From the NCBI GenBank assembly GCA_965263255.1, contig CBDHHA010000008.1:807006-871005 (forward strand): a DNA stretch of 64,000 bases, written 5' to 3'. The notes beneath the pieces are model-generated. The model had not been told where the DNA came from. It did not search any database and saw only the letters and a list, made by a program, of their open reading frames with translations. The position numbers and the translations under genes are program-made. Positions 1-64,000 of this stretch are shown here, piece by piece; positions within the stretch are counted from its first letter, which is position 1, and the number at the start of each line of letters is the position of its first letter. Origin of the DNA: Bryobacterales bacterium. Its GTDB lineage: Bacteria; Acidobacteriota; Terriglobia; Bryobacterales; UBA6623.

Positions 1-647
1 AGCGTCATGGCAGCTCCTGCTCGCTCGCCACCCTGGATTCCCCCGAAGAATGCTTGGTTGTAGTCGGTCCCGTCGACGGATACGTTCGTGTAGATGCCCC
101 TCTGCGCCCCGAACGAGAGGTGTCCGGCAGCCCGGGAGACCTGAACGCCGGGCGTCAGGAGGGCGAAATCGTGGAAGCGCCTGCCGTTGATCGGAAGGTC
201 ATTGAACACCTTGCTGCCGACGACGTTGCTGGATACCGGCAGCATCGCGTCGATCATGGCAGCCGTGACCTCGATCTCCGTGAAAGTCTGCTCAAGGTCC
301 AGCGCGAGGTCAATCTGGACGGCACTTCCCACGCGTACGAAAATGTTGCCCGCAGTAGTCGGCGCGAAGTCCGCGGAACAGGCCGTGACAGAGTACTCGC
401 CAGGACGCAGCGAGCCCACTTGGTAACGCCCCGTCGCGTCGCTCTCCACGGTCCTCCGGATCCCGCTCCCGGCACCGAGGACCTCGATCTCGCTACCGGG
501 GATACCCAGGCCGTCCGGCCCGGTGACCACTCCGACAATCCGGCCTAGGTTCGCGTCGAACTGGGCCCGCAACTGATTGACGATGGTTCCAGGAACGGCG
601 AGGGCCGCGACGAGGCAGGCCGCAGCGATCGGCGCCCGGCGGCTCAT
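1..647 (-). CDS. Oar-type TonB-dependent receptor, N-terminal part (runs off window start)
   Basis: Manual translation from ATG 647: signal peptide MSRRAPIAAACLVAALAVPG, carboxypeptidase-regulatory-like domain (GRIVGVVTGPDG...GRYQVGSLRPGEYSVTA), plug motif DLPINGRRFHDFALLTPGV. Not in the ORF track because it is truncated. Confidence 0.85.
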   Translation of the reverse strand, partial: MSRRAPIAAACLVAALAVPGTIVNQLRAQFDANLGRIVGVVTGPDGLGIPGSEIEVLGAGSGIRRTVESDATGRYQVGSLRPGEYSVTACSADFAPTTAGNIFVRVGSAVQIDLALDLEQTFTEIEVTAAMIDAMLPVSSNVVGSKVFNDLPINGRRFHDFALLTPGVQVSRAAGHLSFGAQRGIYTNVSVDGTDYNQAFFGGIQGGERAGAAMT

Positions 648-1066
648 CGCGACGCCGGCCAGGGCAGGCACCGCCGTTCGCGGGCGACGCGGCAGCGTTG
701 CCGGCGCGGGAGCGGATCCATGCGACGCCAAGCCTCGATTCTATCGCCCCGCAGATGGAGAGGCGTCGCTGCGGGAGCTGCCGGCCGAGCCTGGAATCGC
801 TCGAACTCCGGGGGCCTGGGTGACGGCACGCAAGCGGGCGATCCGCTAGGCCTCGCAGGGAATCTTCGAATTCGTGGCCGAAGGAGCGAAATCTTGACGG
901 GTTCTTTATGGTTCGGTCGCGTTTTCCTGCCCAAGCTCAGATACGATGGGCTTCTGCGCCGGGCATGAGCGTCCCGTCTCGGATCCTCGTCAGCTTCAGA
1001 CTGCGGGATGCTCCTGCGCGCAGCACGGGCAATCTGGCCGATCGCCCCAAGGAGACCATTCGCCCC

Positions 1067-3883
1067 ATGACCTTCTCCCGCTCATTCCAGGACCTGAGAG
1101 ATCCCGCTTGGACTTCATTCCGTCGCCTCTTGGCCGGATTACCCACCGTGGCTTGCCTGTGCCTGCTTGTCGGCGTCCCCGCGGATGCCCAGGAGTGTCT
1201 CAGGGTCGTCGTGCTCGATCCGACTGGAGCAACCGTTCCGAACGCCACCGTGGCGGTCGGGTCGCAGCAGCAGCCAACCGATAACCAGGGAATCGCGACG
1301 CTGTGCGGGCTGGGCGACGGTCCCCATCAAGTGCTGGCGACCGCACCGGGCCTGGCCCCAGGCGAGATCACGGTCGCCGAGTCCTCCGGCGAGGTCAGGA
1401 TACCGCTGGCGCTGGCCACCGTTGCCGAGCAGATTGTCGTCATCGGCAGCCGGACTGGCGGGCGCGCTGTCCTGGAGTCCGCCGTTCCTGTCGACATCGT
1501 TTCGGCCGCCGATTTCACCCAGCAGGGCGATCCGGATGTCCTCAACCAGCTTAGGAATACCGTCCCATCGTTCAATTCCAGCATGAACCCCATCAGCGAT
1601 GCCGGCACCATCGTGCGTCCGGCCAGCCTGCGCAATCTGGCACCGGATCACACGCTGCTGCTCGTAAATGGCAAGCGCCGCCATAGGGCGGCGGTGATCC
1701 ACTGGCTTGCGCAGGGCCCGACGGAGGGCTCCCAAGGGCCTGACCTGACGCCCATCCCGTCAATCGCGATCAAGCAGGCCGAAGTCCTCCGCGACGGCGC
1801 TTCGGCGCAGTACGGCTCGGACGCCATCGCCGGTGCGATGAACTTCGTCCTCAAGGACGCAGCGTCCGGGGGGAGCGTCCAGGTCGTTGCCGGCGGCTAC
1901 GGGGAAGGCGACGGACAGAACATCACGTTCGCGGGCAACGTGGGTCTCCCGCTTGGGGACGGAGGGTTCGCGAATCTGAGCGTCGAGTACGGGAACACCG
2001 AGCCCACCGACAGGGCCGTGCAGCGCTATGACGCCAGCCAGCTCATCGCGAACGGCAACTTCAACGTGCGCAGCCCCACCGCCCAGGTGTGGGGCCAGCC
2101 GAGGATCGACGATGACGTCAAGTTCTTCGGGAATTTCGGCAAGTACCTGCGGGGCGCGACACAGGTCTACGCCCATACCAACTACGCGAGCAAGCACGTT
2201 GACGGCGGCTTTTATTTCCGGAACCCTCACACGCGCGGCGGCGTTTACAGCGGCGACGGCGGAAACACCCTACTCGTCGGCGACATGCTGGACGCGCAGG
2301 ACGGGATCCTGGATGGATCCGCCGGCTGCCCGACCGTCCGGGTGAGCGGTGGCCGCATCCTCGACCAGGACAATTTCAACACGGTCCTCAACGACCCGAA
2401 CTGCTTCACGTTCCACCAGCCCTTCGCGGGCGCTCCCGACGGCCGGCCGGGAGGCTTCACGCCGCAGTTCGGAGGCGACGTGATGGACGCTTCGATCGTC
2501 GCCGGCGTCCGGGGAACGCTGGGCGCATCCATGGCCTGGGACGCGAGCTTCAGCCACGGCCAGAACGAGGTCGACTTCTTCATCTACAACACCGTCAATG
2601 CCTCCATGGGGCCTGACTCCCCGACTTCTTTCGATCCGGGCAAGTACACGCAGGCCGAGACGAACCTCAACTTCGACCTGACCTACTCGGCGTCGGACAA
2701 CCTGCACTTCGCCACCGGCGCGGAATGGCGCAACGAGGAGTTCTCGATCGGGGGCGGCGAGCCGGCCTCCTGGCAGTTCGGCCCGCTCGCGCCGCAGGGC
2801 TTCACCGCCGCATCGAACGGTTTCTCCGGATTCAGCCCCATCACGGTGGGATCCTGGGGCCGCCGCAACGTTGCGGTCTACGGGGATGTGGAACTCGGCG
2901 GTCCCGACAGCCCGTACACCTTGGGAGCCGCCATTCGCGGCGAGCACTTCGCGGACTTCGGAGCCACGATCAACTACAAGGTCGCTGCCCGCGTGGAGGC
3001 GAATGAATTCGTTTCTTTCCGAGGCTCTGCCAGCAGCGGCTTCCGGGCCCCCACGCCCGGCCAGCAGAACGCCTTCAACGTCTCGACCGTGTTCGACGCG
3101 GCGGCGGGAGACTTGATCAACCGGGGCGTGATCCCCTCCACCTCGGCCGTGGCGGCCTTCGTGGGCGGCCTGGCGCTGCAGCCCGAGCGGTCTCGCAACT
3201 TTACGGCCGGTGCCGTCATCGAGAGGGGCCAGTTCAGCGTGGCTACGGACTTCTTCCGGGTCGACATGTCCGACCGCCTCGGTCTCTCAAGGAGCTACAC
3301 GCTGCTGGAGAGCCAGGTCGACCAGTTGGTCGCCGAGGGAATTACGGACGCCTCGAACATCGGCACCTTCCGGTTCTTCACGAACCAGCTCGGCACCGCT
3401 ACCCAGGGCGTCGATGTCGTAGCGACGTACGCGCCGGAGGTACTGGAGGGCGACACGGTGTTCAGCTTCCTCCTCAATCACACGAAGACCTCGGTCACCG
3501 ACTGGGATCCGGAGACGTTCGGCCTCGACGACATCAACATCTACGAGAACGCCTTCCCCGAAACCCGGTGGAACTTCACCGTGCGACAGGACGCCGGGCG
3601 CTTCCGCATCATGGCGCGCCTGAACTACTTCGGGGATTTCTTCGATCGCGAGGACGCGCTGAACTACCCCGGCGAGTACCTGGTCGACCTCGAGGCGACC
3701 TACCGCCTGACCGAGTCGTTCTCGATTTCCGGCGGCGGCCAGAACATCTTCAACAACTACCCCGAGACGAATCCCGGGGCCTTCCGGGGCGTGGGCAACC
3801 TCTACCCTCAATCCTCGCCGTTCGGCTTCAACGGCGGGTACTACTACATGCGTCTCAACTACACCTGGGGACAGTCGTTCTAG
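1067..3883 (+). CDS. TonB-dependent receptor
   Basis: Plug motifs (SAVPVDIVS, LRNLAPDHTLLLVNGKRRH, EVLRDGASAQYGSDAIAGAMNFVLK), beta-barrel, C-terminal Phe. Start set at ATG 1067 after AAGGAG; the track gives 908. Confidence 0.92.
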   Translation: MTFSRSFQDLRDPAWTSFRRLLAGLPTVACLCLLVGVPADAQECLRVVVLDPTGATVPNATVAVGSQQQPTDNQGIATLCGLGDGPHQVLATAPGLAPGEITVAESSGEVRIPLALATVAEQIVVIGSRTGGRAVLESAVPVDIVSAADFTQQGDPDVLNQLRNTVPSFNSSMNPISDAGTIVRPASLRNLAPDHTLLLVNGKRRHRAAVIHWLAQGPTEGSQGPDLTPIPSIAIKQAEVLRDGASAQYGSDAIAGAMNFVLKDAASGGSVQVVAGGYGEGDGQNITFAGNVGLPLGDGGFANLSVEYGNTEPTDRAVQRYDASQLIANGNFNVRSPTAQVWGQPRIDDDVKFFGNFGKYLRGATQVYAHTNYASKHVDGGFYFRNPHTRGGVYSGDGGNTLLVGDMLDAQDGILDGSAGCPTVRVSGGRILDQDNFNTVLNDPNCFTFHQPFAGAPDGRPGGFTPQFGGDVMDASIVAGVRGTLGASMAWDASFSHGQNEVDFFIYNTVNASMGPDSPTSFDPGKYTQAETNLNFDLTYSASDNLHFATGAEWRNEEFSIGGGEPASWQFGPLAPQGFTAASNGFSGFSPITVGSWGRRNVAVYGDVELGGPDSPYTLGAAIRGEHFADFGATINYKVAARVEANEFVSFRGSASSGFRAPTPGQQNAFNVSTVFDAAAGDLINRGVIPSTSAVAAFVGGLALQPERSRNFTAGAVIERGQFSVATDFFRVDMSDRLGLSRSYTLLESQVDQLVAEGITDASNIGTFRFFTNQLGTATQGVDVVATYAPEVLEGDTVFSFLLNHTKTSVTDWDPETFGLDDINIYENAFPETRWNFTVRQDAGRFRIMARLNYFGDFFDREDALNYPGEYLVDLEATYRLTESFSISGGGQNIFNNYPETNPGAFRGVGNLYPQSSPFGFNGGYYYMRLNYTWGQSF

Positions 3884-4054
3884 CCCTCGCTGGCTCGGAT
3901 AAGCAATGGCCGCCGCTCGCGATGCGGGCGCGGCCCGGCCACCCCTCGCTCGGGCGGGGCACGCAGCCACGCGGCAGCCGGGATCGAACGCGCCGCGGAC
4001 GGCACGCAAACCGGGGGCGTGCGGCAACCGCGTCCGGCTGCGACAATATCCAGC

Positions 4055-4984
4055 ATGCGCTTCGAGATCCTGTTCGTTCTAGCTGCAGTGCCTCTGCTGG
4101 TGCTCGCGGCGGGACGGCCTCCCACGGCAGAACTGAAGGACCTAGCCTTCGGGAAGCAGCCCGAACGGGCCAGGGACCTGTTCGAGTCGAGCCGGCCCAA
4201 GGGGGCCGAGCTGGACGCCGCGTGGCTCGAGGCCATGTCGTGGGTCGGTCGGGCCGGCGCGATCGGCGGAGACTGGAATCTTGCCGCGGAGTATTCCAAG
4301 CGCACCCTTGAAGCGTGCGAGCGCCTCCTCCGGACCCAGTCCCTGGGCGACGATCCCAAGGGTTCCTTCCCGATCGCCCTAGGGGCGGCGATCGAGACGA
4401 TGGGCAAGTTCTACGTTGCGAAGGGGGATCCGGGACAGGCCGTGTCGTTCCTCCGGGAGCACCTTGCGAGACACGTCGGGACACCCATCGAGACCCGCTT
4501 GAACAAGAACTTGCTGCTTCTCGACCTCGAGGGCAAGCCCATGCCCGAGTTCGATGTGCCGGACTGGCTGAACGCGAGTCGGTTCGCGAGCGACGATCTC
4601 CGCGGCCAGGTCACGCTTTTCTTCTTCTGGGCGCACTGGTGTTCGGACTGCGCGGCCCAGAAGCCGATCCTTTATCGCCTGCTGGGCCGGTTCCGGGACC
4701 GGGGGCTCCGAGTCGTCGCGCCCACGCGCCGTTACGGCTATCTCCGGGAGGGGGAGGATGCAGGCCCCGAAGAGGAAAGGGCCTACATCGTAGCCTCGAA
4801 GGTTAGCAAGCATGCGATGCTGCGGAGCGTGCCCGTGCCGCTCAGCGAACAGGCATTCGTCGCGTTCGGAGTGAGCACCACGCCAACCTTGGTGCTGGTG
4901 GACCGCGAGGGCGTGGTGCGGCTCTACCATCCCGGTGAGATGCAGGAGTCCGATCTGGCGAGCCGGATCGAAGCCCTCCTGTAG
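4055..4984 (+). CDS. TlpA-like thiol-disulfide oxidoreductase with N-terminal helical domain
   Basis: Signal peptide; FFFWAHWCSDC (CxxC); GVSTTPTLVLVDREG cis-Pro loop. Confidence 0.85.
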   Translation: MRFEILFVLAAVPLLVLAAGRPPTAELKDLAFGKQPERARDLFESSRPKGAELDAAWLEAMSWVGRAGAIGGDWNLAAEYSKRTLEACERLLRTQSLGDDPKGSFPIALGAAIETMGKFYVAKGDPGQAVSFLREHLARHVGTPIETRLNKNLLLLDLEGKPMPEFDVPDWLNASRFASDDLRGQVTLFFFWAHWCSDCAAQKPILYRLLGRFRDRGLRVVAPTRRYGYLREGEDAGPEEERAYIVASKVSKHAMLRSVPVPLSEQAFVAFGVSTTPTLVLVDREGVVRLYHPGEMQESDLASRIEALL

Positions 4985-5032
4985 GCCACGCCCGGCAGCA
5001 ACGCCTGGCCCGGCCCGGAGCCCGGGACAGGC

Positions 5033-5989
5033 TCAGGGTGCGACTGCGTGCAGCAGCCGCTCGCCCCGCAGCCCGAGCCGGAGATTCTCAATCGAGACCC
5101 GCGCCATCTCGGTACGTGTCTCGACCGTCGCGCTGCCTAGGTGGGGCAGGATCGTGACGTTATCGAGGCCGAGGAGCGGGTGGTCCCGCGGCAGCGGCTC
5201 CGGCTCGGTCACGTCCAGGCCGGCGCTTTCGATTTCCCCGGTTCTGAGGGCCTCGTACAGCGCGTCCGTGTCGACGACGGGCCCGCGGGCAATGTTGACC
5301 AGGGTCGCTGTCCGCTTCATCGTCCGCAGCGCCCCGGCATCGATCAAGTGCCTCGTCTCGTCGGTCAGCGGGCAGGACAGGATCACGTAGTCGGATTCGC
5401 GCAGGAGCTCGTCCATCGACGCGTACTCGACTCCCAGATCGGCCTCGTCGGCCGGGCGGCGGCGCCGGTTCCGATACAGCACTCTCATGTCGAACGCCCG
5501 GGCGCGCCGGGCGACCTGGCGCCCGATGTTCCCCAGGCCGACGATCCCGAGCGTGGCCGAATGCACCTCGCGCCCCAGCATGAACCCGGGGTCGTAGCGC
5601 AGGAATTCCGGCGATCGGGCGTAGCGGTCACCGGTCACTACCCGCCTCGCCGCTGCAAGGATCAGCGCGAATCCGGCATCGGCCGTCGCGCCGTCCAGGA
5701 TGTTCGGGGTGTTTCCCACGGGAATGCCGCGCTCAGCGGCATCGGGCACGTTGATGTGATCCACCCCGACGCCATAGTTGCTGATTACGCGGACGCCCGG
5801 TATCCGGTCCAGCATCCGGCCGTCAAGGAGGGGGTGGCCGTAGGTGTAGATCCCGTCCACGGCCTCGGATGTGCCACGGACCGCCAGATCCCAAGCGAGG
5901 AACTCGATTCCTTCCCCGGCGAACCCGAGAACAGTGTCGTCCAAGGGGCCGTCTGCGATGACGCGGAACCGTTTCACGGGAACTGGCAT
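5033..5989 (-). CDS. D-isomer-specific 2-hydroxyacid dehydrogenase (glyoxylate reductase / D-glycerate dehydrogenase-like)
   Basis: GVGVDHI, GIVGLGNIG, LVNIARGPVVD, GLDVTEPEP, PHLGSAT. Confidence 0.92.
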   Translation of the reverse strand: MPVPVKRFRVIADGPLDDTVLGFAGEGIEFLAWDLAVRGTSEAVDGIYTYGHPLLDGRMLDRIPGVRVISNYGVGVDHINVPDAAERGIPVGNTPNILDGATADAGFALILAAARRVVTGDRYARSPEFLRYDPGFMLGREVHSATLGIVGLGNIGRQVARRARAFDMRVLYRNRRRRPADEADLGVEYASMDELLRESDYVILSCPLTDETRHLIDAGALRTMKRTATLVNIARGPVVDTDALYEALRTGEIESAGLDVTEPEPLPRDHPLLGLDNVTILPHLGSATVETRTEMARVSIENLRLGLRGERLLHAVAP

Positions 5990-6007
5990 TGTACGCGGAT
6001 CCGCCGC

Positions 6008-6997
6008 TCAGGCCCGCCTCCAGTGGGAGACCGTGTCGATCTCCACCTGCTGGACGCGATTGGCGAGTGCTAGGTACTGCAGGTGGGATAGACACTCCGC
6101 CATCGCGAAGCGGCGTTGCAAGGGTTCTCGGGCAGATTCCCAGATCTCTCCGGAGATCGCGTAGGCATCCAGGGTGCGCTCGCCAAGGGCTTCCAGGATT
6201 GTCTCGCACCGTCGAACGTGGTGCTGGCGTGTTCCCTCGATCCATTCCCGGTGCCCCTCGAACGGCCGGCCATGCGAGGGTGCGATGAGGCCTGCGTCCA
6301 GCCCCTCGAGCTTGTCCAGGGTGCGCATGTAGTCCCCGAGGGGATCCTCCTGGTAGAACCAATGCATGCCGATGTTGGGCGTGATCTTTGGCAGGATCGC
6401 GTCGGTGGAGAACAGCACACGCTGTTCCGGGCAGCGGAAGCACAGCAGGGCGGGGGAGTGGCCGGGGGCTGCGATGGCTTCGAGCGTACCCCCGTCGAAC
6501 TCGAGACGCTCGCCCTCCTCGATTGCCCCGTCCACCACGAGGCGTTCGAAATGCCCGCGCCAAGCGCCGGTCCCGAGGCGCATCGCCTCGATATGGTCCA
6601 CCGGTACGCCATGGCACCCCAAGAAGGCCGCTGCATCGGCGAAGAATGCCCGTCCCGGTGCCAGTGGCTCGACAAGCTTGGCCTCGCGAGCCGGCATTCG
6701 CACGGGGGCGCCGCTCCGCCTGCGGATTTCCGCAGCCGCTCCGATGTGGTCGGGATGCAGGTGGCTGACCACGATCTCGCGGATTCCGGCCCAGCCGGAG
6801 CCCAGATGGCGCAGCGCCGCCTCGAGCGATTGGAGCGACTTCTCCTCCCGGAGGCCGGAGTCGAGCAGGAGGAAGCCGTCCCCGCGCCGGAACAGGAACA
6901 CGTTGACGCTGACCAAGTCCCAGGGCAGGGGAAGGCGGACCTGCCAGGCGCAGTCAGCTACAGGCCAGACCTTGGGCGTTGGCAAGCTAGAAGACAA
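6008..6997 (-). CDS. MBL-fold metallo-hydrolase
   Basis: SHLHPDHIG (HxHxDH), PGHSP, PSHG; C-terminal winged-helix-like segment. Confidence 0.88.
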   Translation of the reverse strand: MSSSLPTPKVWPVADCAWQVRLPLPWDLVSVNVFLFRRGDGFLLLDSGLREEKSLQSLEAALRHLGSGWAGIREIVVSHLHPDHIGAAAEIRRRSGAPVRMPAREAKLVEPLAPGRAFFADAAAFLGCHGVPVDHIEAMRLGTGAWRGHFERLVVDGAIEEGERLEFDGGTLEAIAAPGHSPALLCFRCPEQRVLFSTDAILPKITPNIGMHWFYQEDPLGDYMRTLDKLEGLDAGLIAPSHGRPFEGHREWIEGTRQHHVRRCETILEALGERTLDAYAISGEIWESAREPLQRRFAMAECLSHLQYLALANRVQQVEIDTVSHWRRA

Positions 6998-7077
6998 GGT
7001 CTCGGGAACACCAAAAGTGGCTAGCCGACGCCATTGATTCTAGCAGCCGCCGGTTTGCTCCCGGGCTGTTACGCTGA

Positions 7078-8214
7078 ATGCCATCGCCGGATCGCATGCG
7101 TTCGCCTGCCAAGCTGCTGCTGTACGGCCTGCTCGCGACCTCGGTGACGGCGGGCGCGGACGGCGATATCGGGTCGGAGCTGCGCTGCCGGGCAGTCAAG
7201 ATCAAGCCCAGTCTTGACTTCGAGTATCGGTTCGTCATGGGCTACTGGTTCAGCGTCCCGGTCCGGCAGTTCTGGGGAGGCCCGGTCGGCATGGACCTCG
7301 AGATCGAAGTCCACCCGGTCAATGGCACCCCGGGCAAGTCGAACTGGATGGACAACCGGCTTCAGGCCGACCAGGCCGTGCCGCAAGGCACCAGGGGTGA
7401 CCTGCATTTCAGTACCGGCGTGTCGGCTGGTCCGGGCGAGTATCGAATCGACTGGCGCATTCGCGACGACAGCGGGAGGTCCTGCGAGGGCTCCGACGAG
7501 TTCCGCGCCGCCCTGTCTCGCTCGGATCGCTCGGTCGCCCCGGCCCTGCAGCCCGGCGAGATCTTCGACACACGGATCTATCTGTTCCGCCCCGAGGAAG
7601 CCACTCCCAGGCCGTTCCTGCACTCCCCTCGTCGCCTCAAGGTCCTCGTGAGTCTGGACGTGCTGGGCCGCCGCGGGCGTCCCGTGCGTCCGAGGCTGAC
7701 CCACTGGCTGCCGCTGTTCGCCGCGCTGCGCCAGCTCGGGCGCAGTACGAGCTTCAACGAGTTCTCGGTCGTCGTGTTCAGCTTCGAGGACCGGAAAGTC
7801 CTGCTGAGGCACGATTACCGGGACGTGTTCGACTTCCCCTCGCTTCGCGGCGTGGTCGGCGGCTTGGAACCGGAAACCGTCGATGTGTCCGCGCTCATGC
7901 AGGGCAGCGAGATGCGATTCTTCGAGGAACTGCTGTCAGCCGAGCTGCTGGGGCCCGAAGCGCCGGACTCGGTGGTCTTCCTCGGACGGGAGATGAGCTT
8001 CGGCAAGCGCCTGCACGCGTCCTCGCTCGAGAGGTTCCGCAGGACCGGCGCTACGTTCGCGTTCTTCGATGCGTCCCGGTACGTCTGGAGGGGCGCAATC
8101 GGCAATGTAGTCCGGGCCATGGACGGAAAGGAATACAGGCTCGGTCGCCCCGCGGACCTCGCCAAGGCGCTGAAGGGCCTCGAGAAACAGGTGCTGCGTG
8201 CAAGGGCGCAATAG
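7078..8214 (+). CDS. hypothetical exported protein
   Basis: 378-aa ORF with protein-like composition and an N-terminal signal-like segment; no motif recognised. Confidence 0.7.
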   Translation: MPSPDRMRSPAKLLLYGLLATSVTAGADGDIGSELRCRAVKIKPSLDFEYRFVMGYWFSVPVRQFWGGPVGMDLEIEVHPVNGTPGKSNWMDNRLQADQAVPQGTRGDLHFSTGVSAGPGEYRIDWRIRDDSGRSCEGSDEFRAALSRSDRSVAPALQPGEIFDTRIYLFRPEEATPRPFLHSPRRLKVLVSLDVLGRRGRPVRPRLTHWLPLFAALRQLGRSTSFNEFSVVVFSFEDRKVLLRHDYRDVFDFPSLRGVVGGLEPETVDVSALMQGSEMRFFEELLSAELLGPEAPDSVVFLGREMSFGKRLHASSLERFRRTGATFAFFDASRYVWRGAIGNVVRAMDGKEYRLGRPADLAKALKGLEKQVLRARAQ

Positions 8215-8307
8215 GGTAATGCTGCGGGGTCGGCCGCTCGGGCCTGCCGCTACGGGCCCGGCAAGTCCGCTCCCGCCGCAGTTGACGCGGTTCCCGGAGG
8301 AGTCGAG

Positions 8308-11300
8308 ATGACCAGGCTCGGGCGGCGCGGGTTCCTAGGGAGCCTCGCAGCCGGCTCGGCATTCCGCCAGAGCCCTCTGACGTGGGCCGACGAGGTTCCG
8401 GCGCGGCTGGGCCAATGGATGCCGTGCAGCGACCTCCGGGCCTTGGTCGATCCCGCGAACGACGGCTTCCGCGCCGAACAGCAGGCGATGCAGGTTGAGA
8501 GCATCCTCTCGCGGTTGCTGGATGACGGGAGCCTGCCTCTTTCCTCGAACTTCGACGGTCCGTCGCCGATGCCCCGGGAATACGTCCGGGAAGGACCCGT
8601 TCGGCTCGCGCGGTACCCGAATCCGGGCGAGGGCTTTTCCGAGGGCATGCTCCGCTGGGTCCGCTCTCTCGATGACGTGCGCCGCGCGGAGTTTCATGCC
8701 TTGCCGGGCGATGTGGTCAGGTTCGAGATCGCGTCCGGCGCTCCGGCCGGCCTAGAGTACCGCGTCGGTCACTGGCGGATGAGGTGGGACGAAGGGCTCC
8801 TGGACCACTTCGAGCCGCTCGACGAGACTGTCGCGGCGGCGCCTGCACCGCTGTTTGCCGATGCGACGGCGGAGCTGTTCGGGGCGCTGCCGAGCTTCCG
8901 GGACCAGCTGTCCAAGGGCATCCCGTACTGGCGCTCCCGTCTGGACAGCGCCGCGGGCGTGGGCGTCTACGGCAACCAGGGCATCGCCGTGGGCGACATC
9001 GACGGCGATGGCTGGGACGAACTCTACGTCTGCCAGCCCAGCGGTCTCCCGAACCGCCTTTACAGCCGGCAGGAGAACGGAGCGTGGCTGGACGTGACGC
9101 CCGGATCCGGCGTGGACGTTCTTGATGACACCTCGCAGGCGCTGTTCCTTGACCTGCGGAACATCGGGCGCCAGGACCTTGTCGTGCTGACTACGGCGGG
9201 GCCCCTGCTGTTCCTCAATGACGGGTCCGGCCGATTCCGCCACCGCGACGACGCCTTCCACTTCAGGACGGACGCGCAGGGAACGTTCGCAGGCATGGCA
9301 GCGGCCGACTACGACCGCGACGGGAGAGTGGATCTCTACCTCTGCTCGTACCTGTACTTCCAGAGCCAGGACCAGTACCGCTACCCCGTGCCCTACCACG
9401 ACGCCCGGAACGGCCCGCCCAACTTCCTGTTCCGCAACGCGCTCGATGCCGACGGAGGCGGCCGGTTCGAGGATGTCACGGATGAGGCCGGACTGGGCCA
9501 GAACAACGACCGCTACAGCTTCGCTGCCGCCTGGTGCGACTACGACGAGGACGGCTGGCCCGAGCTCTATGTCGCGAACGACTTCGGGCGCAACAACCTG
9601 TACAAGTACCGGGACGGCCGCTTCCGGGACATCGCGGAGGAGGCGGGGGTCGCCGACGTCGGTCCCGGCATGAGCGCCGCGTGGTTCGACTTCGACGGTG
9701 ACGGGCGACTGGACCTGTACGTCACCAACATGTGGACCGCAGCCGGCCAGCGGGTTGCGAACGACCCGGCGTTCGGACCGTCAGGTGCCGGCGTGGCGAG
9801 CTCCGAGTATCGGGGCCACACCAAGGGGAACTCCCTATACCGCAACCGCGGGGACGGCACGTTCGACTACGCGGGCAGCGAGCAGGGTGTCGAGATGGGA
9901 CGCTGGTCCTGGGCGGGCGACGGATTCGACTTCGACCTCGACGGCGTGCCGGAGATCCTCGTCACGGCCGGGATGATCACGCATGATCCCGGCAAGGATC
10001 TCTGCAGCTTCTTCTGGAGGCAGGTGGTCTCCAATTCGCCCGCTGACGCGGCTCCGGCCCCTGCGTACGAGGAAGGCTGGAACTGCCTCAACCAGCTCGT
10101 CCGGGAGGACTACAGCTGGAACGGCGACGAGCCGAACGTCTTTCTCGCGCGACACGGTGGGAAGTACCGTGACCTTTCCGGAGTCTCGGGGCTGGACCGG
10201 GCACTGGACAGCCGGGCGTTCGCCGTGACGGACTTCGAAGGCGACGGCCGGCTGGATCTGTTCCTCAAGAGCCGGCTGGGTCCGCAAGTCCTCGCCTTCC
10301 GCAACCAGTCCACACGGGGCCGCGAGCCCTTGGTCCTGGAATTGGAAGGGACTCGGTCCAACCGCGACGCCATCGGCGCGATCGTTCGCGTCGAGACAGA
10401 GGAAGGCGTGTCGGCACAGGTGCTGTCCGGCGGGTCCGGCTATATCTCGCAGCACACGAAGCGGCTGCATTTCGGGCTGGGGTCGCGAGCGGCTGCCCGG
10501 CGGGTGACGATCTTGTGGCCCGCCTCCGGCCGGCAGCAATTCGAGGGCCTCGAGGCCGGGTTCCGCTACCGCATCCGCGAGGGCAACGGCCGCTTCACGC
10601 GGGTCCGCCTTGACGCCGGCCCCCAAACCCGCAGTCAGAGCGGGACGGTCTCGCCCGACAATCGGCTGGTCTTCGAGCCGACTTGGTTCCTCGATGCGGT
10701 GCCGCTGCCGCTGAGCGCCGAAGACGGATTCCTTGTCATAGCCGACGGGGAGGTGCCGGGCCTCCCGCCTGACGTGCCTCACAAGGTGATCGATCTCAGC
10801 CAGGGAACGGCTGACCAGGTCGCGGCCTTCTCCATCTTCCGGCGGTACCTGTTCGACTACCGGGCGGAGCTGAAACTGCCGCTGGTGCTGCTCGTGGGAC
10901 TGCAGGGAAGAGCACTCAGGGTATATCCGTCCGTTCCCGACGAAGCGGTGCTGCGTCGCGACCTAGGGGCGGTGCGCGGGCCGACCGATCTCGCGCGCCT
11001 GGCCTTGCCTTTCCCGGGCCGCTTCCACGGAGGGGCAGGAAGGCAGCACTTTCGCATGGGATTCGCCTTCATGAAGGCAGGATTCCCGAAGCTTGCTGTC
11101 CCCTACCTTCGCGAGGCCGCCTTGGGATCGCGCGACGGATTCAAGGCGTGGCTCGCATACGGCCAAGCCGAGCTGCAGATCGGCAACCTGCGGGAAGCGG
11201 AGCGGGCCCTTCGGATCGCGCAGGAGCGGAATGCGGAGTCGGCCGAGGTATGGAACAACCTCGGCGGCCTTGCCATGGCTCGCGACGACTACCGAGGTGC

Positions 11301-11793
11301 GCTCGAGCACTTCCGGAAGGCATTGGCAATCGACCCGGACCTGCCGTATGCCTTGGTGAACGCGGCCCAGGCGAACACGCGGGCCGGCAATGTGAACGAG
11401 GCGGAGCGGCTTCTGATGCGGGCATTGGAGATCGATCCAGCGGATGCGGAGGCGGCGAACAAGCTGGGGCTCGTCCTGGCGAGGCAGGGGCGCCTCAGCG
11501 AGGCCAGGGCGAGGTTCCAGCAGGCGATCGAGAGCAAGCGCGACCATGCGGAGGCGATCAACAACCTCGCGGTATCGTATGTGCAGGCCCGGCAGCTGCG
11601 CGATGCGATCGCCGCCTTCCGGTACGGCATCGAGCAAGCGCCGGACTTCGAGTCCTTCTACATGAACCTCGCGCGAGTCTACGCCGACCTGGGCGAGTAC
11701 TCCAGGTCGCGGGACGTTCTGGAGAGCCTGCTGGCTCGGAATCCGGCCCACGGCCAGGCGAGGCGGGCGCTGATGCAGATCCAAGGGCGATAG
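8308..11793 (+). CDS. FG-GAP/VCBS repeat + ASPIC/UnbV (CRTAC1-like) + TPR protein, Tat signal
   Basis: GRRGFLG Tat motif; repeated DxDGDGxxDLY; SNRDAIGAIVRV...SGYISQHTKRLHFGLG; C-terminal TPRs; SD GGAGGAG. Confidence 0.88.
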   Translation: MTRLGRRGFLGSLAAGSAFRQSPLTWADEVPARLGQWMPCSDLRALVDPANDGFRAEQQAMQVESILSRLLDDGSLPLSSNFDGPSPMPREYVREGPVRLARYPNPGEGFSEGMLRWVRSLDDVRRAEFHALPGDVVRFEIASGAPAGLEYRVGHWRMRWDEGLLDHFEPLDETVAAAPAPLFADATAELFGALPSFRDQLSKGIPYWRSRLDSAAGVGVYGNQGIAVGDIDGDGWDELYVCQPSGLPNRLYSRQENGAWLDVTPGSGVDVLDDTSQALFLDLRNIGRQDLVVLTTAGPLLFLNDGSGRFRHRDDAFHFRTDAQGTFAGMAAADYDRDGRVDLYLCSYLYFQSQDQYRYPVPYHDARNGPPNFLFRNALDADGGGRFEDVTDEAGLGQNNDRYSFAAAWCDYDEDGWPELYVANDFGRNNLYKYRDGRFRDIAEEAGVADVGPGMSAAWFDFDGDGRLDLYVTNMWTAAGQRVANDPAFGPSGAGVASSEYRGHTKGNSLYRNRGDGTFDYAGSEQGVEMGRWSWAGDGFDFDLDGVPEILVTAGMITHDPGKDLCSFFWRQVVSNSPADAAPAPAYEEGWNCLNQLVREDYSWNGDEPNVFLARHGGKYRDLSGVSGLDRALDSRAFAVTDFEGDGRLDLFLKSRLGPQVLAFRNQSTRGREPLVLELEGTRSNRDAIGAIVRVETEEGVSAQVLSGGSGYISQHTKRLHFGLGSRAAARRVTILWPASGRQQFEGLEAGFRYRIREGNGRFTRVRLDAGPQTRSQSGTVSPDNRLVFEPTWFLDAVPLPLSAEDGFLVIADGEVPGLPPDVPHKVIDLSQGTADQVAAFSIFRRYLFDYRAELKLPLVLLVGLQGRALRVYPSVPDEAVLRRDLGAVRGPTDLARLALPFPGRFHGGAGRQHFRMGFAFMKAGFPKLAVPYLREAALGSRDGFKAWLAYGQAELQIGNLREAERALRIAQERNAESAEVWNNLGGLAMARDDYRGALEHFRKALAIDPDLPYALVNAAQANTRAGNVNEAERLLMRALEIDPADAEAANKLGLVLARQGRLSEARARFQQAIESKRDHAEAINNLAVSYVQARQLRDAIAAFRYGIEQAPDFESFYMNLARVYADLGEYSRSRDVLESLLARNPAHGQARRALMQIQGR

Positions 11794-12095
11794 AGGGGTG
11801 ACCCGTTGGACTTCATGCGGCTCCGCAGCGCTGCCCCGCGCCCTCAGGAATCGAATTGCCTGCGGTATGCCGTATCATGCACTTGCAGGAGGTTTGCCAT
11901 CCACGACCCGCCTACACGCCGCCGGAATGCGCGCCTTCCCATTGCGTTGCCACCGAGAGCGGTCCCCTGCGACAGGTTTGGAACCGTCCACCTAGGGAGT
12001 ACCGTCGGACAAATGGATGGGCGAACGGTCATGGCAATTCGTTCCGATTCCATCCCGGCCACGGATCGCTCTGCCTGCCAGGAGACAAGCTCTCC

Positions 12096-12986
12096 ATGAG
12101 AGGTGACTCGTTCTCCAGTCGGAGGTTCTGTGCGTGGTCGTTCGGCTTGGCACTGCTGGGCCTGCACGCATGCGCGCCTGTCGAGGAGGCGCTGAAGTCC
12201 AAGACCTGGACAAACAGCGTGGGCATGGAGTTCGTCCGCGTGCCGGCTGGCGATTTCCGCATGGGATCGGACACCGAGACGGCGCATTTGAACGAGGGTC
12301 CGGTAACGGCGGTGAGAATCGACCGGGCGTTCTACATGGGCCGGTACGAGGTCACGCAGGGCCAGTGGGAGGCGGTCATGGGCAGCAACCCGTCGCGCTT
12401 CCGCCACTGCGGGACGGACTGCCCCGTCGAGTCTGTTTCCTGGCATGACATCAAGGAGTTCCTCGGAAAGCTCAACGAGGCCGAATCCGGCGGCGGATAC
12501 GAGTACCGGCTGCCGACTGAGGCCGAGTGGGAGTATGCGGCCCGGGGAGGGACTCAGTCTGACACCGTCCTTGGCGATCTGACCGTGCTTGGTCGGCGGA
12601 ATGCTCCATTGCTGGACACGATTGCATGGTACAGCGGCAACAGCGGCACCGACTATCAGGGAGCTGCGGACTGTTCGAGCTGGGACGAGTCCCAGAATGC
12701 CTACGAGCGGTGCGGGCCCCATCCGGTCGGGGGGAAAGCCGCCAACCCCTACGGGCTGCATGACATGCTAGGGAACGTTTGGGAGTGGGTGGAGGATCGC
12801 TACGCCGAGTATCCCGGCGGGAGCGTGCACGACCCTGTCGGGCCCGAGACCGGCCTGTACCGCGTGAGGCGGGGTGGAGCCTGGAACGGCGCTGCCGTCC
12901 AGTGCCGCGCTCCGTTTCGGATGGGATACCTGCCTGAGGAGCGGAAACGGAACCTTGGGTTCCGGATTTTGCGGACTGATGATTGA
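12096..12986 (+). CDS. FGE-sulfatase (SUMF1) domain protein, probable lipoprotein, likely non-catalytic
   Basis: NSVGMEFVRVPAGDFRMGS, YRLPTEAEWEYAARGG, GLHDMLGNVWEW, RGGAW, LGFR; lipobox-like LHAC. Confidence 0.88.
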   Translation: MRGDSFSSRRFCAWSFGLALLGLHACAPVEEALKSKTWTNSVGMEFVRVPAGDFRMGSDTETAHLNEGPVTAVRIDRAFYMGRYEVTQGQWEAVMGSNPSRFRHCGTDCPVESVSWHDIKEFLGKLNEAESGGGYEYRLPTEAEWEYAARGGTQSDTVLGDLTVLGRRNAPLLDTIAWYSGNSGTDYQGAADCSSWDESQNAYERCGPHPVGGKAANPYGLHDMLGNVWEWVEDRYAEYPGGSVHDPVGPETGLYRVRRGGAWNGAAVQCRAPFRMGYLPEERKRNLGFRILRTDD

Positions 12987-13135
12987 GTGCGCCGGCGCGG
13001 CGAAGGGCTCCCCGTCGGCAGGGCTGCAACCGGGAGAATCCGATTCGCCCTTGCAAGTCAATAGCGGGTAGCGGGCGGGTGCGGCTCGGAAGACGGGCCC
13101 GAGCGGGATCGCCGCTGGCGGCCCTTGGCGTCGAC

Positions 13136-14833
13136 CTAGTTCCGGACAACGTCGACGTGCCAGGCACCAACCTTCCGCCCGTCAGTCTCCAGGGTGGCCT
13201 CGAAGGCGCCGTCGCCGGTCTGCAGGGTGATCCCTTCGAACCGGACCCGCTCGGCTCCCTCTTCCACTGGCAGTGTCTCCTCCGTCGTTCCGAAGGCGAT
13301 CCGCGCGGTACCCGCTTTCCGTGCGGCCCTCGCGAACGTGACGGTGATTGTGTACGGCCCCTGGGACGCTGACTGGACCAGCCAGCGACCGGCGACGGAT
13401 TGGTCGCGGCCCCATCCATCGGTCGTCATCATTCGCCAGTCCTGCCTCGTCAGCGTGACGTGCGGCTGGGCGTCGCTGCCAATCGCGAACCGGACAGCGT
13501 CGTAGCCTCGGGTCGACGATACGTCCTCCAGCCATGTGTCGTAGGCTGCTCGCAGGCGCTCCACCACCTCCGGATGCTCCCCGGATAGGTCGGTTTCCTC
13601 GCCTGGGTCCGCGAGAACGTCGTACAGTTCGATTGCGGCGTCCGGAGGGGCGGGCTCGCGGAAGCTCAAGGGCTGCACAAGCTTGAACCGCTGCTCGACC
13701 GCGGCGAATGCTCGGCGCGGCTGCGGCTCGTTCCCGCGATGCGCTTGGGTGAAGTAGGTCCGCGCTGGCAGCGCGTCAACCGCTCCTTCCCACAGCGGCA
13801 GCAGGTTGATTCCGTCGAATCGGACCGCGTCCGGCGCCGGCGCCCCCGTGGCTGCCAGGAGGGTGGGCGCGATATCGATGTGGGCCCCCATCTGGTCGGT
13901 TTCGCCAGGGGTCAGCCGGTCCGGCCACCGGACTAGGAACGGCACGCGGATCCCGCCCTCGTACACGGTCGCCTTCTGCGCCCGCAAGCCGGCGTGGTAG
14001 AGCCTCGTCGTGGGGCCGTTGTCGGTCATGAAGATGAAGACCGTGTTGGCGGCCAGCCCCTGCGACTCCAGATGGTCGAGGAGCTTGCCCACGTTGTCGT
14101 CGATGTTCGTGATCATTCCGTAGATCCGGGCGTCCTTGTCCGAGAGCCCTTGCTCTGCGTAGGGCAGGCGGTAGGAATCGGGAACCAGGTACGGCGAATG
14201 CGGTGCGTTGGTCGGAATGTACGCGAAGAACGGCTGCTCGCCGCCTTCCCCGATCCACCGGATCGCCTCGTCGAAGTACACGTCGGTGCAGTACCCGGAG
14301 TACTGCTGCTGCGAGCCGTTGTGGAATAGGACCGGGTCGAAGTAGTCCGAGCCGGGAGGGTCGGACGGCTGCCCGATCCCGCCGCCCTTGTGCACGACCG
14401 ATTCCTGGAACCCTTGATCGACCGTCCGTAACGGATAGTTGTCCCCGAGGTGCCACTTGCCGAAGATTCCGGTCCGGTATCCGGCCTCTCCGAGCATCTC
14501 GGCTATCGTGACCTCGGACGGGTCCATCATGGCGCGCCCCAGATAGGTGTCGACCACCCCGGTCCGATAGTTGTAGCGTCCCGTCATCAGGGCGGCCCGG
14601 GTCGGGGCGCATACCGGGGACACATAGAAGCGCGTCATCTCAACGCTCTCGCCCGCCAGCGCGTCCAGCCGAGGGGTCCTGAGGACAGGGTCGCCGTGGA
14701 ATCCGACCTGCGCCCAGCCCTGATCGTCGGTCATGATCAGGATCACGTTGGGCCTGCCGGCGGGAGTCTCGCCGGGGGTCCCGCACGTGGCGAGCAGGAC
14801 CGTCAGGATTGAGAGCGGAATAAGTCTCGGCAT
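13136..14833 (-). CDS. arylsulfatase (S1, Cys-type), lipoprotein
   Basis: PNVILIMTDDQG, CAPTRAALMTGR, GKWHLG, YEGGIRVP; lipobox LATC. Confidence 0.93.
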   Translation of the reverse strand: MPRLIPLSILTVLLATCGTPGETPAGRPNVILIMTDDQGWAQVGFHGDPVLRTPRLDALAGESVEMTRFYVSPVCAPTRAALMTGRYNYRTGVVDTYLGRAMMDPSEVTIAEMLGEAGYRTGIFGKWHLGDNYPLRTVDQGFQESVVHKGGGIGQPSDPPGSDYFDPVLFHNGSQQQYSGYCTDVYFDEAIRWIGEGGEQPFFAYIPTNAPHSPYLVPDSYRLPYAEQGLSDKDARIYGMITNIDDNVGKLLDHLESQGLAANTVFIFMTDNGPTTRLYHAGLRAQKATVYEGGIRVPFLVRWPDRLTPGETDQMGAHIDIAPTLLAATGAPAPDAVRFDGINLLPLWEGAVDALPARTYFTQAHRGNEPQPRRAFAAVEQRFKLVQPLSFREPAPPDAAIELYDVLADPGEETDLSGEHPEVVERLRAAYDTWLEDVSSTRGYDAVRFAIGSDAQPHVTLTRQDWRMMTTDGWGRDQSVAGRWLVQSASQGPYTITVTFARAARKAGTARIAFGTTEETLPVEEGAERVRFEGITLQTGDGAFEATLETDGRKVGAWHVDVVRN

Positions 14834-14961
14834 TTCACTTCACAGGCTGACCGAAGGCCCGGCACGGAGTCAAGGAAGGATCCGCGCAGGCGGCCGGCCG
14901 ACCGATCCGATGTGGCGGGACGGTGCCGTCCGCTCGCTGCGGTTGGAGGGCGGGAGTGCCC

Positions 14962-15795
14962 TTACTTCCAGGTCACCTCCATCGCGAAGAAGTGGTCGAA
15001 CACTTCGCGATCGGGATGGTTGTTCTCGTTCTTCTCGGGGCTGCGGATATAGAAGTCGAGCTGCTGGAGGGCTGGATTGACCGCCCCGGCCTCCGAGGCC
15101 TTGCCTTCCAGCGGGTACCGGGCAACGAGGTCGCGGCCCCTCATTCCCTGGGTCACCATGAAGTGGATCTCGTAGTCCTGGTAGAGCGGCTCGCCGTTGA
15201 GAGTCGCCGATCCGATGCCCCAGCCGGCCACGTAGAGCAGGCTTTTCGGCCAGTTGGCGTCGCCGCAGCCGGAATCTCCGTGCTCGAACAGGTATGCCGC
15301 TATCCCGCCGTCCTGGCAGGGCGAGAACTGCTTGATCTCCTCCAGATCGATCACGTACCTGCCCTCCGGAAGATCAAGCTCGGCCCGGAACGTGCCGGTG
15401 TTTTCGATTTCGTTCACGTCGATTTCCGCCGTGCCGCCGACCGCCCTCAAGTTCGAGCCGTCGTTGCCCATGTGGTCCCACGGGCTCTCGTCGTCCAGCG
15501 TGCCGACCTGGTGGATCCGGGCTCCCGAAATGACGAACCGGCCGTCGTAGAGGTCGTGCTGGTCCGGCGCGTACAGGCTCATCGCGGCTCCGGGCTGCGT
15601 CCTCGGGCCTCGTTCCGGCGGGACCTCCGAGTTGTCCGATTCCGGGCGCGCGCAGCCCGCTACGAGGACGGAGAGAATCAGGACGGACGCCGCCGCCAGC
15701 AGCCGAGCGCCGGAGCCACTAGCGGCAATCCAGAGGCTGGGTGCGGGGCGGTCCGGCTCGAACTGATTGTGACGGTGCGCGTCGGTGTTCTTCAT
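14962..15795 (-). CDS. hypothetical lipoprotein
   Basis: Hydrophobic stretch ending LVAGC; extended -10 (TGnTAGGCT) 7 nt before ATG. Confidence 0.7.
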   Translation of the reverse strand: MKNTDAHRHNQFEPDRPAPSLWIAASGSGARLLAAASVLILSVLVAGCARPESDNSEVPPERGPRTQPGAAMSLYAPDQHDLYDGRFVISGARIHQVGTLDDESPWDHMGNDGSNLRAVGGTAEIDVNEIENTGTFRAELDLPEGRYVIDLEEIKQFSPCQDGGIAAYLFEHGDSGCGDANWPKSLLYVAGWGIGSATLNGEPLYQDYEIHFMVTQGMRGRDLVARYPLEGKASEAGAVNPALQQLDFYIRSPEKNENNHPDREVFDHFFAMEVTWK

Positions 15796-16070
15796 GGCTG
15801 TCAGCCTACCATCGCGTTTGGATCTCGACAGGTGCGAGCGTTCGGCCCCGCGAGGATCCGGGCGGAGCGCCCGCCACGCCCGATGGCGGACTGGGGACCC
15901 GCGCCTGGCAATGCAATTGTGCCGCTGGCCGCGCCCGCCGGGTCCGCGTCGACCGTCGGGGAAGTCGATTCTGGGATTGCCGCTCGGTGCCCGGGATGGA
16001 CGTCGGCAACGCTGGCGTGTGAAGATTGAACGTTCCGGGTTCTCCTAGCGGATGCGATCCGCCCGGCTCC

Positions 16071-16886
16071 ATGTCGCTAGTCCATCCTTCGGCGCGGATC
16101 GCCCCGACCGCCCGCATCGCTCCGTCGGCCCGCATCGGGCCGGAGTCGGTGGTTGGTGACTTCTCGATCATCGAGGACGATGTCGTCGTCGGAGCCCGCT
16201 GCCGGATCGAGCCGTTCGTCCTGGTAAAGCGATGGACGACGCTCGGCACTGACAACGAGCTGTCTTCGGGTGTCGTCCTGGGAAGCGACCCGCTCGACAA
16301 GTCATTCCAGGGAAACCGGTCCTATCTTCGGATCGGCGACCGCAACAGAATCCGCGAGCACTTCACGATCTCTCGCGGAACCGAGGCCGAGTCGGCGACG
16401 GTCATTGGCGACGACAATTTCATCATGACGTCGGGCCATATCGCGCACAACTGCCGGATCGGGAACGGCACCGTGATTGCCAGCACGACGCTGGTCGCGG
16501 GATATGTTGAGATCGAGGACAGGGCCTTCGTGTCCGGCGGGATAGGCATCCAGCAGTTCTCGCGGATCGGCGAGCTGGCAATGGTCGGCGGCATGACGCG
16601 GGTAAACCAGGACGTGACGCCGTACCTGACGCACGTGGGCCCGATGATGGCCGTTCACGGCCCGAACCTCGTAGGCCTGCGGCGAGCCGGTCTCGGCAGT
16701 GAGGAGATCGAGCGCATCCGGCGGGCCTACCGCATCGTGTTCCGGTCCGGATTACCGCTAGACGTCGCACTCGCCAGGGTCGAGGAAGAAGTCGACGGGC
16801 CGCACGCCAAGCACATGGTAGAGTTCATCCGGGCTTCCGAGCGGGGCGTCTGCCTGCGGAAGGGTCGGGAGAAGGAGGATAACTGA
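16071..16886 (+). CDS. lpxA: acyl-ACP--UDP-N-acetylglucosamine O-acyltransferase-like (divergent LpxA)
   Basis: Hexapeptide repeats, IREHFTISRGT, HIAHNC, NLVGLRRAG C-terminal helical domain. Confidence 0.8.
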   Translation: MSLVHPSARIAPTARIAPSARIGPESVVGDFSIIEDDVVVGARCRIEPFVLVKRWTTLGTDNELSSGVVLGSDPLDKSFQGNRSYLRIGDRNRIREHFTISRGTEAESATVIGDDNFIMTSGHIAHNCRIGNGTVIASTTLVAGYVEIEDRAFVSGGIGIQQFSRIGELAMVGGMTRVNQDVTPYLTHVGPMMAVHGPNLVGLRRAGLGSEEIERIRRAYRIVFRSGLPLDVALARVEEEVDGPHAKHMVEFIRASERGVCLRKGREKEDN

Positions 16887-17255
16887 ATGTTCAACGGAAT
16901 CGAACACACCGCGATCGCAACGCCCGATCCGGAAGCCTTGGCCGGATGGTACGAGCGGATGCTTGAGATGCCGATCGTCCACCGCTACGGCGGGAATGTC
17001 TTCGTGAGGGCCAATGACGGTTCGATGCTCGAACTCATCCCTTCCGAAGGGGATGCGGTCGGCACGGAAATGCGCACGCCGGGAATCCGGCATCTCGCCG
17101 TCAAGGTCGACGACTTCGACGAGGGCGTCAAGGACCTCCAGTCCAAGGGAATCGAGATCGTCCAGTTTGTCGAGGCCGGGCCGAACCGCCTGGCGTTCTT
17201 CCTGGACCCGGAAGGCAACATCCTCCATCTGATCCACCGCAGCGAGCCGATCTAG
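16887..17255 (+). CDS. VOC/glyoxalase family protein
   Basis: IEHTAI, MLELI, IRHLAVKVDD, FFLDPEGNILHL; ATG directly follows the lpxA stop. Confidence 0.88.
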   Translation: MFNGIEHTAIATPDPEALAGWYERMLEMPIVHRYGGNVFVRANDGSMLELIPSEGDAVGTEMRTPGIRHLAVKVDDFDEGVKDLQSKGIEIVQFVEAGPNRLAFFLDPEGNILHLIHRSEPI

Positions 17256-17417
17256 CCTGCCCCGGCTCAGGCCTGTCCCTCCCGCACGGCGCCACCGGGA
17301 GCGCGTGCATGGTCTCGTTTCGCGGGAGACTGCGGTGCTGCTACCTGCCGGCAGTACGTCAGGGCGCAGCGTCGCACGCAGTTGCCGTGCCGGCGGTGCC
17401 TGGGCGCCCGCCCGGCC

Positions 17418-18635
17418 CTACCAGTTCGTTACCGACCCGTCCGGTCGCGCGAGCATTGGAATCGGTCGGGAGCGCTCGGTGACCTCCAGCACCAGGTCCG
17501 CTTGGCTCGCGTCGAACTCAACCCCCAGGCCGGCCCTTTCGTTCGGCCACAGCTTGCCGTTGCGGAAGTCGTAGTGGACGGGTAGGTGTGCATGGGTCTT
17601 GGCTCCAGGGCCAGTCATTTCCATCGTCACGGGCCCAGGCAGGGCCACGGCGCAGTGCACGAGCGCCGCTTCGGAGACCGGTCCTGTGAAGTGCGGGATC
17701 AGACCGATGTAGTGAGTCTCGCAGAGAGCGGCGAGCTTCATGAACTCGGTGATTCCCCCGCAGTTCGGAATTGTGACTCGCGAGTAGTCGAAGAGCCGGT
17801 TCTCGATCAGCACGTTGGCATCCCAGCGGTCGCCGTAGTGCTCGCCGACCGCGATCGGCACCTTCACCAAGGGCCTCAGCGTGCGGTAGACCTCGGGGTT
17901 CTCGGACCGCACGAGATCCTCGCAGAACATCGGCCGTAACGGCTCCAGCAGGGCGGACAGCCGAACCGCGTCAGGAAGGTCGAACCGGGTGTGGTAGTCG
18001 ATCGCCCAGTCGCCCTCTTCCCCGACTCCTTCCCGGATCTGCTTGCACATCTCGAACGTGTCGTCGACCGCCTTGCGGTGATGGTAGGGCCCCTCCAGCC
18101 CGGCTCCCGCCCCGCCGGTGCGGAATGCACGGAATCCTGCCTCGATGCAGGCGCGGGCGGTGTCCCGAAGCGACCCCTGATTGGGGAACCCAGTCGAGTA
18201 GCACTCGACGTACTCTCGCGTTAGGCCGCCGAGCAGCTGCCACACCGGCACGCCGAGCGCCTTGGCTTTGATGTCCCACAAGGCGAGGTCGATCGCCCCC
18301 AATGCGTGGATTTTCTCCCGGCCCGGCGGGTAGAAGTAGCCACGGTACATCACCTGCCAGAGGTGCTCGGTCCGGAATGGGTTCTCTCCGATGATCATCG
18401 CCCCGAGCTGCTCGACGGTGTCGCGGGAGCCGCCCTCGCCGATTCCAGTGATTCCGGCGTCCGTCTCGACCGTCACGATATGGCCGCTCTGGTTGAAGAT
18501 CGGGCGCGAGTCGGATACCCGGTAGTAGCGAACGCGCGTCACCTTGGCCGCCGGAAGCGCCGCGCGTGCGCGCGGCGCCGAGACCGCGACGGCCGGGCCG
18601 AGGATCGAAGATTGCAGCAGCTGGCGTCGATTCAT
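17418..18635 (-). CDS. mandelate racemase / galactonate dehydratase-like enolase superfamily enzyme with Tat signal
   Basis: MNRRQLL Tat-like; TDAGITGIGE, AIDLALWDIKAKALGVPVWQLLGG, metal ligands D(YHTR), E(DLV), GE. Confidence 0.88.
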   Translation of the reverse strand: MNRRQLLQSSILGPAVAVSAPRARAALPAAKVTRVRYYRVSDSRPIFNQSGHIVTVETDAGITGIGEGGSRDTVEQLGAMIIGENPFRTEHLWQVMYRGYFYPPGREKIHALGAIDLALWDIKAKALGVPVWQLLGGLTREYVECYSTGFPNQGSLRDTARACIEAGFRAFRTGGAGAGLEGPYHHRKAVDDTFEMCKQIREGVGEEGDWAIDYHTRFDLPDAVRLSALLEPLRPMFCEDLVRSENPEVYRTLRPLVKVPIAVGEHYGDRWDANVLIENRLFDYSRVTIPNCGGITEFMKLAALCETHYIGLIPHFTGPVSEAALVHCAVALPGPVTMEMTGPGAKTHAHLPVHYDFRNGKLWPNERAGLGVEFDASQADLVLEVTERSRPIPMLARPDGSVTNW

Positions 18636-18776
18636 GTTGCCCGGGATTATACGAGACCGGGCTGCCGGCTGGCCGCGGGTCTGCGGATTTCCGGGCTCGC
18701 GCATGTATTGCACGCTGGGACAGGGAGGTGGCCAGCGTGTGCAGGATTGGCCGGGAATCGCGCTATTCTGGCTGGC

Positions 18777-19853
18777 GTGCGGTACGCCTGCGTCCTGTCT
18801 CTCGCCCTCGCGGGCTGCGTAACCGAGCCGCCCGTCCCTCGGTACGTGGTCGAGAATGCCGAGAGCGTTGATGAGTCAAGGACCCAGCTGATCGTCCTTC
18901 GCGATGAAGAGGGTGGCATCGAGGCGGCCGTCGCGCCAGAGAGGGGCGGGGAACTCAGCGGCTTGCGCGTCCTGTACCGCGGCGAGTGGCTCGAAACGCT
19001 CCAACTGGCCCGCGACTACGCGCCAAGAGAGGGTTTCGGCGGCAAGGGGCCGTTCCTATGGCCGGCCACGGGGCGCAACTTTCCGGCGGACCTGATGGAG
19101 CGTCGCCGGGCCGGCGAGCGCTTCGACGGTGGCGCCTACGAGCATGATGGAATCTGGCGCGACATGCCGATCCACGGCTTCGCGCGCGACCTGCCATGGA
19201 AGGTCGAGGAGTCCGGCGCCGACGGGTCGGGAGCGCGGGCCGTCCTGAGCCTCGAGGACACCCCGGGGACGCGGGAGATGTACCCGTTCGGTTTCCGCTG
19301 CAGCGTCGAGTACCGGATCCGGGACGGCGCCTTGGAGTTGGGCTACTCGATCCGGGCGTCCGAGGGCAATGCCGAGGCGATGTTCTTCTCGATCGGCAAT
19401 CACATCACATTCGTGGCTCCGCTCGTCCCGGGAAGCGATCCCGCTGCAATGGTGCTCACCAGTCCGGCCACGAAGGAGATCCTCAAGACGGATTACGGGA
19501 TTCCGACAGGAGAGACGCGACCGCTTTCCTATGCGGACGGGTTCCGGCTGGGTGACTATCCCGCCCTGACTGCGACTTCCCTGACCGGCTATCCCCAAGG
19601 CCAGGATCCGTACGTCGAGTACAGCGATCCTGCCGGGCTGACAATTCGGATTGCGCATCGCGCGAGTGAGATCCCCGACGATCCTGTCATTCTTTTCAAC
19701 GTCTGGGGTGATGTCCATAGCGGGTTCTTCAGCCCCGAGCCTTGGGTCGGGCTTCAGAACTCCCTTGTCCAGAGGCAAGGACTGGTCTATCTGGAACCGG
19801 GTGAGGAGTTCCATTGGGACGTCCAGGTCGAGTACAGTCAGGCCGTGGGGTAG
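18777..19853 (+). CDS. aldose 1-epimerase / galactose mutarotase-like lipoprotein
   Basis: Lipobox LAGC; PIHGFARD, YPFGF, GNH, SPEPW. GTG start 7 nt after TATTCT. Confidence 0.82.
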   Translation: MRYACVLSLALAGCVTEPPVPRYVVENAESVDESRTQLIVLRDEEGGIEAAVAPERGGELSGLRVLYRGEWLETLQLARDYAPREGFGGKGPFLWPATGRNFPADLMERRRAGERFDGGAYEHDGIWRDMPIHGFARDLPWKVEESGADGSGARAVLSLEDTPGTREMYPFGFRCSVEYRIRDGALELGYSIRASEGNAEAMFFSIGNHITFVAPLVPGSDPAAMVLTSPATKEILKTDYGIPTGETRPLSYADGFRLGDYPALTATSLTGYPQGQDPYVEYSDPAGLTIRIAHRASEIPDDPVILFNVWGDVHSGFFSPEPWVGLQNSLVQRQGLVYLEPGEEFHWDVQVEYSQAVG

Positions 19854-20195
19854 GCTGGTTCGGGTCGAGGGGCCCCTTCGTCACTGTCCCTGAGCGTGCT
19901 CCCGGCTCGTGGCCGCCGCGGTAGGTCGCACCTGTAGGCTGCCGGGGCATCTGGGGCTGCACTCTCGGTTCTGCGGCGGCGGCACCGACACGGAGCGACG
20001 GGAATCGCGATGCGGCGGTCCGCGTAGACCTTTGGTCAAGCATCTGCGGATCTCGCCCTGGCGGCTCTAGATGGCGCTGGGACCGGCTTCCGGGCCGGCC
20101 CACCGCTGCTGCTTCCGGCGGGCCAGATACCGTGGTTCGCCCTGTCGTTGCAAGCGAGCAGGTGGGCTGGAATAAGATGGGGGTATAGGTGCCTG

Positions 20196-20930
20196 ATGGC
20201 AGGAGTCGGCACTGTGGAACCCGCTCGGACTCTCGCCATAGACATCGGTGGCTCCGGATTGAAGGTCATGGCGCTTGGCCCGTCCGGGGAGCCGCTCAAT
20301 GAGCGCTCTCGCTGCCTGACGCCGGATCCAGCTACACCGGAACAGGTTCTCCAGGTGCTGGAGGTGATGGCGGAGGACCAGCCCGGTTTCGACCGCGTGG
20401 CCGCTGGTTTTCCGGGTGTTGTCCGCGATGGAGTCACGCTGACGGCAGTCAACCTGCACGAGAGCTGGGTCGGGTTCGATCTCAGGGCCGCGCTGGAGCG
20501 GATGACCGGCAGGCCGGCTCGAGTGGCGAATGACGCTGACGTGCAGGGGCTCGCCGTGATCGAGGGTCGCGGCCTGGAGTTCGTGCTGACTCTCGGAACA
20601 GGCCTTGGCTCCGCGCTGTACGTTGACGCCCGGCTGGTCCCGAACATGGAAATCGCTCACCACGTCTTCCGAAATGACCTGACGTACGAGGACTGCCTCG
20701 GCAAGGAGGCGCTTGTGCGGTTGGGCAAGGAGGTTTGGAACCAGCGTTTGGTGGAGGCTGTCCAACAGCTCGAGCACGCGTTCAACTACGACAGGCTCTA
20801 CATTGGCGGGGGGAATTCGGGCAAGGTGGCGAAGGACCTGCTGCCCGAGAACGTCACGATCGTTTCCAACAAGGCCGGCCTGCTCGGTTGCATCCGGCTC
20901 TGGGACAGCGCTGCGCCCCGTCCCTCCTAG
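20196..20930 (+). CDS. ROK family kinase (polyphosphate glucokinase-like)
   Basis: LAIDIGGSGLK, GFPGVV, NDAD, LTLGTGLGSAL, PNMEIAH, YIGGGN. Confidence 0.85.
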   Translation: MAGVGTVEPARTLAIDIGGSGLKVMALGPSGEPLNERSRCLTPDPATPEQVLQVLEVMAEDQPGFDRVAAGFPGVVRDGVTLTAVNLHESWVGFDLRAALERMTGRPARVANDADVQGLAVIEGRGLEFVLTLGTGLGSALYVDARLVPNMEIAHHVFRNDLTYEDCLGKEALVRLGKEVWNQRLVEAVQQLEHAFNYDRLYIGGGNSGKVAKDLLPENVTIVSNKAGLLGCIRLWDSAAPRPS

Positions 20931-21179
20931 CCGGGATCGCCCGGGCGCATATGGAATGTGCTTCTGGCCCGGGAGGGGCGAGTCCTGCCCGGCGTTCCTC
21001 CCCGCCGACGCCGACGAGACACGAGGCGGCAGCCCCCGGGTGCCGGGCGGTGTCGGATCAATCTCCGCACTGCATTGGGAGAAGCCTGCCGCGAGCCCCC
21101 CTTCGGCGTCCGGCTTCGCTCCGTTCGCGTCGAGCGCTCCCTGTTGCCGTCGACTCAGCCAACCGTCCTGTGCCGAGGG

Positions 21180-22169
21180 CTAGCGGTCAGCCCAGAGCGC
21201 AGTGATCTCGGGGCGCTTCTCGAGGAATTCCTCCGCGAGATCCGGGCCGAGGGCTATCAGTGCAGTGGCCGTCCCGTCCGCTTCCAACGCCGTCGGGGCG
21301 ATTACGCTGACGGCCCGCGCCGGGTCGGCGCAGCCGTCGCCCGAGCGGCTCAAGATGTGGGAGCAGGGCCGGTCGCCAAGCCGGAAGCGCCGTTCGCGGC
21401 TCCCCGATGTCGAGACGCCTTCGTTGCTGAGCAGGAGCTTCCGTTCCACCGAGCCGCGCGGTCCCAGCCGGTCGAGGCCAATGGGCCAGCCGGCAGCGTC
21501 GGGCGGAGGGTCGCCGACGGCGATGTCGCCAGCCACGGCAACCATCGCGCGGGGAACACCCCTCATCCGAACCTTGGCGAGGGCCTCGTCCGCAATGTAG
21601 CCCTTCGCGATGCCCCCTAGGTCCAGCTGCATGCCGCGGTGCGCAAGCGAGACCGTCCGTGTTTCCATGTCCAGGCTGATCCCTTCCCATCCGGTTCGGC
21701 TCCACGCCTCGCGCAACAGCTCCTCCTCGGGCCCGCCAAGCGGCCGGCTCTCGGCCCTGAGTAGCCTCGTCACGCTGCCTAGCGTCGGATCGAACGCTCC
21801 GCCGGAGTCGCGGGCCAGGCGCAGTGCTTGCTCCAGCAAGAAGGCGAATTCCGGTGAAACGGGGACTGGCTCGCGCCAGGCGGTCGTCTCAAGGAGCCTC
21901 AGCTCGGAGTCTTCCCGGTAGCTCGAGAACCTGGCGGCGAGAGACCCTATGCGGTCGAAAGCCTCCCGGAACGTTCGAGGCGGGCTGGCGTCCGGAGGGA
22001 AGTAGGCGGCGATGCGCACCACGATCCCCATGTGGGTCTCTTCGGCGACATGCAAGCGCAGCGGCTCGCCGTAGGCGTTCGGCTGGAGCGCCGCGAGGCC
22101 TGCGCAGGCGATCCAGAGGCACCAGAGGCCCGGCCTAGTCCCTCCCGGTCGCCGAGTTCCAATAGCCAT
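21180..22169 (-). CDS. apbE: FAD:protein FMN transferase
   Basis: HMG, FSSYREDSEL, GAFDPTLG, LDLGGIAKGY, GDI, STSG, SHI, ADGTATAL. Confidence 0.92.
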   Translation of the reverse strand: MAIGTRRPGGTRPGLWCLWIACAGLAALQPNAYGEPLRLHVAEETHMGIVVRIAAYFPPDASPPRTFREAFDRIGSLAARFSSYREDSELRLLETTAWREPVPVSPEFAFLLEQALRLARDSGGAFDPTLGSVTRLLRAESRPLGGPEEELLREAWSRTGWEGISLDMETRTVSLAHRGMQLDLGGIAKGYIADEALAKVRMRGVPRAMVAVAGDIAVGDPPPDAAGWPIGLDRLGPRGSVERKLLLSNEGVSTSGSRERRFRLGDRPCSHILSRSGDGCADPARAVSVIAPTALEADGTATALIALGPDLAEEFLEKRPEITALWADR

Positions 22170-23478
22170 ACATCTCTTCAGGGGATGGGACTCGAACCGG
22201 GCGGACCAGCCGGAATCCCAGCCATTGGGCATCGGTGTGATACCAGATGCTCTTTGGGAGCTGCGGATCCTGCATCTTCCACGAGTCGTCGGAGGCCCGG
22301 CGCGCTCCGCACCGCAGTGCGGGCGCGTCATCCATCCACGAGCCGCCGCGAGCTACGCGGGGGTAGAGGCTCTCGGCCCGTGCCCAAGGGTTGGCTGCGA
22401 CTTCCGCTACGTCCGCGTACGAGGGCTCGTACCGGTCCAGGGTCCACTCCCAGACGTTCCCGTGCATGTCGAACAGCCCCCAGGCATTGGCCTGCTTCGT
22501 TCCAACCCGCTGGTACTGGGCGTCGCTGTTCTCCCAGTACCAGCCATGGTCGGCCAGGGCCTCAGTCGTGTCGCCGAACGAATAGGCCGACACGCTGCCT
22601 GCCCGGCAGGCGTATTCCCATTCGGCCTCCGTCGGGAGGCGGTAGAAGCGGCCCGTCTTGGCACTGAGCCATTGCGCGTACTTGCTGGCGCCGTGCTGGG
22701 TCATGCTGATGGCCGGATAGCCCGTGATTCCCATGCCAAAGCTCATCTCCATGTAAGGCGGTGTCGGGCTCGAAACAGCCGCCACCAACCTGTCCGGATC
22801 CGTGTAGCCTTCTGCCTCCCTCAGCATGAAGCTCCGATAGGCGTCCCAGCTGGTCTCGTGTGCCGCCATCCAGAATCCGTCTACCTGGACCCGCCTTTGC
22901 GGTCCTTCGTCGTCGCTCCGGCCGGCCTCGCCGGCTGGAGTCCCCATCACGAACTCCCCCGCCGGTATCGGGACCATGCGCAAGGCGGCGTTGGTTCTGG
23001 GAACGGCTTCCTCGTACGCGTCGAAGCCCTGCTCTTCCTCGGAGCGCTTGGCAATCCTGCGATGGATCTGGCGGACGACGTCCATTTCCTCGCTGTCGCG
23101 AGCTTCGGGCGAAGGTCTGGGTGCAATTCCGAGAGGGCCGCTCCATTCCGCACCGTCCAGTATCCAGGCACGCACGCTGGCGATTTCCGACTCGGTGGGC
23201 TGCGGACCGCCCGGAGGCATCGATCCGGGCGAGTCGGCAGGCAGTTCCATCCTGGCCAGCAGCGGGCTCGAGCCTGGCTTGCCCGGCAGGACCGACGGAC
23301 CGCTCGCTCCGCCCGACCGGGCAGCCTCCTCCGTTTCGAGGCTGAGCCCGCCGAGCTTGTTGGCATCCAGATGGCAGGACAGGCAGCGCGCCTCGAGGAA
23401 CGGGCGGATGTCCGCGTCGAAGTCCACCGCGCTCGCGACAGGAGCCACGGCTAGCGCTAACAGTAGCGGCGCGCGCAC
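22135..23478 (-). CDS. planctomycete-type cytochrome c domain + FGE-sulfatase (SUMF1-like) domain protein
   Basis: Signal peptide; VDFDADIRPFLEARCLSCH (CxxCH)...MPP...WILDGA; YRLPTEAEWEYACRAG, DMHGNVWEW, RGGSW, LGFRLVRP. Confidence 0.9.
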   Translation of the reverse strand: MRAPLLLALAVAPVASAVDFDADIRPFLEARCLSCHLDANKLGGLSLETEEAARSGGASGPSVLPGKPGSSPLLARMELPADSPGSMPPGGPQPTESEIASVRAWILDGAEWSGPLGIAPRPSPEARDSEEMDVVRQIHRRIAKRSEEEQGFDAYEEAVPRTNAALRMVPIPAGEFVMGTPAGEAGRSDDEGPQRRVQVDGFWMAAHETSWDAYRSFMLREAEGYTDPDRLVAAVSSPTPPYMEMSFGMGITGYPAISMTQHGASKYAQWLSAKTGRFYRLPTEAEWEYACRAGSVSAYSFGDTTEALADHGWYWENSDAQYQRVGTKQANAWGLFDMHGNVWEWTLDRYEPSYADVAEVAANPWARAESLYPRVARGGSWMDDAPALRCGARRASDDSWKMQDPQLPKSIWYHTDAQWLGFRLVRPVRVPSPEEMYGYWNSATGRD

Positions 23479-23480
23479 GG

Positions 23481-24761
23481 TCAGACGAACTCGGTCCGGC
23501 CCGGCCGCGCCAATGGCGGGACGTCCAGGGCCATGTCCCAGCGCAGGTCGTCGGGGAATCTCTTCTCCCGAGACTGCATGGCCTGGTCCCATGTCAGTTC
23601 CTGGCCCGTATACGCCGCCATTCTTCCGAGTATCGCAAGCAAGGTGCTGTGCGCCATCCGCACTCCGTCGTTGACGGGTTCCGAGCGCCGAATCGCTCGG
23701 AACAGCACGTCGTGCTCCACCTGGTACATGTTCTGCTGCTGCCCGCGGAAGACCCAGGGGCTCTCGCCCTCGATTCGGGGCATCAGGCCCCGGCCGATCG
23801 TCAGCTTTCCCTTGGTTCCGAGGATGTAGTCCGCGTTCTCGCGGTGGCAGCCGCTAATCTGGCGGCACGCCATGAAGGCCCGCACGCCGCCCGGGTACAG
23901 GTAGTTGACCTCGAAGTGATCAAAGATGTTGCCGTCGTGGGCCGGGATCTGGCGACCGCCCACCGCGACGCAGCTCTCGGGCGGCTTGTCGCCAAGGGCC
24001 CAGGCGATCTTGTCCACGCTGTGGACGGCCTGTTCCACGAGGCCGTCGCCGCAGGTCCAGACGAAGTTGTACCAGTTGCGGATCTGCCACTCGACATCGC
24101 TCATCCCAAGAGGACGCTCGTAGGCTGGCGGCATCGGCTTGACAGGATTCGTGTAGAAGGTCGCGTAGTAGGCGACGATGTCGCCGATCGCACCGGAATG
24201 GACCTGTTCCATCGCGGCTTGAATCATGTTGTTGTACCGCCAGCAGAATCCCGCGACGAGCGACAGGTCCTTGGTCTCCGCTATCCGCACGGTCTCCAGG
24301 ACGGACCGCACTCCCGGCGCGTCGACCGCCATCGGCTTCTCGCAGAAGACGTGCTTTCCGGCCTCGACGCAAGCCCTCAGGTGCGAAGGGCGGAATCCCG
24401 GAGGCGTCGCCAGCAAGACAACGTCCACGCCGCTGTCGATGACGGACTGGAACGCGTCCAGGCCCAGGTACTGGTCCCGCTTGCGGACGCGGACTTTCTT
24501 CTTGCCTTCATGGCGCTTCTCGACCTCCGCCAGGCACCGGTCGATCCGCTCCTGGTCCACGTCCGCAACCGCTGTTAGGACCGCGTAGTCGTCCGCCTGG
24601 AGTGCTTGAGCCGCGGCGCCCGTACCTCGGCCGCCGCAGCCGACGAGACCAACCTTGATCTCCTGGCCGACCTCGGCTGCTCGCAGGAAGGCGGCTGTTC
24701 CCGCTGACGCGGCGGCCCCGTGCAGGAATCGCCGTCGCGACGGATTCTGGGTAGCGGGCAT
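23481..24761 (-). CDS. Gfo/Idh/MocA family oxidoreductase, Tat-exported
   Basis: SRRRFL Tat motif; KVGLVGCGGRGTGAA; KHVFCEKPMAVD; EQAVHSVD. Confidence 0.93.
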   Translation of the reverse strand: MPATQNPSRRRFLHGAAASAGTAAFLRAAEVGQEIKVGLVGCGGRGTGAAAQALQADDYAVLTAVADVDQERIDRCLAEVEKRHEGKKKVRVRKRDQYLGLDAFQSVIDSGVDVVLLATPPGFRPSHLRACVEAGKHVFCEKPMAVDAPGVRSVLETVRIAETKDLSLVAGFCWRYNNMIQAAMEQVHSGAIGDIVAYYATFYTNPVKPMPPAYERPLGMSDVEWQIRNWYNFVWTCGDGLVEQAVHSVDKIAWALGDKPPESCVAVGGRQIPAHDGNIFDHFEVNYLYPGGVRAFMACRQISGCHRENADYILGTKGKLTIGRGLMPRIEGESPWVFRGQQQNMYQVEHDVLFRAIRRSEPVNDGVRMAHSTLLAILGRMAAYTGQELTWDQAMQSREKRFPDDLRWDMALDVPPLARPGRTEFV

Positions 24762-25007
24762 CTCGCCCCTCGGTGGTGTCATCGTCTTGCATTGTCGCCG
24801 ATACCGCACGCTCGTTGCTCCCATCGATGACCCACGTCCCGGTACCCATGCTTACGAGTGCCGGCCTGTACCCCAGCCGCGACCGAATTCGTCCAATCAG
24901 TTGCAATCGCAGCAGGCCTGCGCCTTGCTAGGACGTGGCGTTCTCGCCACGGGGCGGGCTTGGGTGCAAGCGAAGGAAAGGCGGACTCGACGGGCTCCAT
25001 GACTCCC

Positions 25008-25979
25008 ATGCCGAGACTGGGCGTTGGCAGGCTGCGGACCACTTTGGGATTCGCCGGCCGTCGGCCAGCGATCCTCGGGGGCCTCATGGCGGCACTGATC
25101 ATGTTCTGGTCCGGGCCCTTGCTTGCGGAGCCGTCCGGAAACGGGGAGCCGGGGCCCGATGAAGGCGAGGCCGGCTTGCAGCTCTTCGACGTCGTCCTGC
25201 TGGACAGCCGGGACGGCTTCGCCATCGAGCCGGACGCCAAGTTCCTGCCCGGCGAGCGAGTCCACCTTTACCTTCAGGTCTCGGGGTACAGCATCGGTCG
25301 CGAGGACCGCGTCCGATTGACGCATGAGTTGCGGGCCCTCGATCCTAGCGGCCGGGCCTTCTACCCTCCCGAGCGCGGGGGATACGACACCGAGCTCGCG
25401 CCTCAGGACGAGAACTGGAAGCCCGTCGTGAGGTACTCCCCGCTAATCCCGGAGCACGCTTTCGGCGGGACCTTCGCGATTCGCGTGAAGGTGACCGACG
25501 AGCTGGCTGGTGCGTCCGTCAGCGAGGAAGTGTCGTTCGAGGTCAACGCTCCGCGGATCGACCCGGATCAGGGTCTGCTGGTCCGCGGCTTCCGATTCCG
25601 GCACCACCCAAGCGATCCGTACGCATGGGAATCCCCCGACGACCCGGCCGGCGGCGCCCCGGAGCATTCGATCGCCCGCCCCGGAGAGCAGATCTCAGCA
25701 TCGTTCTTCATCACTGGCTACGAGGTCCGGGACGACAACACCTTCGACGTCGAGTCGCAGGCCTGGCTCTTGGATTCCGAGGGCCGGAAACTCGTCGACT
25801 TCGGTGTCACGAGGGAGTCCGGAAGGCCCTACTATCCGCGCTTGTGGCTGCCCGGCAGCATCCGGATACAGCTCGATCCGGAGATTGCCCCCGGCGACTA
25901 TCCGGTCAGGATCCGGGTTCGGGACCGAATCGCGGGCACGGAGAAGGTACACGAGGCACCTCTCCAGGTCCGCCCCTGA
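25008..25979 (+). CDS. hypothetical exported protein with two tandem Ig-like domains
   Basis: Internal duplication: PGERVHLYLQVSGY...GTFAIRVKVTDELAG vs PGEQISASFFITGY...GDYPVRIRVRDRIAG. Start uncertain. Confidence 0.7.
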   Translation: MPRLGVGRLRTTLGFAGRRPAILGGLMAALIMFWSGPLLAEPSGNGEPGPDEGEAGLQLFDVVLLDSRDGFAIEPDAKFLPGERVHLYLQVSGYSIGREDRVRLTHELRALDPSGRAFYPPERGGYDTELAPQDENWKPVVRYSPLIPEHAFGGTFAIRVKVTDELAGASVSEEVSFEVNAPRIDPDQGLLVRGFRFRHHPSDPYAWESPDDPAGGAPEHSIARPGEQISASFFITGYEVRDDNTFDVESQAWLLDSEGRKLVDFGVTRESGRPYYPRLWLPGSIRIQLDPEIAPGDYPVRIRVRDRIAGTEKVHEAPLQVRP

Positions 25980-26002
25980 GGGGACGGCGGTATAATTGCC
26001 CG

Positions 26003-26587
26003 GTGGCACTGACAGAATCCACCATGCTGCCGCTTGGCACGGCAGCTCCTGACTTCGCTCTCGCCGACGTGGTCTCCGGCGGAATCGTCTCGCTCGCCGA
26101 TGTCTCCGACGGCCAGCGTGGACTCCTCGTCATGTTCATCTGCGCGCACTGCCCGTTCGTGATCCATGTCCAGGACGAGCTCGCCCGCCTCGGCAACGAC
26201 TATGCAGGGAAGGGACTCGGGATCGTGGCGATTTCCTCCAACAGCGTGGTCACCCATCCCGATGACGCGCCGGACAAGCTCAAGGCCATGGCCGCCAGGC
26301 TCGGGTTCGGCTTCCCGTACCTCTACGACGAGTCGCAGTCCGTCGCCAAGGCCTACACCGCCGCATGCACGCCTGACTTCTTCCTCTTCGATAGCGGGAA
26401 TCGACTCGCCTATCGCGGCCGCCTCGATGCCAGCCGGCCCGGCAACGGGATTCCCGTTGACGGACGCGATCTTCGTGCGGCGATCGATGCCGTGCTGGCG
26501 GCCGACGAGATGCCTGCGGTCCAGCACCCCAGCGCCGGCTGCAATATCAAGTGGGCGCCGGGACAGGCCCCGGCCTACTTCGGCTGA
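26003..26587 (+). CDS. thioredoxin family (AhpC/TSA-like) protein
   Basis: APDF, FICAHCPFV, YTAACTPDFFLFD, GCNIKW; GTG 6 nt after TATAAT. Confidence 0.9.
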   Translation: MALTESTMLPLGTAAPDFALADVVSGGIVSLADVSDGQRGLLVMFICAHCPFVIHVQDELARLGNDYAGKGLGIVAISSNSVVTHPDDAPDKLKAMAARLGFGFPYLYDESQSVAKAYTAACTPDFFLFDSGNRLAYRGRLDASRPGNGIPVDGRDLRAAIDAVLAADEMPAVQHPSAGCNIKWAPGQAPAYFG

Positions 26588-26611
26588 CCTCCCTCTCGTT
26601 CCCCCACGGGC

Positions 26612-28957
26612 GTGACTTCCAGGATCTCCCCGGCTGCCGCGTTTGCGCTTCTTCCCTTGGCCGTGCTGCCGACGGTCTCGCACGCGCAGGGCGTGTCCGA
26701 AATTGAGGAGGGAAGGAAAGCCTTCGAGGTCCACTGCGCAAGCTGTCACGGGGGTGACGGCAGGGGCGGGGAATACGCTCCCGACATCGTGACACCGGGC
26801 GTGGCCCTGGCGCGCTCGGACGACGAGTTGCGCGAAATAATCCGCAACGGACTGCCGGACCGCGGAATGCCCGGCATTGCCGTTGAGGAACCGGCACTGA
26901 CCCGGATCGCGGCCTATTACGGGTCGCTGACCCGTCCCGCTGCGACGAGCTCCGTCGCCGGCGATCCCATCCGCGGGGAGGAGCTGTTCGCCGGCCTGGG
27001 CTGCGCCGGCTGCCACGTGCACGGGCCGCAGAGCCGGGTCGCCGGGCCGGATCTGGCGAGGGTAGGTGCCGAGCGGACGCTGGAGCAGATCCGCCGTTCG
27101 GTGCTGGACCCCGACTCCCTGATCGCCGACGGCTACGGCGTGGTCGAAGTCCGGCGGGCCGACGGCACCAAGGTCCGCGGCTTCGCAAGGAACCGCAGCA
27201 GTCTCGACTTGCAATTGCAGACCTTCGACGGCCGGTTCGAGTTCATCGGATCGGACGGCTGGCTCAGCGTGACCGACCATCCCGGATCCCTGATGCCCCG
27301 GCTCGATCTTTCCGACGAGGATTTTTCCGACCTGCTTGCGTTTCTCGGTCGGCAGGACGGTTCGGGCTCGCTGGCGACGCACGGGCGGCGGCAGTTCCAG
27401 GGGGGCGATGCCGCATTCGACCGCATCCTCCGACCCAGGCCCGGCGAGTGGCCGACCTACAACGGAAGGCTGGACGGCAACCGGCATAGCCAGCTCGACC
27501 AGATTCACCACGGCAGCGTCGCGAGCCTCGAAGTTGCGTGGATGTATCCGATGGAGTCTCCGAACCTGCTCGAGACCACGCCGGTCGTCGTCGATGGCGT
27601 CATGTACGTGACATTCGCCAACGAGGTCCATGCCCTCGACGCGCTACACGGCCGCCGGATCTGGACCTACAGCGAGCCCCGCACTCCGGGGATTCTCGGA
27701 GCCGCGGCCCGGGCGGCGAACCGGGGGGTCGCCCTGCTCGGCAACCGGGTCTTCGTCGTAACCGACCATGCCCACCTTCTCGCGCTCGACCGCCTAACCG
27801 GGCGCAAGGTCTGGGACGTCGAGATGGCCGACTACCGCCAGAACTACAATGCCACCGCCGCCCCGCTCGTGATCCGGGACCTCGTGATATCCGGGGTCTC
27901 CGGCGGCGATCAGGGCGTGCGCGGGTTCCTCGCGGCCTACGACGCCGCTTCGGGCGAGGAACGCTGGCGCTTCTGGACCGTCCCGCTGCCGGGCGAGGCG
28001 CTGTCGGAGACGTGGAAGGGATCCGTCCTGCCGCACGGATGCGCCACCACTTGGCTCACCGGCACGTACGATGCCGGCCTCGACCTGCTCTACTGGCCGA
28101 CCGGCAATCCGTGCCCCGACATGAACGGAGACGAGCGCCTGGGCGACAACCTGTACTCGAACAGCGTGCTCGCCCTCCGGCCGGGCACCGGGGAACTGGT
28201 CTGGCACTTCCAGTACACCCCGCACGACGAGCATGACTGGGACGCTGTCCAGACTCCCGTCCTAGCCGACATGGATTGGAACGGCGAGCCGCGGAATCTG
28301 CTCATCCATGCCAATCGGAACGGATTCTTCTATGTGCTGGACCGCGTCGACGGGCAGCTGCTGCTGGCCGAGCCCTTCATCCGCAAGCTGACCTGGGCGG
28401 AGCGCATCGGGTCCGACGGCAGGCCGGTGCTTGTCCCCGGCACGCGGCCCACGCCGGGCGGCAACCTTGTGTGCCCGGGCTTGCAGGGGGCGACGAACTG
28501 GCCCGCCAAGTCCTTCGATCCGGCCTCGGGGCTGTTCTTCACGCTGGCGTCGGAATTCTGCCACGTCTTTACCAAGCGCAGCGAGACCTGGGAGGCCGGC
28601 AAGCCCTTCTACGGCGGCACCGCCAGGGAGCCGGTCGGCGAGCCGGGAGAGCGTTACCTGCGGGCGATTGACGTGTCGACCGGCAGGATCGCCTGGGAGC
28701 GGAAGCTCGGGGACTCGGTCCGCGCCAACTGGTCGGGGGTGCTGTCCACCGCCGGAGGCCTCGTCTTCTTCGCCGACAACCAAGGCACCTTCCATGCCGC
28801 CCGCATCGCCGACGGCCGGCTGCTCTGGAGCCGCCATCTCAACGCACGGGTCCGGGCGTCGCCGATGACCTACACGGCCGGAGGGCGCCAGTTCGTCGCC
28901 GTTGCCGCCGGGACCAGCGTCGTGTCATTCGCCGCGCGCGACAGCGGCGCCCGTTGA
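26612..28957 (+). CDS. PQQ-binding beta-propeller dehydrogenase fused to two N-terminal cytochrome c domains
   Basis: CASCH and CAGCH heme motifs; WPTYNG, ETTPVVVDGVMY, NRGVA, YWPTGNP, TPHDEHDWDAVQ, RNGFFYVLDR, GATNW. Confidence 0.9.
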   Translation: MTSRISPAAAFALLPLAVLPTVSHAQGVSEIEEGRKAFEVHCASCHGGDGRGGEYAPDIVTPGVALARSDDELREIIRNGLPDRGMPGIAVEEPALTRIAAYYGSLTRPAATSSVAGDPIRGEELFAGLGCAGCHVHGPQSRVAGPDLARVGAERTLEQIRRSVLDPDSLIADGYGVVEVRRADGTKVRGFARNRSSLDLQLQTFDGRFEFIGSDGWLSVTDHPGSLMPRLDLSDEDFSDLLAFLGRQDGSGSLATHGRRQFQGGDAAFDRILRPRPGEWPTYNGRLDGNRHSQLDQIHHGSVASLEVAWMYPMESPNLLETTPVVVDGVMYVTFANEVHALDALHGRRIWTYSEPRTPGILGAAARAANRGVALLGNRVFVVTDHAHLLALDRLTGRKVWDVEMADYRQNYNATAAPLVIRDLVISGVSGGDQGVRGFLAAYDAASGEERWRFWTVPLPGEALSETWKGSVLPHGCATTWLTGTYDAGLDLLYWPTGNPCPDMNGDERLGDNLYSNSVLALRPGTGELVWHFQYTPHDEHDWDAVQTPVLADMDWNGEPRNLLIHANRNGFFYVLDRVDGQLLLAEPFIRKLTWAERIGSDGRPVLVPGTRPTPGGNLVCPGLQGATNWPAKSFDPASGLFFTLASEFCHVFTKRSETWEAGKPFYGGTAREPVGEPGERYLRAIDVSTGRIAWERKLGDSVRANWSGVLSTAGGLVFFADNQGTFHAARIADGRLLWSRHLNARVRASPMTYTAGGRQFVAVAAGTSVVSFAARDSGAR

Positions 28958-29054
28958 GCGGGCGTTCCCGACCCGGGCGCATTTCCCCCTCGTGCCGGCT
29001 GGGGCATTCCCGCCGGGCCGGGAGGAAAGTGCGGCGAGTGGGTCGGGCAGGGGC

Positions 29055-29426
29055 CTACGCGGCCTTGCTGTAGCCCGCCGGGGCTTCGGCCACGCCCGTG
29101 CAGTCGTACTCGTCCTGGCAGTACACGCAGAGCGTAGTCCACGGGATTGCCTCGAGCCGATTCGGGTTGATTTCGGCGCCGCAGTCCTGGCAGATGCCGT
29201 ACTCGTTCGCGTCGAGCAGCTTGAGGGCCGTTTCGACTCCCCGCCGGATTTCCCAGTCGTTGTTGATCACGCTGATGGTTAGATCCATCTCGAAGCGGTT
29301 CTGCATCTGATCCATGGGATCGTTGCAGCGCTCGCGGATCAACTCGTCCCGGTTGTCCCTGCGGGTCAGGTCCTCGAGCTTCGCCAGCAGCTGCTGGCGA
29401 ACGGTGTTCTTCTTCTCGTCCAGCAT
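29055..29426 (-). CDS. TraR/DksA C4-type zinc finger protein
   Basis: YGICQDCGAEINPNRLEAIPWTTLCVYCQ; DxxD coiled-coil tip; SD AGGAGA. Confidence 0.9.
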   Translation of the reverse strand: MLDEKKNTVRQQLLAKLEDLTRRDNRDELIRERCNDPMDQMQNRFEMDLTISVINNDWEIRRGVETALKLLDANEYGICQDCGAEINPNRLEAIPWTTLCVYCQDEYDCTGVAEAPAGYSKAA

Positions 29427-29616
29427 TGTCCTTCTCTCCTTGCGGTTGATCCAGAGTGAGCGTGTTTGCTGACAGGTCGCCGTCCGCGTAGCCGGGACGA
29501 CTTCTCACTCGGTTCGATTGCCTTAACTCGATTAGTATAGATGGAAACCACCGGCAAGTGGTTGCACTCTTGTAAAAAAAATCAATTTATTTCGCTCCGC
29601 GGCCCCAAAATCGCGT

Positions 29617-30324
29617 CTAGCGGGCGTCCAGGACCTCCCTCGCGCCTTCCAGGACGGCAATCAGCATCGGTCTCGTGAGCCTGCCGGTCCGGGTGTTCTG
29701 CTGGCTGGGATGGTAGCTGCACAGCAGCGCCGGCCCGCCGTCGGGGCTATCGTAGCATGCTCCGTGGACGAAAGGCCGGTCCCTGGCTCGGATCCGGGCC
29801 CCGCCGTCGCGGAGCACGGCCAGGTAGGATTCCAGGGCCAGCCTTCCCAGCGCGACAACCGCACGGACCCGCGAGAGCAGTGCGATCTCGCGTTCCAGAT
29901 AGCTGCGGCAGGCCGCGAACTCCTCGCGCGTGGGGCGGTTCTGCGGGGGCGCGCAGCGGACGGCCGCCGTGATGTAGCAGTCCCGCAGCACAAGGCCGTC
30001 GGCCCGGGATGTCGACGTTGGCTGGGAAGCGAATCCAGTCTCGTGCAGCGCGTCGTACAGGAAGTCGCCGGAACTGTCGCCCGTGAACATCCGCCCGGTC
30101 CGGTTGGCGCCGTGGGCGCCCGGTGCCAGCCCGACCAGCAGCAGCCGCGCCTGCGGGTCGCCGAACGAGGGAACCGGCCGGCCCCAGTAATCCCAGTCGC
30201 GGTAGGCGCGGCGCTTCGTGGCGGCGACTTGGCGGCAGTGCTCGACCAGCCTCTCGCAGCGCGCGCACTGCGCCACCTCGATCTGTAGCCTCGCCAGCGG
30301 CCCGGTTCCAGGAGACTCGCTCAC
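29617..30324 (-). CDS. uracil-DNA glycosylase (family 5/UdgB-like, Fe-S)
   Basis: CARCERL, VGLAPGAHGANRTGRMFTGDSSG, RCAPPQNRP, YHPSQQN. Confidence 0.92.
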   Translation of the reverse strand: MSESPGTGPLARLQIEVAQCARCERLVEHCRQVAATKRRAYRDWDYWGRPVPSFGDPQARLLLVGLAPGAHGANRTGRMFTGDSSGDFLYDALHETGFASQPTSTSRADGLVLRDCYITAAVRCAPPQNRPTREEFAACRSYLEREIALLSRVRAVVALGRLALESYLAVLRDGGARIRARDRPFVHGACYDSPDGGPALLCSYHPSQQNTRTGRLTRPMLIAVLEGAREVLDAR

Positions 30325-30409
30325 GGTGCGCCAGAGTCTATCACAGGGGTGCCTTCCGTGCTGGGTCGTTCGCCCCATACGCAATGTCAAGTGTAATGTT
30401 TTGCAATGT

Positions 30410-30425
30410 GTACTAGATATTGTAT
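30410..30425. promoter_or_regulatory. putative NrdR-box-like palindromic operator
   Basis: gtaCTAGATATTGtat fits the NrdR consensus core CwAnATATwG; lies in an AT-rich divergent intergenic region. Confidence 0.4.
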
Positions 30426-30583
30426 TTTTGCCTCTGAACTACACGATCCATGGAATGCGACTCGTGCGAGCTTGCCACGTCTGGCCTGATCTGCTATAAA
30501 GCCTGCACGCTGAAGCGCGCCGGCCGCCGAATCTTGTTCAAGCGCTGACTGTGAGACTGACGACCGGTCGCTGGGGAGTACCT

Positions 30584-31207
30584 ATGCCGATCAAGACGTC
30601 TTCTGCAAGTGCTGCAGCGGATAGCGGCCGTGGAGCTGCCGCGCCTTCGCGAGGGGCTCCGGTTCGTCAGAAACCGGGAAGAGCCTCGTCACGCAGGACC
30701 CGCGCCTTGCAGCGCACGGCCAGCCGCGAGCGTGCCGCCGAGGCCAAGCAGTCCGAGCAGTTCAACCAGGCTTCCGCGCTGTTCCAGGAGGGGAAGTTCG
30801 GTATGGCGAGGCGGATCCTCGAAAAGGTGCGGTCCGGGCCGAACGCCGGGCTCGGGCACCGCGCGGGCATCTACATCGAGATCTGCAATCGGCGGACGGC
30901 CCGGAAGCGGGTCCGGTTCGACACGCTCGAGGATCACTACAACTACGCCGTGACCCGCGTGAACGACGGATTCTTTGACGACGCGGTCCGGGTCTGCAAC
31001 AGGGCCCTCGCCATCGACTCCGAAGCGGCCCACGTGCACTATCTGAAGGCGGTTGCGAGAATCCTTTCCGGAAGGACGAGTTCCGGCGTGGCTCCGCTGA
31101 AGAAGGCGATCGCACTCGACCCGGACCTCCGCTTGCATGCGTCGCGTGACCCGGATCTGGAGTCGGTCATCGAGACCCCCCCGTTCGCGAGGCTCATCGC
31201 CGACTGA
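30584..31207 (+). CDS. TPR-repeat protein with basic low-complexity N-terminus
   Basis: SD GGGGAG; TPR-like helices, C-terminal LKKAIALDP...ASRDPDL. Confidence 0.8.
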   Translation: MPIKTSSASAAADSGRGAAAPSRGAPVRQKPGRASSRRTRALQRTASRERAAEAKQSEQFNQASALFQEGKFGMARRILEKVRSGPNAGLGHRAGIYIEICNRRTARKRVRFDTLEDHYNYAVTRVNDGFFDDAVRVCNRALAIDSEAAHVHYLKAVARILSGRTSSGVAPLKKAIALDPDLRLHASRDPDLESVIETPPFARLIAD

Positions 31208-31248
31208 GCGGGTCCCGGCGCCTGTCTGCTACGGCCCGGGGCTCGATT

Positions 31249-31971
31249 TCACAATTCGGGCTTTGCGAACACGATTATGTGCTGTGTCGGAAGGAAGTGC
31301 AGGACGCGCGCGAACTCGAAGCCGACTGGCTCGATTTCCTTCCGCACCTGCTTGATCGACATCTTGTGGAGCGGGTGAATCGGGATCGACGGATCTTCCT
31401 TGCGGTATTCCACGAGCACCAGGCGGCCTCCGGGCTTCAATGACCGCAGGACTTGCCGCATCGTGGCCTCGGGGTGCGCCAGCTCGTGATAGACGTCGAC
31501 GAGCAGCACGAGATCGGTCGACCCGTCAAGCGGAATTCCCGGGTCCGCCTGCGTCGCGAGGACCGGCTCGACGTTCCCGATGCCGCGGCCTCGCATGTTC
31601 GCGACCAGCATCCGCAGCATCTCCGGCTGGACATCGGTCGCGATCACCTTGCCCTCGGGCCCCACTTGCTTGGCCAGCCGCCAGGTGAAGTAGCCCACGC
31701 CGGCACCGAGGTCGATGACGGTGGAACCGGCCCGGATCTCCAGCGCTGCCACCAACCGGTCCGGCTTCTCCTCGCGCTCGCGCTCCGGACGTGTCAGCCA
31801 GTCAGCGCCGAGATGGCTCATGACCGGCGCGATCTGCCGATTCGTGCTCTTGACCCGTGGCGCGGGGGACGGGCCCTGGCCGACTGCGCACGGAATTCCC
31901 AGCGCGAGCAGCGCTGCAATGAGGGTCCCGCGCGCGGGGACGGAAACGAGCGCGGGCCGGGAGGGTCTCAT
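31249..31971 (-). CDS. class I SAM-dependent methyltransferase with signal peptide
   Basis: VIDLGAGVGYFT, ATDVQPEM, LLVDVYHE, LKPGGRL; ATGA overlap with the upstream gene. Confidence 0.88.
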   Translation of the reverse strand: MRPSRPALVSVPARGTLIAALLALGIPCAVGQGPSPAPRVKSTNRQIAPVMSHLGADWLTRPEREREEKPDRLVAALEIRAGSTVIDLGAGVGYFTWRLAKQVGPEGKVIATDVQPEMLRMLVANMRGRGIGNVEPVLATQADPGIPLDGSTDLVLLVDVYHELAHPEATMRQVLRSLKPGGRLVLVEYRKEDPSIPIHPLHKMSIKQVRKEIEPVGFEFARVLHFLPTQHIIVFAKPEL

Positions 31972-32885
31972 CGCTGCCGTCCCGGCTCGGCCAGCAGGTC
32001 GTGACGTGCCATCAAGGAGCGAAGATCCTCCTTGTCTGCAGACACCATCTCCACCAGAGGGGGGCGCACGCCACCGGCCTTGATTCCCGCCAGCTCCATC
32101 GCTGTCTTGATCATAGACACCTTGTAGCCGGGGCGGCGGTTCCGCAGCTCGTACATCGGCAGGACAAGGTCGTCGAGGATCGCGTTCACTGCCGCGAAGC
32201 GCCCCTCGCGGGCCAGCTCTCGGATCCGCAGCGTGACCTGCGGCATGAAGCAGGCCAGACCTGACGTGAATGTCCGCACGCCGAGATTCCAGTAGCTCGG
32301 CACGAACGGCTCGGCCATGCCGTTGATCCAGCGGAACCGATCCCCGAAGTGCCGTCGGACGTGCAGGTAGTGCGAGAGATCGCCGTTCTCGTCCTTGACC
32401 ATCAGGATGTTCTCGACTCGGGCCAGCCTCTCCAGCAGCGACAGTGGCAGGACGCCGCTCCACTTTGTCTGGTAGAGAATGACGCTGGTCCCGGCGGCCT
32501 CGGCGACGCCGCGATAGTATTCGGCCAGACCCGGCTCGTTCGCGTCGCCCGAATAGGGGGCGATGCACAGGACCGCTTGCGCACCGGCCTTGCGCGCGAG
32601 ATCGGCCTGCTTGCGTGCCGTCCTCCAGCTCTGGCCCACGCCGCACACAAGGTAGGCGCTGCCCGCGACTACGCTGCCGGCCACGCGGCAGATCGCCTCG
32701 TAGTCGGCAAGGTCGAGCCCGTGCTGCTCGCCATTGCTCCCGCAGAAGCACAGGGCATCGAGCCCGCTGGCGAGCATCCGCTGCGCATGGGCCTCAAGAG
32801 CCTTCTCGTCGAGACTCAGGTCCTGGTCCCAAGGAGTGACAGGGAAGCCGATAGTGGCTTCGGTCGGTAGCGTCCTTCCCGGCAT
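31968..32885 (-). CDS. dihydrodipicolinate synthase family lyase (KDG dehydratase-like)
   Basis: FPVTP, GSNGE, ILYQ, catalytic Lys in MVKDENGD; SD AGGAG. Confidence 0.85.
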   Translation of the reverse strand: MPGRTLPTEATIGFPVTPWDQDLSLDEKALEAHAQRMLASGLDALCFCGSNGEQHGLDLADYEAICRVAGSVVAGSAYLVCGVGQSWRTARKQADLARKAGAQAVLCIAPYSGDANEPGLAEYYRGVAEAAGTSVILYQTKWSGVLPLSLLERLARVENILMVKDENGDLSHYLHVRRHFGDRFRWINGMAEPFVPSYWNLGVRTFTSGLACFMPQVTLRIRELAREGRFAAVNAILDDLVLPMYELRNRRPGYKVSMIKTAMELAGIKAGGVRPPLVEMVSADKEDLRSLMARHDLLAEPGRQR

Positions 32886-33318
32886 GCGTTTCTCCTGCGC
32901 TGCTGGCGGAGCCTCAACGATAACAGCAAACCAAAGCGGGTTCGCACGGGTCGACCGTAGCGCTCAGGGACGGTCCCGAACGCTTCGGACGCGACAGCCT
33001 GGGCGAGGCGCGTCGCCGGGACCGCGCGCTCCCTTCGAATCCGGGCGATGGCAAGCCTGCCAAGCGCTCGCTTCGCCGCGCCCGAAGACAGGAGAACCGG
33101 GTAGGTTGCAAGGCCGGAATCCTATCCCGCGAACGGCTTCTGCGGCCGGTTCCGCCAGTCAGTGCTGCAACCCTCCGAATCGATTGCGTCGGGCAGTCCG
33201 GTCTATGGTAGCTTAGGGGTTCAGGGGTTCCATCCGCGCCTCCGGAAATGGTCCCCGTCCCGCAAGCCTTCACGGCCCGCAGCGAGCCCGGCGGCCCCGC
33301 GCCGTGCATCCGGTTCTC

Positions 33319-33873
33319 ATGACCCAAGCAGTTGCCAACCGTTACGTCACTGCCCTAGCCGAGGTCGTGACGGAGCCCGGTTCGGACCTCACCCCGGAGG
33401 GCGCTCTCGGCCAGCTCGAATCGTTCGCGGACCTGCTGGCTCAGTCCGCCGACCTCGCCAACGTGCTGCGCTCGCCCGCGGTCTCTCCGCGGGAGAAGCG
33501 TGACCTGGTCTCCGAGATCGCCGAGCGCATCGGACTCGACCGCACGATCCGGAATTTCCTCTGGATCCTCGTGGACAACCACCGGATCGGGCAGGTCGGC
33601 GTGTTGCTCAAGGAGTTCCGCACCTGGCTGGACGGATTCCGAGGCAGGGTGGGCGTCGAGATCCGCGTGGCGGGCGAGATTGATGGAGCGCAGAAGGCAG
33701 CGATCGAGGATCGCTTCCGGGAATTGACCGGCAAGGACGTCCGGGCGACGTATGTCGTGGACCCGGCCTTGCTGGGAGGCAGTGCGGTGCAGGTTGGCTC
33801 GCTCCTGTACGACGGATCGCTCCGCGCCTCGCTGGGCGCCCTGGCTGGCGATCTCGGCAACGCGAATCCATAG
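33319..33873 (+). CDS. atpH: ATP synthase F1 delta subunit
   Basis: [29 protein letters not shown]; directly upstream of atpA. Confidence 0.92.
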
Positions 33874-33913
33874 CCCGCAGCTTGGCTCGCTACATGGAAG
33901 GGAATCGAACCGA

Positions 33914-35452
33914 ATGGCGCAGATGAATGCATCCGAGATTTCGCAATTGATCCGCGATCGAATCCGGAACTACGAGGCTGCGGTTGAAGTCGCCGAAGTG
34001 GGCTCCGTGATCTCACTGGGCGACGGAATCGCGCGGCTGCACGGCCTGGAGCGCGTCATGGCCGGCGAGATGCTCGACTTCCCGGGCGGAATCGCGGGGA
34101 TCGCCATGAACCTCGAGGAGGACCAGGTCGGCGCTGTCCTGCTGGGCGACTACTCGGGGCTCAAGGAAGGCGACCAGGTCCGTCGCACCGGCCGGATCCT
34201 CTCCATCCCGGTCGGCGACGCGATGCTGGGGCGGGTCGTCAACGCTCTCGGGCAGCCGCTCGACGGCAAGGGCCCGATCGATGCCGCCCAGTACAACCCC
34301 GTCGAGCGCATCGCTCCCGGAGTGATCGAGCGCGAGCCGGTGAAGCAGCCGATGCAGACCGGCCTCAAGGCGATCGATTCCATGATTCCGATCGGCCGCG
34401 GCCAGCGCGAGCTCATCATCGGGGACCGCCAGACCGGCAAGACCGCGATCGCCATCGACACCGTCCTCAACCAGAAGGGCGGGGACGTCATTTGCATCTA
34501 TGTCGCGATCGGCCAGAAGCGCTCGACCATTGCCCAGGTCATCAAGACCCTGGAGCGGAACGGGGCGATGGACTACTCGATCGTGGTGGTGGCATCTGCG
34601 TCCGATCCCGCGCCGATGCAGTTCCTGGTCCCGTTCGCCGGGGCCGCGATCGGAGAGTACTTCCGCGATACCGGGCGCCATGCGCTGTGCATTTACGACG
34701 ACCTGTCGAAGCATGCGGCGGCCTACCGCGAGATCTCACTCCTGCTGCGGCGCCCGCCCGGACGGGAGGCGTACCCCGGGGACGTGTTCTACCTGCACTC
34801 GCGCCTGCTAGAGCGTGCCGCCAAGCTGAGCGAGAAGCTGGGCGGCGGTTCCCTTACCGCGCTGCCGTTCATCGAGACCCAGGCGGGCGATGTTTCGGCG
34901 TACATCCCGACCAACGTCATCTCCATCACGGACGGCCAGATATACCTGCAGGCCGACCTGTTCAATGCGAACGTCCGGCCCGCAGTCGACGTCGGCATCT
35001 CGGTCAGCAGGGTCGGCGGCAACGCCCAGATCAAGGCCATGAAATCGGTGGCGGGCACCTTGCGGCTGGACCTCGCCCAGTACCGCGCCCTCTCGGCGTT
35101 CGCCCAGTTCGGCTCCGACCTGGACAAGGCCTCCCAGCAGCAGCTGCACCGCGGGGACCGGCTCGTGGAGGTCCTGAAGCAGAAGCAGTACTCCCCGCTC
35201 CCGGTCGAGAAGCAGGTTGCGATCATCTACGCCGGCACCAAGGGGTTCCTGGACGATCTCGCACTGTCCCAGATCGCGGACTTCGAGGCGGGCCTGTACG
35301 AGTTTCTCGACGCCCAGGGGGAGAACGGCGTGCTGGCTCTCATTCGCGAGCGGAAGAAGCTGGACGAGGATACGACCAGTGCGCTGGAGGATGCGCTCAA
35401 GACCTTCAAGGAGCGGTTCACCGCGCTGGCCACGATGGCCAAGGCCGGCTAG
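33914..35452 (+). CDS. atpA: ATP synthase F1 alpha subunit
   Basis: [32 protein letters not shown]. Confidence 0.98.
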
Positions 35453-35454
35453 CG

Positions 35455-37789
<2,335 letters not shown>

Positions 37790-38088
37790 GGCGGACTGCG
37801 CCCGAAGTCCGCTGCCGGCGCGGCATGCCGCGCCCGGCTGGTACCCTCCGGAATTCGCTGGACCGGCTCCGCGGAGAAGGGAACCGGCCGTCGCCCCTGG
37901 TCCAATTGCCCCGGTCAGCGACAACGTGTTGCTGTAGGGTGGAGGGGCCGGCCAATGCGCGATCCGCGCGTAGCCCGTTGCCGTGGGGATTCTGGCACCT
38001 GCAACCCACGCCGGCGGTCCGCGGGAATCAACCCTCCGGATGCCTTGAGCGCAGTGGCAGCGCACCCCGGGCCGGCAGAGGAGCGAGC

Positions 38089-38823
38089 ATGCACTTGGGA
38101 TCGAGATCTCATTCTGCGGGGAGCAGATCCCCCATCCGCGGCGTCATTGCGCTTACATTGCTGGCATTGGCGGCGCCATTGGCCAGCGTGCACGCCCAAC
38201 GGGAGGTGCGGCCCGAATTCGCCCCTGTCTCGGACGACCCGGGGCTTCCGCGCGTGCTGCTGATCGGCGACTCCATCTCGATCGGCTACACGCTGCCGCT
38301 CAGGGCCGCCCTCCATGGGGTGGCCAACGTGCATCGCCCGCCAGAGAACTGCGCGCACACCTGGAAGGGGCTGGAGAAGATCGACGAGTGGCTCGGCGAC
38401 GGCAAGTGGGACGTGATCCACTTCAACTGGGGTCTCCACGACCTCAAGTACGTCAGCGCCGACGGCGGGCTTGCCGATCCTGCAGAGGGCAAGCAGGTCA
38501 GCACGCTCGCCGAGTACGAGGCGAACCTCGACAAACTGGTGAGCCGGCTGCTGCAAACCGGCGCCAAGCTGATCTGGCGACCGACAACACCCGTGCCCGA
38601 AGGCGCGTCCGGTCGCGTACCGGCAGACCTGGCCAGGTACAACCGGGTCGCGGCGAAGGTCATGGAGCGTCACGGGATCGAAGTCGACGACATGAACGCC
38701 TTCATCGCGGCGGAGGCTATCCCCCATGTCCGACCCGACAACGTGCACTTCTCCAAGGAGGCGTCGAAGCGCTTGGGCGAAAACTCCGCAGCCGCCATCC
38801 GGCGGGCGCTTCCAGGGAACTGA
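38089..38823 (+). CDS. SGNH/GDSL hydrolase, exported
   Basis: LLIGDSIS, FNWGLHD, DNVHF; signal peptide; SD GAGGAG. Confidence 0.88.
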   Translation: MHLGSRSHSAGSRSPIRGVIALTLLALAAPLASVHAQREVRPEFAPVSDDPGLPRVLLIGDSISIGYTLPLRAALHGVANVHRPPENCAHTWKGLEKIDEWLGDGKWDVIHFNWGLHDLKYVSADGGLADPAEGKQVSTLAEYEANLDKLVSRLLQTGAKLIWRPTTPVPEGASGRVPADLARYNRVAAKVMERHGIEVDDMNAFIAAEAIPHVRPDNVHFSKEASKRLGENSAAAIRRALPGN

Positions 38824-38935
38824 CGGCGACCGGGAATGGAGCCTCCCGGACGCTACAATTGAGTCATAAGCGCTCCCGCGCCGGTCGCGAGCCCGGAAGT
38901 CCCCCATTCGTCCCGCGAGCGGGCCTTTCTCCGTA

Positions 38936-39346
38936 ATGCCCGAGCCCATGATTCGAATCGAGATCGCCGTGCCTGACCGGCAGGTGCTGGACGTGGAAGC
39001 GTCGCACGTGCAGCTGCCGCTTGCCACCGGTTACCTCGGTGTCCTGCCTGGCCACGCGCCGATGCTGGCAGAGGTTGGCACGGGCGAGCTGGCGTATTCG
39101 GCGCCCGATGGGGTGGAGCACTACCTAGCCGTCGATGGTGGCGTCGTCGAGGTGCTGCCGGATCGCGTCAGGCTTCTGGCCGGCCGCGCCGAGCTCGCAA
39201 CGGATGTTGACCTAGAGCGGGCGTCTCGGGCGTTGGAGCGCGCGAACGAGCGCCTCAGGCTGGAATCGCTGGAGATCGACGTGGAGCGGGCCCAGCGGTC
39301 GCTTGCCCGGGCCAAGGCCAGGATAGCGGCGGCATCCGGCCGCTAG
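38936..39346 (+). CDS. atpC: ATP synthase F1 epsilon subunit
   Basis: GYLGVLPGHAPM, GGVVEV, C-terminal helical hairpin. Confidence 0.95.
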   Translation: MPEPMIRIEIAVPDRQVLDVEASHVQLPLATGYLGVLPGHAPMLAEVGTGELAYSAPDGVEHYLAVDGGVVEVLPDRVRLLAGRAELATDVDLERASRALERANERLRLESLEIDVERAQRSLARAKARIAAASGR

Positions 39347-39372
39347 TCCCCGGCGGCCGACAATGCCGCTCC

Positions 39373-40221
39373 CTACTCGCGGACGCAGGGATTCGTGAGA
39401 TCCCCGATCCCTTCGATGCTCACCGTGCACTCGTCGCCGGGCTGCAGGTAGATCGGAGGCTTCCGCGCCATTCCGACCCCCGGCGGGGTACCGGTCGACA
39501 CTACATCCCCGGGGTCCAGGGTCATCACCGTCGAGAGGTACTCGAGCAGCGCCCCGACGCCGAACACCAGCTGATTCGTGTTCGAGTCCTGCAGCACCCT
39601 TCCGTTCAGCGTGAGCCGGATTCCGAGGTTGTGGGGATCGGCAACTTCGTCCTTGCTGACTAGGCAAGGCCCCATCGGTCCAAAGCTGTCGAACGTCTTG
39701 CCGATGGTCCATTGCGTCGTGGCGAGCTGGTAGTCCCGCGCGCTCACATCGTGGACGCAGGTGTACCCGAACACGTAGTCTTCCCAGTCGGCCGCCTTCA
39801 CGTGCCGCGCCCGCCTCCCGACGACAAAAGCGAGCTCGGCCTCGTAGTCGACCTGCGAGGACACCGAGGGAAGGACGATCGGGTCGCCCGGCCCGCAGAC
39901 CGCGTTGTTGTACTTCGTAAAGACGGTGGGGATCTCCGGTATGTCCATCCCGGATTCGATCGCGTGGTCCCTGTAGTTCAGTCCGATGCAAATGAACTTG
40001 CCTGGTTCCGGGACAGGGGGGCCCAACCGGACCGTGTCCAAAGCCAAGCCCGCCTCGCCGCCGGCGGCAAGCTCTTCGGCCTTGCGGACAGCCCGCTCCC
40101 CGTCCGACAGGAAAGAGAGAACGTCCGGGTAGCCGATCGGCGCTAGCCGCACGACAGTTGAGTTGACCAGGATCCCTGCTTCCTGAGGGTCCTGTCCTTG
40201 CGAGAACGTGACGACCTTCAT
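39373..40221 (-). CDS. fumarylacetoacetate hydrolase family protein
   Basis: CIGLNYRDH, DYEAEL, DVSARD, GKTFD, TGTPPGVG. Confidence 0.93.
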   Translation of the reverse strand: MKVVTFSQGQDPQEAGILVNSTVVRLAPIGYPDVLSFLSDGERAVRKAEELAAGGEAGLALDTVRLGPPVPEPGKFICIGLNYRDHAIESGMDIPEIPTVFTKYNNAVCGPGDPIVLPSVSSQVDYEAELAFVVGRRARHVKAADWEDYVFGYTCVHDVSARDYQLATTQWTIGKTFDSFGPMGPCLVSKDEVADPHNLGIRLTLNGRVLQDSNTNQLVFGVGALLEYLSTVMTLDPGDVVSTGTPPGVGMARKPPIYLQPGDECTVSIEGIGDLTNPCVRE

Positions 40222-40276
40222 AACCACCCATCGTACGACGGACGGCTGGTGATTGCGCCAGCAGGGCCCGGGGCCG

Positions 40277-40618
40277 CTAGGCGCTATGCATCGCCCATAC
40301 CAGCAGGCCGACTGCCGCCGCCATGGCGGCCAGCAGTGCTAGCGCGCCAGTCTGCCATCTAGGCAGCACGAGCGGCTCTCGGGACAGATGGGCATGCAAG
40401 CGCCTCCGTAGGCTGGGCCTGGTGTCCGGGTAGACTCCGGCCCGTAGGGCTTCCAGGCCCTCCCGGTTCGTGATCATGATCGTGCAGGCGTTGCTGCCCG
40501 ACAAGGTCTCGCGCAGGCGCTTGCGGACGCCGGAAGGGCATTCATCGAGCGACCCGAACACCTCCGGGTCCTCGCGCGAGCCGATGATGATGCTGGAGGT
40601 CTTGAGCACCCACTTCAT
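40277..40618 (-). CDS. hypothetical membrane-anchored protein
   Basis: ATGA overlap with the LysR stop; C-terminal hydrophobic helix. Confidence 0.65.
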   Translation of the reverse strand: MKWVLKTSSIIIGSREDPEVFGSLDECPSGVRKRLRETLSGSNACTIMITNREGLEALRAGVYPDTRPSLRRRLHAHLSREPLVLPRWQTGALALLAAMAAAVGLLVWAMHSA

Positions 40619-41535
40619 GATGCTTTGCGTGCCGTAGCCAGTCCCAGGCCGGTCTCCGCGGCGAACTCGCCGACGAGCTGTATGAATCCTAGCGCAGCCC
40701 GCGAGAGTGCCTTGTCCTTACGATAAATCAAGCCGATCGTGCGGATCATCGGGAGGGGGCGCAAGCGGATCGCGCAGAGCCGCCCAGCCTGCAGCTCCTC
40801 GCGCGCATTCGTGACTGCCATGAATGTTACCCCGAGATTGGCTTCGGTGAAACGCTTTTGCATCTCGCTCGACTCGAGCTCCATGGAAACCTTGAGCTTG
40901 TCCTCGTACGGATCCAGGAATTCATTGATCCGCGTGCGGGTCCGACCGGACTTGGGCAACAGAAGCTCCTGTTCCGCGATCTCCCCGGCCTCGACGGCCG
41001 CCTGGCCTGCGAGGTGATGCTTGGGCGATGTCAGCAACTGTATCTCGTCTGAGTAGACCTGCACGACCTCGAGACGCTTCTCCTGCAACGGGAGCTGCGT
41101 GATGCCGAAGTCGACGGAATTGTCGAGGACGGACTCGATCGTTCGCGCGCCGTACGACCTCACGACCTGGATCTGGACTTTCGGGAAGCGGCCCTTGTAA
41201 CGGGCGAACACCGCGGGAAGCACGTGCACGCACGTCGCCTCATTGGCGGCAATCGTCATCTCCCCCCGCGGGACCCGGTCGAGCTCGCGGACCGCGTCCA
41301 CGCCCTGGCGCTTCAGATCGAGGATGCCGCGGGCGTACTCGGCGAATGTCCGGCCGGCGATCGTGAGGGTGATGCGGCTGCCGAACCTGTCGAACAGCTG
41401 CGTTCCCAACTCCTGCTCGATCTGCCGGATCTGGGCGCTGATGGCCGGCTGCGTTCGAAAGCAGGTCTTGGCGGCCTTCGAGAAGCTGTTCAGTCGGACG
41501 ATTTCGAGGAACGTGTGTAGCTGATCGAAGTCCAC
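40615..41535 (-). CDS. LysR family transcriptional regulator
   Basis: SFSKAAKTCFRTQPAISAQIRQIEQELGTQLFDR HTH. Confidence 0.93.
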   Translation of the reverse strand: MDFDQLHTFLEIVRLNSFSKAAKTCFRTQPAISAQIRQIEQELGTQLFDRFGSRITLTIAGRTFAEYARGILDLKRQGVDAVRELDRVPRGEMTIAANEATCVHVLPAVFARYKGRFPKVQIQVVRSYGARTIESVLDNSVDFGITQLPLQEKRLEVVQVYSDEIQLLTSPKHHLAGQAAVEAGEIAEQELLLPKSGRTRTRINEFLDPYEDKLKVSMELESSEMQKRFTEANLGVTFMAVTNAREELQAGRLCAIRLRPLPMIRTIGLIYRKDKALSRAALGFIQLVGEFAAETGLGLATARKAS

Positions 41536-41635
41536 GCCCAGCCGTCCTCGCTCGCACCCGCCAGTCTGCGCTTGCATGGACGGCACGATGCGTTACCAAT
41601 ACTTTACGACAACCGGGGCGCGGCCCGCTCCGAAC

Positions 41636-43791
41636 CAGGCAAATTCAAAGATTGCCTTGGACTGGGATTCGATGGGGTAAGAGCAGCTGACGGGAAGAGG
41701 GCAGCGGAGATGCGCGGCTCTTTGAGGTGGGCCGGCGCTGTTGCGGATTCCGGGCGCGATGGCGGCGACACAGTGCCGGGCCCGGTACTGCACTAGCGAG
41801 GCGCAGGTCGGCCGGCCCCGGCCTCCGCACCGGGGGCGGCAGGTTGGGGATCGAGTGGGTGCTAGCTGCCCGTCAGGACGTCGACAGCCCGCCAGCCGCA
41901 ACGGTACAGGCTCCGGGTCGTGCGCTGGATGTTCCTCGCGCCCAGCAGCCGCAGGATGCTCAGCGCCAGGTTCGTCAGGGCTGCCAGCACGCGGGGCAGC
42001 GCGCCCTTGCGCACCCGGCTGGCATCCTCGCGCCAGGTCGTGTCGCGTACGTAGTGGACGCCGTTCTCGACCGCGCCCCAGTAGCCTCGCACGAGCCGCT
42101 CGAGCCGCTCGGGCCCGGCCAGCTCCGGCGGCAGGCTGGCCACGAAGTAGGCGGTCTCGGTCCGCCGCTCGCGCCCGTCCTTCTTGAACACCACCTCGCG
42201 GTGGATCCGGAACACGTGCGTCACGCCCGGGAAGGCGAGCCATTCGGGACAGTCCGAGATGTCCTCGGAGACCTGGATCGTGCGGGTCTCGATGCGACCG
42301 TGTCCCGGGCGGAAGACGCGCGTGCCGGACTCGCTCCAGCGGTAGTCCTCGCTGACCTGCTCCAGCAGCGTCGGCTGGTTGCCCTTGAGGCTGAACACGT
42401 AGTGCATCCCGAGCTCGCCGATCAACTCCGCGGTCTCGTGCTGGGTGTGCAGCGCGTCGGCGAACACGCACAGGCCCGGCCGCTGGATCGTGCCCAGCAG
42501 CTTGCGCAGCGCCGCGGCCTCGGCATCCTCCTTCTTGCCGGTGTAGCTGATCTGCCCGATCACGCAGCGCGAGTCGATGTCGACCGCCGACATCTGCTGC
42601 ACCGGCGGCTCGTTGCGGACCGCGCCCTGCTCGTCCTGGTCGCGGTCGTAGGAGCCGCGCAGGGTCTTGCCATCGAGCGCCAGCGACTCGGCTTCGGGAA
42701 TCCATAGCGCCATCCATGCGCCCGTGATTCGCTCGATCTCCTCCTCGTCGAGCGGCTTGAGGATGTAATGCAGGGTCGAGATGCCGGGAGCGGTCACCGT
42801 GCCACTGCCCGGCATGGCCCGGAAGCCGAGCCGTCGCAGCAAATCCTCGCTGAGATCCCGGCCGAAGTCGGAGATGTCGGTCAGCGTGCTGGCGCCCGCC
42901 AGCCGCGCGGCGATCACCAGCGTCAGCACGCTCGCCAGGCTGTAGCGCTTGCCGCGCGCCTTGCGCGGGTCGGGCAGCTGCTCGAGATACTCGCGCAGCG
43001 AGACCATCTGAGCGGGGGTGAGTTGCATCCTGTGCCTCCAGGGGACCCACTCGGGCCGCGCAGCGGCGGCGGCGAGCTGACGGCGGGCGTCGGGGTGCAG
43101 GGGATAGACCAGCGCGCGCTTGGGCCGGCCGTGGGCCTGGTAGCCGATGGCCCCGCCGCGCACCCGGCCGAAGCCGCGCGTGGAGCCGACATCGATCCAG
43201 TTCGCCGCCCGGTAGCAGGTGCCGGCGAAGAGGCCGGAATCGACGAACGTCTCGGCGAGCAGCAGGTCGTGGCCATGGATCGCGAGCCAGTCGGCGCGCA
43301 GGCGGCGCAGGCTCAGGCCGAGCACGCGCGAGGCGAGGTTCGGAACGCCGGCGGCGCCCGGCAACAAGACGTAGCGCGAGTTGTTGGCGACGAGGAACAG
43401 CCGCTGGCGCCGCTGCAGGCTTGACCAGCCGATCCATTGGTCGCGGGCGGCGCAATGCAGCGCCGCGGCGTGCCAGCCGAGCAAGGCCAGCCAGCGCTCG
43501 CCGAGCACGGCGACATGGCGCAGGCGCCGGCCACACAGGTTGCGGAACCCGAGATAGTGGTGCGCCCGGACGAGTTCGTTCCAGCGCTGCTCCTCGGCCT
43601 TGCGAACGGGTCGCACCTGCACGTCGAGCAACCGGACCGGGCCCTCTTGCATCGACCGACTTATCGCATATCCGGACCCGGTTTGTCCAGTCCGGAGTCA
43701 GGCCCTCCGCCCTCCTGCTCGTAACCTCCTCTCTGCCAGTGCCTTCTCAATCCTCTCGTAGCCCCTCCCGGGCGAACTTTGAAATGCCCTG
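41636..43791 (-). mobile_element. ISAs1-family insertion sequence, complete
   Basis: Imperfect terminal IRs: CAGGCAAATTCAAAGATTGCC (41636-41656) vs revcomp CAGGGCATTTCAAAGTTCGCC (43771-43791), 16/21 match. Flanked by 9-bp direct repeat GCTCCGAAC at 41627-41635 and 43792-43800. Confidence 0.9.
41862..43652 (-). CDS. ISAs1 transposase with N-terminal DUF4338 (DruA-like) domain
   Basis: N-term HHYLG...RDQWIGWS...NNSRY...NLASRVL...LLAETFVD...GTCYRAANW...T.G; C-term LPDPR, LDGKTLRGS, ADALHTQ, LKGNQPTL, GHGRIETR, ENGVHYVRD..WRED. Confidence 0.9.
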   Translation of the reverse strand: MQEGPVRLLDVQVRPVRKAEEQRWNELVRAHHYLGFRNLCGRRLRHVAVLGERWLALLGWHAAALHCAARDQWIGWSSLQRRQRLFLVANNSRYVLLPGAAGVPNLASRVLGLSLRRLRADWLAIHGHDLLLAETFVDSGLFAGTCYRAANWIDVGSTRGFGRVRGGAIGYQAHGRPKRALVYPLHPDARRQLAAAAARPEWVPWRHRMQLTPAQMVSLREYLEQLPDPRKARGKRYSLASVLTLVIAARLAGASTLTDISDFGRDLSEDLLRRLGFRAMPGSGTVTAPGISTLHYILKPLDEEEIERITGAWMALWIPEAESLALDGKTLRGSYDRDQDEQGAVRNEPPVQQMSAVDIDSRCVIGQISYTGKKEDAEAAALRKLLGTIQRPGLCVFADALHTQHETAELIGELGMHYVFSLKGNQPTLLEQVSEDYRWSESGTRVFRPGHGRIETRTIQVSEDISDCPEWLAFPGVTHVFRIHREVVFKKDGRERRTETAYFVASLPPELAGPERLERLVRGYWGAVENGVHYVRDTTWREDASRVRKGALPRVLAALTNLALSILRLLGARNIQRTTRSLYRCGWRAVDVLTGS

Positions 43792-43852
43792 GCTCCGAAC
43801 GGGGCGCGGCCAGGCCCTGGAGGCGGGCGATAGAATGGGGCTTGCCACGGCC

Positions 43853-44851
43853 ATGAAGCCTAGGATTTTCTCCGCGATGCAGCCCACGGGAGAGCTGCAC
43901 ATCGGCAACTACCTCGGAGCCTTGCGCAACTGGGCGCAGATCCAATACGACTACCAGCCGATCTTCTGCATCGTCGACCTGCATGCCATAACCGTCCCGC
44001 AGGATCCCCGCCGGCTCCGCGAGAGCTGCGAGCAGGTTGCGGCTCTTTACCTTGCGGCGGGCCTGGATCCGAAGCACTCCGCCGTGTTCGTGCAATCCCA
44101 GGTTCCGGCCCACGTCGAGCTCGCCTGGATCTTCACCTGCACGGTGCCGTATGGCTGGCTCGGCCGGATGACGCAGTTCAAGGCAAAGATCCAGCAAGCC
44201 GAGTCCGGCCAGGATCCGGTCGGCACGGGACTGTTCGTGTACCCGGTGCTCATGGCGGCGGACATCCTGCTGTACCAGGCCAAGGTGGTCCCGGTTGGCG
44301 ACGACCAGTCCCAGCACATCGAGCTGACCCGGAACATAGCCCAGCGATTCAACAGCCTGTACGGCAAGACTTTCGTCGTTCCCGAAACCAAGCTGCCCTC
44401 GGTCGGTGCCCGCATCATGGGCCTCGATGACCCGACCAAGAAGATGAGCAAGTCGACCGACTCGCCCAATCACTCCATCAGCCTGCTCGATCCCCCGGGA
44501 CGCGTCCGCAAGATCATCGGAAGGGCGGTCACGGATTCCCAGCCGGCTGTCAACTGGGAAGCCCCGGGTGCCGGCGTCGCCAACCTGCTGACCATCTACC
44601 AGGCCTTCAGCAGCTCGACGGACGAGGAAATGGAGGCCCGGTTCGCGGGAATGCGTTACGGAGACCTGAAGAAGGAAGTGAGCGAGATGGTCAGCGCGAG
44701 ACTCGAGCCTATCCAGCAGCGTTATGCGGAACTGATGGAGGACCGCTCCTACCTGCGAGGCGTGCTTCGGGACAGCGCCGAGCGCGTGGCCCCGATCGCT
44801 GAAGCCACCGTGCGCCGGGCCAAGGAGCGGACCGGCCTGTATTCCGCCTGA
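43853..44851 (+). CDS. trpS: tryptophan--tRNA ligase
   Basis: QPTGELHIGNYLG, YPVLMAADIL, KMSKS. Confidence 0.97.
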   Translation: MKPRIFSAMQPTGELHIGNYLGALRNWAQIQYDYQPIFCIVDLHAITVPQDPRRLRESCEQVAALYLAAGLDPKHSAVFVQSQVPAHVELAWIFTCTVPYGWLGRMTQFKAKIQQAESGQDPVGTGLFVYPVLMAADILLYQAKVVPVGDDQSQHIELTRNIAQRFNSLYGKTFVVPETKLPSVGARIMGLDDPTKKMSKSTDSPNHSISLLDPPGRVRKIIGRAVTDSQPAVNWEAPGAGVANLLTIYQAFSSSTDEEMEARFAGMRYGDLKKEVSEMVSARLEPIQQRYAELMEDRSYLRGVLRDSAERVAPIAEATVRRAKERTGLYSA

Positions 44852-44861
44852 GTGCACGGCG

Positions 44862-46160
44862 TTGCTGTACCCCGTCACGCTCCGCGGCTACCTGAAGCTT
44901 CTCGGGGAGTCCACCAATTTCCGCAGGCTCTGGATCGCGCAGCTGATCAGCGGATCGGGCGACTGGTTCTACTCGGTCGCCATCTACTCGCTCCTGCTTG
45001 AACTGACGGGCCGCGCCGAGCCGGTGGCCTGGGCTGCCATCCTGCAGATCCTGCCCATGCTGCTCCTCGGGCCCACGGCCGGGGCGATCAACGACCGGAT
45101 CAGCCGGCGCAAGGTCATGCTCGCCAGCGATCTGGTGCGCGCCGGGCTCGTGCTGTGCATGCTGCTGATCGAGAGGGCGGACCAGATCTGGCTCCTGTAC
45201 CTGCTGTTGCTGCTCGAAATCGGCACGGCGGCATTCTTCGAGGCGGGACGAAACGCCATCATGCCGAGCCTCGTCCGTCGCGACGCACTGCCTGTCGCGA
45301 ATGCGATTGGCTCGACCACGTGGTCGCTCACCGTTACGATGGGCGCCGCGCTCGGCGGCGTCGCCGTCGCTTTCTTCGGCCGCAACTTCGTGTTCGTGGC
45401 GAATTCGCTCTCGTTCCTGGTCTCGGCTTGGTTCGTATCCCGCCTGTCGGTGTTCGAGCGACACCTGGCGGGAAGCCGGAAGCAGGGCTGGGCGGAAGCA
45501 CTCAGCCCGAGGCCGATTGTCGAGGGCTTCCTTTACATGGTGCGCGACTGGCGCCTGTTCAGTCTCCTGACGCTGAAGTTCGGCCTCGGAATCCTCGGTG
45601 CCCGTGTCGTCCTGACGACGATCCTCGGCAGCCGGGAATTCGCGATCGGGGGCAGCGCCTCTCTCGGCATGGCGATGCTCTTCGCCTTCCAGGGGACCGG
45701 GTCGATCCTCGGGCCGATCCTGCTCGGGCGGCGGTTCAGCCGCAGCCAGGGCACGATGCGGCTGACAGTCCTGACAGGCTACATCGCGTCAGGCTGCGGC
45801 TATATCCTGTTCAGCCAGGTGTCTCCGCTCCCGCTGGCCGGGCTTTGCCTCGTGCTCGCGCACGCGGGGGCTGCCCTGGTCTGGGTCTGTTCCACTACGC
45901 TGCTGCACCTCAACGCCGAGAATCAGTTCCTCGGAAGGGTGTTCGCCGCGGATATGGGACTCTTCATGGCGACGGCATCCGTCTCGACGTACGTGATGGG
46001 GCAGATCCTGGATGCCGGTGTCGGGGCGCGGACGGGAGCGCTCGGCCTGGGGGCAGCGATGCTGGGCCCGGCTGCGGTCTGGGCGCTCTCGCTGCGTCGC
46101 TCGTGGCGCAGCGGCGACCGGCCCGTGCCGCAAGCGTCGGCTCCCGGTCAGGGCAGGTAG
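44862..46160 (+). CDS. MFS transporter
   Basis: About 12 hydrophobic helices; NFRRLWIAQLIS..GDWF; GAINDRISRRKVM. Confidence 0.9.
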   Translation: MLYPVTLRGYLKLLGESTNFRRLWIAQLISGSGDWFYSVAIYSLLLELTGRAEPVAWAAILQILPMLLLGPTAGAINDRISRRKVMLASDLVRAGLVLCMLLIERADQIWLLYLLLLLEIGTAAFFEAGRNAIMPSLVRRDALPVANAIGSTTWSLTVTMGAALGGVAVAFFGRNFVFVANSLSFLVSAWFVSRLSVFERHLAGSRKQGWAEALSPRPIVEGFLYMVRDWRLFSLLTLKFGLGILGARVVLTTILGSREFAIGGSASLGMAMLFAFQGTGSILGPILLGRRFSRSQGTMRLTVLTGYIASGCGYILFSQVSPLPLAGLCLVLAHAGAALVWVCSTTLLHLNAENQFLGRVFAADMGLFMATASVSTYVMGQILDAGVGARTGALGLGAAMLGPAAVWALSLRRSWRSGDRPVPQASAPGQGR

Positions 46161-47137
46161 GCCCGCACGGCCACCGCCCGGTCGCCATCGACCGGGAAGC
46201 GGGCGGATTCGGCAGGGATTAGAAAAGCGTCGCCGCCAGCGAACGAGGTCGCGTTCATGGAACCCATGCCTCCCACGATGATCACCATCTGGCACCGGTG
46301 AGGGTCCGGCGTGTATAGGAAGGGACGGTCCCAGGTCATCAGTTCCGCGACGAAGTGCCGGCAACGGCCCAGCTCTTCGGTGCGGCACGGACTTTCCCGC
46401 AGATTCGTTGGATCGGCAAGCTCGGGACGCGAGGCTGTGTCGGCAGCCTGGATCCCGCGCTCGACCTGCAGCGCCCGCGGCCGCCCATCGAGGCCGTTCT
46501 GGCCGTAGTCGTACAGCCGATACGTGATGTCTGAGTTTTGCTGGATCTCGCACAGCACCACGCCGTTGCGGGCAGAGTGAACGGTTCCCGCAGGTACCAG
46601 CACGCACTGGCCTGCACGCGCGGGGACCCACCGGAGGAGTCCCTCAATGCTGCCGTCCCGCGCCGCGGATGCCAGCTGGTCCGGCGCCAGGGCCTCTGTC
46701 AGTCCCAGGCCCAGTTCCCCCCCAGGTTTGGCGCCGGCCACGTACCACAGCTCCGTCTTGCCTTGGGCCTGCTCGACGCGCTGTGCCCATTCGTCATCCG
46801 GGTGGACCTGGACTGACAGGCGCCCATCCGCGAAGATCAGCTTCCCGATCAGAGGGAAGGCGCTGGATCTCGCGGGAGCATTCACCTTGGGCATTCCCGA
46901 GCGGGCAGCGCCTCGGGGACGTCCCATGAGCCGCGGTCCGAATTCGGAGATGAGCGACGCGACAGACCGCCCTCGCAGCGGGCCTTCGGCGACTTCGCTG
47001 CCGTCGTGCAGGCACCATGCCTCGCCAAGCGGGTCCGTGAACGGCCCGATCAGCCCGGTCACCCGCTCGTGATCGCGAGTCCCCCAGACTTTCTCGCGCA
47101 GGGAGGGACGGAATCGCAGAGGTTCCAGTCGATTCAC
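46148..47137 (-). CDS. class I mannose-6-phosphate isomerase
   Basis: KVWG, GEAW, LSVQVHPDD, KTELWYV, PAGTVHS, EIQQNSDITYRLYDY; GTG overlaps the upstream stop. Confidence 0.9.
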   Translation of the reverse strand: MNRLEPLRFRPSLREKVWGTRDHERVTGLIGPFTDPLGEAWCLHDGSEVAEGPLRGRSVASLISEFGPRLMGRPRGAARSGMPKVNAPARSSAFPLIGKLIFADGRLSVQVHPDDEWAQRVEQAQGKTELWYVAGAKPGGELGLGLTEALAPDQLASAARDGSIEGLLRWVPARAGQCVLVPAGTVHSARNGVVLCEIQQNSDITYRLYDYGQNGLDGRPRALQVERGIQAADTASRPELADPTNLRESPCRTEELGRCRHFVAELMTWDRPFLYTPDPHRCQMVIIVGGMGSMNATSFAGGDAFLIPAESARFPVDGDRAVAVRAYLP

Positions 47138-48309
47138 GTCAGAGCTTCGACAAAGGCTCGGATGCGGCGGATGCCCTCTTCGAGATCCTGCATGGATGCG
47201 GCATAGGACAATCTCACATGGTCGGAAGTGCCGAAGGCCTCGCCCGGTACCAAGGCGACATGCGACTCGCTCAGCAGCCGCTTGGCGAAATCCATGGCTG
47301 AACCGATTCCGCCCTGGCCGAACGTCGAGCTGATGTTGGGGTAGGCATAGAAGGCGCCGTTCGGGCTGGCGCATGTGACCCCGGGGATATCCGCGAGTGC
47401 CGGGACCACGTACTCCCGCCGCTTCCGGTACTGTTCCAGCATCCCGTAGACCTCGTCCATTGGGCCCAGCAGGGCCGCTAGGGCCGCTTTCTGGACGACG
47501 GAGGTGGGGTTGGAAGTCGCGTGGCTCTGCAGCTTGTTGACATTGCCGATCAGGTCCGCCGGGCCCAGCAGGTAGCCCAACCGCCAGCCCGTCATCGCGA
47601 ACGTCTTCGACAAGGACCCGCAGACCACGACATTCGGTTTGGCTCCCGGCGATGCGGCTACGGAGAACGGATCCGAGCTGTAGTTGAAGTGGCTATAGCA
47701 CTCGTCGCTCAGCAGCGTGACGCCCCGGCTCGCCGTGAGCTTCAGGATTCGATCAAACTCGGCAGAGGAGACCACCGCGCCCGACGGGTTGTTCGGCGAA
47801 TTGACGATCACCACCTTCGTGCGGTCGCTCAGGGCGCCCTCGATGTCATCCGCAGTCAGCGAGAACGCGTTCGATTCCTTCGTCGCGACGCGGACCGGGA
47901 CGCCGCCGTAGTAGTTGATGACGTCGAAGAACGTGACCCAGTAGGGAACCGGGAGCAGGACCTCGTCGCCTTCGCGGACCAGCGCTGCCAGGCAGTTGAA
48001 GATCGCGTGCTTGCCGCCCACGGTGGCGATGCATTCGCGTGGCTCGTACTCGGTGCCGAATTCGCGCGCATGCCAGCCCACGATGGCCTCGCGTAGCTCG
48101 GGAATGCCGCCGGCCGGAGTGTAACGGGTGAAGTTGGCGTTGATGGCGTCTATTGCCGCCTGCTTGATGTGATCCGGTGTCGGAAAGTCGGGCTCGCCCG
48201 CGCCGAGCGCGACGACGTCGACTCCGGCCCGTTTCAGGCGGCCGGCCTCGGCGGTCACTGCCATCGTGGCAGACTCGCTGATCCGACCGACGCGTTCCGA
48301 GAACTCCAT
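47134..48309 (-). CDS. PLP-dependent aspartate aminotransferase (class I)
   Basis: GEPDFPTP, NSPNNPSG, SDECY, SLSKTFAMTGWRLG. Confidence 0.93.
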   Translation of the reverse strand: MEFSERVGRISESATMAVTAEAGRLKRAGVDVVALGAGEPDFPTPDHIKQAAIDAINANFTRYTPAGGIPELREAIVGWHAREFGTEYEPRECIATVGGKHAIFNCLAALVREGDEVLLPVPYWVTFFDVINYYGGVPVRVATKESNAFSLTADDIEGALSDRTKVVIVNSPNNPSGAVVSSAEFDRILKLTASRGVTLLSDECYSHFNYSSDPFSVAASPGAKPNVVVCGSLSKTFAMTGWRLGYLLGPADLIGNVNKLQSHATSNPTSVVQKAALAALLGPMDEVYGMLEQYRKRREYVVPALADIPGVTCASPNGAFYAYPNISSTFGQGGIGSAMDFAKRLLSESHVALVPGEAFGTSDHVRLSYAASMQDLEEGIRRIRAFVEALT

Positions 48310-48318
48310 ACCTACAGA

Positions 48319-48822
48319 CTAGCCGTTTCCGGCTGTTGCTCCCCACCTCGCGCGGAGCCGGTCGGCCACCCCCGGGGGCACGAAGTCGTCGATGTCACCC
48401 CCGTGCCGGCAGACCTCCTTCACCAGCCTCGAGCTCAGGTAGCTATACGCCTCGGACGGAAGCATGAAGACCGTTTCGATTTCCGGGGCCAGCTTGCGGT
48501 TCATCAGAGCCATCTGCAGCTCGTACTCGTAGTCGGAAACGGCGCGGATGCCGCGCAGTATAAGGCCCGCGCCCTGGCTCCTGGCGTAGTCCACCAGCAG
48601 GCCGTCGAAGCTGCCGACCCGGACGTTGTCCAGCCCGGACACTGCCTCCTGGATCATCGCGAGGCGCTCGTCAAGCGGGAACTCGGCTTGCTTGGAGTCG
48701 TGCCGCAACACGGCGACCACGAGATCCCCAAACTGTCCAGCCGCCCTCTGGATCAGGTCCAGGTGCCCCTTGGTGATCGGATCGAACGAGCCCGGGTAGA
48801 TGGCGACTCGCGGCTCGGACAC
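48319..48822 (-). CDS. coaD: phosphopantetheine adenylyltransferase
   Basis: YPGSFDPITKGH, RGIRAVSDYEYE, SSRLVKEV. Confidence 0.96.
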   Translation of the reverse strand: MSEPRVAIYPGSFDPITKGHLDLIQRAAGQFGDLVVAVLRHDSKQAEFPLDERLAMIQEAVSGLDNVRVGSFDGLLVDYARSQGAGLILRGIRAVSDYEYELQMALMNRKLAPEIETVFMLPSEAYSYLSSRLVKEVCRHGGDIDDFVPPGVADRLRARWGATAGNG

Positions 48823-48879
48823 GCAGCCCATTGTACTTGGATGCCCGCTTCGGGCCCCTGGGTTCCCGCCGAAGGTCGC

Positions 48880-49836
48880 TCAGAGATGCTCGTTGAACCA
48901 GTCGATCGCGAGCTTCTGGGCCTGCTCGCGGGCCTCGCGGTAGATTCCGTAGTGCTTGATGCCTGGCACAGTGACGAGTTTCTTCACGCCCGTCGCGGCG
49001 GCATGGGCCTTGATTGCGTGGTCACGGTTGTCGAACAGCTCCTCGTTCTCCGCAATCACGAACATCAGGGCCGCGTGGGAGGCCTGCCTCGCCAGCTCGA
49101 CGGGAGCATAGTGCATCAGCTTGTCACGGATGGGCGCGCCCCGCAGCGCCCCGACCTCGACCGAGCCGGGCTCGGGATAGGGCAGCTCGCCCCTAGCCCT
49201 CCGCGTGGCTTCATCCAGCGTCTGCGCCGTTCGCTCCTCGTCCGCAACTACGAATCGCGAATCCATTCCGCCTACTTGGCTGAAGACGGCCTTGACCCGC
49301 TTGTCATGCGCCGCGACATACAGCACGTGGCCGCCGGAATAGCTGCTGCCCCAGATGCCGATCCGCTGGCTGTCGCATGCCGGCTCTGCCTGCAGCCAGT
49401 GCATGGCGTTGAGCCAGTCCCGCGTCTGGTCGATCGGATCTACCACCTCGCGGACAGCGACCACCTCGGCCTGGATCCGGGTAGCCGCCCTGTCCGGTGC
49501 GGGCTGGGCGAGAATGACCCGTGCCTCGCTGTTTCCCCAGCCACGGTAGTCAAACGCCACGGCCAGGTAGCCGGCTCTGGCGAACGCCACCGCGTCCCGG
49601 CGCAGGCCCCGGACGGTGCCGCCCCAGCCGTGCGCCATGAGGATGCATGGAAGCTGGCGTCCGGCGTTGGATTCCAAAGAGAAGACCTCCGCGGCCATGC
49701 GCGTGCCCTCGCTGTAGATGTCGGCGGTCCGCCACTCGATCCCGTCCGGGGGGCTCCACTGCTGGGCCCCCGCAGCGCCAACGCAGAGCAGTGAGATGAA
49801 GAGGGTCGCGGTCCGGGCGGCTCGCATGGCGATCAT
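48880..49836 (-). CDS. exported alpha/beta hydrolase
   Basis: MAHGWGG, FDYRGWGNS, GSSYSGG nucleophile, C-terminal HYGIY. Confidence 0.87.
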   Translation of the reverse strand: MIAMRAARTATLFISLLCVGAAGAQQWSPPDGIEWRTADIYSEGTRMAAEVFSLESNAGRQLPCILMAHGWGGTVRGLRRDAVAFARAGYLAVAFDYRGWGNSEARVILAQPAPDRAATRIQAEVVAVREVVDPIDQTRDWLNAMHWLQAEPACDSQRIGIWGSSYSGGHVLYVAAHDKRVKAVFSQVGGMDSRFVVADEERTAQTLDEATRRARGELPYPEPGSVEVGALRGAPIRDKLMHYAPVELARQASHAALMFVIAENEELFDNRDHAIKAHAAATGVKKLVTVPGIKHYGIYREAREQAQKLAIDWFNEHL

Positions 49837-50774
49837 CGTATGGCTTGGCCGTAATGGTTGTACAGGTGCTCGGCTAGGGCCACGTCCTCGATCGCCAGCC
49901 CCTGCGACTCGAAGAGGGTCACTTGGTCCGCCCCGGTCCGCCCCTGCTGAGTTCCCGCCAGCACATCGGAGAGTTCGCAGACGTCTTCCCAGTCCAGAAC
50001 GCCTTCATCGGCAGCTTGAGTAAGGTCGCCCGCTTCCATGCGCGCCTGTTCCAGTGAGTCGACCGCGATCACGGAAGCCTTCCGAACGGTCTCGGCATCG
50101 AGTTCCCGGCGCATCACGTGATTGCTGCCGGCGGCGTTGACATGGGTGCCCGGAGGAAGCCGCTGTCCTGGGAAGACGGGCTTGCGCGCGTTGGTGACCG
50201 TCGTGACGATGTCAGCCCCTTCGAGCGCCTCTTCCGGCGAGCCTGCTGCAGCGATCTCGAGACCTAGCCTCGCGCTCATCCGCTTGGCGAAGGATTCGCG
50301 CCGTTCGGGACTCCGGCTGTACACCCGGACCAAGTCCAGTTCCCGGGCGCAGGCGACTGCTTCCAGCTGGGTCTCGGCCTGGAATCCGCTGCCGAACAGG
50401 GCGAGGCGCCGCGCGTCCTTTCTCGCGAGGTGCTGCGTGGCGACTCCGCTGGCCGCGCCAGTGCGGATCTGGCCCAGCGCGTTGGCCTCGATCGAAGCCA
50501 GCAGACGGGCGCTCTCCGAGTCGAACAGCAGGACTACGAAGTCGGGGGCGCCGATTCGCGGGTTTGACGCGTAGACCTTGATACCGACCAGGCCGCTTTC
50601 GTTGTCGCCTCCGGCCATGTAGTGAAGGAGTGTGCGCGTTTTCATCTGGACGCGTCGGCGAGGGTGGTTGACCGCGACGCCGCTTGCCATTCGGAGAACG
50701 CCCCGCTCGACCAGTGCCATAGCGTCCTGCATGTTGACGGCTTTGCGGACTTGCTCCTCGGTGATGCGGATCAT
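49833..50774 (-). CDS. ornithine cyclodeaminase / mu-crystallin family protein
   Basis: IRTGAASGVA, FGSGFQA, HVNAAGSN, FESQGLAIED; SD GAGGAGG. Confidence 0.92.
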   Translation of the reverse strand: MIRITEEQVRKAVNMQDAMALVERGVLRMASGVAVNHPRRRVQMKTRTLLHYMAGGDNESGLVGIKVYASNPRIGAPDFVVLLFDSESARLLASIEANALGQIRTGAASGVATQHLARKDARRLALFGSGFQAETQLEAVACARELDLVRVYSRSPERRESFAKRMSARLGLEIAAAGSPEEALEGADIVTTVTNARKPVFPGQRLPPGTHVNAAGSNHVMRRELDAETVRKASVIAVDSLEQARMEAGDLTQAADEGVLDWEDVCELSDVLAGTQQGRTGADQVTLFESQGLAIEDVALAEHLYNHYGQAIR

Positions 50775-51062
50775 GGTTACCTCCTCGCCCGGGCAGGTCA
50801 AGGAAACACGATCGCATACCTGCCCGAAACGCTCGACTGGCGACGAAGCGCCCGCCGCCTAGGCTCCGCGGCACGCATGATCACCCTTGATGATCGCCCT
50901 GCGGGAGGCTGAGGAGAGGAATTCCGGTGCCGTCTGGAGACTCCACTCTGCGGCACACTCGGGATGCCCCGGCATCTACGCCGCAAAGTGCGCTGCGTTC
51001 AGAATTGACGACTAGCGAGGGCCTGCTCGTGAGCCCACCATGGTCGCGCTCTCCGTCTCGCG

Positions 51063-51350
51063 TTAGCTGACGTGGACCGTCACGCACAGACGAACGTTCA
51101 GGGCAGCGATCATCCTCATTAGCCGGTCGAGCGTTAAGCGGTTGAGGTCGGCATTCCGGATGCGCGAGAAGTCCGCTGCGGCGAAGGCGGTCAAATTCGA
51201 CGCCTCGCGTACGCTTAACCCGCGCCCGTCGAGTTCCGCGATGATCCTGGCCGCGACGATGGCCTTGGCCTGCTTCAGATCGGCATCCGGGTCTCCGAGG
51301 TCGCGAAAGACATTGCCGCTCCCTTCCGCTAGTTCCAACTCGTCGCTCAT
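51063..51350 (-). CDS. XRE/HTH antitoxin (partner type of Gp49/RelE-like toxins)
   Basis: GSGNVFRDLG, AADFSRIRNADL..TLDRL. Confidence 0.82.
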   Translation of the reverse strand: MSDELELAEGSGNVFRDLGDPDADLKQAKAIVAARIIAELDGRGLSVREASNLTAFAAADFSRIRNADLNRLTLDRLMRMIAALNVRLCVTVHVS

Positions 51351-51457
51351 GGTAGAATCTCCCTCCTCATTCGCTGGAGGTGGGCGCGGAACAGATCAAT
51401 CTCGGCCCTCGGCGCCTGGACACCGGTCGTCGATTCCTTCTGACTCGTGTGAACCAC
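51347..51457 (-). pseudogene. remnant of RelE/ParE (Gp49-like) toxin
   Basis: Manual translation VVHTSQKESTTGVQAPRAEIDLFRAHLQRMRREILP* resembles the toxin C-terminus (VLHAFQKKS..TP..EIDLI..RL). ATGA overlap with the antitoxin. No intact N-terminus. Confidence 0.65.
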
Positions 51458-60091: not shown

Positions 60092-61963
60092 TCAGCCGAA
60101 TACGCGATAGGCGGCGAAGCCCGACACGTATGCCAGCGCAAGCATGTAGGCGAACTGCGCGATCGGCCACTTCCAGCCGCCAGTCTCCCGCCGGACGATC
60201 GCCACGGTCGACATGCACTGCATCGCGAACGCGAAGTAGACGAGCAGCGCGAGAGCGCTCCCGAATGACAGTTCCGACCGCAGCGCGTCTTGCAGGGCAG
60301 GGGAGTCCTCGTCGGCTTCCATACCGTAGATCGTCCCCAGCGTCCCGACAATCACTTCGCGGGCCGCAAGTGAGGTGATGAGCCCGATTCCGACCTTCCA
60401 GTTCAAGCCCAGGGGCTCCACCAGAGGCTCGATTGCCTTCCCGATCGATCCTGCCAGACTGTCGCCGATCTCGGGCGGTTGCCCGTCCGTGTAGGGAACG
60501 CTCGCTAGGAACCACAGCACGATCGTCGTCGCGAGAATGACCGTGCCGGCTCTCCGTAGAAAGATCTTCGAGCGGTCCAGGAGCCGATAGGACAGAGATC
60601 GCACCGTCGGCAGCCGGTACTCCGGCAGCTGCAGCATGAACGGCATGGGCCTGCTCTTCAGCACGGTTGACTTCAGCACCCACGCCGTTGCGCAGGCCGC
60701 GACGAAGCCTAGGGCATACAGCCCCAGCAGCACGGCTGCCCGTGTTCCTAGGAAGAAACCGAGCAGGGGGCGCTCGGGGATGAACGCGGCGATCAGCAGC
60801 GCGTACACGGGAAGGCGTGCGGAGCATGTGGTGAGAGGTGCGATGAAGATTGTCGCGAGCCTGTCCCGCTGGTTCTCTACGGTCCGAGCTGCCATGATCG
60901 CCGGGATTGCGCACGCATAGGAAGACAGCAGCGGAATGAAGGACCGTCCTTCGAGGCCCACAGCGCGCATCGAGCGGTCTGCGATGGCAGCCGCGCGCGC
61001 GAGGTAGCCCGAATCCTCGAGAATCCCGATGAACAGGAACAAGATGAGGATCTGGGGCAGAAAGATCACAACGGAACCGACACCGCCCCAGACCCCATCA
61101 AGCAGCAGCCCTTTCAGCATCGAGTCAGGCAGGGCGCTGCCGATCCAGCCGCCCGTAACGGCGATCAGCGAATCCACTCCATCCATCAACGGAACGGCTA
61201 GCGTGAAGATGCTCTGGAACACCGCGATCACCACAGCCAGGAAGACCAGCGGTCCCGCCACTGGATGCAGAAACACGCGGTCGAGCCTCCGCCCCCAAGC
61301 TGACGGCTCCGGCGAGTGGTAGCCCGCCTGCCTTGCGACCTCTCCGGCCCAGCGCCTTTCCGCTGGAAGATTGTTCAGTACCGGGAGCTCCACCCGTGAT
61401 GGAGGTGCCAGGGTCCCTTGCAGGAATTCGGTGACCCGGTCAATCCCCGTGCCCCGCCGGGCGCTCACCAGCACCACCGGCGCACCTACCTGGGCGGCAA
61501 TCGAACCGGCATCCACGCTGCCGCCCCGCGCGGCTAGGTCGTCCGCCATGTTGAGGACCACGAGGGTTGGGACTCCGAATTCGAGAATCTCGGGAACCAA
61601 GCGCAGTTGCGCCTCCAAGTTCGTCGAGTCCAGCACTAGGATCACCGCCGAGAGCTTGGGGATCTCGCTCGATCCTCCCCGGAGCACATCCATGCTGACC
61701 CGCTCGTCTTCGGACCGCGGGTGCGTGCCTAGGATTCCCGGTAGGTCGATTAGGCTTACGGCCTGCCCATCGGGGAGTTCCAGCCTGCCGATCCGCTTCT
61801 CGACAGTGATTCCCGGATAGTTCGCGACCTTCTGGTGCAAGCCCGTTAGCCTGTTGAAGAATGTGGACTTGCCGACGTTCGGCGCGCCGCAGATCGCCAC
61901 GACCCTGGTGTCTCCGGCCTTGGGGTCGAACTCGACGGCAGCTGGCGCGTGGGCGCTAGACAT
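60092..61963 (-). CDS. feoB: ferrous iron transporter B
   Basis: GAPNVGKS, NYPGITVE, DLPG, NMAD, EDSGYLAR, CSARLPVY, AAREV, QC. Confidence 0.96.
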   Translation of the reverse strand: MSSAHAPAAVEFDPKAGDTRVVAICGAPNVGKSTFFNRLTGLHQKVANYPGITVEKRIGRLELPDGQAVSLIDLPGILGTHPRSEDERVSMDVLRGGSSEIPKLSAVILVLDSTNLEAQLRLVPEILEFGVPTLVVLNMADDLAARGGSVDAGSIAAQVGAPVVLVSARRGTGIDRVTEFLQGTLAPPSRVELPVLNNLPAERRWAGEVARQAGYHSPEPSAWGRRLDRVFLHPVAGPLVFLAVVIAVFQSIFTLAVPLMDGVDSLIAVTGGWIGSALPDSMLKGLLLDGVWGGVGSVVIFLPQILILFLFIGILEDSGYLARAAAIADRSMRAVGLEGRSFIPLLSSYACAIPAIMAARTVENQRDRLATIFIAPLTTCSARLPVYALLIAAFIPERPLLGFFLGTRAAVLLGLYALGFVAACATAWVLKSTVLKSRPMPFMLQLPEYRLPTVRSLSYRLLDRSKIFLRRAGTVILATTIVLWFLASVPYTDGQPPEIGDSLAGSIGKAIEPLVEPLGLNWKVGIGLITSLAAREVIVGTLGTIYGMEADEDSPALQDALRSELSFGSALALLVYFAFAMQCMSTVAIVRRETGGWKWPIAQFAYMLALAYVSGFAAYRVFG

Positions 61964-62210
61964 CGGCCTGCCCTCCGAACGGTCGCTCCGCCTGCACGCC
62001 GATTCTCGATGCAGTCTCCCCTCGTAGGGCAATCTGCGTGCCGTCAAGCTGGTATACGGACAGGTCGCCAAGCGGGACGCGTCGTTGACAGGTGACGGAG
62101 GTCCCCGGAATGAACCCCAGTTCCATCAATCGCTGCGCGTCGGCCTCGCTGAATCGCAGTTCCGACACAACCGCTGTGCTGCCCGGCTTGAGATCCTGCA
62201 GACTAGCCAT
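61956..62210 (-). CDS. feoA: ferrous iron transport protein A
   Basis: RLMELGFIPGT, PLGD, IALR; overlaps the feoB start. Confidence 0.92.
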   Translation of the reverse strand: MASLQDLKPGSTAVVSELRFSEADAQRLMELGFIPGTSVTCQRRVPLGDLSVYQLDGTQIALRGETASRIGVQAERPFGGQADV

Positions 62211-62303
62211 CTTCCGGCCGACCCCTTGGCATTGCACCATTCTAGATTCCCTGCGCGAACCCAGTCCCGAAGGAAGGGCGTGCCGGCGCTAAGCTGTTTG
62301 CTC

Positions 62304-63704
62304 ATGAGAGTTGCGCGGCGGAATTTCCTGAAGGCAGGTCTGCTGGTGGGAGCACCGCCTCTCTCCGCAGCTGCCCAAGACCTCGACACCTACGGTGGCT
62401 GGACCCAGAAGCGGTTCCGGAAGACCGGATACTTCCGGATCGACAGGGACGACCGCTGGTGGCTAGTCACGCCCGAGGGAAACGGATTCCGCTCGTTCGG
62501 TGCCAACCACATCCACGGCGGCTGGTGGAAGGCCCCGTACAACGGCGATCACTGGGCCCGTGAGTTCGGAGTCAGGGGCCCGTCCGACCCGGAATTCAAT
62601 CCAAGGCTGCGCTCGGAAATGATGCGGCTACTGCCGGAGCTCGGCTTCAACTCCATTGGAGTGCACAGCGACTTGCCTGTGCTCAACCGGCCGCGACCGT
62701 TCATCCCCTATGTCGGGCGATTCGTCATTATCGACATTCCCCACTGGAAGACTCCCAGCGAGCAGGACTTTCCAGACGTCTTCTCCAAGTCCTTCGAGGA
62801 CCACGCTGTCCGCGTGGCACGGCGCGATGTCGCGCCGCTCCGGGACGATCCCATGCTGCTGGGCTATGCGATGACGGACTGCCCGATCTTCACGGACTGG
62901 GACGCCAAGGAGCGGGGTGACACTCTCTACGGCGCGCCGCGCAGGTCCCTGCCGACCTTCCCGCGCCTTCTGCGAAACCTCGACGGCGCGCAGCCCGGCA
63001 AGCGTGCGTATGTGGAGACGGTCCGCGAGCTGTACAAGGACTCCATCACAGCCTTCAATTCCGCCTACGGCACGGAGTTCGCTTCATTCGACGCCTTGGC
63101 CGGCGCCGTGCGGTGGCGCTTGCGATCCGATCCCGCAAACGGGCACGAGACGCGGGACAACACCGTCTTCCTGCGGAAGGTGGTCCGTCGGTACTACGAG
63201 GTCGCCCGTGACGCTATCCGCCGCTTCGACACGAACCATCTGTTCTTCGGGGACAAGCTCAACGGCAATACGGACGCGGCGGACACGGTCGTGGCCATCA
63301 CTTCCGAATTCACCGATCTGGTGTTCTACCAGGCATACGGCCGGTACGACTGGCTTGAGCCATCTCTGGACCGCTGGAGCCGGATCGCCGCCAAGCCCCT
63401 GTTCAATGGCGACGCGAGCTTCGCGACCCCCGACGAGAACATGCCCCGCCCCTACGGGCCCTTGGCGGCCGACCACGACGAGCGCGCCGCCTGGACCTTG
63501 GAGTATGCCGAAAAGGCGTTCGCTCGGCCGGACTTCGTCGGGTGGAGCTACTGCGGGCTCATTGACAGTTGGACCGGGCTCTCCGAAGCGAAGAAGCTGC
63601 GCCAGCACGCCGGGATGATGACGCCCACCGGCGGATTTCATGGTCCCATGCGAAGGGCCATCCGGACCATTGCCGATCGCCTGTACGAATTCGGCCGGGA
63701 CTGA
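62304..63704 (+). CDS. Tat-exported glycoside hydrolase-like protein (GH50/agarase-like fold)
   Basis: ARRNFLK Tat motif; LDTYGGW, TGYFR, WWLVTPEGN, GFNSIG, PDVF, DDPMLLGY, D.NHLFFG, FVGW. Confidence 0.6.
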   Translation: MRVARRNFLKAGLLVGAPPLSAAAQDLDTYGGWTQKRFRKTGYFRIDRDDRWWLVTPEGNGFRSFGANHIHGGWWKAPYNGDHWAREFGVRGPSDPEFNPRLRSEMMRLLPELGFNSIGVHSDLPVLNRPRPFIPYVGRFVIIDIPHWKTPSEQDFPDVFSKSFEDHAVRVARRDVAPLRDDPMLLGYAMTDCPIFTDWDAKERGDTLYGAPRRSLPTFPRLLRNLDGAQPGKRAYVETVRELYKDSITAFNSAYGTEFASFDALAGAVRWRLRSDPANGHETRDNTVFLRKVVRRYYEVARDAIRRFDTNHLFFGDKLNGNTDAADTVVAITSEFTDLVFYQAYGRYDWLEPSLDRWSRIAAKPLFNGDASFATPDENMPRPYGPLAADHDERAAWTLEYAEKAFARPDFVGWSYCGLIDSWTGLSEAKKLRQHAGMMTPTGGFHGPMRRAIRTIADRLYEFGRD

Positions 63705-63894
63705 GTGCGCTGCGAGCCCTGGCCACTGCGGCTTCGAGACGTGCGGCGACCAGCACTGCCGCGTCGCCGCACCCCTCTGTGCGAGTTGCAGGCGGAAGCT
63801 TGACCGGCGGCATCCGGCCGGGCTCCATGCTCGCTAGAATCGGGCTGGAATTTCCGCTGTTCCAGCGGAACAGGGAACGTGTTATTCTAGAATC

Positions 63895-64000
63895 ATGCAA
63901 GGCCAGAGCAAGGTCATCGACCACTTGAACCGGGTGTTAAAGGGCGAGTTTACAGCCATACACCAGTACATAGTCCATGCCGAAATGTGCGACAACTGGG
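63895..64000 (+). CDS. bfr: bacterioferritin, N-terminal part (runs off window end)
   Basis: Manual translation MQGQSKVIDHLNRVLKGEFTAIHQYIVHAEMCDNW. Confidence 0.88.
   Translation, partial: MQGQSKVIDHLNRVLKGEFTAIHQYIVHAEMCDNW

Follow-up and report, generated by a model that had tools for sequence, protein, structure and literature searches.

An FGE-like gene linked to apbE and a Gfo/Idh/MocA gene in Acidobacteriota and other phyla: a possible extracytoplasmic flavin-dependent electron relay

The window analysed here is a stretch of 64,000 nucleotides from a Bryobacterales bacterium (GCA_965263255.1), on the minus strand of which lie, in this order, a Gfo/Idh/MocA gene (Gfo), a gene for a heme c protein with an FGE fold (FGE-like) and an ApbE gene (Table 1). 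Reading of the ORFs reproduced the coordinates of the original prediction, which described three coupled genes with a 2-nt gap and a 35-nt overlap, and Pfam matches bore out the identities assigned to them. Gfo starts with an ATG preceded by GAGGGG (in-frame alternatives at 24782 and 24824), and the FGE-like gene begins with a GTG 2 nt past the TGA of Gfo (23483-23481). The ATG of apbE at 22169 lies upstream of the TAG of the FGE-like gene (22137-22135), giving the overlap. Export signals read from the sequence are a hydrophobic N-terminus ending in ASA in the FGE-like protein and an N-terminus with LWIAC in ApbE. The window also holds a classical FGE-sulfatase pair 8 kb from the trio and, at 26612-28957, a di-heme fusion to a PQQ-dehydrogenase-like propeller. 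The wider synteny of the trio (ROK kinase, aldose-epimerase-like gene, enolase-family dehydratase and a 373-aa ORF) is restricted to close relatives.

Table 1. Genes and features of the cluster, in coordinates of the window
Feature	Position	Strand	Basis
Gfo/Idh/MocA NAD(P)-type oxidoreductase, putative SRRRFLHG twin-arginine leader	23481..24761	-	Pfam and sequence reading
Putatively exported heme c and FGE-fold (PvdO-like) protein, 447 aa	22135..23478	-	Pfam, AlphaFold, Foldseek
Putative Sec-type signal peptide, residues 1-19, ending A-S-A-V-D	23422..23478	-	Read from translation
PSCyt1 c-type heme domain, residues 32-89	23212..23385	-	PF07635 match
CLSCH heme motif, residues 32-36	23371-23385	-	Sequence reading
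FGE-fold domain of distinct subfamily, residues 167-447	22138..22980	-	PF03781, alignments, column counts
D404-P-Q-L-P-K-S410 loop, speculative candidate modification site	22249..22269	-	Alignments and model pLDDT; site inferred only
ApbE-family FAD:protein FMN transferase homologue	21180..22169	-	PF02424, PDB relatives, clade

Gfo matches three Pfam families above their cut-offs (PF01408, E 3.9e-15, 57 bits; PF22725, 37.2 bits; PF02894, 30.6 bits) and contains a GCGGRG Rossmann motif and an EKP motif, E110-K111-P112, which is invariant in the Gfo alignment A2. A twin-arginine motif, SRRRFLHGAAASAGTAAFL (RRxFL), is visible at its N-terminus, where the Pfam TAT_signal model scores 16.4 bits against a cut-off of 22.7; such a leader implies that Gfo would be exported with its cofactor bound. 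The glucose-fructose oxidoreductase of Zymomonas (1h6a) and the aldose-aldose oxidoreductase of Caulobacter (5a02) belong to the same family and carry a twin-arginine leader such as the putative one of Gfo, but their similarity to Gfo is distant (E about 1e-6 to 1e-7). These two periplasmic enzymes bind NADP tightly and recycle it with a second substrate, requiring no partner; the conserved partner gene of Gfo suggests an external electron acceptor. The best PDB relative of Gfo is likewise distant (E 3.5e-12), and no NCBIfam equivalog comes anywhere near its cut-off (best 64.6 against 355). From NCBIfam or the PDB, no characterised specificity could be assigned among the inositol, xylose, levoglucosan and glycoside 3-dehydrogenases. 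The sugar or glycoside oxidation proposed in the original prediction is a tentative reading from distant family likeness and from synteny confined to close relatives.

The FGE-like protein combines a PSCyt1 heme domain (PF07635, 43.7 bits against a cut-off of 22), the CxxCH motif of which reads CLSCH, with an FGE-sulfatase domain (PF03781, E 1e-42); CLSCH and RGGSWMDDAPALRC were both found as previously cited. Its AlphaFold model (mean pLDDT 85.5) is nearest to PvdO and to the copper FGEs in Foldseek, the top match being PvdO (5hha, E 2.5e-18, TM 0.79 on target), with human and bacterial FGEs at E of about 1e-16. The FGE/SUMF1 fold is kept, as are its core motifs RLPTEAEWE and RGGS, but both copper-binding cysteines are replaced, by D383 and L388, in agreement with the loss of the catalytic pair noted earlier. 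In one alignment, the first of these columns holds Cys in 9 of 10 classical rows and the Asp of D383 in all 63 subfamily rows. PvdO from Pseudomonas (NF051459, 'dihydropyoverdine dehydrogenase'), the best structural and the best NCBIfam match, is a periplasmic protein of FGE fold in which the catalytic cysteines are missing as well. However, identity to it is 27%, the score of 121.8 bits compares with an equivalog cut-off of 500, and the match stops at residue 397, ahead of an insertion (W400-W412) that is specific to the subfamily. Unlike PvdO, the FGE-like protein is encoded outside any pyoverdine context and has instead a heme c fusion and Gfo and ApbE neighbours.

Within the insertion, a DPQ[LI]PKS loop that classical FGEs lack is near-invariant across the subfamily, with D404 and S410 invariant, and the model has a single low-confidence stretch (pLDDT <50 at model residues 384-391), which corresponds to protein residues 403-410. 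Among Ser/Thr positions of the alignment, S410 and T415 are invariant, and S246, T260, S272, T275 and S396 are conserved at 90% or more. S410 is a speculative candidate for a modification site, and S396 a second one. We know of no flavin-binding member of the FGE fold. A scan recovered 65 loci of the subfamily, together with 12 classical-FGE loci that served as comparison. The heme domain is optional: CxxCH occurs in 27 of the 65 ORFs, the domain is absent from the other 38, and most heme-less trio loci have no further CxxCH ORF within 4 kb. Fused at its N-terminus to none, one or two heme c domains, the FGE-like domain is marked out as a redox partner.

ApbE matches PF02424 over the whole profile (positions 1-266 of 266, E 4.2e-57) and aligns over its full length to proven FMN transferases, its PDB relatives being FmnB (7esa, E 1.3e-32) and T. 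pallidum Ftp (4xdt/4ifu). Where the N55Y variant 4xdt departs from the wild type 4ifu, the window protein has a Tyr, which we take to mark the transferase-type state; T. pallidum Ftp has FAD pyrophosphatase activity. The motifs LDLGGIAKGY, STSG, SHIL and EADGTATA are visible, and residues K189, G190, S255, G256 and H271 are conserved in 36 rows of the clade and in 26 other rows. The general base of Vibrio ApbE is His257, as given in passages of a review (PMC12052999); after the His of this motif, the window protein has S-R, as compared to the usual D-P. In a quick tree search, in which an internal stop of one row (L057) was replaced by X, the 33 ApbEs encoded next to FGE-like genes in three phyla all fell, with 3 unlinked ones, into one group (SH-aLRT 100), separate from nqr-type ApbEs. 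The window ApbE is thus an FAD:protein FMN transferase homologue of a dedicated FGE-adjacent clade, with transfer activity predicted. In genome G256, where the gene is gone from the cluster, a 61%-identical ApbE is retained elsewhere, beside an IS605-type transposase gene. Sulfatase-ApbE fusion proteins occur in Pirellulaceae; with their own TGAS-type motif and the canonical HI[IV]DPxTG, they look like a separate system.

Within 3 kb of the FGE-like gene, ApbE was present in 32 of the 65 subfamily loci, Gfo in 38 and both in 26, as compared to none for either in the 12 classical-FGE loci, 7 of which have a sulfatase. The full trio occurs in many Bryobacterales and elsewhere in Acidobacteriota, and at three loci of Bacteroidota. 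Pairs of FGE-like and ApbE are seen in Verrucomicrobiota, and pairs of FGE-like and Gfo in Planctomycetota and Verrucomicrobiota; in keeping with the original prediction, the genes are co-conserved across phyla. Sixteen of 251 sampled Acidobacteriota genomes hold the subfamily, each in single copy. Leaving aside the window's own genome, 14 of the other 15 holders have a Gfo homologue no more than 1.5 kb from the FGE-like gene and 5 have ApbE within 3 kb of it; in 10, ApbE is not adjacent. All 16 holders encode an ApbE somewhere in the genome, compared with 154 of the 251 overall, and an ApbE of the dedicated clade is absent from 7 of the 15 Gfo/FGE-like holders (families f70 and f24) among the 31 of 39 ApbE matches examined. 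No fourth conserved gene family was found among 33 ApbE-linked loci, and neither partner is present in 21 of the 65 subfamily loci (13 of the 41 that have 4 kb or more of flank on each side); most of these belong to Verrucomicrobiota and encode fusions to FG-GAP repeats. We found no description of the Gfo/FGE-like/ApbE linkage in print.

The FGE-like gene is the hub of this linkage. ApbE adjoins it without Gfo in two contig-complete Verrucomicrobiota loci (L046 and L071) and in two others with little flank on one side (L026 and L054), and Gfo adjoins it without ApbE in 12 loci, including L009, several of them with little flank. That the gene keeps either partner without the other fits FGE-like, and not Gfo, as the client of ApbE. 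A sulfatase gene flanks the L046 cluster. The linkage is not chance. A chance or lineage-specific accident among genes of no common function, which we regard as scarcely credible, would agree with the restriction of the wider synteny to close relatives, but the three-gene core outlasts all other synteny, in altered gene orders and in three phyla, and with 1-5 apbE genes per 4-9 Mb genome the estimated chance of one within 3 kb is well below 1%. Chance adjacency is contradicted by the locus counts, the genome counts and the ApbE clade.

Very improbable, too, is an alternative route of sulfatase maturation, in which the FGE-like domain would bind the signature peptide and formylglycine would arise in the periplasm by Gfo-catalysed dehydrogenation of Ser (or Cys). 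The retained FGE fold with its RLPTEAEWE core, the Pirellulaceae fusions and the sulfatase gene at L046 are compatible with such a role. However, a sulfatase lies near just 9 of the 65 subfamily loci, so that the genomic tie typical of FGEs (7 of the 12 classical loci) is not seen, and the window has its own classical pair 8 kb off. Further, the Pirellulaceae fusions are apparently a separate system, and this route offers no role for heme or ApbE.

The canonical flavinylation motif of ApbE substrates, D-x-x-[S/T]-G-A-[S/T] as given in passages of a review (PMC12052999), is absent from the FGE-like protein, Gfo and ApbE. No conserved [ST]GA[ST] was found in any frame within 4.5 kb in 32 ApbE-linked loci and the window; 11 loci lack any such tetrapeptide, and the window's sole strict match is in a reading frame that runs opposite to the ROK gene. 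FMN loading of the FGE-like protein would therefore need an unprecedented recognition site. By Pfam, the cluster contains no FMN_bind, DUF2271, DUF3570 or NqrB/RnfD. The original prediction recognised no FMN_bind gene in the window, and indeed the genome's only two lie outside it, in nqr operons with their own ApbE paralogues of a different clade; no DUF2271 or DUF3570 was found in this genome, though the DUF3570 search matched no control genome either.

These results bear on whether the client of ApbE is instead Gfo or a canonical substrate encoded elsewhere, the operon position serving only co-regulation with a respiratory module. The two FMN_bind genes, weak FMN_bind matches in large ORFs of another genome (G255) and the motif-less FGE-like protein would favour such a client. 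Nevertheless, we consider it rather improbable: the nqr operons are served by paralogues of a different clade, the Gfo alignment has no invariant Ser/Thr, Gfo is missing from several ApbE/FGE-like loci, and the known substrate families were not found in an Opitutia MAG (G254). The single ApbE of this MAG is of the dedicated type and divergently adjoins an FGE-like gene with two hemes; searches for FMN_bind, NqrB/RnfD, DUF2271 and DUF3570 gave no match, a result to be read with its size of 2.2 Mb, its possible incompleteness and a DUF3570 search that was blank in control genomes too. It is thus an 'orphan apbE' MAG which, together with the dedicated ApbE clade, strengthens FGE-like as the ApbE client. 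Such genomes, with substrates unidentified, make up about 4% of genomes according to parts of the text of Meheust et al. (2021, PMC8238504).

Whether Gfo and the FGE-like domain could form a pair, as the original prediction implied, was addressed by complex prediction, which scored 0.56 (runs 0.56, 0.56 and 0.61) against 0.01 for the best of three controls; the runs agreed in at least 87% of contacts, with partner pLDDT of at least 88. Of 80 solved complexes, 58 reached the score mark, as did 2 of 110 mismatched pairs, but at scores up to 0.60 it was reached by just 7 of the 80 and by both passing mismatches; in this band, passes are wrong more often than right unless the pairing was probable from the outset. 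Because the alignments were self-made, this calibration applies roughly only. The prediction thus lends weak support to a Gfo/FGE-like pair.

In such a pair, the FGE-like protein could also act as a catalytic or recognition subunit (PvdO-like small-molecule oxidation, or substrate binding for Gfo), with ApbE serving another need such as FAD hydrolysis to free FMN or the loading of a carrier encoded elsewhere. This is unlikely in our estimation, even with PvdO as the best NCBIfam and structural match, the absent flavinylation motif, the 7 of 15 sampled genomes whose pair has no ApbE that is linked or belongs to the clade, the FG-GAP-fused members without either partner, and the pyrophosphatase activity of T. 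pallidum Ftp. It leaves unexplained a separate ApbE clade that tracks the FGE-like gene over three phyla and the ApbE beside FGE-like genes in Gfo-less loci; in addition, the PvdO model falls far short of its cut-off, and the Tyr of the window ApbE is that of the presumably transferase-type N55Y variant.

Known ApbE-dependent extracytosolic systems (NqrC/RnfG, Listeria FmnB-PplA, DUF2271 and DUF3570), as described by Meheust et al. (2021, PMC8238504) and Huang et al. (2024, PMC11334425), similarly place an exported ApbE beside an exported redox module that can often be exchanged for cytochromes or is linked to them. The trio shares with them the ApbE core residues, but has no FMN_bind, DUF2271, DUF3570 or [ST]GA[ST] in the cluster, a candidate client of FGE fold and a putatively Tat-exported Gfo/Idh/MocA partner; the main texts of these two sources contain no mention of 'FGE', 'sulfatase' or 'Gfo'. 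In dehydrogenase-cytochrome c fusions and pairs, such as quinohemoprotein alcohol dehydrogenases and flavocytochrome sugar dehydrogenases, a heme c fused to a periplasmic dehydrogenase, or encoded next to it, is the first acceptor, and the di-heme PQQ-dehydrogenase-like fusion of the window is of this kind. In the trio, by contrast, NAD(P) would serve as primary cofactor, and the FGE-fold domain is the one candidate for a carrier. NAD(P) cannot reduce heme directly, and a converter between two- and one-electron steps is required.

We therefore tentatively favour, at a probability somewhat short of even, a pair of Gfo and an FGE-like subunit that a dedicated ApbE would load with FMN at a non-canonical site, electrons passing from NAD(P)H through FMN to heme c. 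The flavinylated relay of the original prediction is backed by the linkage, the hub role of the FGE-like gene, the ApbE clade and the orphan-apbE MAG; against it stand the lack of a canonical motif, the optional heme and the 7 of 15 genomes without a clade ApbE. The three genes would then form a single periplasmic redox module. Exported folded by Tat, presumably with NAD(P) bound, Gfo would oxidise a sugar-like or polyol substrate and pair with the Sec-exported, PvdO-like protein that lost the FGE copper site. The latter could not carry a cytoplasmic cofactor along, and the dedicated ApbE would load FMN in the periplasm, most likely through a covalent link to Ser/Thr at a non-canonical site, for which S410 or S396 are candidates. 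Hydride from NAD(P)H, carrying two electrons, would be split by the flavin into single-electron transfers to the fused c-type heme or, in relatives that have no heme, to a separate acceptor; the electrons would thereby enter the respiratory chain. The trio may thus represent a new kind of extracytoplasmic flavin-dependent electron relay.

The three tightly packed minus-strand genes of the original prediction were borne out by ORF coordinates, start codons and Pfam domains. Gene 1 encodes the N- and C-terminal domains of Gfo/Idh/MocA proteins and has other possible in-frame starts at 24782 and 24824. The gene 2 product combines PSCyt1 (residues 32-89, with CLSCH at 32-36) and FGE-sulfatase (E 1e-42) domains, and gene 3 encodes a full-length ApbE domain (E 4e-57). 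The genome carrying the cluster (5.49 Mb, 95.7% complete) has its closest relatives in the Bryobacterales, Acidobacteriota.

Features of the cluster and of neighbouring genes in the window (window positions)
Feature	Position	Strand	Remarks
Gene 1, Gfo/Idh/MocA	23481-24761	-	ATG start preceded by GAGGGG; protein begins MPATQNPSRRRFLHG
Gene 2, PSCyt1 + FGE-sulfatase (FGE-like)	22135-23478	-	GTG start, 2 bases past the gene 1 TGA
Gene 3, ApbE	21180-22169	-	ATG start; 35-nt overlap with the end of gene 2
373-aa ORF	24858-25979	+	Divergent from the Gfo gene; motif-like stretch DELAGAS
Classical FGE-type gene	11856-12986	+	Beside the arylsulfatase-like gene
Arylsulfatase-like gene	13136-14833	-	Neighbour of the classical FGE-type gene
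Enolase-superfamily protein, galactonate/mannonate dehydratase family	17418-18713	-	Twin-arginine-like leader NRRQLLQSS...
781-aa protein	26612-28957	+	PQQ-dehydrogenase-like propeller with two fused c-type heme domains

The middle protein, which belongs to an FGE-like subfamily, lacks the catalytic cysteine pair of FGEs, as had been predicted. When aligned with classical FGEs that the same scan had returned, 63 of 63 subfamily rows have Asp (D383) at the first cysteine position, and the window's protein has Leu (L388) at the second. Source databases label subfamily proteins as formylglycine-generating, 'nonheme iron' or SUMF1/EgtB/PvdO family enzymes, and the first two of these labels are probably wrong. 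The best NCBIfam match of the middle protein is PvdO, at 121.8 bits far under the cut-off of 500, and its confident AlphaFold model (52 homologues used, mean pLDDT 85.5) has PvdO as the nearest PDB structure (5hha, E 2.5e-18), followed by copper FGEs. The subfamily is strongly conserved (40-78% identity). Its own invariant residues include Y242, S246-F-G-M-G, M259-T-Q, C291, Y322, K328 and S396, and the alignments also reveal a subfamily-specific insertion, W400-K-x-x-D-P-Q-[LI]-P-K-S-x-W, which is absent from classical FGEs. Within it, the near-invariant D404-S410 loop (D404 and S410 being invariant) is the sole stretch of the model with a pLDDT below 50. The genome holds one copy of the subfamily and several classical FGE-type genes; the one in the window, with its arylsulfatase-like neighbour, forms an ordinary FGE-sulfatase pair and provides an internal contrast to the cluster.

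Subfamily members are fused to zero, one or two PSCyt1 domains, as would be typical of a redox partner, and CxxCH occurs in 27 of 65 ORFs. At a set of Verrucomicrobiota loci (L029, L034, L036-L044, L049 and L056), an N-terminal FG-GAP/VCBS-type region of about 400 aa replaces the heme. These members have neither Gfo nor ApbE nearby and represent a second context for the domain.

The original prediction had proposed to look for conservation of the neighbourhood across phyla, and the linkage does recur. With the middle protein as query, one genome per species was scanned, which gave 80 loci; a local tblastn search using all three proteins of the cluster divided them into 65 with the subfamily, 12 with classical-type FGEs and 3 matching the heme domain only. 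Within 3 kb, ApbE was found at 32, Gfo at 38, both at 26 and neither at 21 of the 65 subfamily loci; where at least 4 kb was available on both sides (n = 41), the counts were 22, 26, 20 and 13, respectively. Neither ApbE (0/12) nor Gfo (0/12) was found at the classical-FGE loci. Sulfatase maturation is an unlikely role for the Gfo and FGE-like pair; a sulfatase was present at 7 of the 12 classical-FGE loci versus 9 of the 65 subfamily loci.

The gene order is Gfo, FGE-like, ApbE in Bryobacterales and FGE-like, Gfo, then ApbE on the other strand at three Bacteroidota loci, while in Opitutia and some Acidobacteriota ApbE and the FGE-like gene are divergently oriented. Outside the closest relatives, the rest of the synteny around the trio is gone, and when 2858 open frames of the 33 ApbE-linked loci were clustered all against all, the three families and their shadow frames alone emerged, with no fourth conserved family. 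ApbE and the FGE-like gene occur without Gfo at the Verrucomicrobiota loci L046, where two more distant, leaderless Gfo genes lie 4 kb downstream, and L071, and also at L026 and L054, for which little flank is covered. Gfo and the FGE-like gene occur without ApbE at 12 loci, including some from Planctomycetota, to which the locus of Aeoliella straminimaris, a cultured species, belongs.

The picture was the same in a second, independent set of 251 Acidobacteriota genomes (with the unpublished G024, G049 and G152 counted in tallies only), 16 of which contained the subfamily, one copy each time. Among the 15 holders other than the window's genome, a Gfo homologue lay within 1.5 kb of the FGE-like gene in 14, and one (G069) had no Gfo homologue at E 1e-40 or better. 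For ApbE, the distance was at most 3 kb in 5 of the 15 genomes and 18.5 kb in a sixth. The occurrence of ApbE in all 16 holders, versus 154 of the 251 genomes overall, is suggestive only, because the sampled genomes are related to one another.

Gfo and the FGE-like gene are near-obligately adjacent in our assessment. Modelling of this pair, as the original prediction had proposed, gave the Gfo and FGE-like domain complex a score of 0.56 (runs 0.56, 0.56 and 0.61; best of three controls 0.01), with at least 87% of contacts agreeing among runs and a partner pLDDT of at least 88. In a calibration that is only rough because the alignments were our own, the passing counts were 58 of 80 for solved complexes and 2 of 110 for mismatched pairs; the band at or below 0.60, into which the score falls, contained only 7 of the 80 solved complexes, and both passing mismatches. 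Given the near-obligate adjacency, the score is read as mild support for a complex. Two apparent fusions of the pair were rejected. The 877-aa database protein P0004, to which Pfam assigns Gfo, PSCyt1 and FGE, turns low-complexity after ENADYILG, where Gfo should go on, which indicates a frameshifted gene call reading through two adjacent genes and provides no evidence of a Rosetta-stone fusion. At locus L009, the 873-aa open frame covering both genes differs in frame from the Gfo match.

The ApbEs were placed in a tree of 62 domains by a quick IQ-TREE search, in which one row contains X in place of a stop and six are of deviant composition. The rows comprised 28 FGE-adjacent ApbEs (loci and window), the 3 remaining paralogues encoded in the window's genome and, for the 15 sampled genomes, 31 of 39 ApbE matches, with 8 partial ones excluded. 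All 33 FGE-adjacent ApbEs, from Acidobacteriota, Verrucomicrobiota and Bacteroidota, formed one group (SH-aLRT 100), which also includes unlinked ApbEs of three genomes (G146, G086 and G230); this group is distinct from the nqr-type ApbEs and from a third clade. Its members retain the ApbE core (GGIAKG, TSG and H271), align end to end with proven FMN transferases and deviate at positions fixed in other clades (N94, P235 and G138). Among the fetched sequences, a member was found in 8 of the 15 sampled genomes and in none of the seven belonging to families f70 and f24.

The window's genome encodes four ApbE paralogues, one overlapping rbfA and two at the end of nqrA-F operons, so that canonical substrates have their own enzymes. 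Its near-identical, equally spaced nqrC...apbE stretches on two contigs (C7:3634-7463 and C8:2586994-2590823) may reflect a true nqr operon duplication or assembly redundancy. In the close relative G256, the cluster lacks apbE and a 61%-identical orthologue lies elsewhere, adjoining an IS605-type transposase gene (OrfB/TnpB-type; locus L120, G256:C2:644000-657000, at 6004-7404 and 7813-8955), which suggests that a mobile element moved the gene away from the pair. In the possibly incomplete Opitutia MAG G254 (2.2 Mb), the sole ApbE gene divergently adjoins a two-heme FGE-like gene; searches there for FMN_bind, NqrB/RnfD, DUF2271 and DUF3570 gave no match, the DUF3570 search being without a match in any control genome.

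The canonical ApbE client motif, D-x-x-[S/T]-G-A-[S/T] (PMC12052999), is found in none of the three cluster proteins. Six-frame inspection within 4.5 kb of the FGE-like gene at ApbE-linked loci revealed no conserved [ST]GA[ST]; eleven of these loci lack any [ST]GA[ST], and the others have scattered matches, mostly in shadow frames. Several Ser/Thr positions are invariant or near-invariant in the FGE-like alignment and none in the 32-row Gfo alignment. Because of this and of the hub pattern of its linkage, the FGE-like protein is the only consistent client candidate, and with the canonical motif absent, any flavinylation of it would use a non-canonical site. Our leading guess, from the alignments and the model, is S410, since it is invariant, subfamily-specific, located in a flexible loop and six residues past an invariant Asp, a spacing equal to that of the canonical motif; S396 is an alternative candidate.

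The divergent 373-aa ORF was rejected as a client, as its conservation is limited to 8 close relatives, just 2 of which keep the DELAGAS stretch. It has no Pfam or NCBIfam match and appears to be made of two internal repeats, each ending R-V-x-D-x-[LI]-A-G. Two groups of ApbE fusions were also set aside, since they have a TGAS/SGTS stretch of their own and appear to belong to a different system. Proteins P0122-P0124 (including Pirellulaceae) join a sulfatase domain, the C-A-E-T-R signature of which is unusual, to a TGAS/SGTS middle region and a C-terminal ApbE, and P0125 and P0126 (Planctomycetota) are NamZ-ApbE-beta-lactamase fusions. These may be self-contained flavinylation modules.

The Tat system exports folded, cofactor-loaded proteins; c-type cytochromes leave unfolded via Sec. 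Periplasmic Gfo/Idh/MocA enzymes carry bound NAD(P) that is not exchangeable with the cytoplasmic pool, and to our knowledge no acceptor system for it exists besides recycling by a second substrate; literature searches returned none. NAD(P)H is unable to reduce heme directly, hence a flavin is the usual 2e/1e converter. It is possible, if somewhat doubtful, that the FGE fold is a new class of ApbE client, to which the dedicated ApbE adds FMN non-canonically, perhaps at S410, and that the flavoprotein reoxidises the Tat-exported, NAD(P)-bound Gfo and feeds heme c. A coherent route for the electrons would run from the substrate to Gfo-bound NAD(P), on to FMN on the FGE-like subunit and finally to heme c or a different acceptor.

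In the main rival explanation, the FGE-like protein would be a catalytic or recognition subunit in the manner of PvdO, and ApbE would have another role. PvdO is indeed the nearest structure, and several points count against a flavin relay: the missing motif, the pair carriers without a clade-specific ApbE, the FG-GAP-fused members with neither partner and the heme-less trio loci without a nearby cytochrome gene (mostly none within 4 kb). We also know of no flavin-binding FGE fold. The linkage and the dedicated ApbE clade speak for the relay. The earlier observation is confirmed and its interpretation partly supported.

The similarity of the Gfo to inositol, xylose, levoglucosan and glycoside 3-dehydrogenases, and to GFOR and aldose-aldose oxidoreductase, is only distant. 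Neighbours that include a Tat-signal galactonate/mannonate-dehydratase-family protein, an aldose-epimerase-like protein and a polyphosphate glucokinase, in a synteny of close relatives only, hint at periplasmic sugar oxidation. The leader of the first suggests a periplasmic sugar-acid dehydratase; a periplasmic location is unusual for this family. The top NCBIfam match of the 781-aa protein is TIGR04528 ('acido-empty-quinoprotein group A'), at 511 bits versus a cut-off of 650.

FGE, sulfatase and Gfo are unmentioned in the main texts of two ApbE studies (Meheust et al., 2021, PMC8238504; Huang et al., 2024, PMC11334425), the supplementary cluster tables of which may list the cluster. Literature searches combining ApbE with formylglycine, MocA or sulfatase, and periplasmic MocA with cytochrome c, returned no paper on the linkage. 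The cluster is a candidate extracytoplasmic redox module associated with ApbE, in which the partner enzyme is new and the FGE fold is a candidate new client. Hitherto, a single short motif and a few domains have served to recognise ApbE substrates, and a conserved apbE clade that lacks any such substrate in its vicinity points to another mode of recognition and to a new flavin-carrying fold. About 4% of genomes are still 'orphan apbE' genomes (Meheust et al., 2021, PMC8238504), part of which would be explained if the proposal is true. The module is present in phyla that abound in soils and aquatic habitats (Acidobacteriota, Verrucomicrobiota, Planctomycetota and Bacteroidota), and in that case it would also show how widespread periplasmic NAD(P) enzymes couple to respiration.

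Follow-up and report, generated by a model that had tools for sequence, protein, structure and literature searches.

The ISAs1-type insertion sequence (IS) that occupies positions 41636-43791 of the 64-kb stretch of DNA analyzed here (the window) is an intact, recently inserted element of 2,156 bp, and its single 596-aa ORF joins a transposase to a front domain of the PF14236 (DUF4338) family, the modeled fold of which is closest to that of Mom of phage Mu. We tentatively propose that this GNAT domain marks adenines near the element, thereby shielding the element from restriction in new hosts. Specifically, the front domain would move an aminoacyl group from a charged tRNA to adenines in DNA close to the element. 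Since it lacks the DNA-binding insertion that is essential in Mom, it would be steered to element DNA by the transposase's helical, putatively end-binding PF13808 domain, which may replace that insertion, and the marked 2-kb element would then survive restriction during horizontal transfer. Judging from the fold model and the conserved residues, the front domain is very probably an active enzyme. If so, analogy with Mom makes dsDNA its probable substrate and aminoacyl-tRNA its probable donor; given that substrate and donor, the analogy somewhat favors escape from restriction, rather than transposition control, as the benefit.

The inverted ends of the element agree at 12/15 and 15/20 positions, a 9-bp target duplication borders them, and the fusion ORF is free of stops (Table 1); the element showed neither a sigma-70 promoter nor a terminator consensus. 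A 9-bp repeat combined with inverted ends matching at 12/15 positions or better, 1.5-3 kb apart, occurs as one pair in the window, and 20 random 64-kb stretches of the same genome, taken as a control, gave five in total. The element sits between divergent genes for a LysR-family regulator and a tRNA synthetase, the latter read as trpS from its motifs. In genomes of the same genus (e.g., G402, G404, and G406), the lysR and trpS matches lie ~110-130 bp apart, in contrast to the element-filled gap seen here. Likewise, run X1, which may be the source sample, contains a contig joint (41626 to 43792) that omits the element and one repeat copy exactly at the duplication, the short side of this joint being only 21 letters at 90% likeness; filled junctions are present in the same run. 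Two runs from other studies carry the insertion as well, X2 showing both junctions and X3 one. An earlier note on this DNA had described an intact and recently inserted IS, and both descriptions hold, as does its account of the motifs HHYLG, RDQWIGWS, NLASRVL, ETFVD, and GTCYRAANW, all of which are present.

Table 1. Positions, in the window, of the parts of the element and of the host genes on either side of it.
Feature	Position	Strand	Remarks
Flanking LysR-family regulator, host gene outside element	40615..41586	-	PF00126 + PF03466
Target site duplication, lysR-side copy	41627..41635		9 bp, identical to 43792-43800; X1 empty-site joint keeps one copy
Terminal inverted repeat, ORF-downstream end	41636..41655		15/20 vs other end; relatives have related CAGG ends
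Element non-coding 3' region	41656..41861	-	Sequence; this end also present by itself at two further sites in the genome
Fusion ORF, 596 aa, Mom-like domain + ISAs1 transposase	41862..43652	-	AlphaFold model, mean pLDDT 90.6
DDE catalytic domain, aa 324-564	41961..42683	-	PF01609, 40 bits; D327, D399, E529 as putative triad
Helical transposase-associated domain, aa 221-314	42711..42992	-	PF13808, 65.2 bits; all-helical in model; putative end binding
PF14236 (DUF4338) domain, aa 1-200, modeled as a GNAT fold most like that of phage Mu Mom	43053..43652	-	H32, Y33, R93, S108, D138, Y147
Terminal inverted repeat, ORF-upstream end	43772..43791		
Target site duplication, trpS-side copy	43792..43800		9 bp
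Flanking class I (W/Y) tRNA synthetase, host gene outside element	43853..44851	+	PF00579, 252 bits

A check of copy number, which the earlier note had suggested, found one full copy in the genome, together with two downstream-end fragments and several degraded or differently partnered copies of the domain. The fragments correspond to the non-coding downstream end (41636-41878), which stands alone, without the other end, at G000:C8 421645-421886 and 2537650-2537823; these matches span 243 bp at 96% identity and 176 bp at 83%, respectively. In one relative, the same lysR-trpS gap holds ~3 kb of other DNA (L189; G403:C3 3136741-3139878), hinting that the gap is an insertion hotspot between divergent promoters. 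Elsewhere in the window, a 1,396-aa ORF (54942-59132, plus strand) was read by eye as a trypsin-like protease with NHL-like and Sel1-like repeats and includes a stretch of lower GC content at 56-57 kb, and a small helix-turn-helix ORF (51063-51350, minus strand) resembles, again by eye, the antitoxin of a toxin-antitoxin pair.

By its transposase and its ends, the element belongs to ISAs1. The NCBIfam model for ISAs1 transposases, NF033564, matches the protein at 168.6 bits (cut-off 70) and is covered from position 1 to 314 of 314, and Pfam places PF14236 at aa 12-164 (90.6 bits, cut-off 27), followed by PF13808 and PF01609, both above cut-off. These HMM searches bear out the DUF4338 and transposase-associated domains named in the earlier note. 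The residues of the putative DDE triad are kept almost without exception among 93 fusions (D327 in 93, D399 in 92, and E529 in 93), and the top fold match of the full-length model is the Tn5 transposase; we infer that the transposase would act as an ordinary DDE enzyme. Ordinary ISAs1 members are ~1.2-1.4 kb long and encode only a transposase of ~370 aa, with target duplications that are typically ~8-10 bp. The lineage described here has the same short inverted ends and duplications of 9-11 bp, whereas its elements measure 2.1-2.2 kb and the transposase carries ~210 extra N-terminal residues.

The earlier note had taken this N-terminal domain for a defense module related to Druantia, and it is in this respect that its reading is unsupported. 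DruA of type I Druantia (PF14236; PADLOC PDLC00002) does belong to the same Pfam family, and the RDxWIGW region is common to both; DUF4338 is also fused to defense proteins elsewhere, according to a passage of PMC10853773. In contrast, the PADLOC DruA model gives the 596-aa protein 12.1 bits over 50 residues, whereas two proteins of the long form score 655 and 410 bits. The three flanking proteins have no PADLOC match, so dru neighbors are absent, and the best match to the DruE1 model in the genome reaches 162 bits, compared with 1,981 for a real DruE, and lies more than 590 kb away. Within the phylum, PF14236 was present in 37/401 genomes sampled, and the 30 loci fetched from this sample comprised five of a long form and 25 of a short, IS-type form. 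The long DruA-type proteins, of ~390-440 aa, match the whole Pfam model at 270-412 bits and the IS-type domain HMM at only 23-29 bits, and all five lack counterparts of the HY pair, R111, S124, and D149 of Mom, residues whose counterparts are conserved in the fusions. One of them, the 655-bit protein, stands beside DruD and DruE. The short form, by Pfam, has a fused or adjacent transposase domain in 20 of the 24 loci scanned and none in the other four. Judged from these sequences, PF14236 lumps two subfamilies, a long DruA-type and a short IS-type, and membership of the element's domain in Druantia is ruled out by the DruA score, the lack of dru genes nearby, and the missing Mom-type residues of long DruA. 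It is also very unlikely that the domain rides on the element as passenger cargo that protects the host from phage; the shared family and motif lend this idea some support, and the in-frame fusion, which ties expression of the domain to that of the transposase, adds to the differences just listed. Two further occurrences of the family may be mentioned here. At L185:5714-9852, a gene of the long DruA type has NurA-like and HerA-like genes after it in place of druB-E, possibly forming a different defense system, and part of the Phold preprint reports DruA-like proteins in six Synechococcus phages.

The closest match of the front domain was found among protein folds. The domain was modeled with a pLDDT of 88.4, and Mom (8bv8) ranked first in two programs, namely Foldseek against the PDB (E 6.4e-8, TM 0.63) and VIA-align against 48,161 chains (Z 15.4, rmsd 3.7, 168 residues aligned), where the next GNAT reached Z 12.8. 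A PDB sequence search with the full alignment gave just three weak, unrelated matches, so the likeness to Mom was found by fold searches only. Sequence comparisons with Mom were nonetheless colinear, in that a profile-profile alignment (hhalign) of the family with Mom ran over the domain, at E 0.0067 and a probability of 5.7%. In both this alignment and one made with MAFFT, a gap falls at the helix-turn-helix insertion of Mom (aa 175-209), which Mom needs for activity. The 596-aa protein itself has no match to the Pfam Mom family (PF25680) at E<=1 and a weak one to phrog_1384 (E 0.0098); its relative P0318 exceeds the Pfam Mom cut-off (34.6 vs 27.1 bits). The domain profile also retrieved three distant viral loci, both scanned ones being Pfam Mom proteins, cross-profile scores to Mom rose to ~11 bits as against 2.3 or less for reversed controls, and one Atlas cluster carried an 11% Mom annotation.

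Mom transfers glycine from Gly-tRNA to the N6 position of adenine in dsDNA, and H58, Y59, R111, S124, D149, R151, and Y159 have been named as its active-site residues (in part of PMC13219725). At 16-17% identity, six of the seven align with the front domain, where H32, Y33, R93, S108, D138, and Y147 are kept in 92, 93, 92, 92, 90, and 91 of the 93 fusions, respectively, and all six together in 87; these equivalences come from sequence alignments, of which MAFFT aligned R93 with R111 and hhalign misplaced that column. The seventh, R151, is essential in Mom and corresponds to position 141, which is Leu in the present protein and Arg in 75/93 fusions. The loss is clade-wide, affecting 16/44 close relatives compared with 2/49 distant ones, and an extra arginine, Arg165, is found in 44/44 close relatives and 2/49 distant ones; Arg165 may compensate for the lost counterpart. 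The two proteins differ further in that the RDxWIGW stretch is present here, and in that the domain is fused to a transposase, whereas Mom is the product of a late phage gene. Taken as a whole, the fold and the residues suggest that the front domain likely works like Mom, though it fails the sequence test of the Mom family.

Two alternatives take the same comparison in other directions. The domain could be an active GNAT with a substrate other than DNA (the transposase, a host nuclease or nucleoid protein, or tRNA), with a regulatory role or that of a mild addiction toxin. Such a role would suit the absence of both the R151 counterpart and the DNA-binding insertion, as well as the many ordinary acetyltransferases that score Z 11-12.8; moreover, the substrate of a GNAT is unpredictable from its fold, as noted in PMC13219725, and DUF4338 is treated in a passage of PMC10853773 as a co-effector of the GNAT type with proteins as possible targets. 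We consider it unlikely, in view of the 2.6 Z units by which Mom stands above all other GNATs, the near invariance of six Mom residues, and the strongly basic character of the domain (30 K+R vs 13 D+E). The other alternative is a non-catalytic scaffold that binds nucleic acid or dimerizes and so aids transpososome assembly. Mom is a tight dimer (PMC13219725, in part), and the counterpart of its R151 is lost in the close relatives counted above; against this, conservation centers on the putative active-site residues, Arg165 may make good the loss, and in many cases the domain is encoded by a gene of its own, all of which render a scaffold highly improbable.

Mom-like proteins also occur in other phage settings. 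The large viral contigs L133 (3-3639) and L136 (137-3657) each carry two PF14236-like genes, one long and DruA-like, the other short, Mom-like, and still in possession of the insertion; the gene pairs flank a T4-like clamp-loader-like gene and a nucleotide kinase, and the set is possibly a phage DNA-modification cluster. In another example, Mom is described as fused to nucleases in jumbo phages in part of PMC7824862, which refers back to Iyer et al. 2009 and 2013.

The fusion itself is an established lineage. All three domains are present in 113/120 of the top homologues (the best 120 of 2,125 matches). Of 190 pairs, which are not independent of one another, the 30 closest give the domain a dN/dS of 0.06-0.32, and in 181 the transposase is less conserved than the domain. 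These comparisons indicate that the PF14236 domain is under purifying selection; a chance fusion, the doubt raised in the earlier note, is ruled out by this selection and by the three-domain homologues. Within the genus, 26/31 genomes have matches at E<=1e-20, several of them with dozens of full-length copies, and inverted ends with 9-11-bp duplications were found in 18/40 relatives tested, after removal of two poly-G cases, with 20 lacking duplication or ends; the duplications differ between the many copies that relatives carry. On a wider scale, the domain profile matched 9,781 clusters at E<=0.001. A plasmid search returned two records, both annotated as ISAs1 transposases, and a tblastn search of annotated phages with two queries found nothing.

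Damaged copies are also informative. The domain is matched at least 150 times in genome G431, where one subfamily has, among the copies listed, 22 with a stop within the domain as against nine intact. This nonsense variant (loci L198-L205) falls on the Y147 codon in each of the seven stop copies checked, of which five have their own 10-bp duplication. These copies were probably mobilized in trans, and for this reason an intact domain in cis would appear to be unneeded for spread within a genome, and strict action in cis is doubtful. Related copies in G406 (L208 and L209) have in common an in-frame deletion of ~40 aa in the Mom-like domain, together with stops, and one of them keeps its ends and a 10-bp duplication. 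Many relatives of ~320-325 aa (P0128, P0137, P0170, P0200, and others) consist of PF14236 and PF13808 without the DDE domain; a programmed frameshift as the source of such ~324-aa proteins is unsupported by the three G401 copies checked, all of which read in one frame.

The domain is by no means confined to ISAs1, a point that the earlier note overlooked along with the relationship to Mom. It adjoins, or is fused to, transposases of the IS66, IS4/IS50 (often fused, ~770 aa), DDE_5, UPF0236, DUF4277, and DUF772 types, of which we take DDE_5 to be IS701-like and UPF0236 to be ISLre2-like, the names IS66 and IS4/IS50 being assigned on the same assumption. Repeated copies place the domain gene inside units of 2.5-2.6 kb with inverted ends. 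In the genome that carries the present element, an IS66-type transposase is immediately preceded by a PF14236 gene of 305 aa that stands alone (G000:C8 ~3,230,800-3,233,600; L182:1303-4080). In place of the adjoining helical domain, stand-alone forms carry their own N-terminal extension of ~110 aa, for which there was no PDB match and for which Pfam gave weak leads only (PaaX in 4/25). On a tree of 75 domains, from which L154 and the five proteins of the long DruA type were left out, a single clade (100/99) unites the 22 ISAs1 fusions, IS66 partners (L155 being called IS66 by its layout) require 11 changes, at least six of them forced by strong branches, and IS4 partners require four. Because the partners are intermixed on this tree, the sequences point to repeated exchange of the domain between IS families. 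A precedent is seen in ISTni1, of the ISKra4 family, which Guerillot et al. 2014 list with a "DUF4338" additional ORF (PMC3942029, Table S1); there the domain is a separate gene with a transposase of a different family, and the main text of that paper has no mention of the DUF, its function, or a link to Mom. The literature searched yielded no Mom-like domain on insertion sequences beyond this supplementary row, with Iyer et al. 2009 and 2013, two IS reviews, ISfinder, and one PMC3942029 supplement file lying outside its scope; Iyer et al. 2009 and 2013 may mention transposon-linked Mom.

This distribution bears on what the marking might be for. Dam methylation times or limits the transposition of IS10 and IS50, and the domain could by the same token modify adenines in or near the ends of its own element to time or limit transposition, the modification serving either to mark the ends or to confer target immunity; that the domain could regulate transposition had also been suggested in the earlier note. 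The enzymatic evidence for such a role is the same as for escape from restriction; the direct fusion to a putative end-binding domain, without the DNA-binding insertion of Mom, would fit it well, and high copy numbers would favor self-limitation. Conversely, the domain travels between IS families whose ends are unrelated, in many cases as a separate gene bearing an N-terminal extension of its own, and transposition in most members of these families takes place without it, so that control of transposition through the ends is, in our estimation, improbable.

Carriage by several IS families, and the intermixing among them, would suit a function that depends on no particular transposase or end sequence, and a generic benefit is most simply inferred because the module swaps among elements with unrelated ends. 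Mom shields Mu DNA from >20 restriction enzymes, and its overexpression is lethal to E. coli (10.1101/861617, in part). Resistance to many restriction enzymes being the known benefit of Mom, local marking against restriction is the reading that we favor. Mom's lethality when overexpressed, set beside the number of domain matches in G431, implies that any activity must be very low or local. Counting against this reading are the weak sequence likeness to Mom, Leu141, the missing insertion, and the spread of the G431 stop copies.

More broadly, and with still more reserve, one may suppose that unrelated IS families have recruited a tRNA-dependent enzyme that hypermodifies DNA adenines, and that in the ISAs1 lineage the transposase aims this enzyme at the element, giving a self-armouring transposon; this would imply an unrecognized modified base in chromosomes across many environmental bacteria. 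Whatever its function, the "DruA" label on PF14236 can mislead counts of defense systems, as illustrated by the 25/30 fetched loci of the 401-genome phylum sample that are of the short IS-type. If the domain is active, a DNA-modifying enzyme would be built into a transposase and would be common to several IS families, and IS biology would gain an epigenetic or anti-restriction layer. Under the same condition, tRNA-dependent DNA hypermodification would extend from phage Mu to cellular chromosomes, and the fusion would represent a naturally targeted DNA-labelling enzyme.
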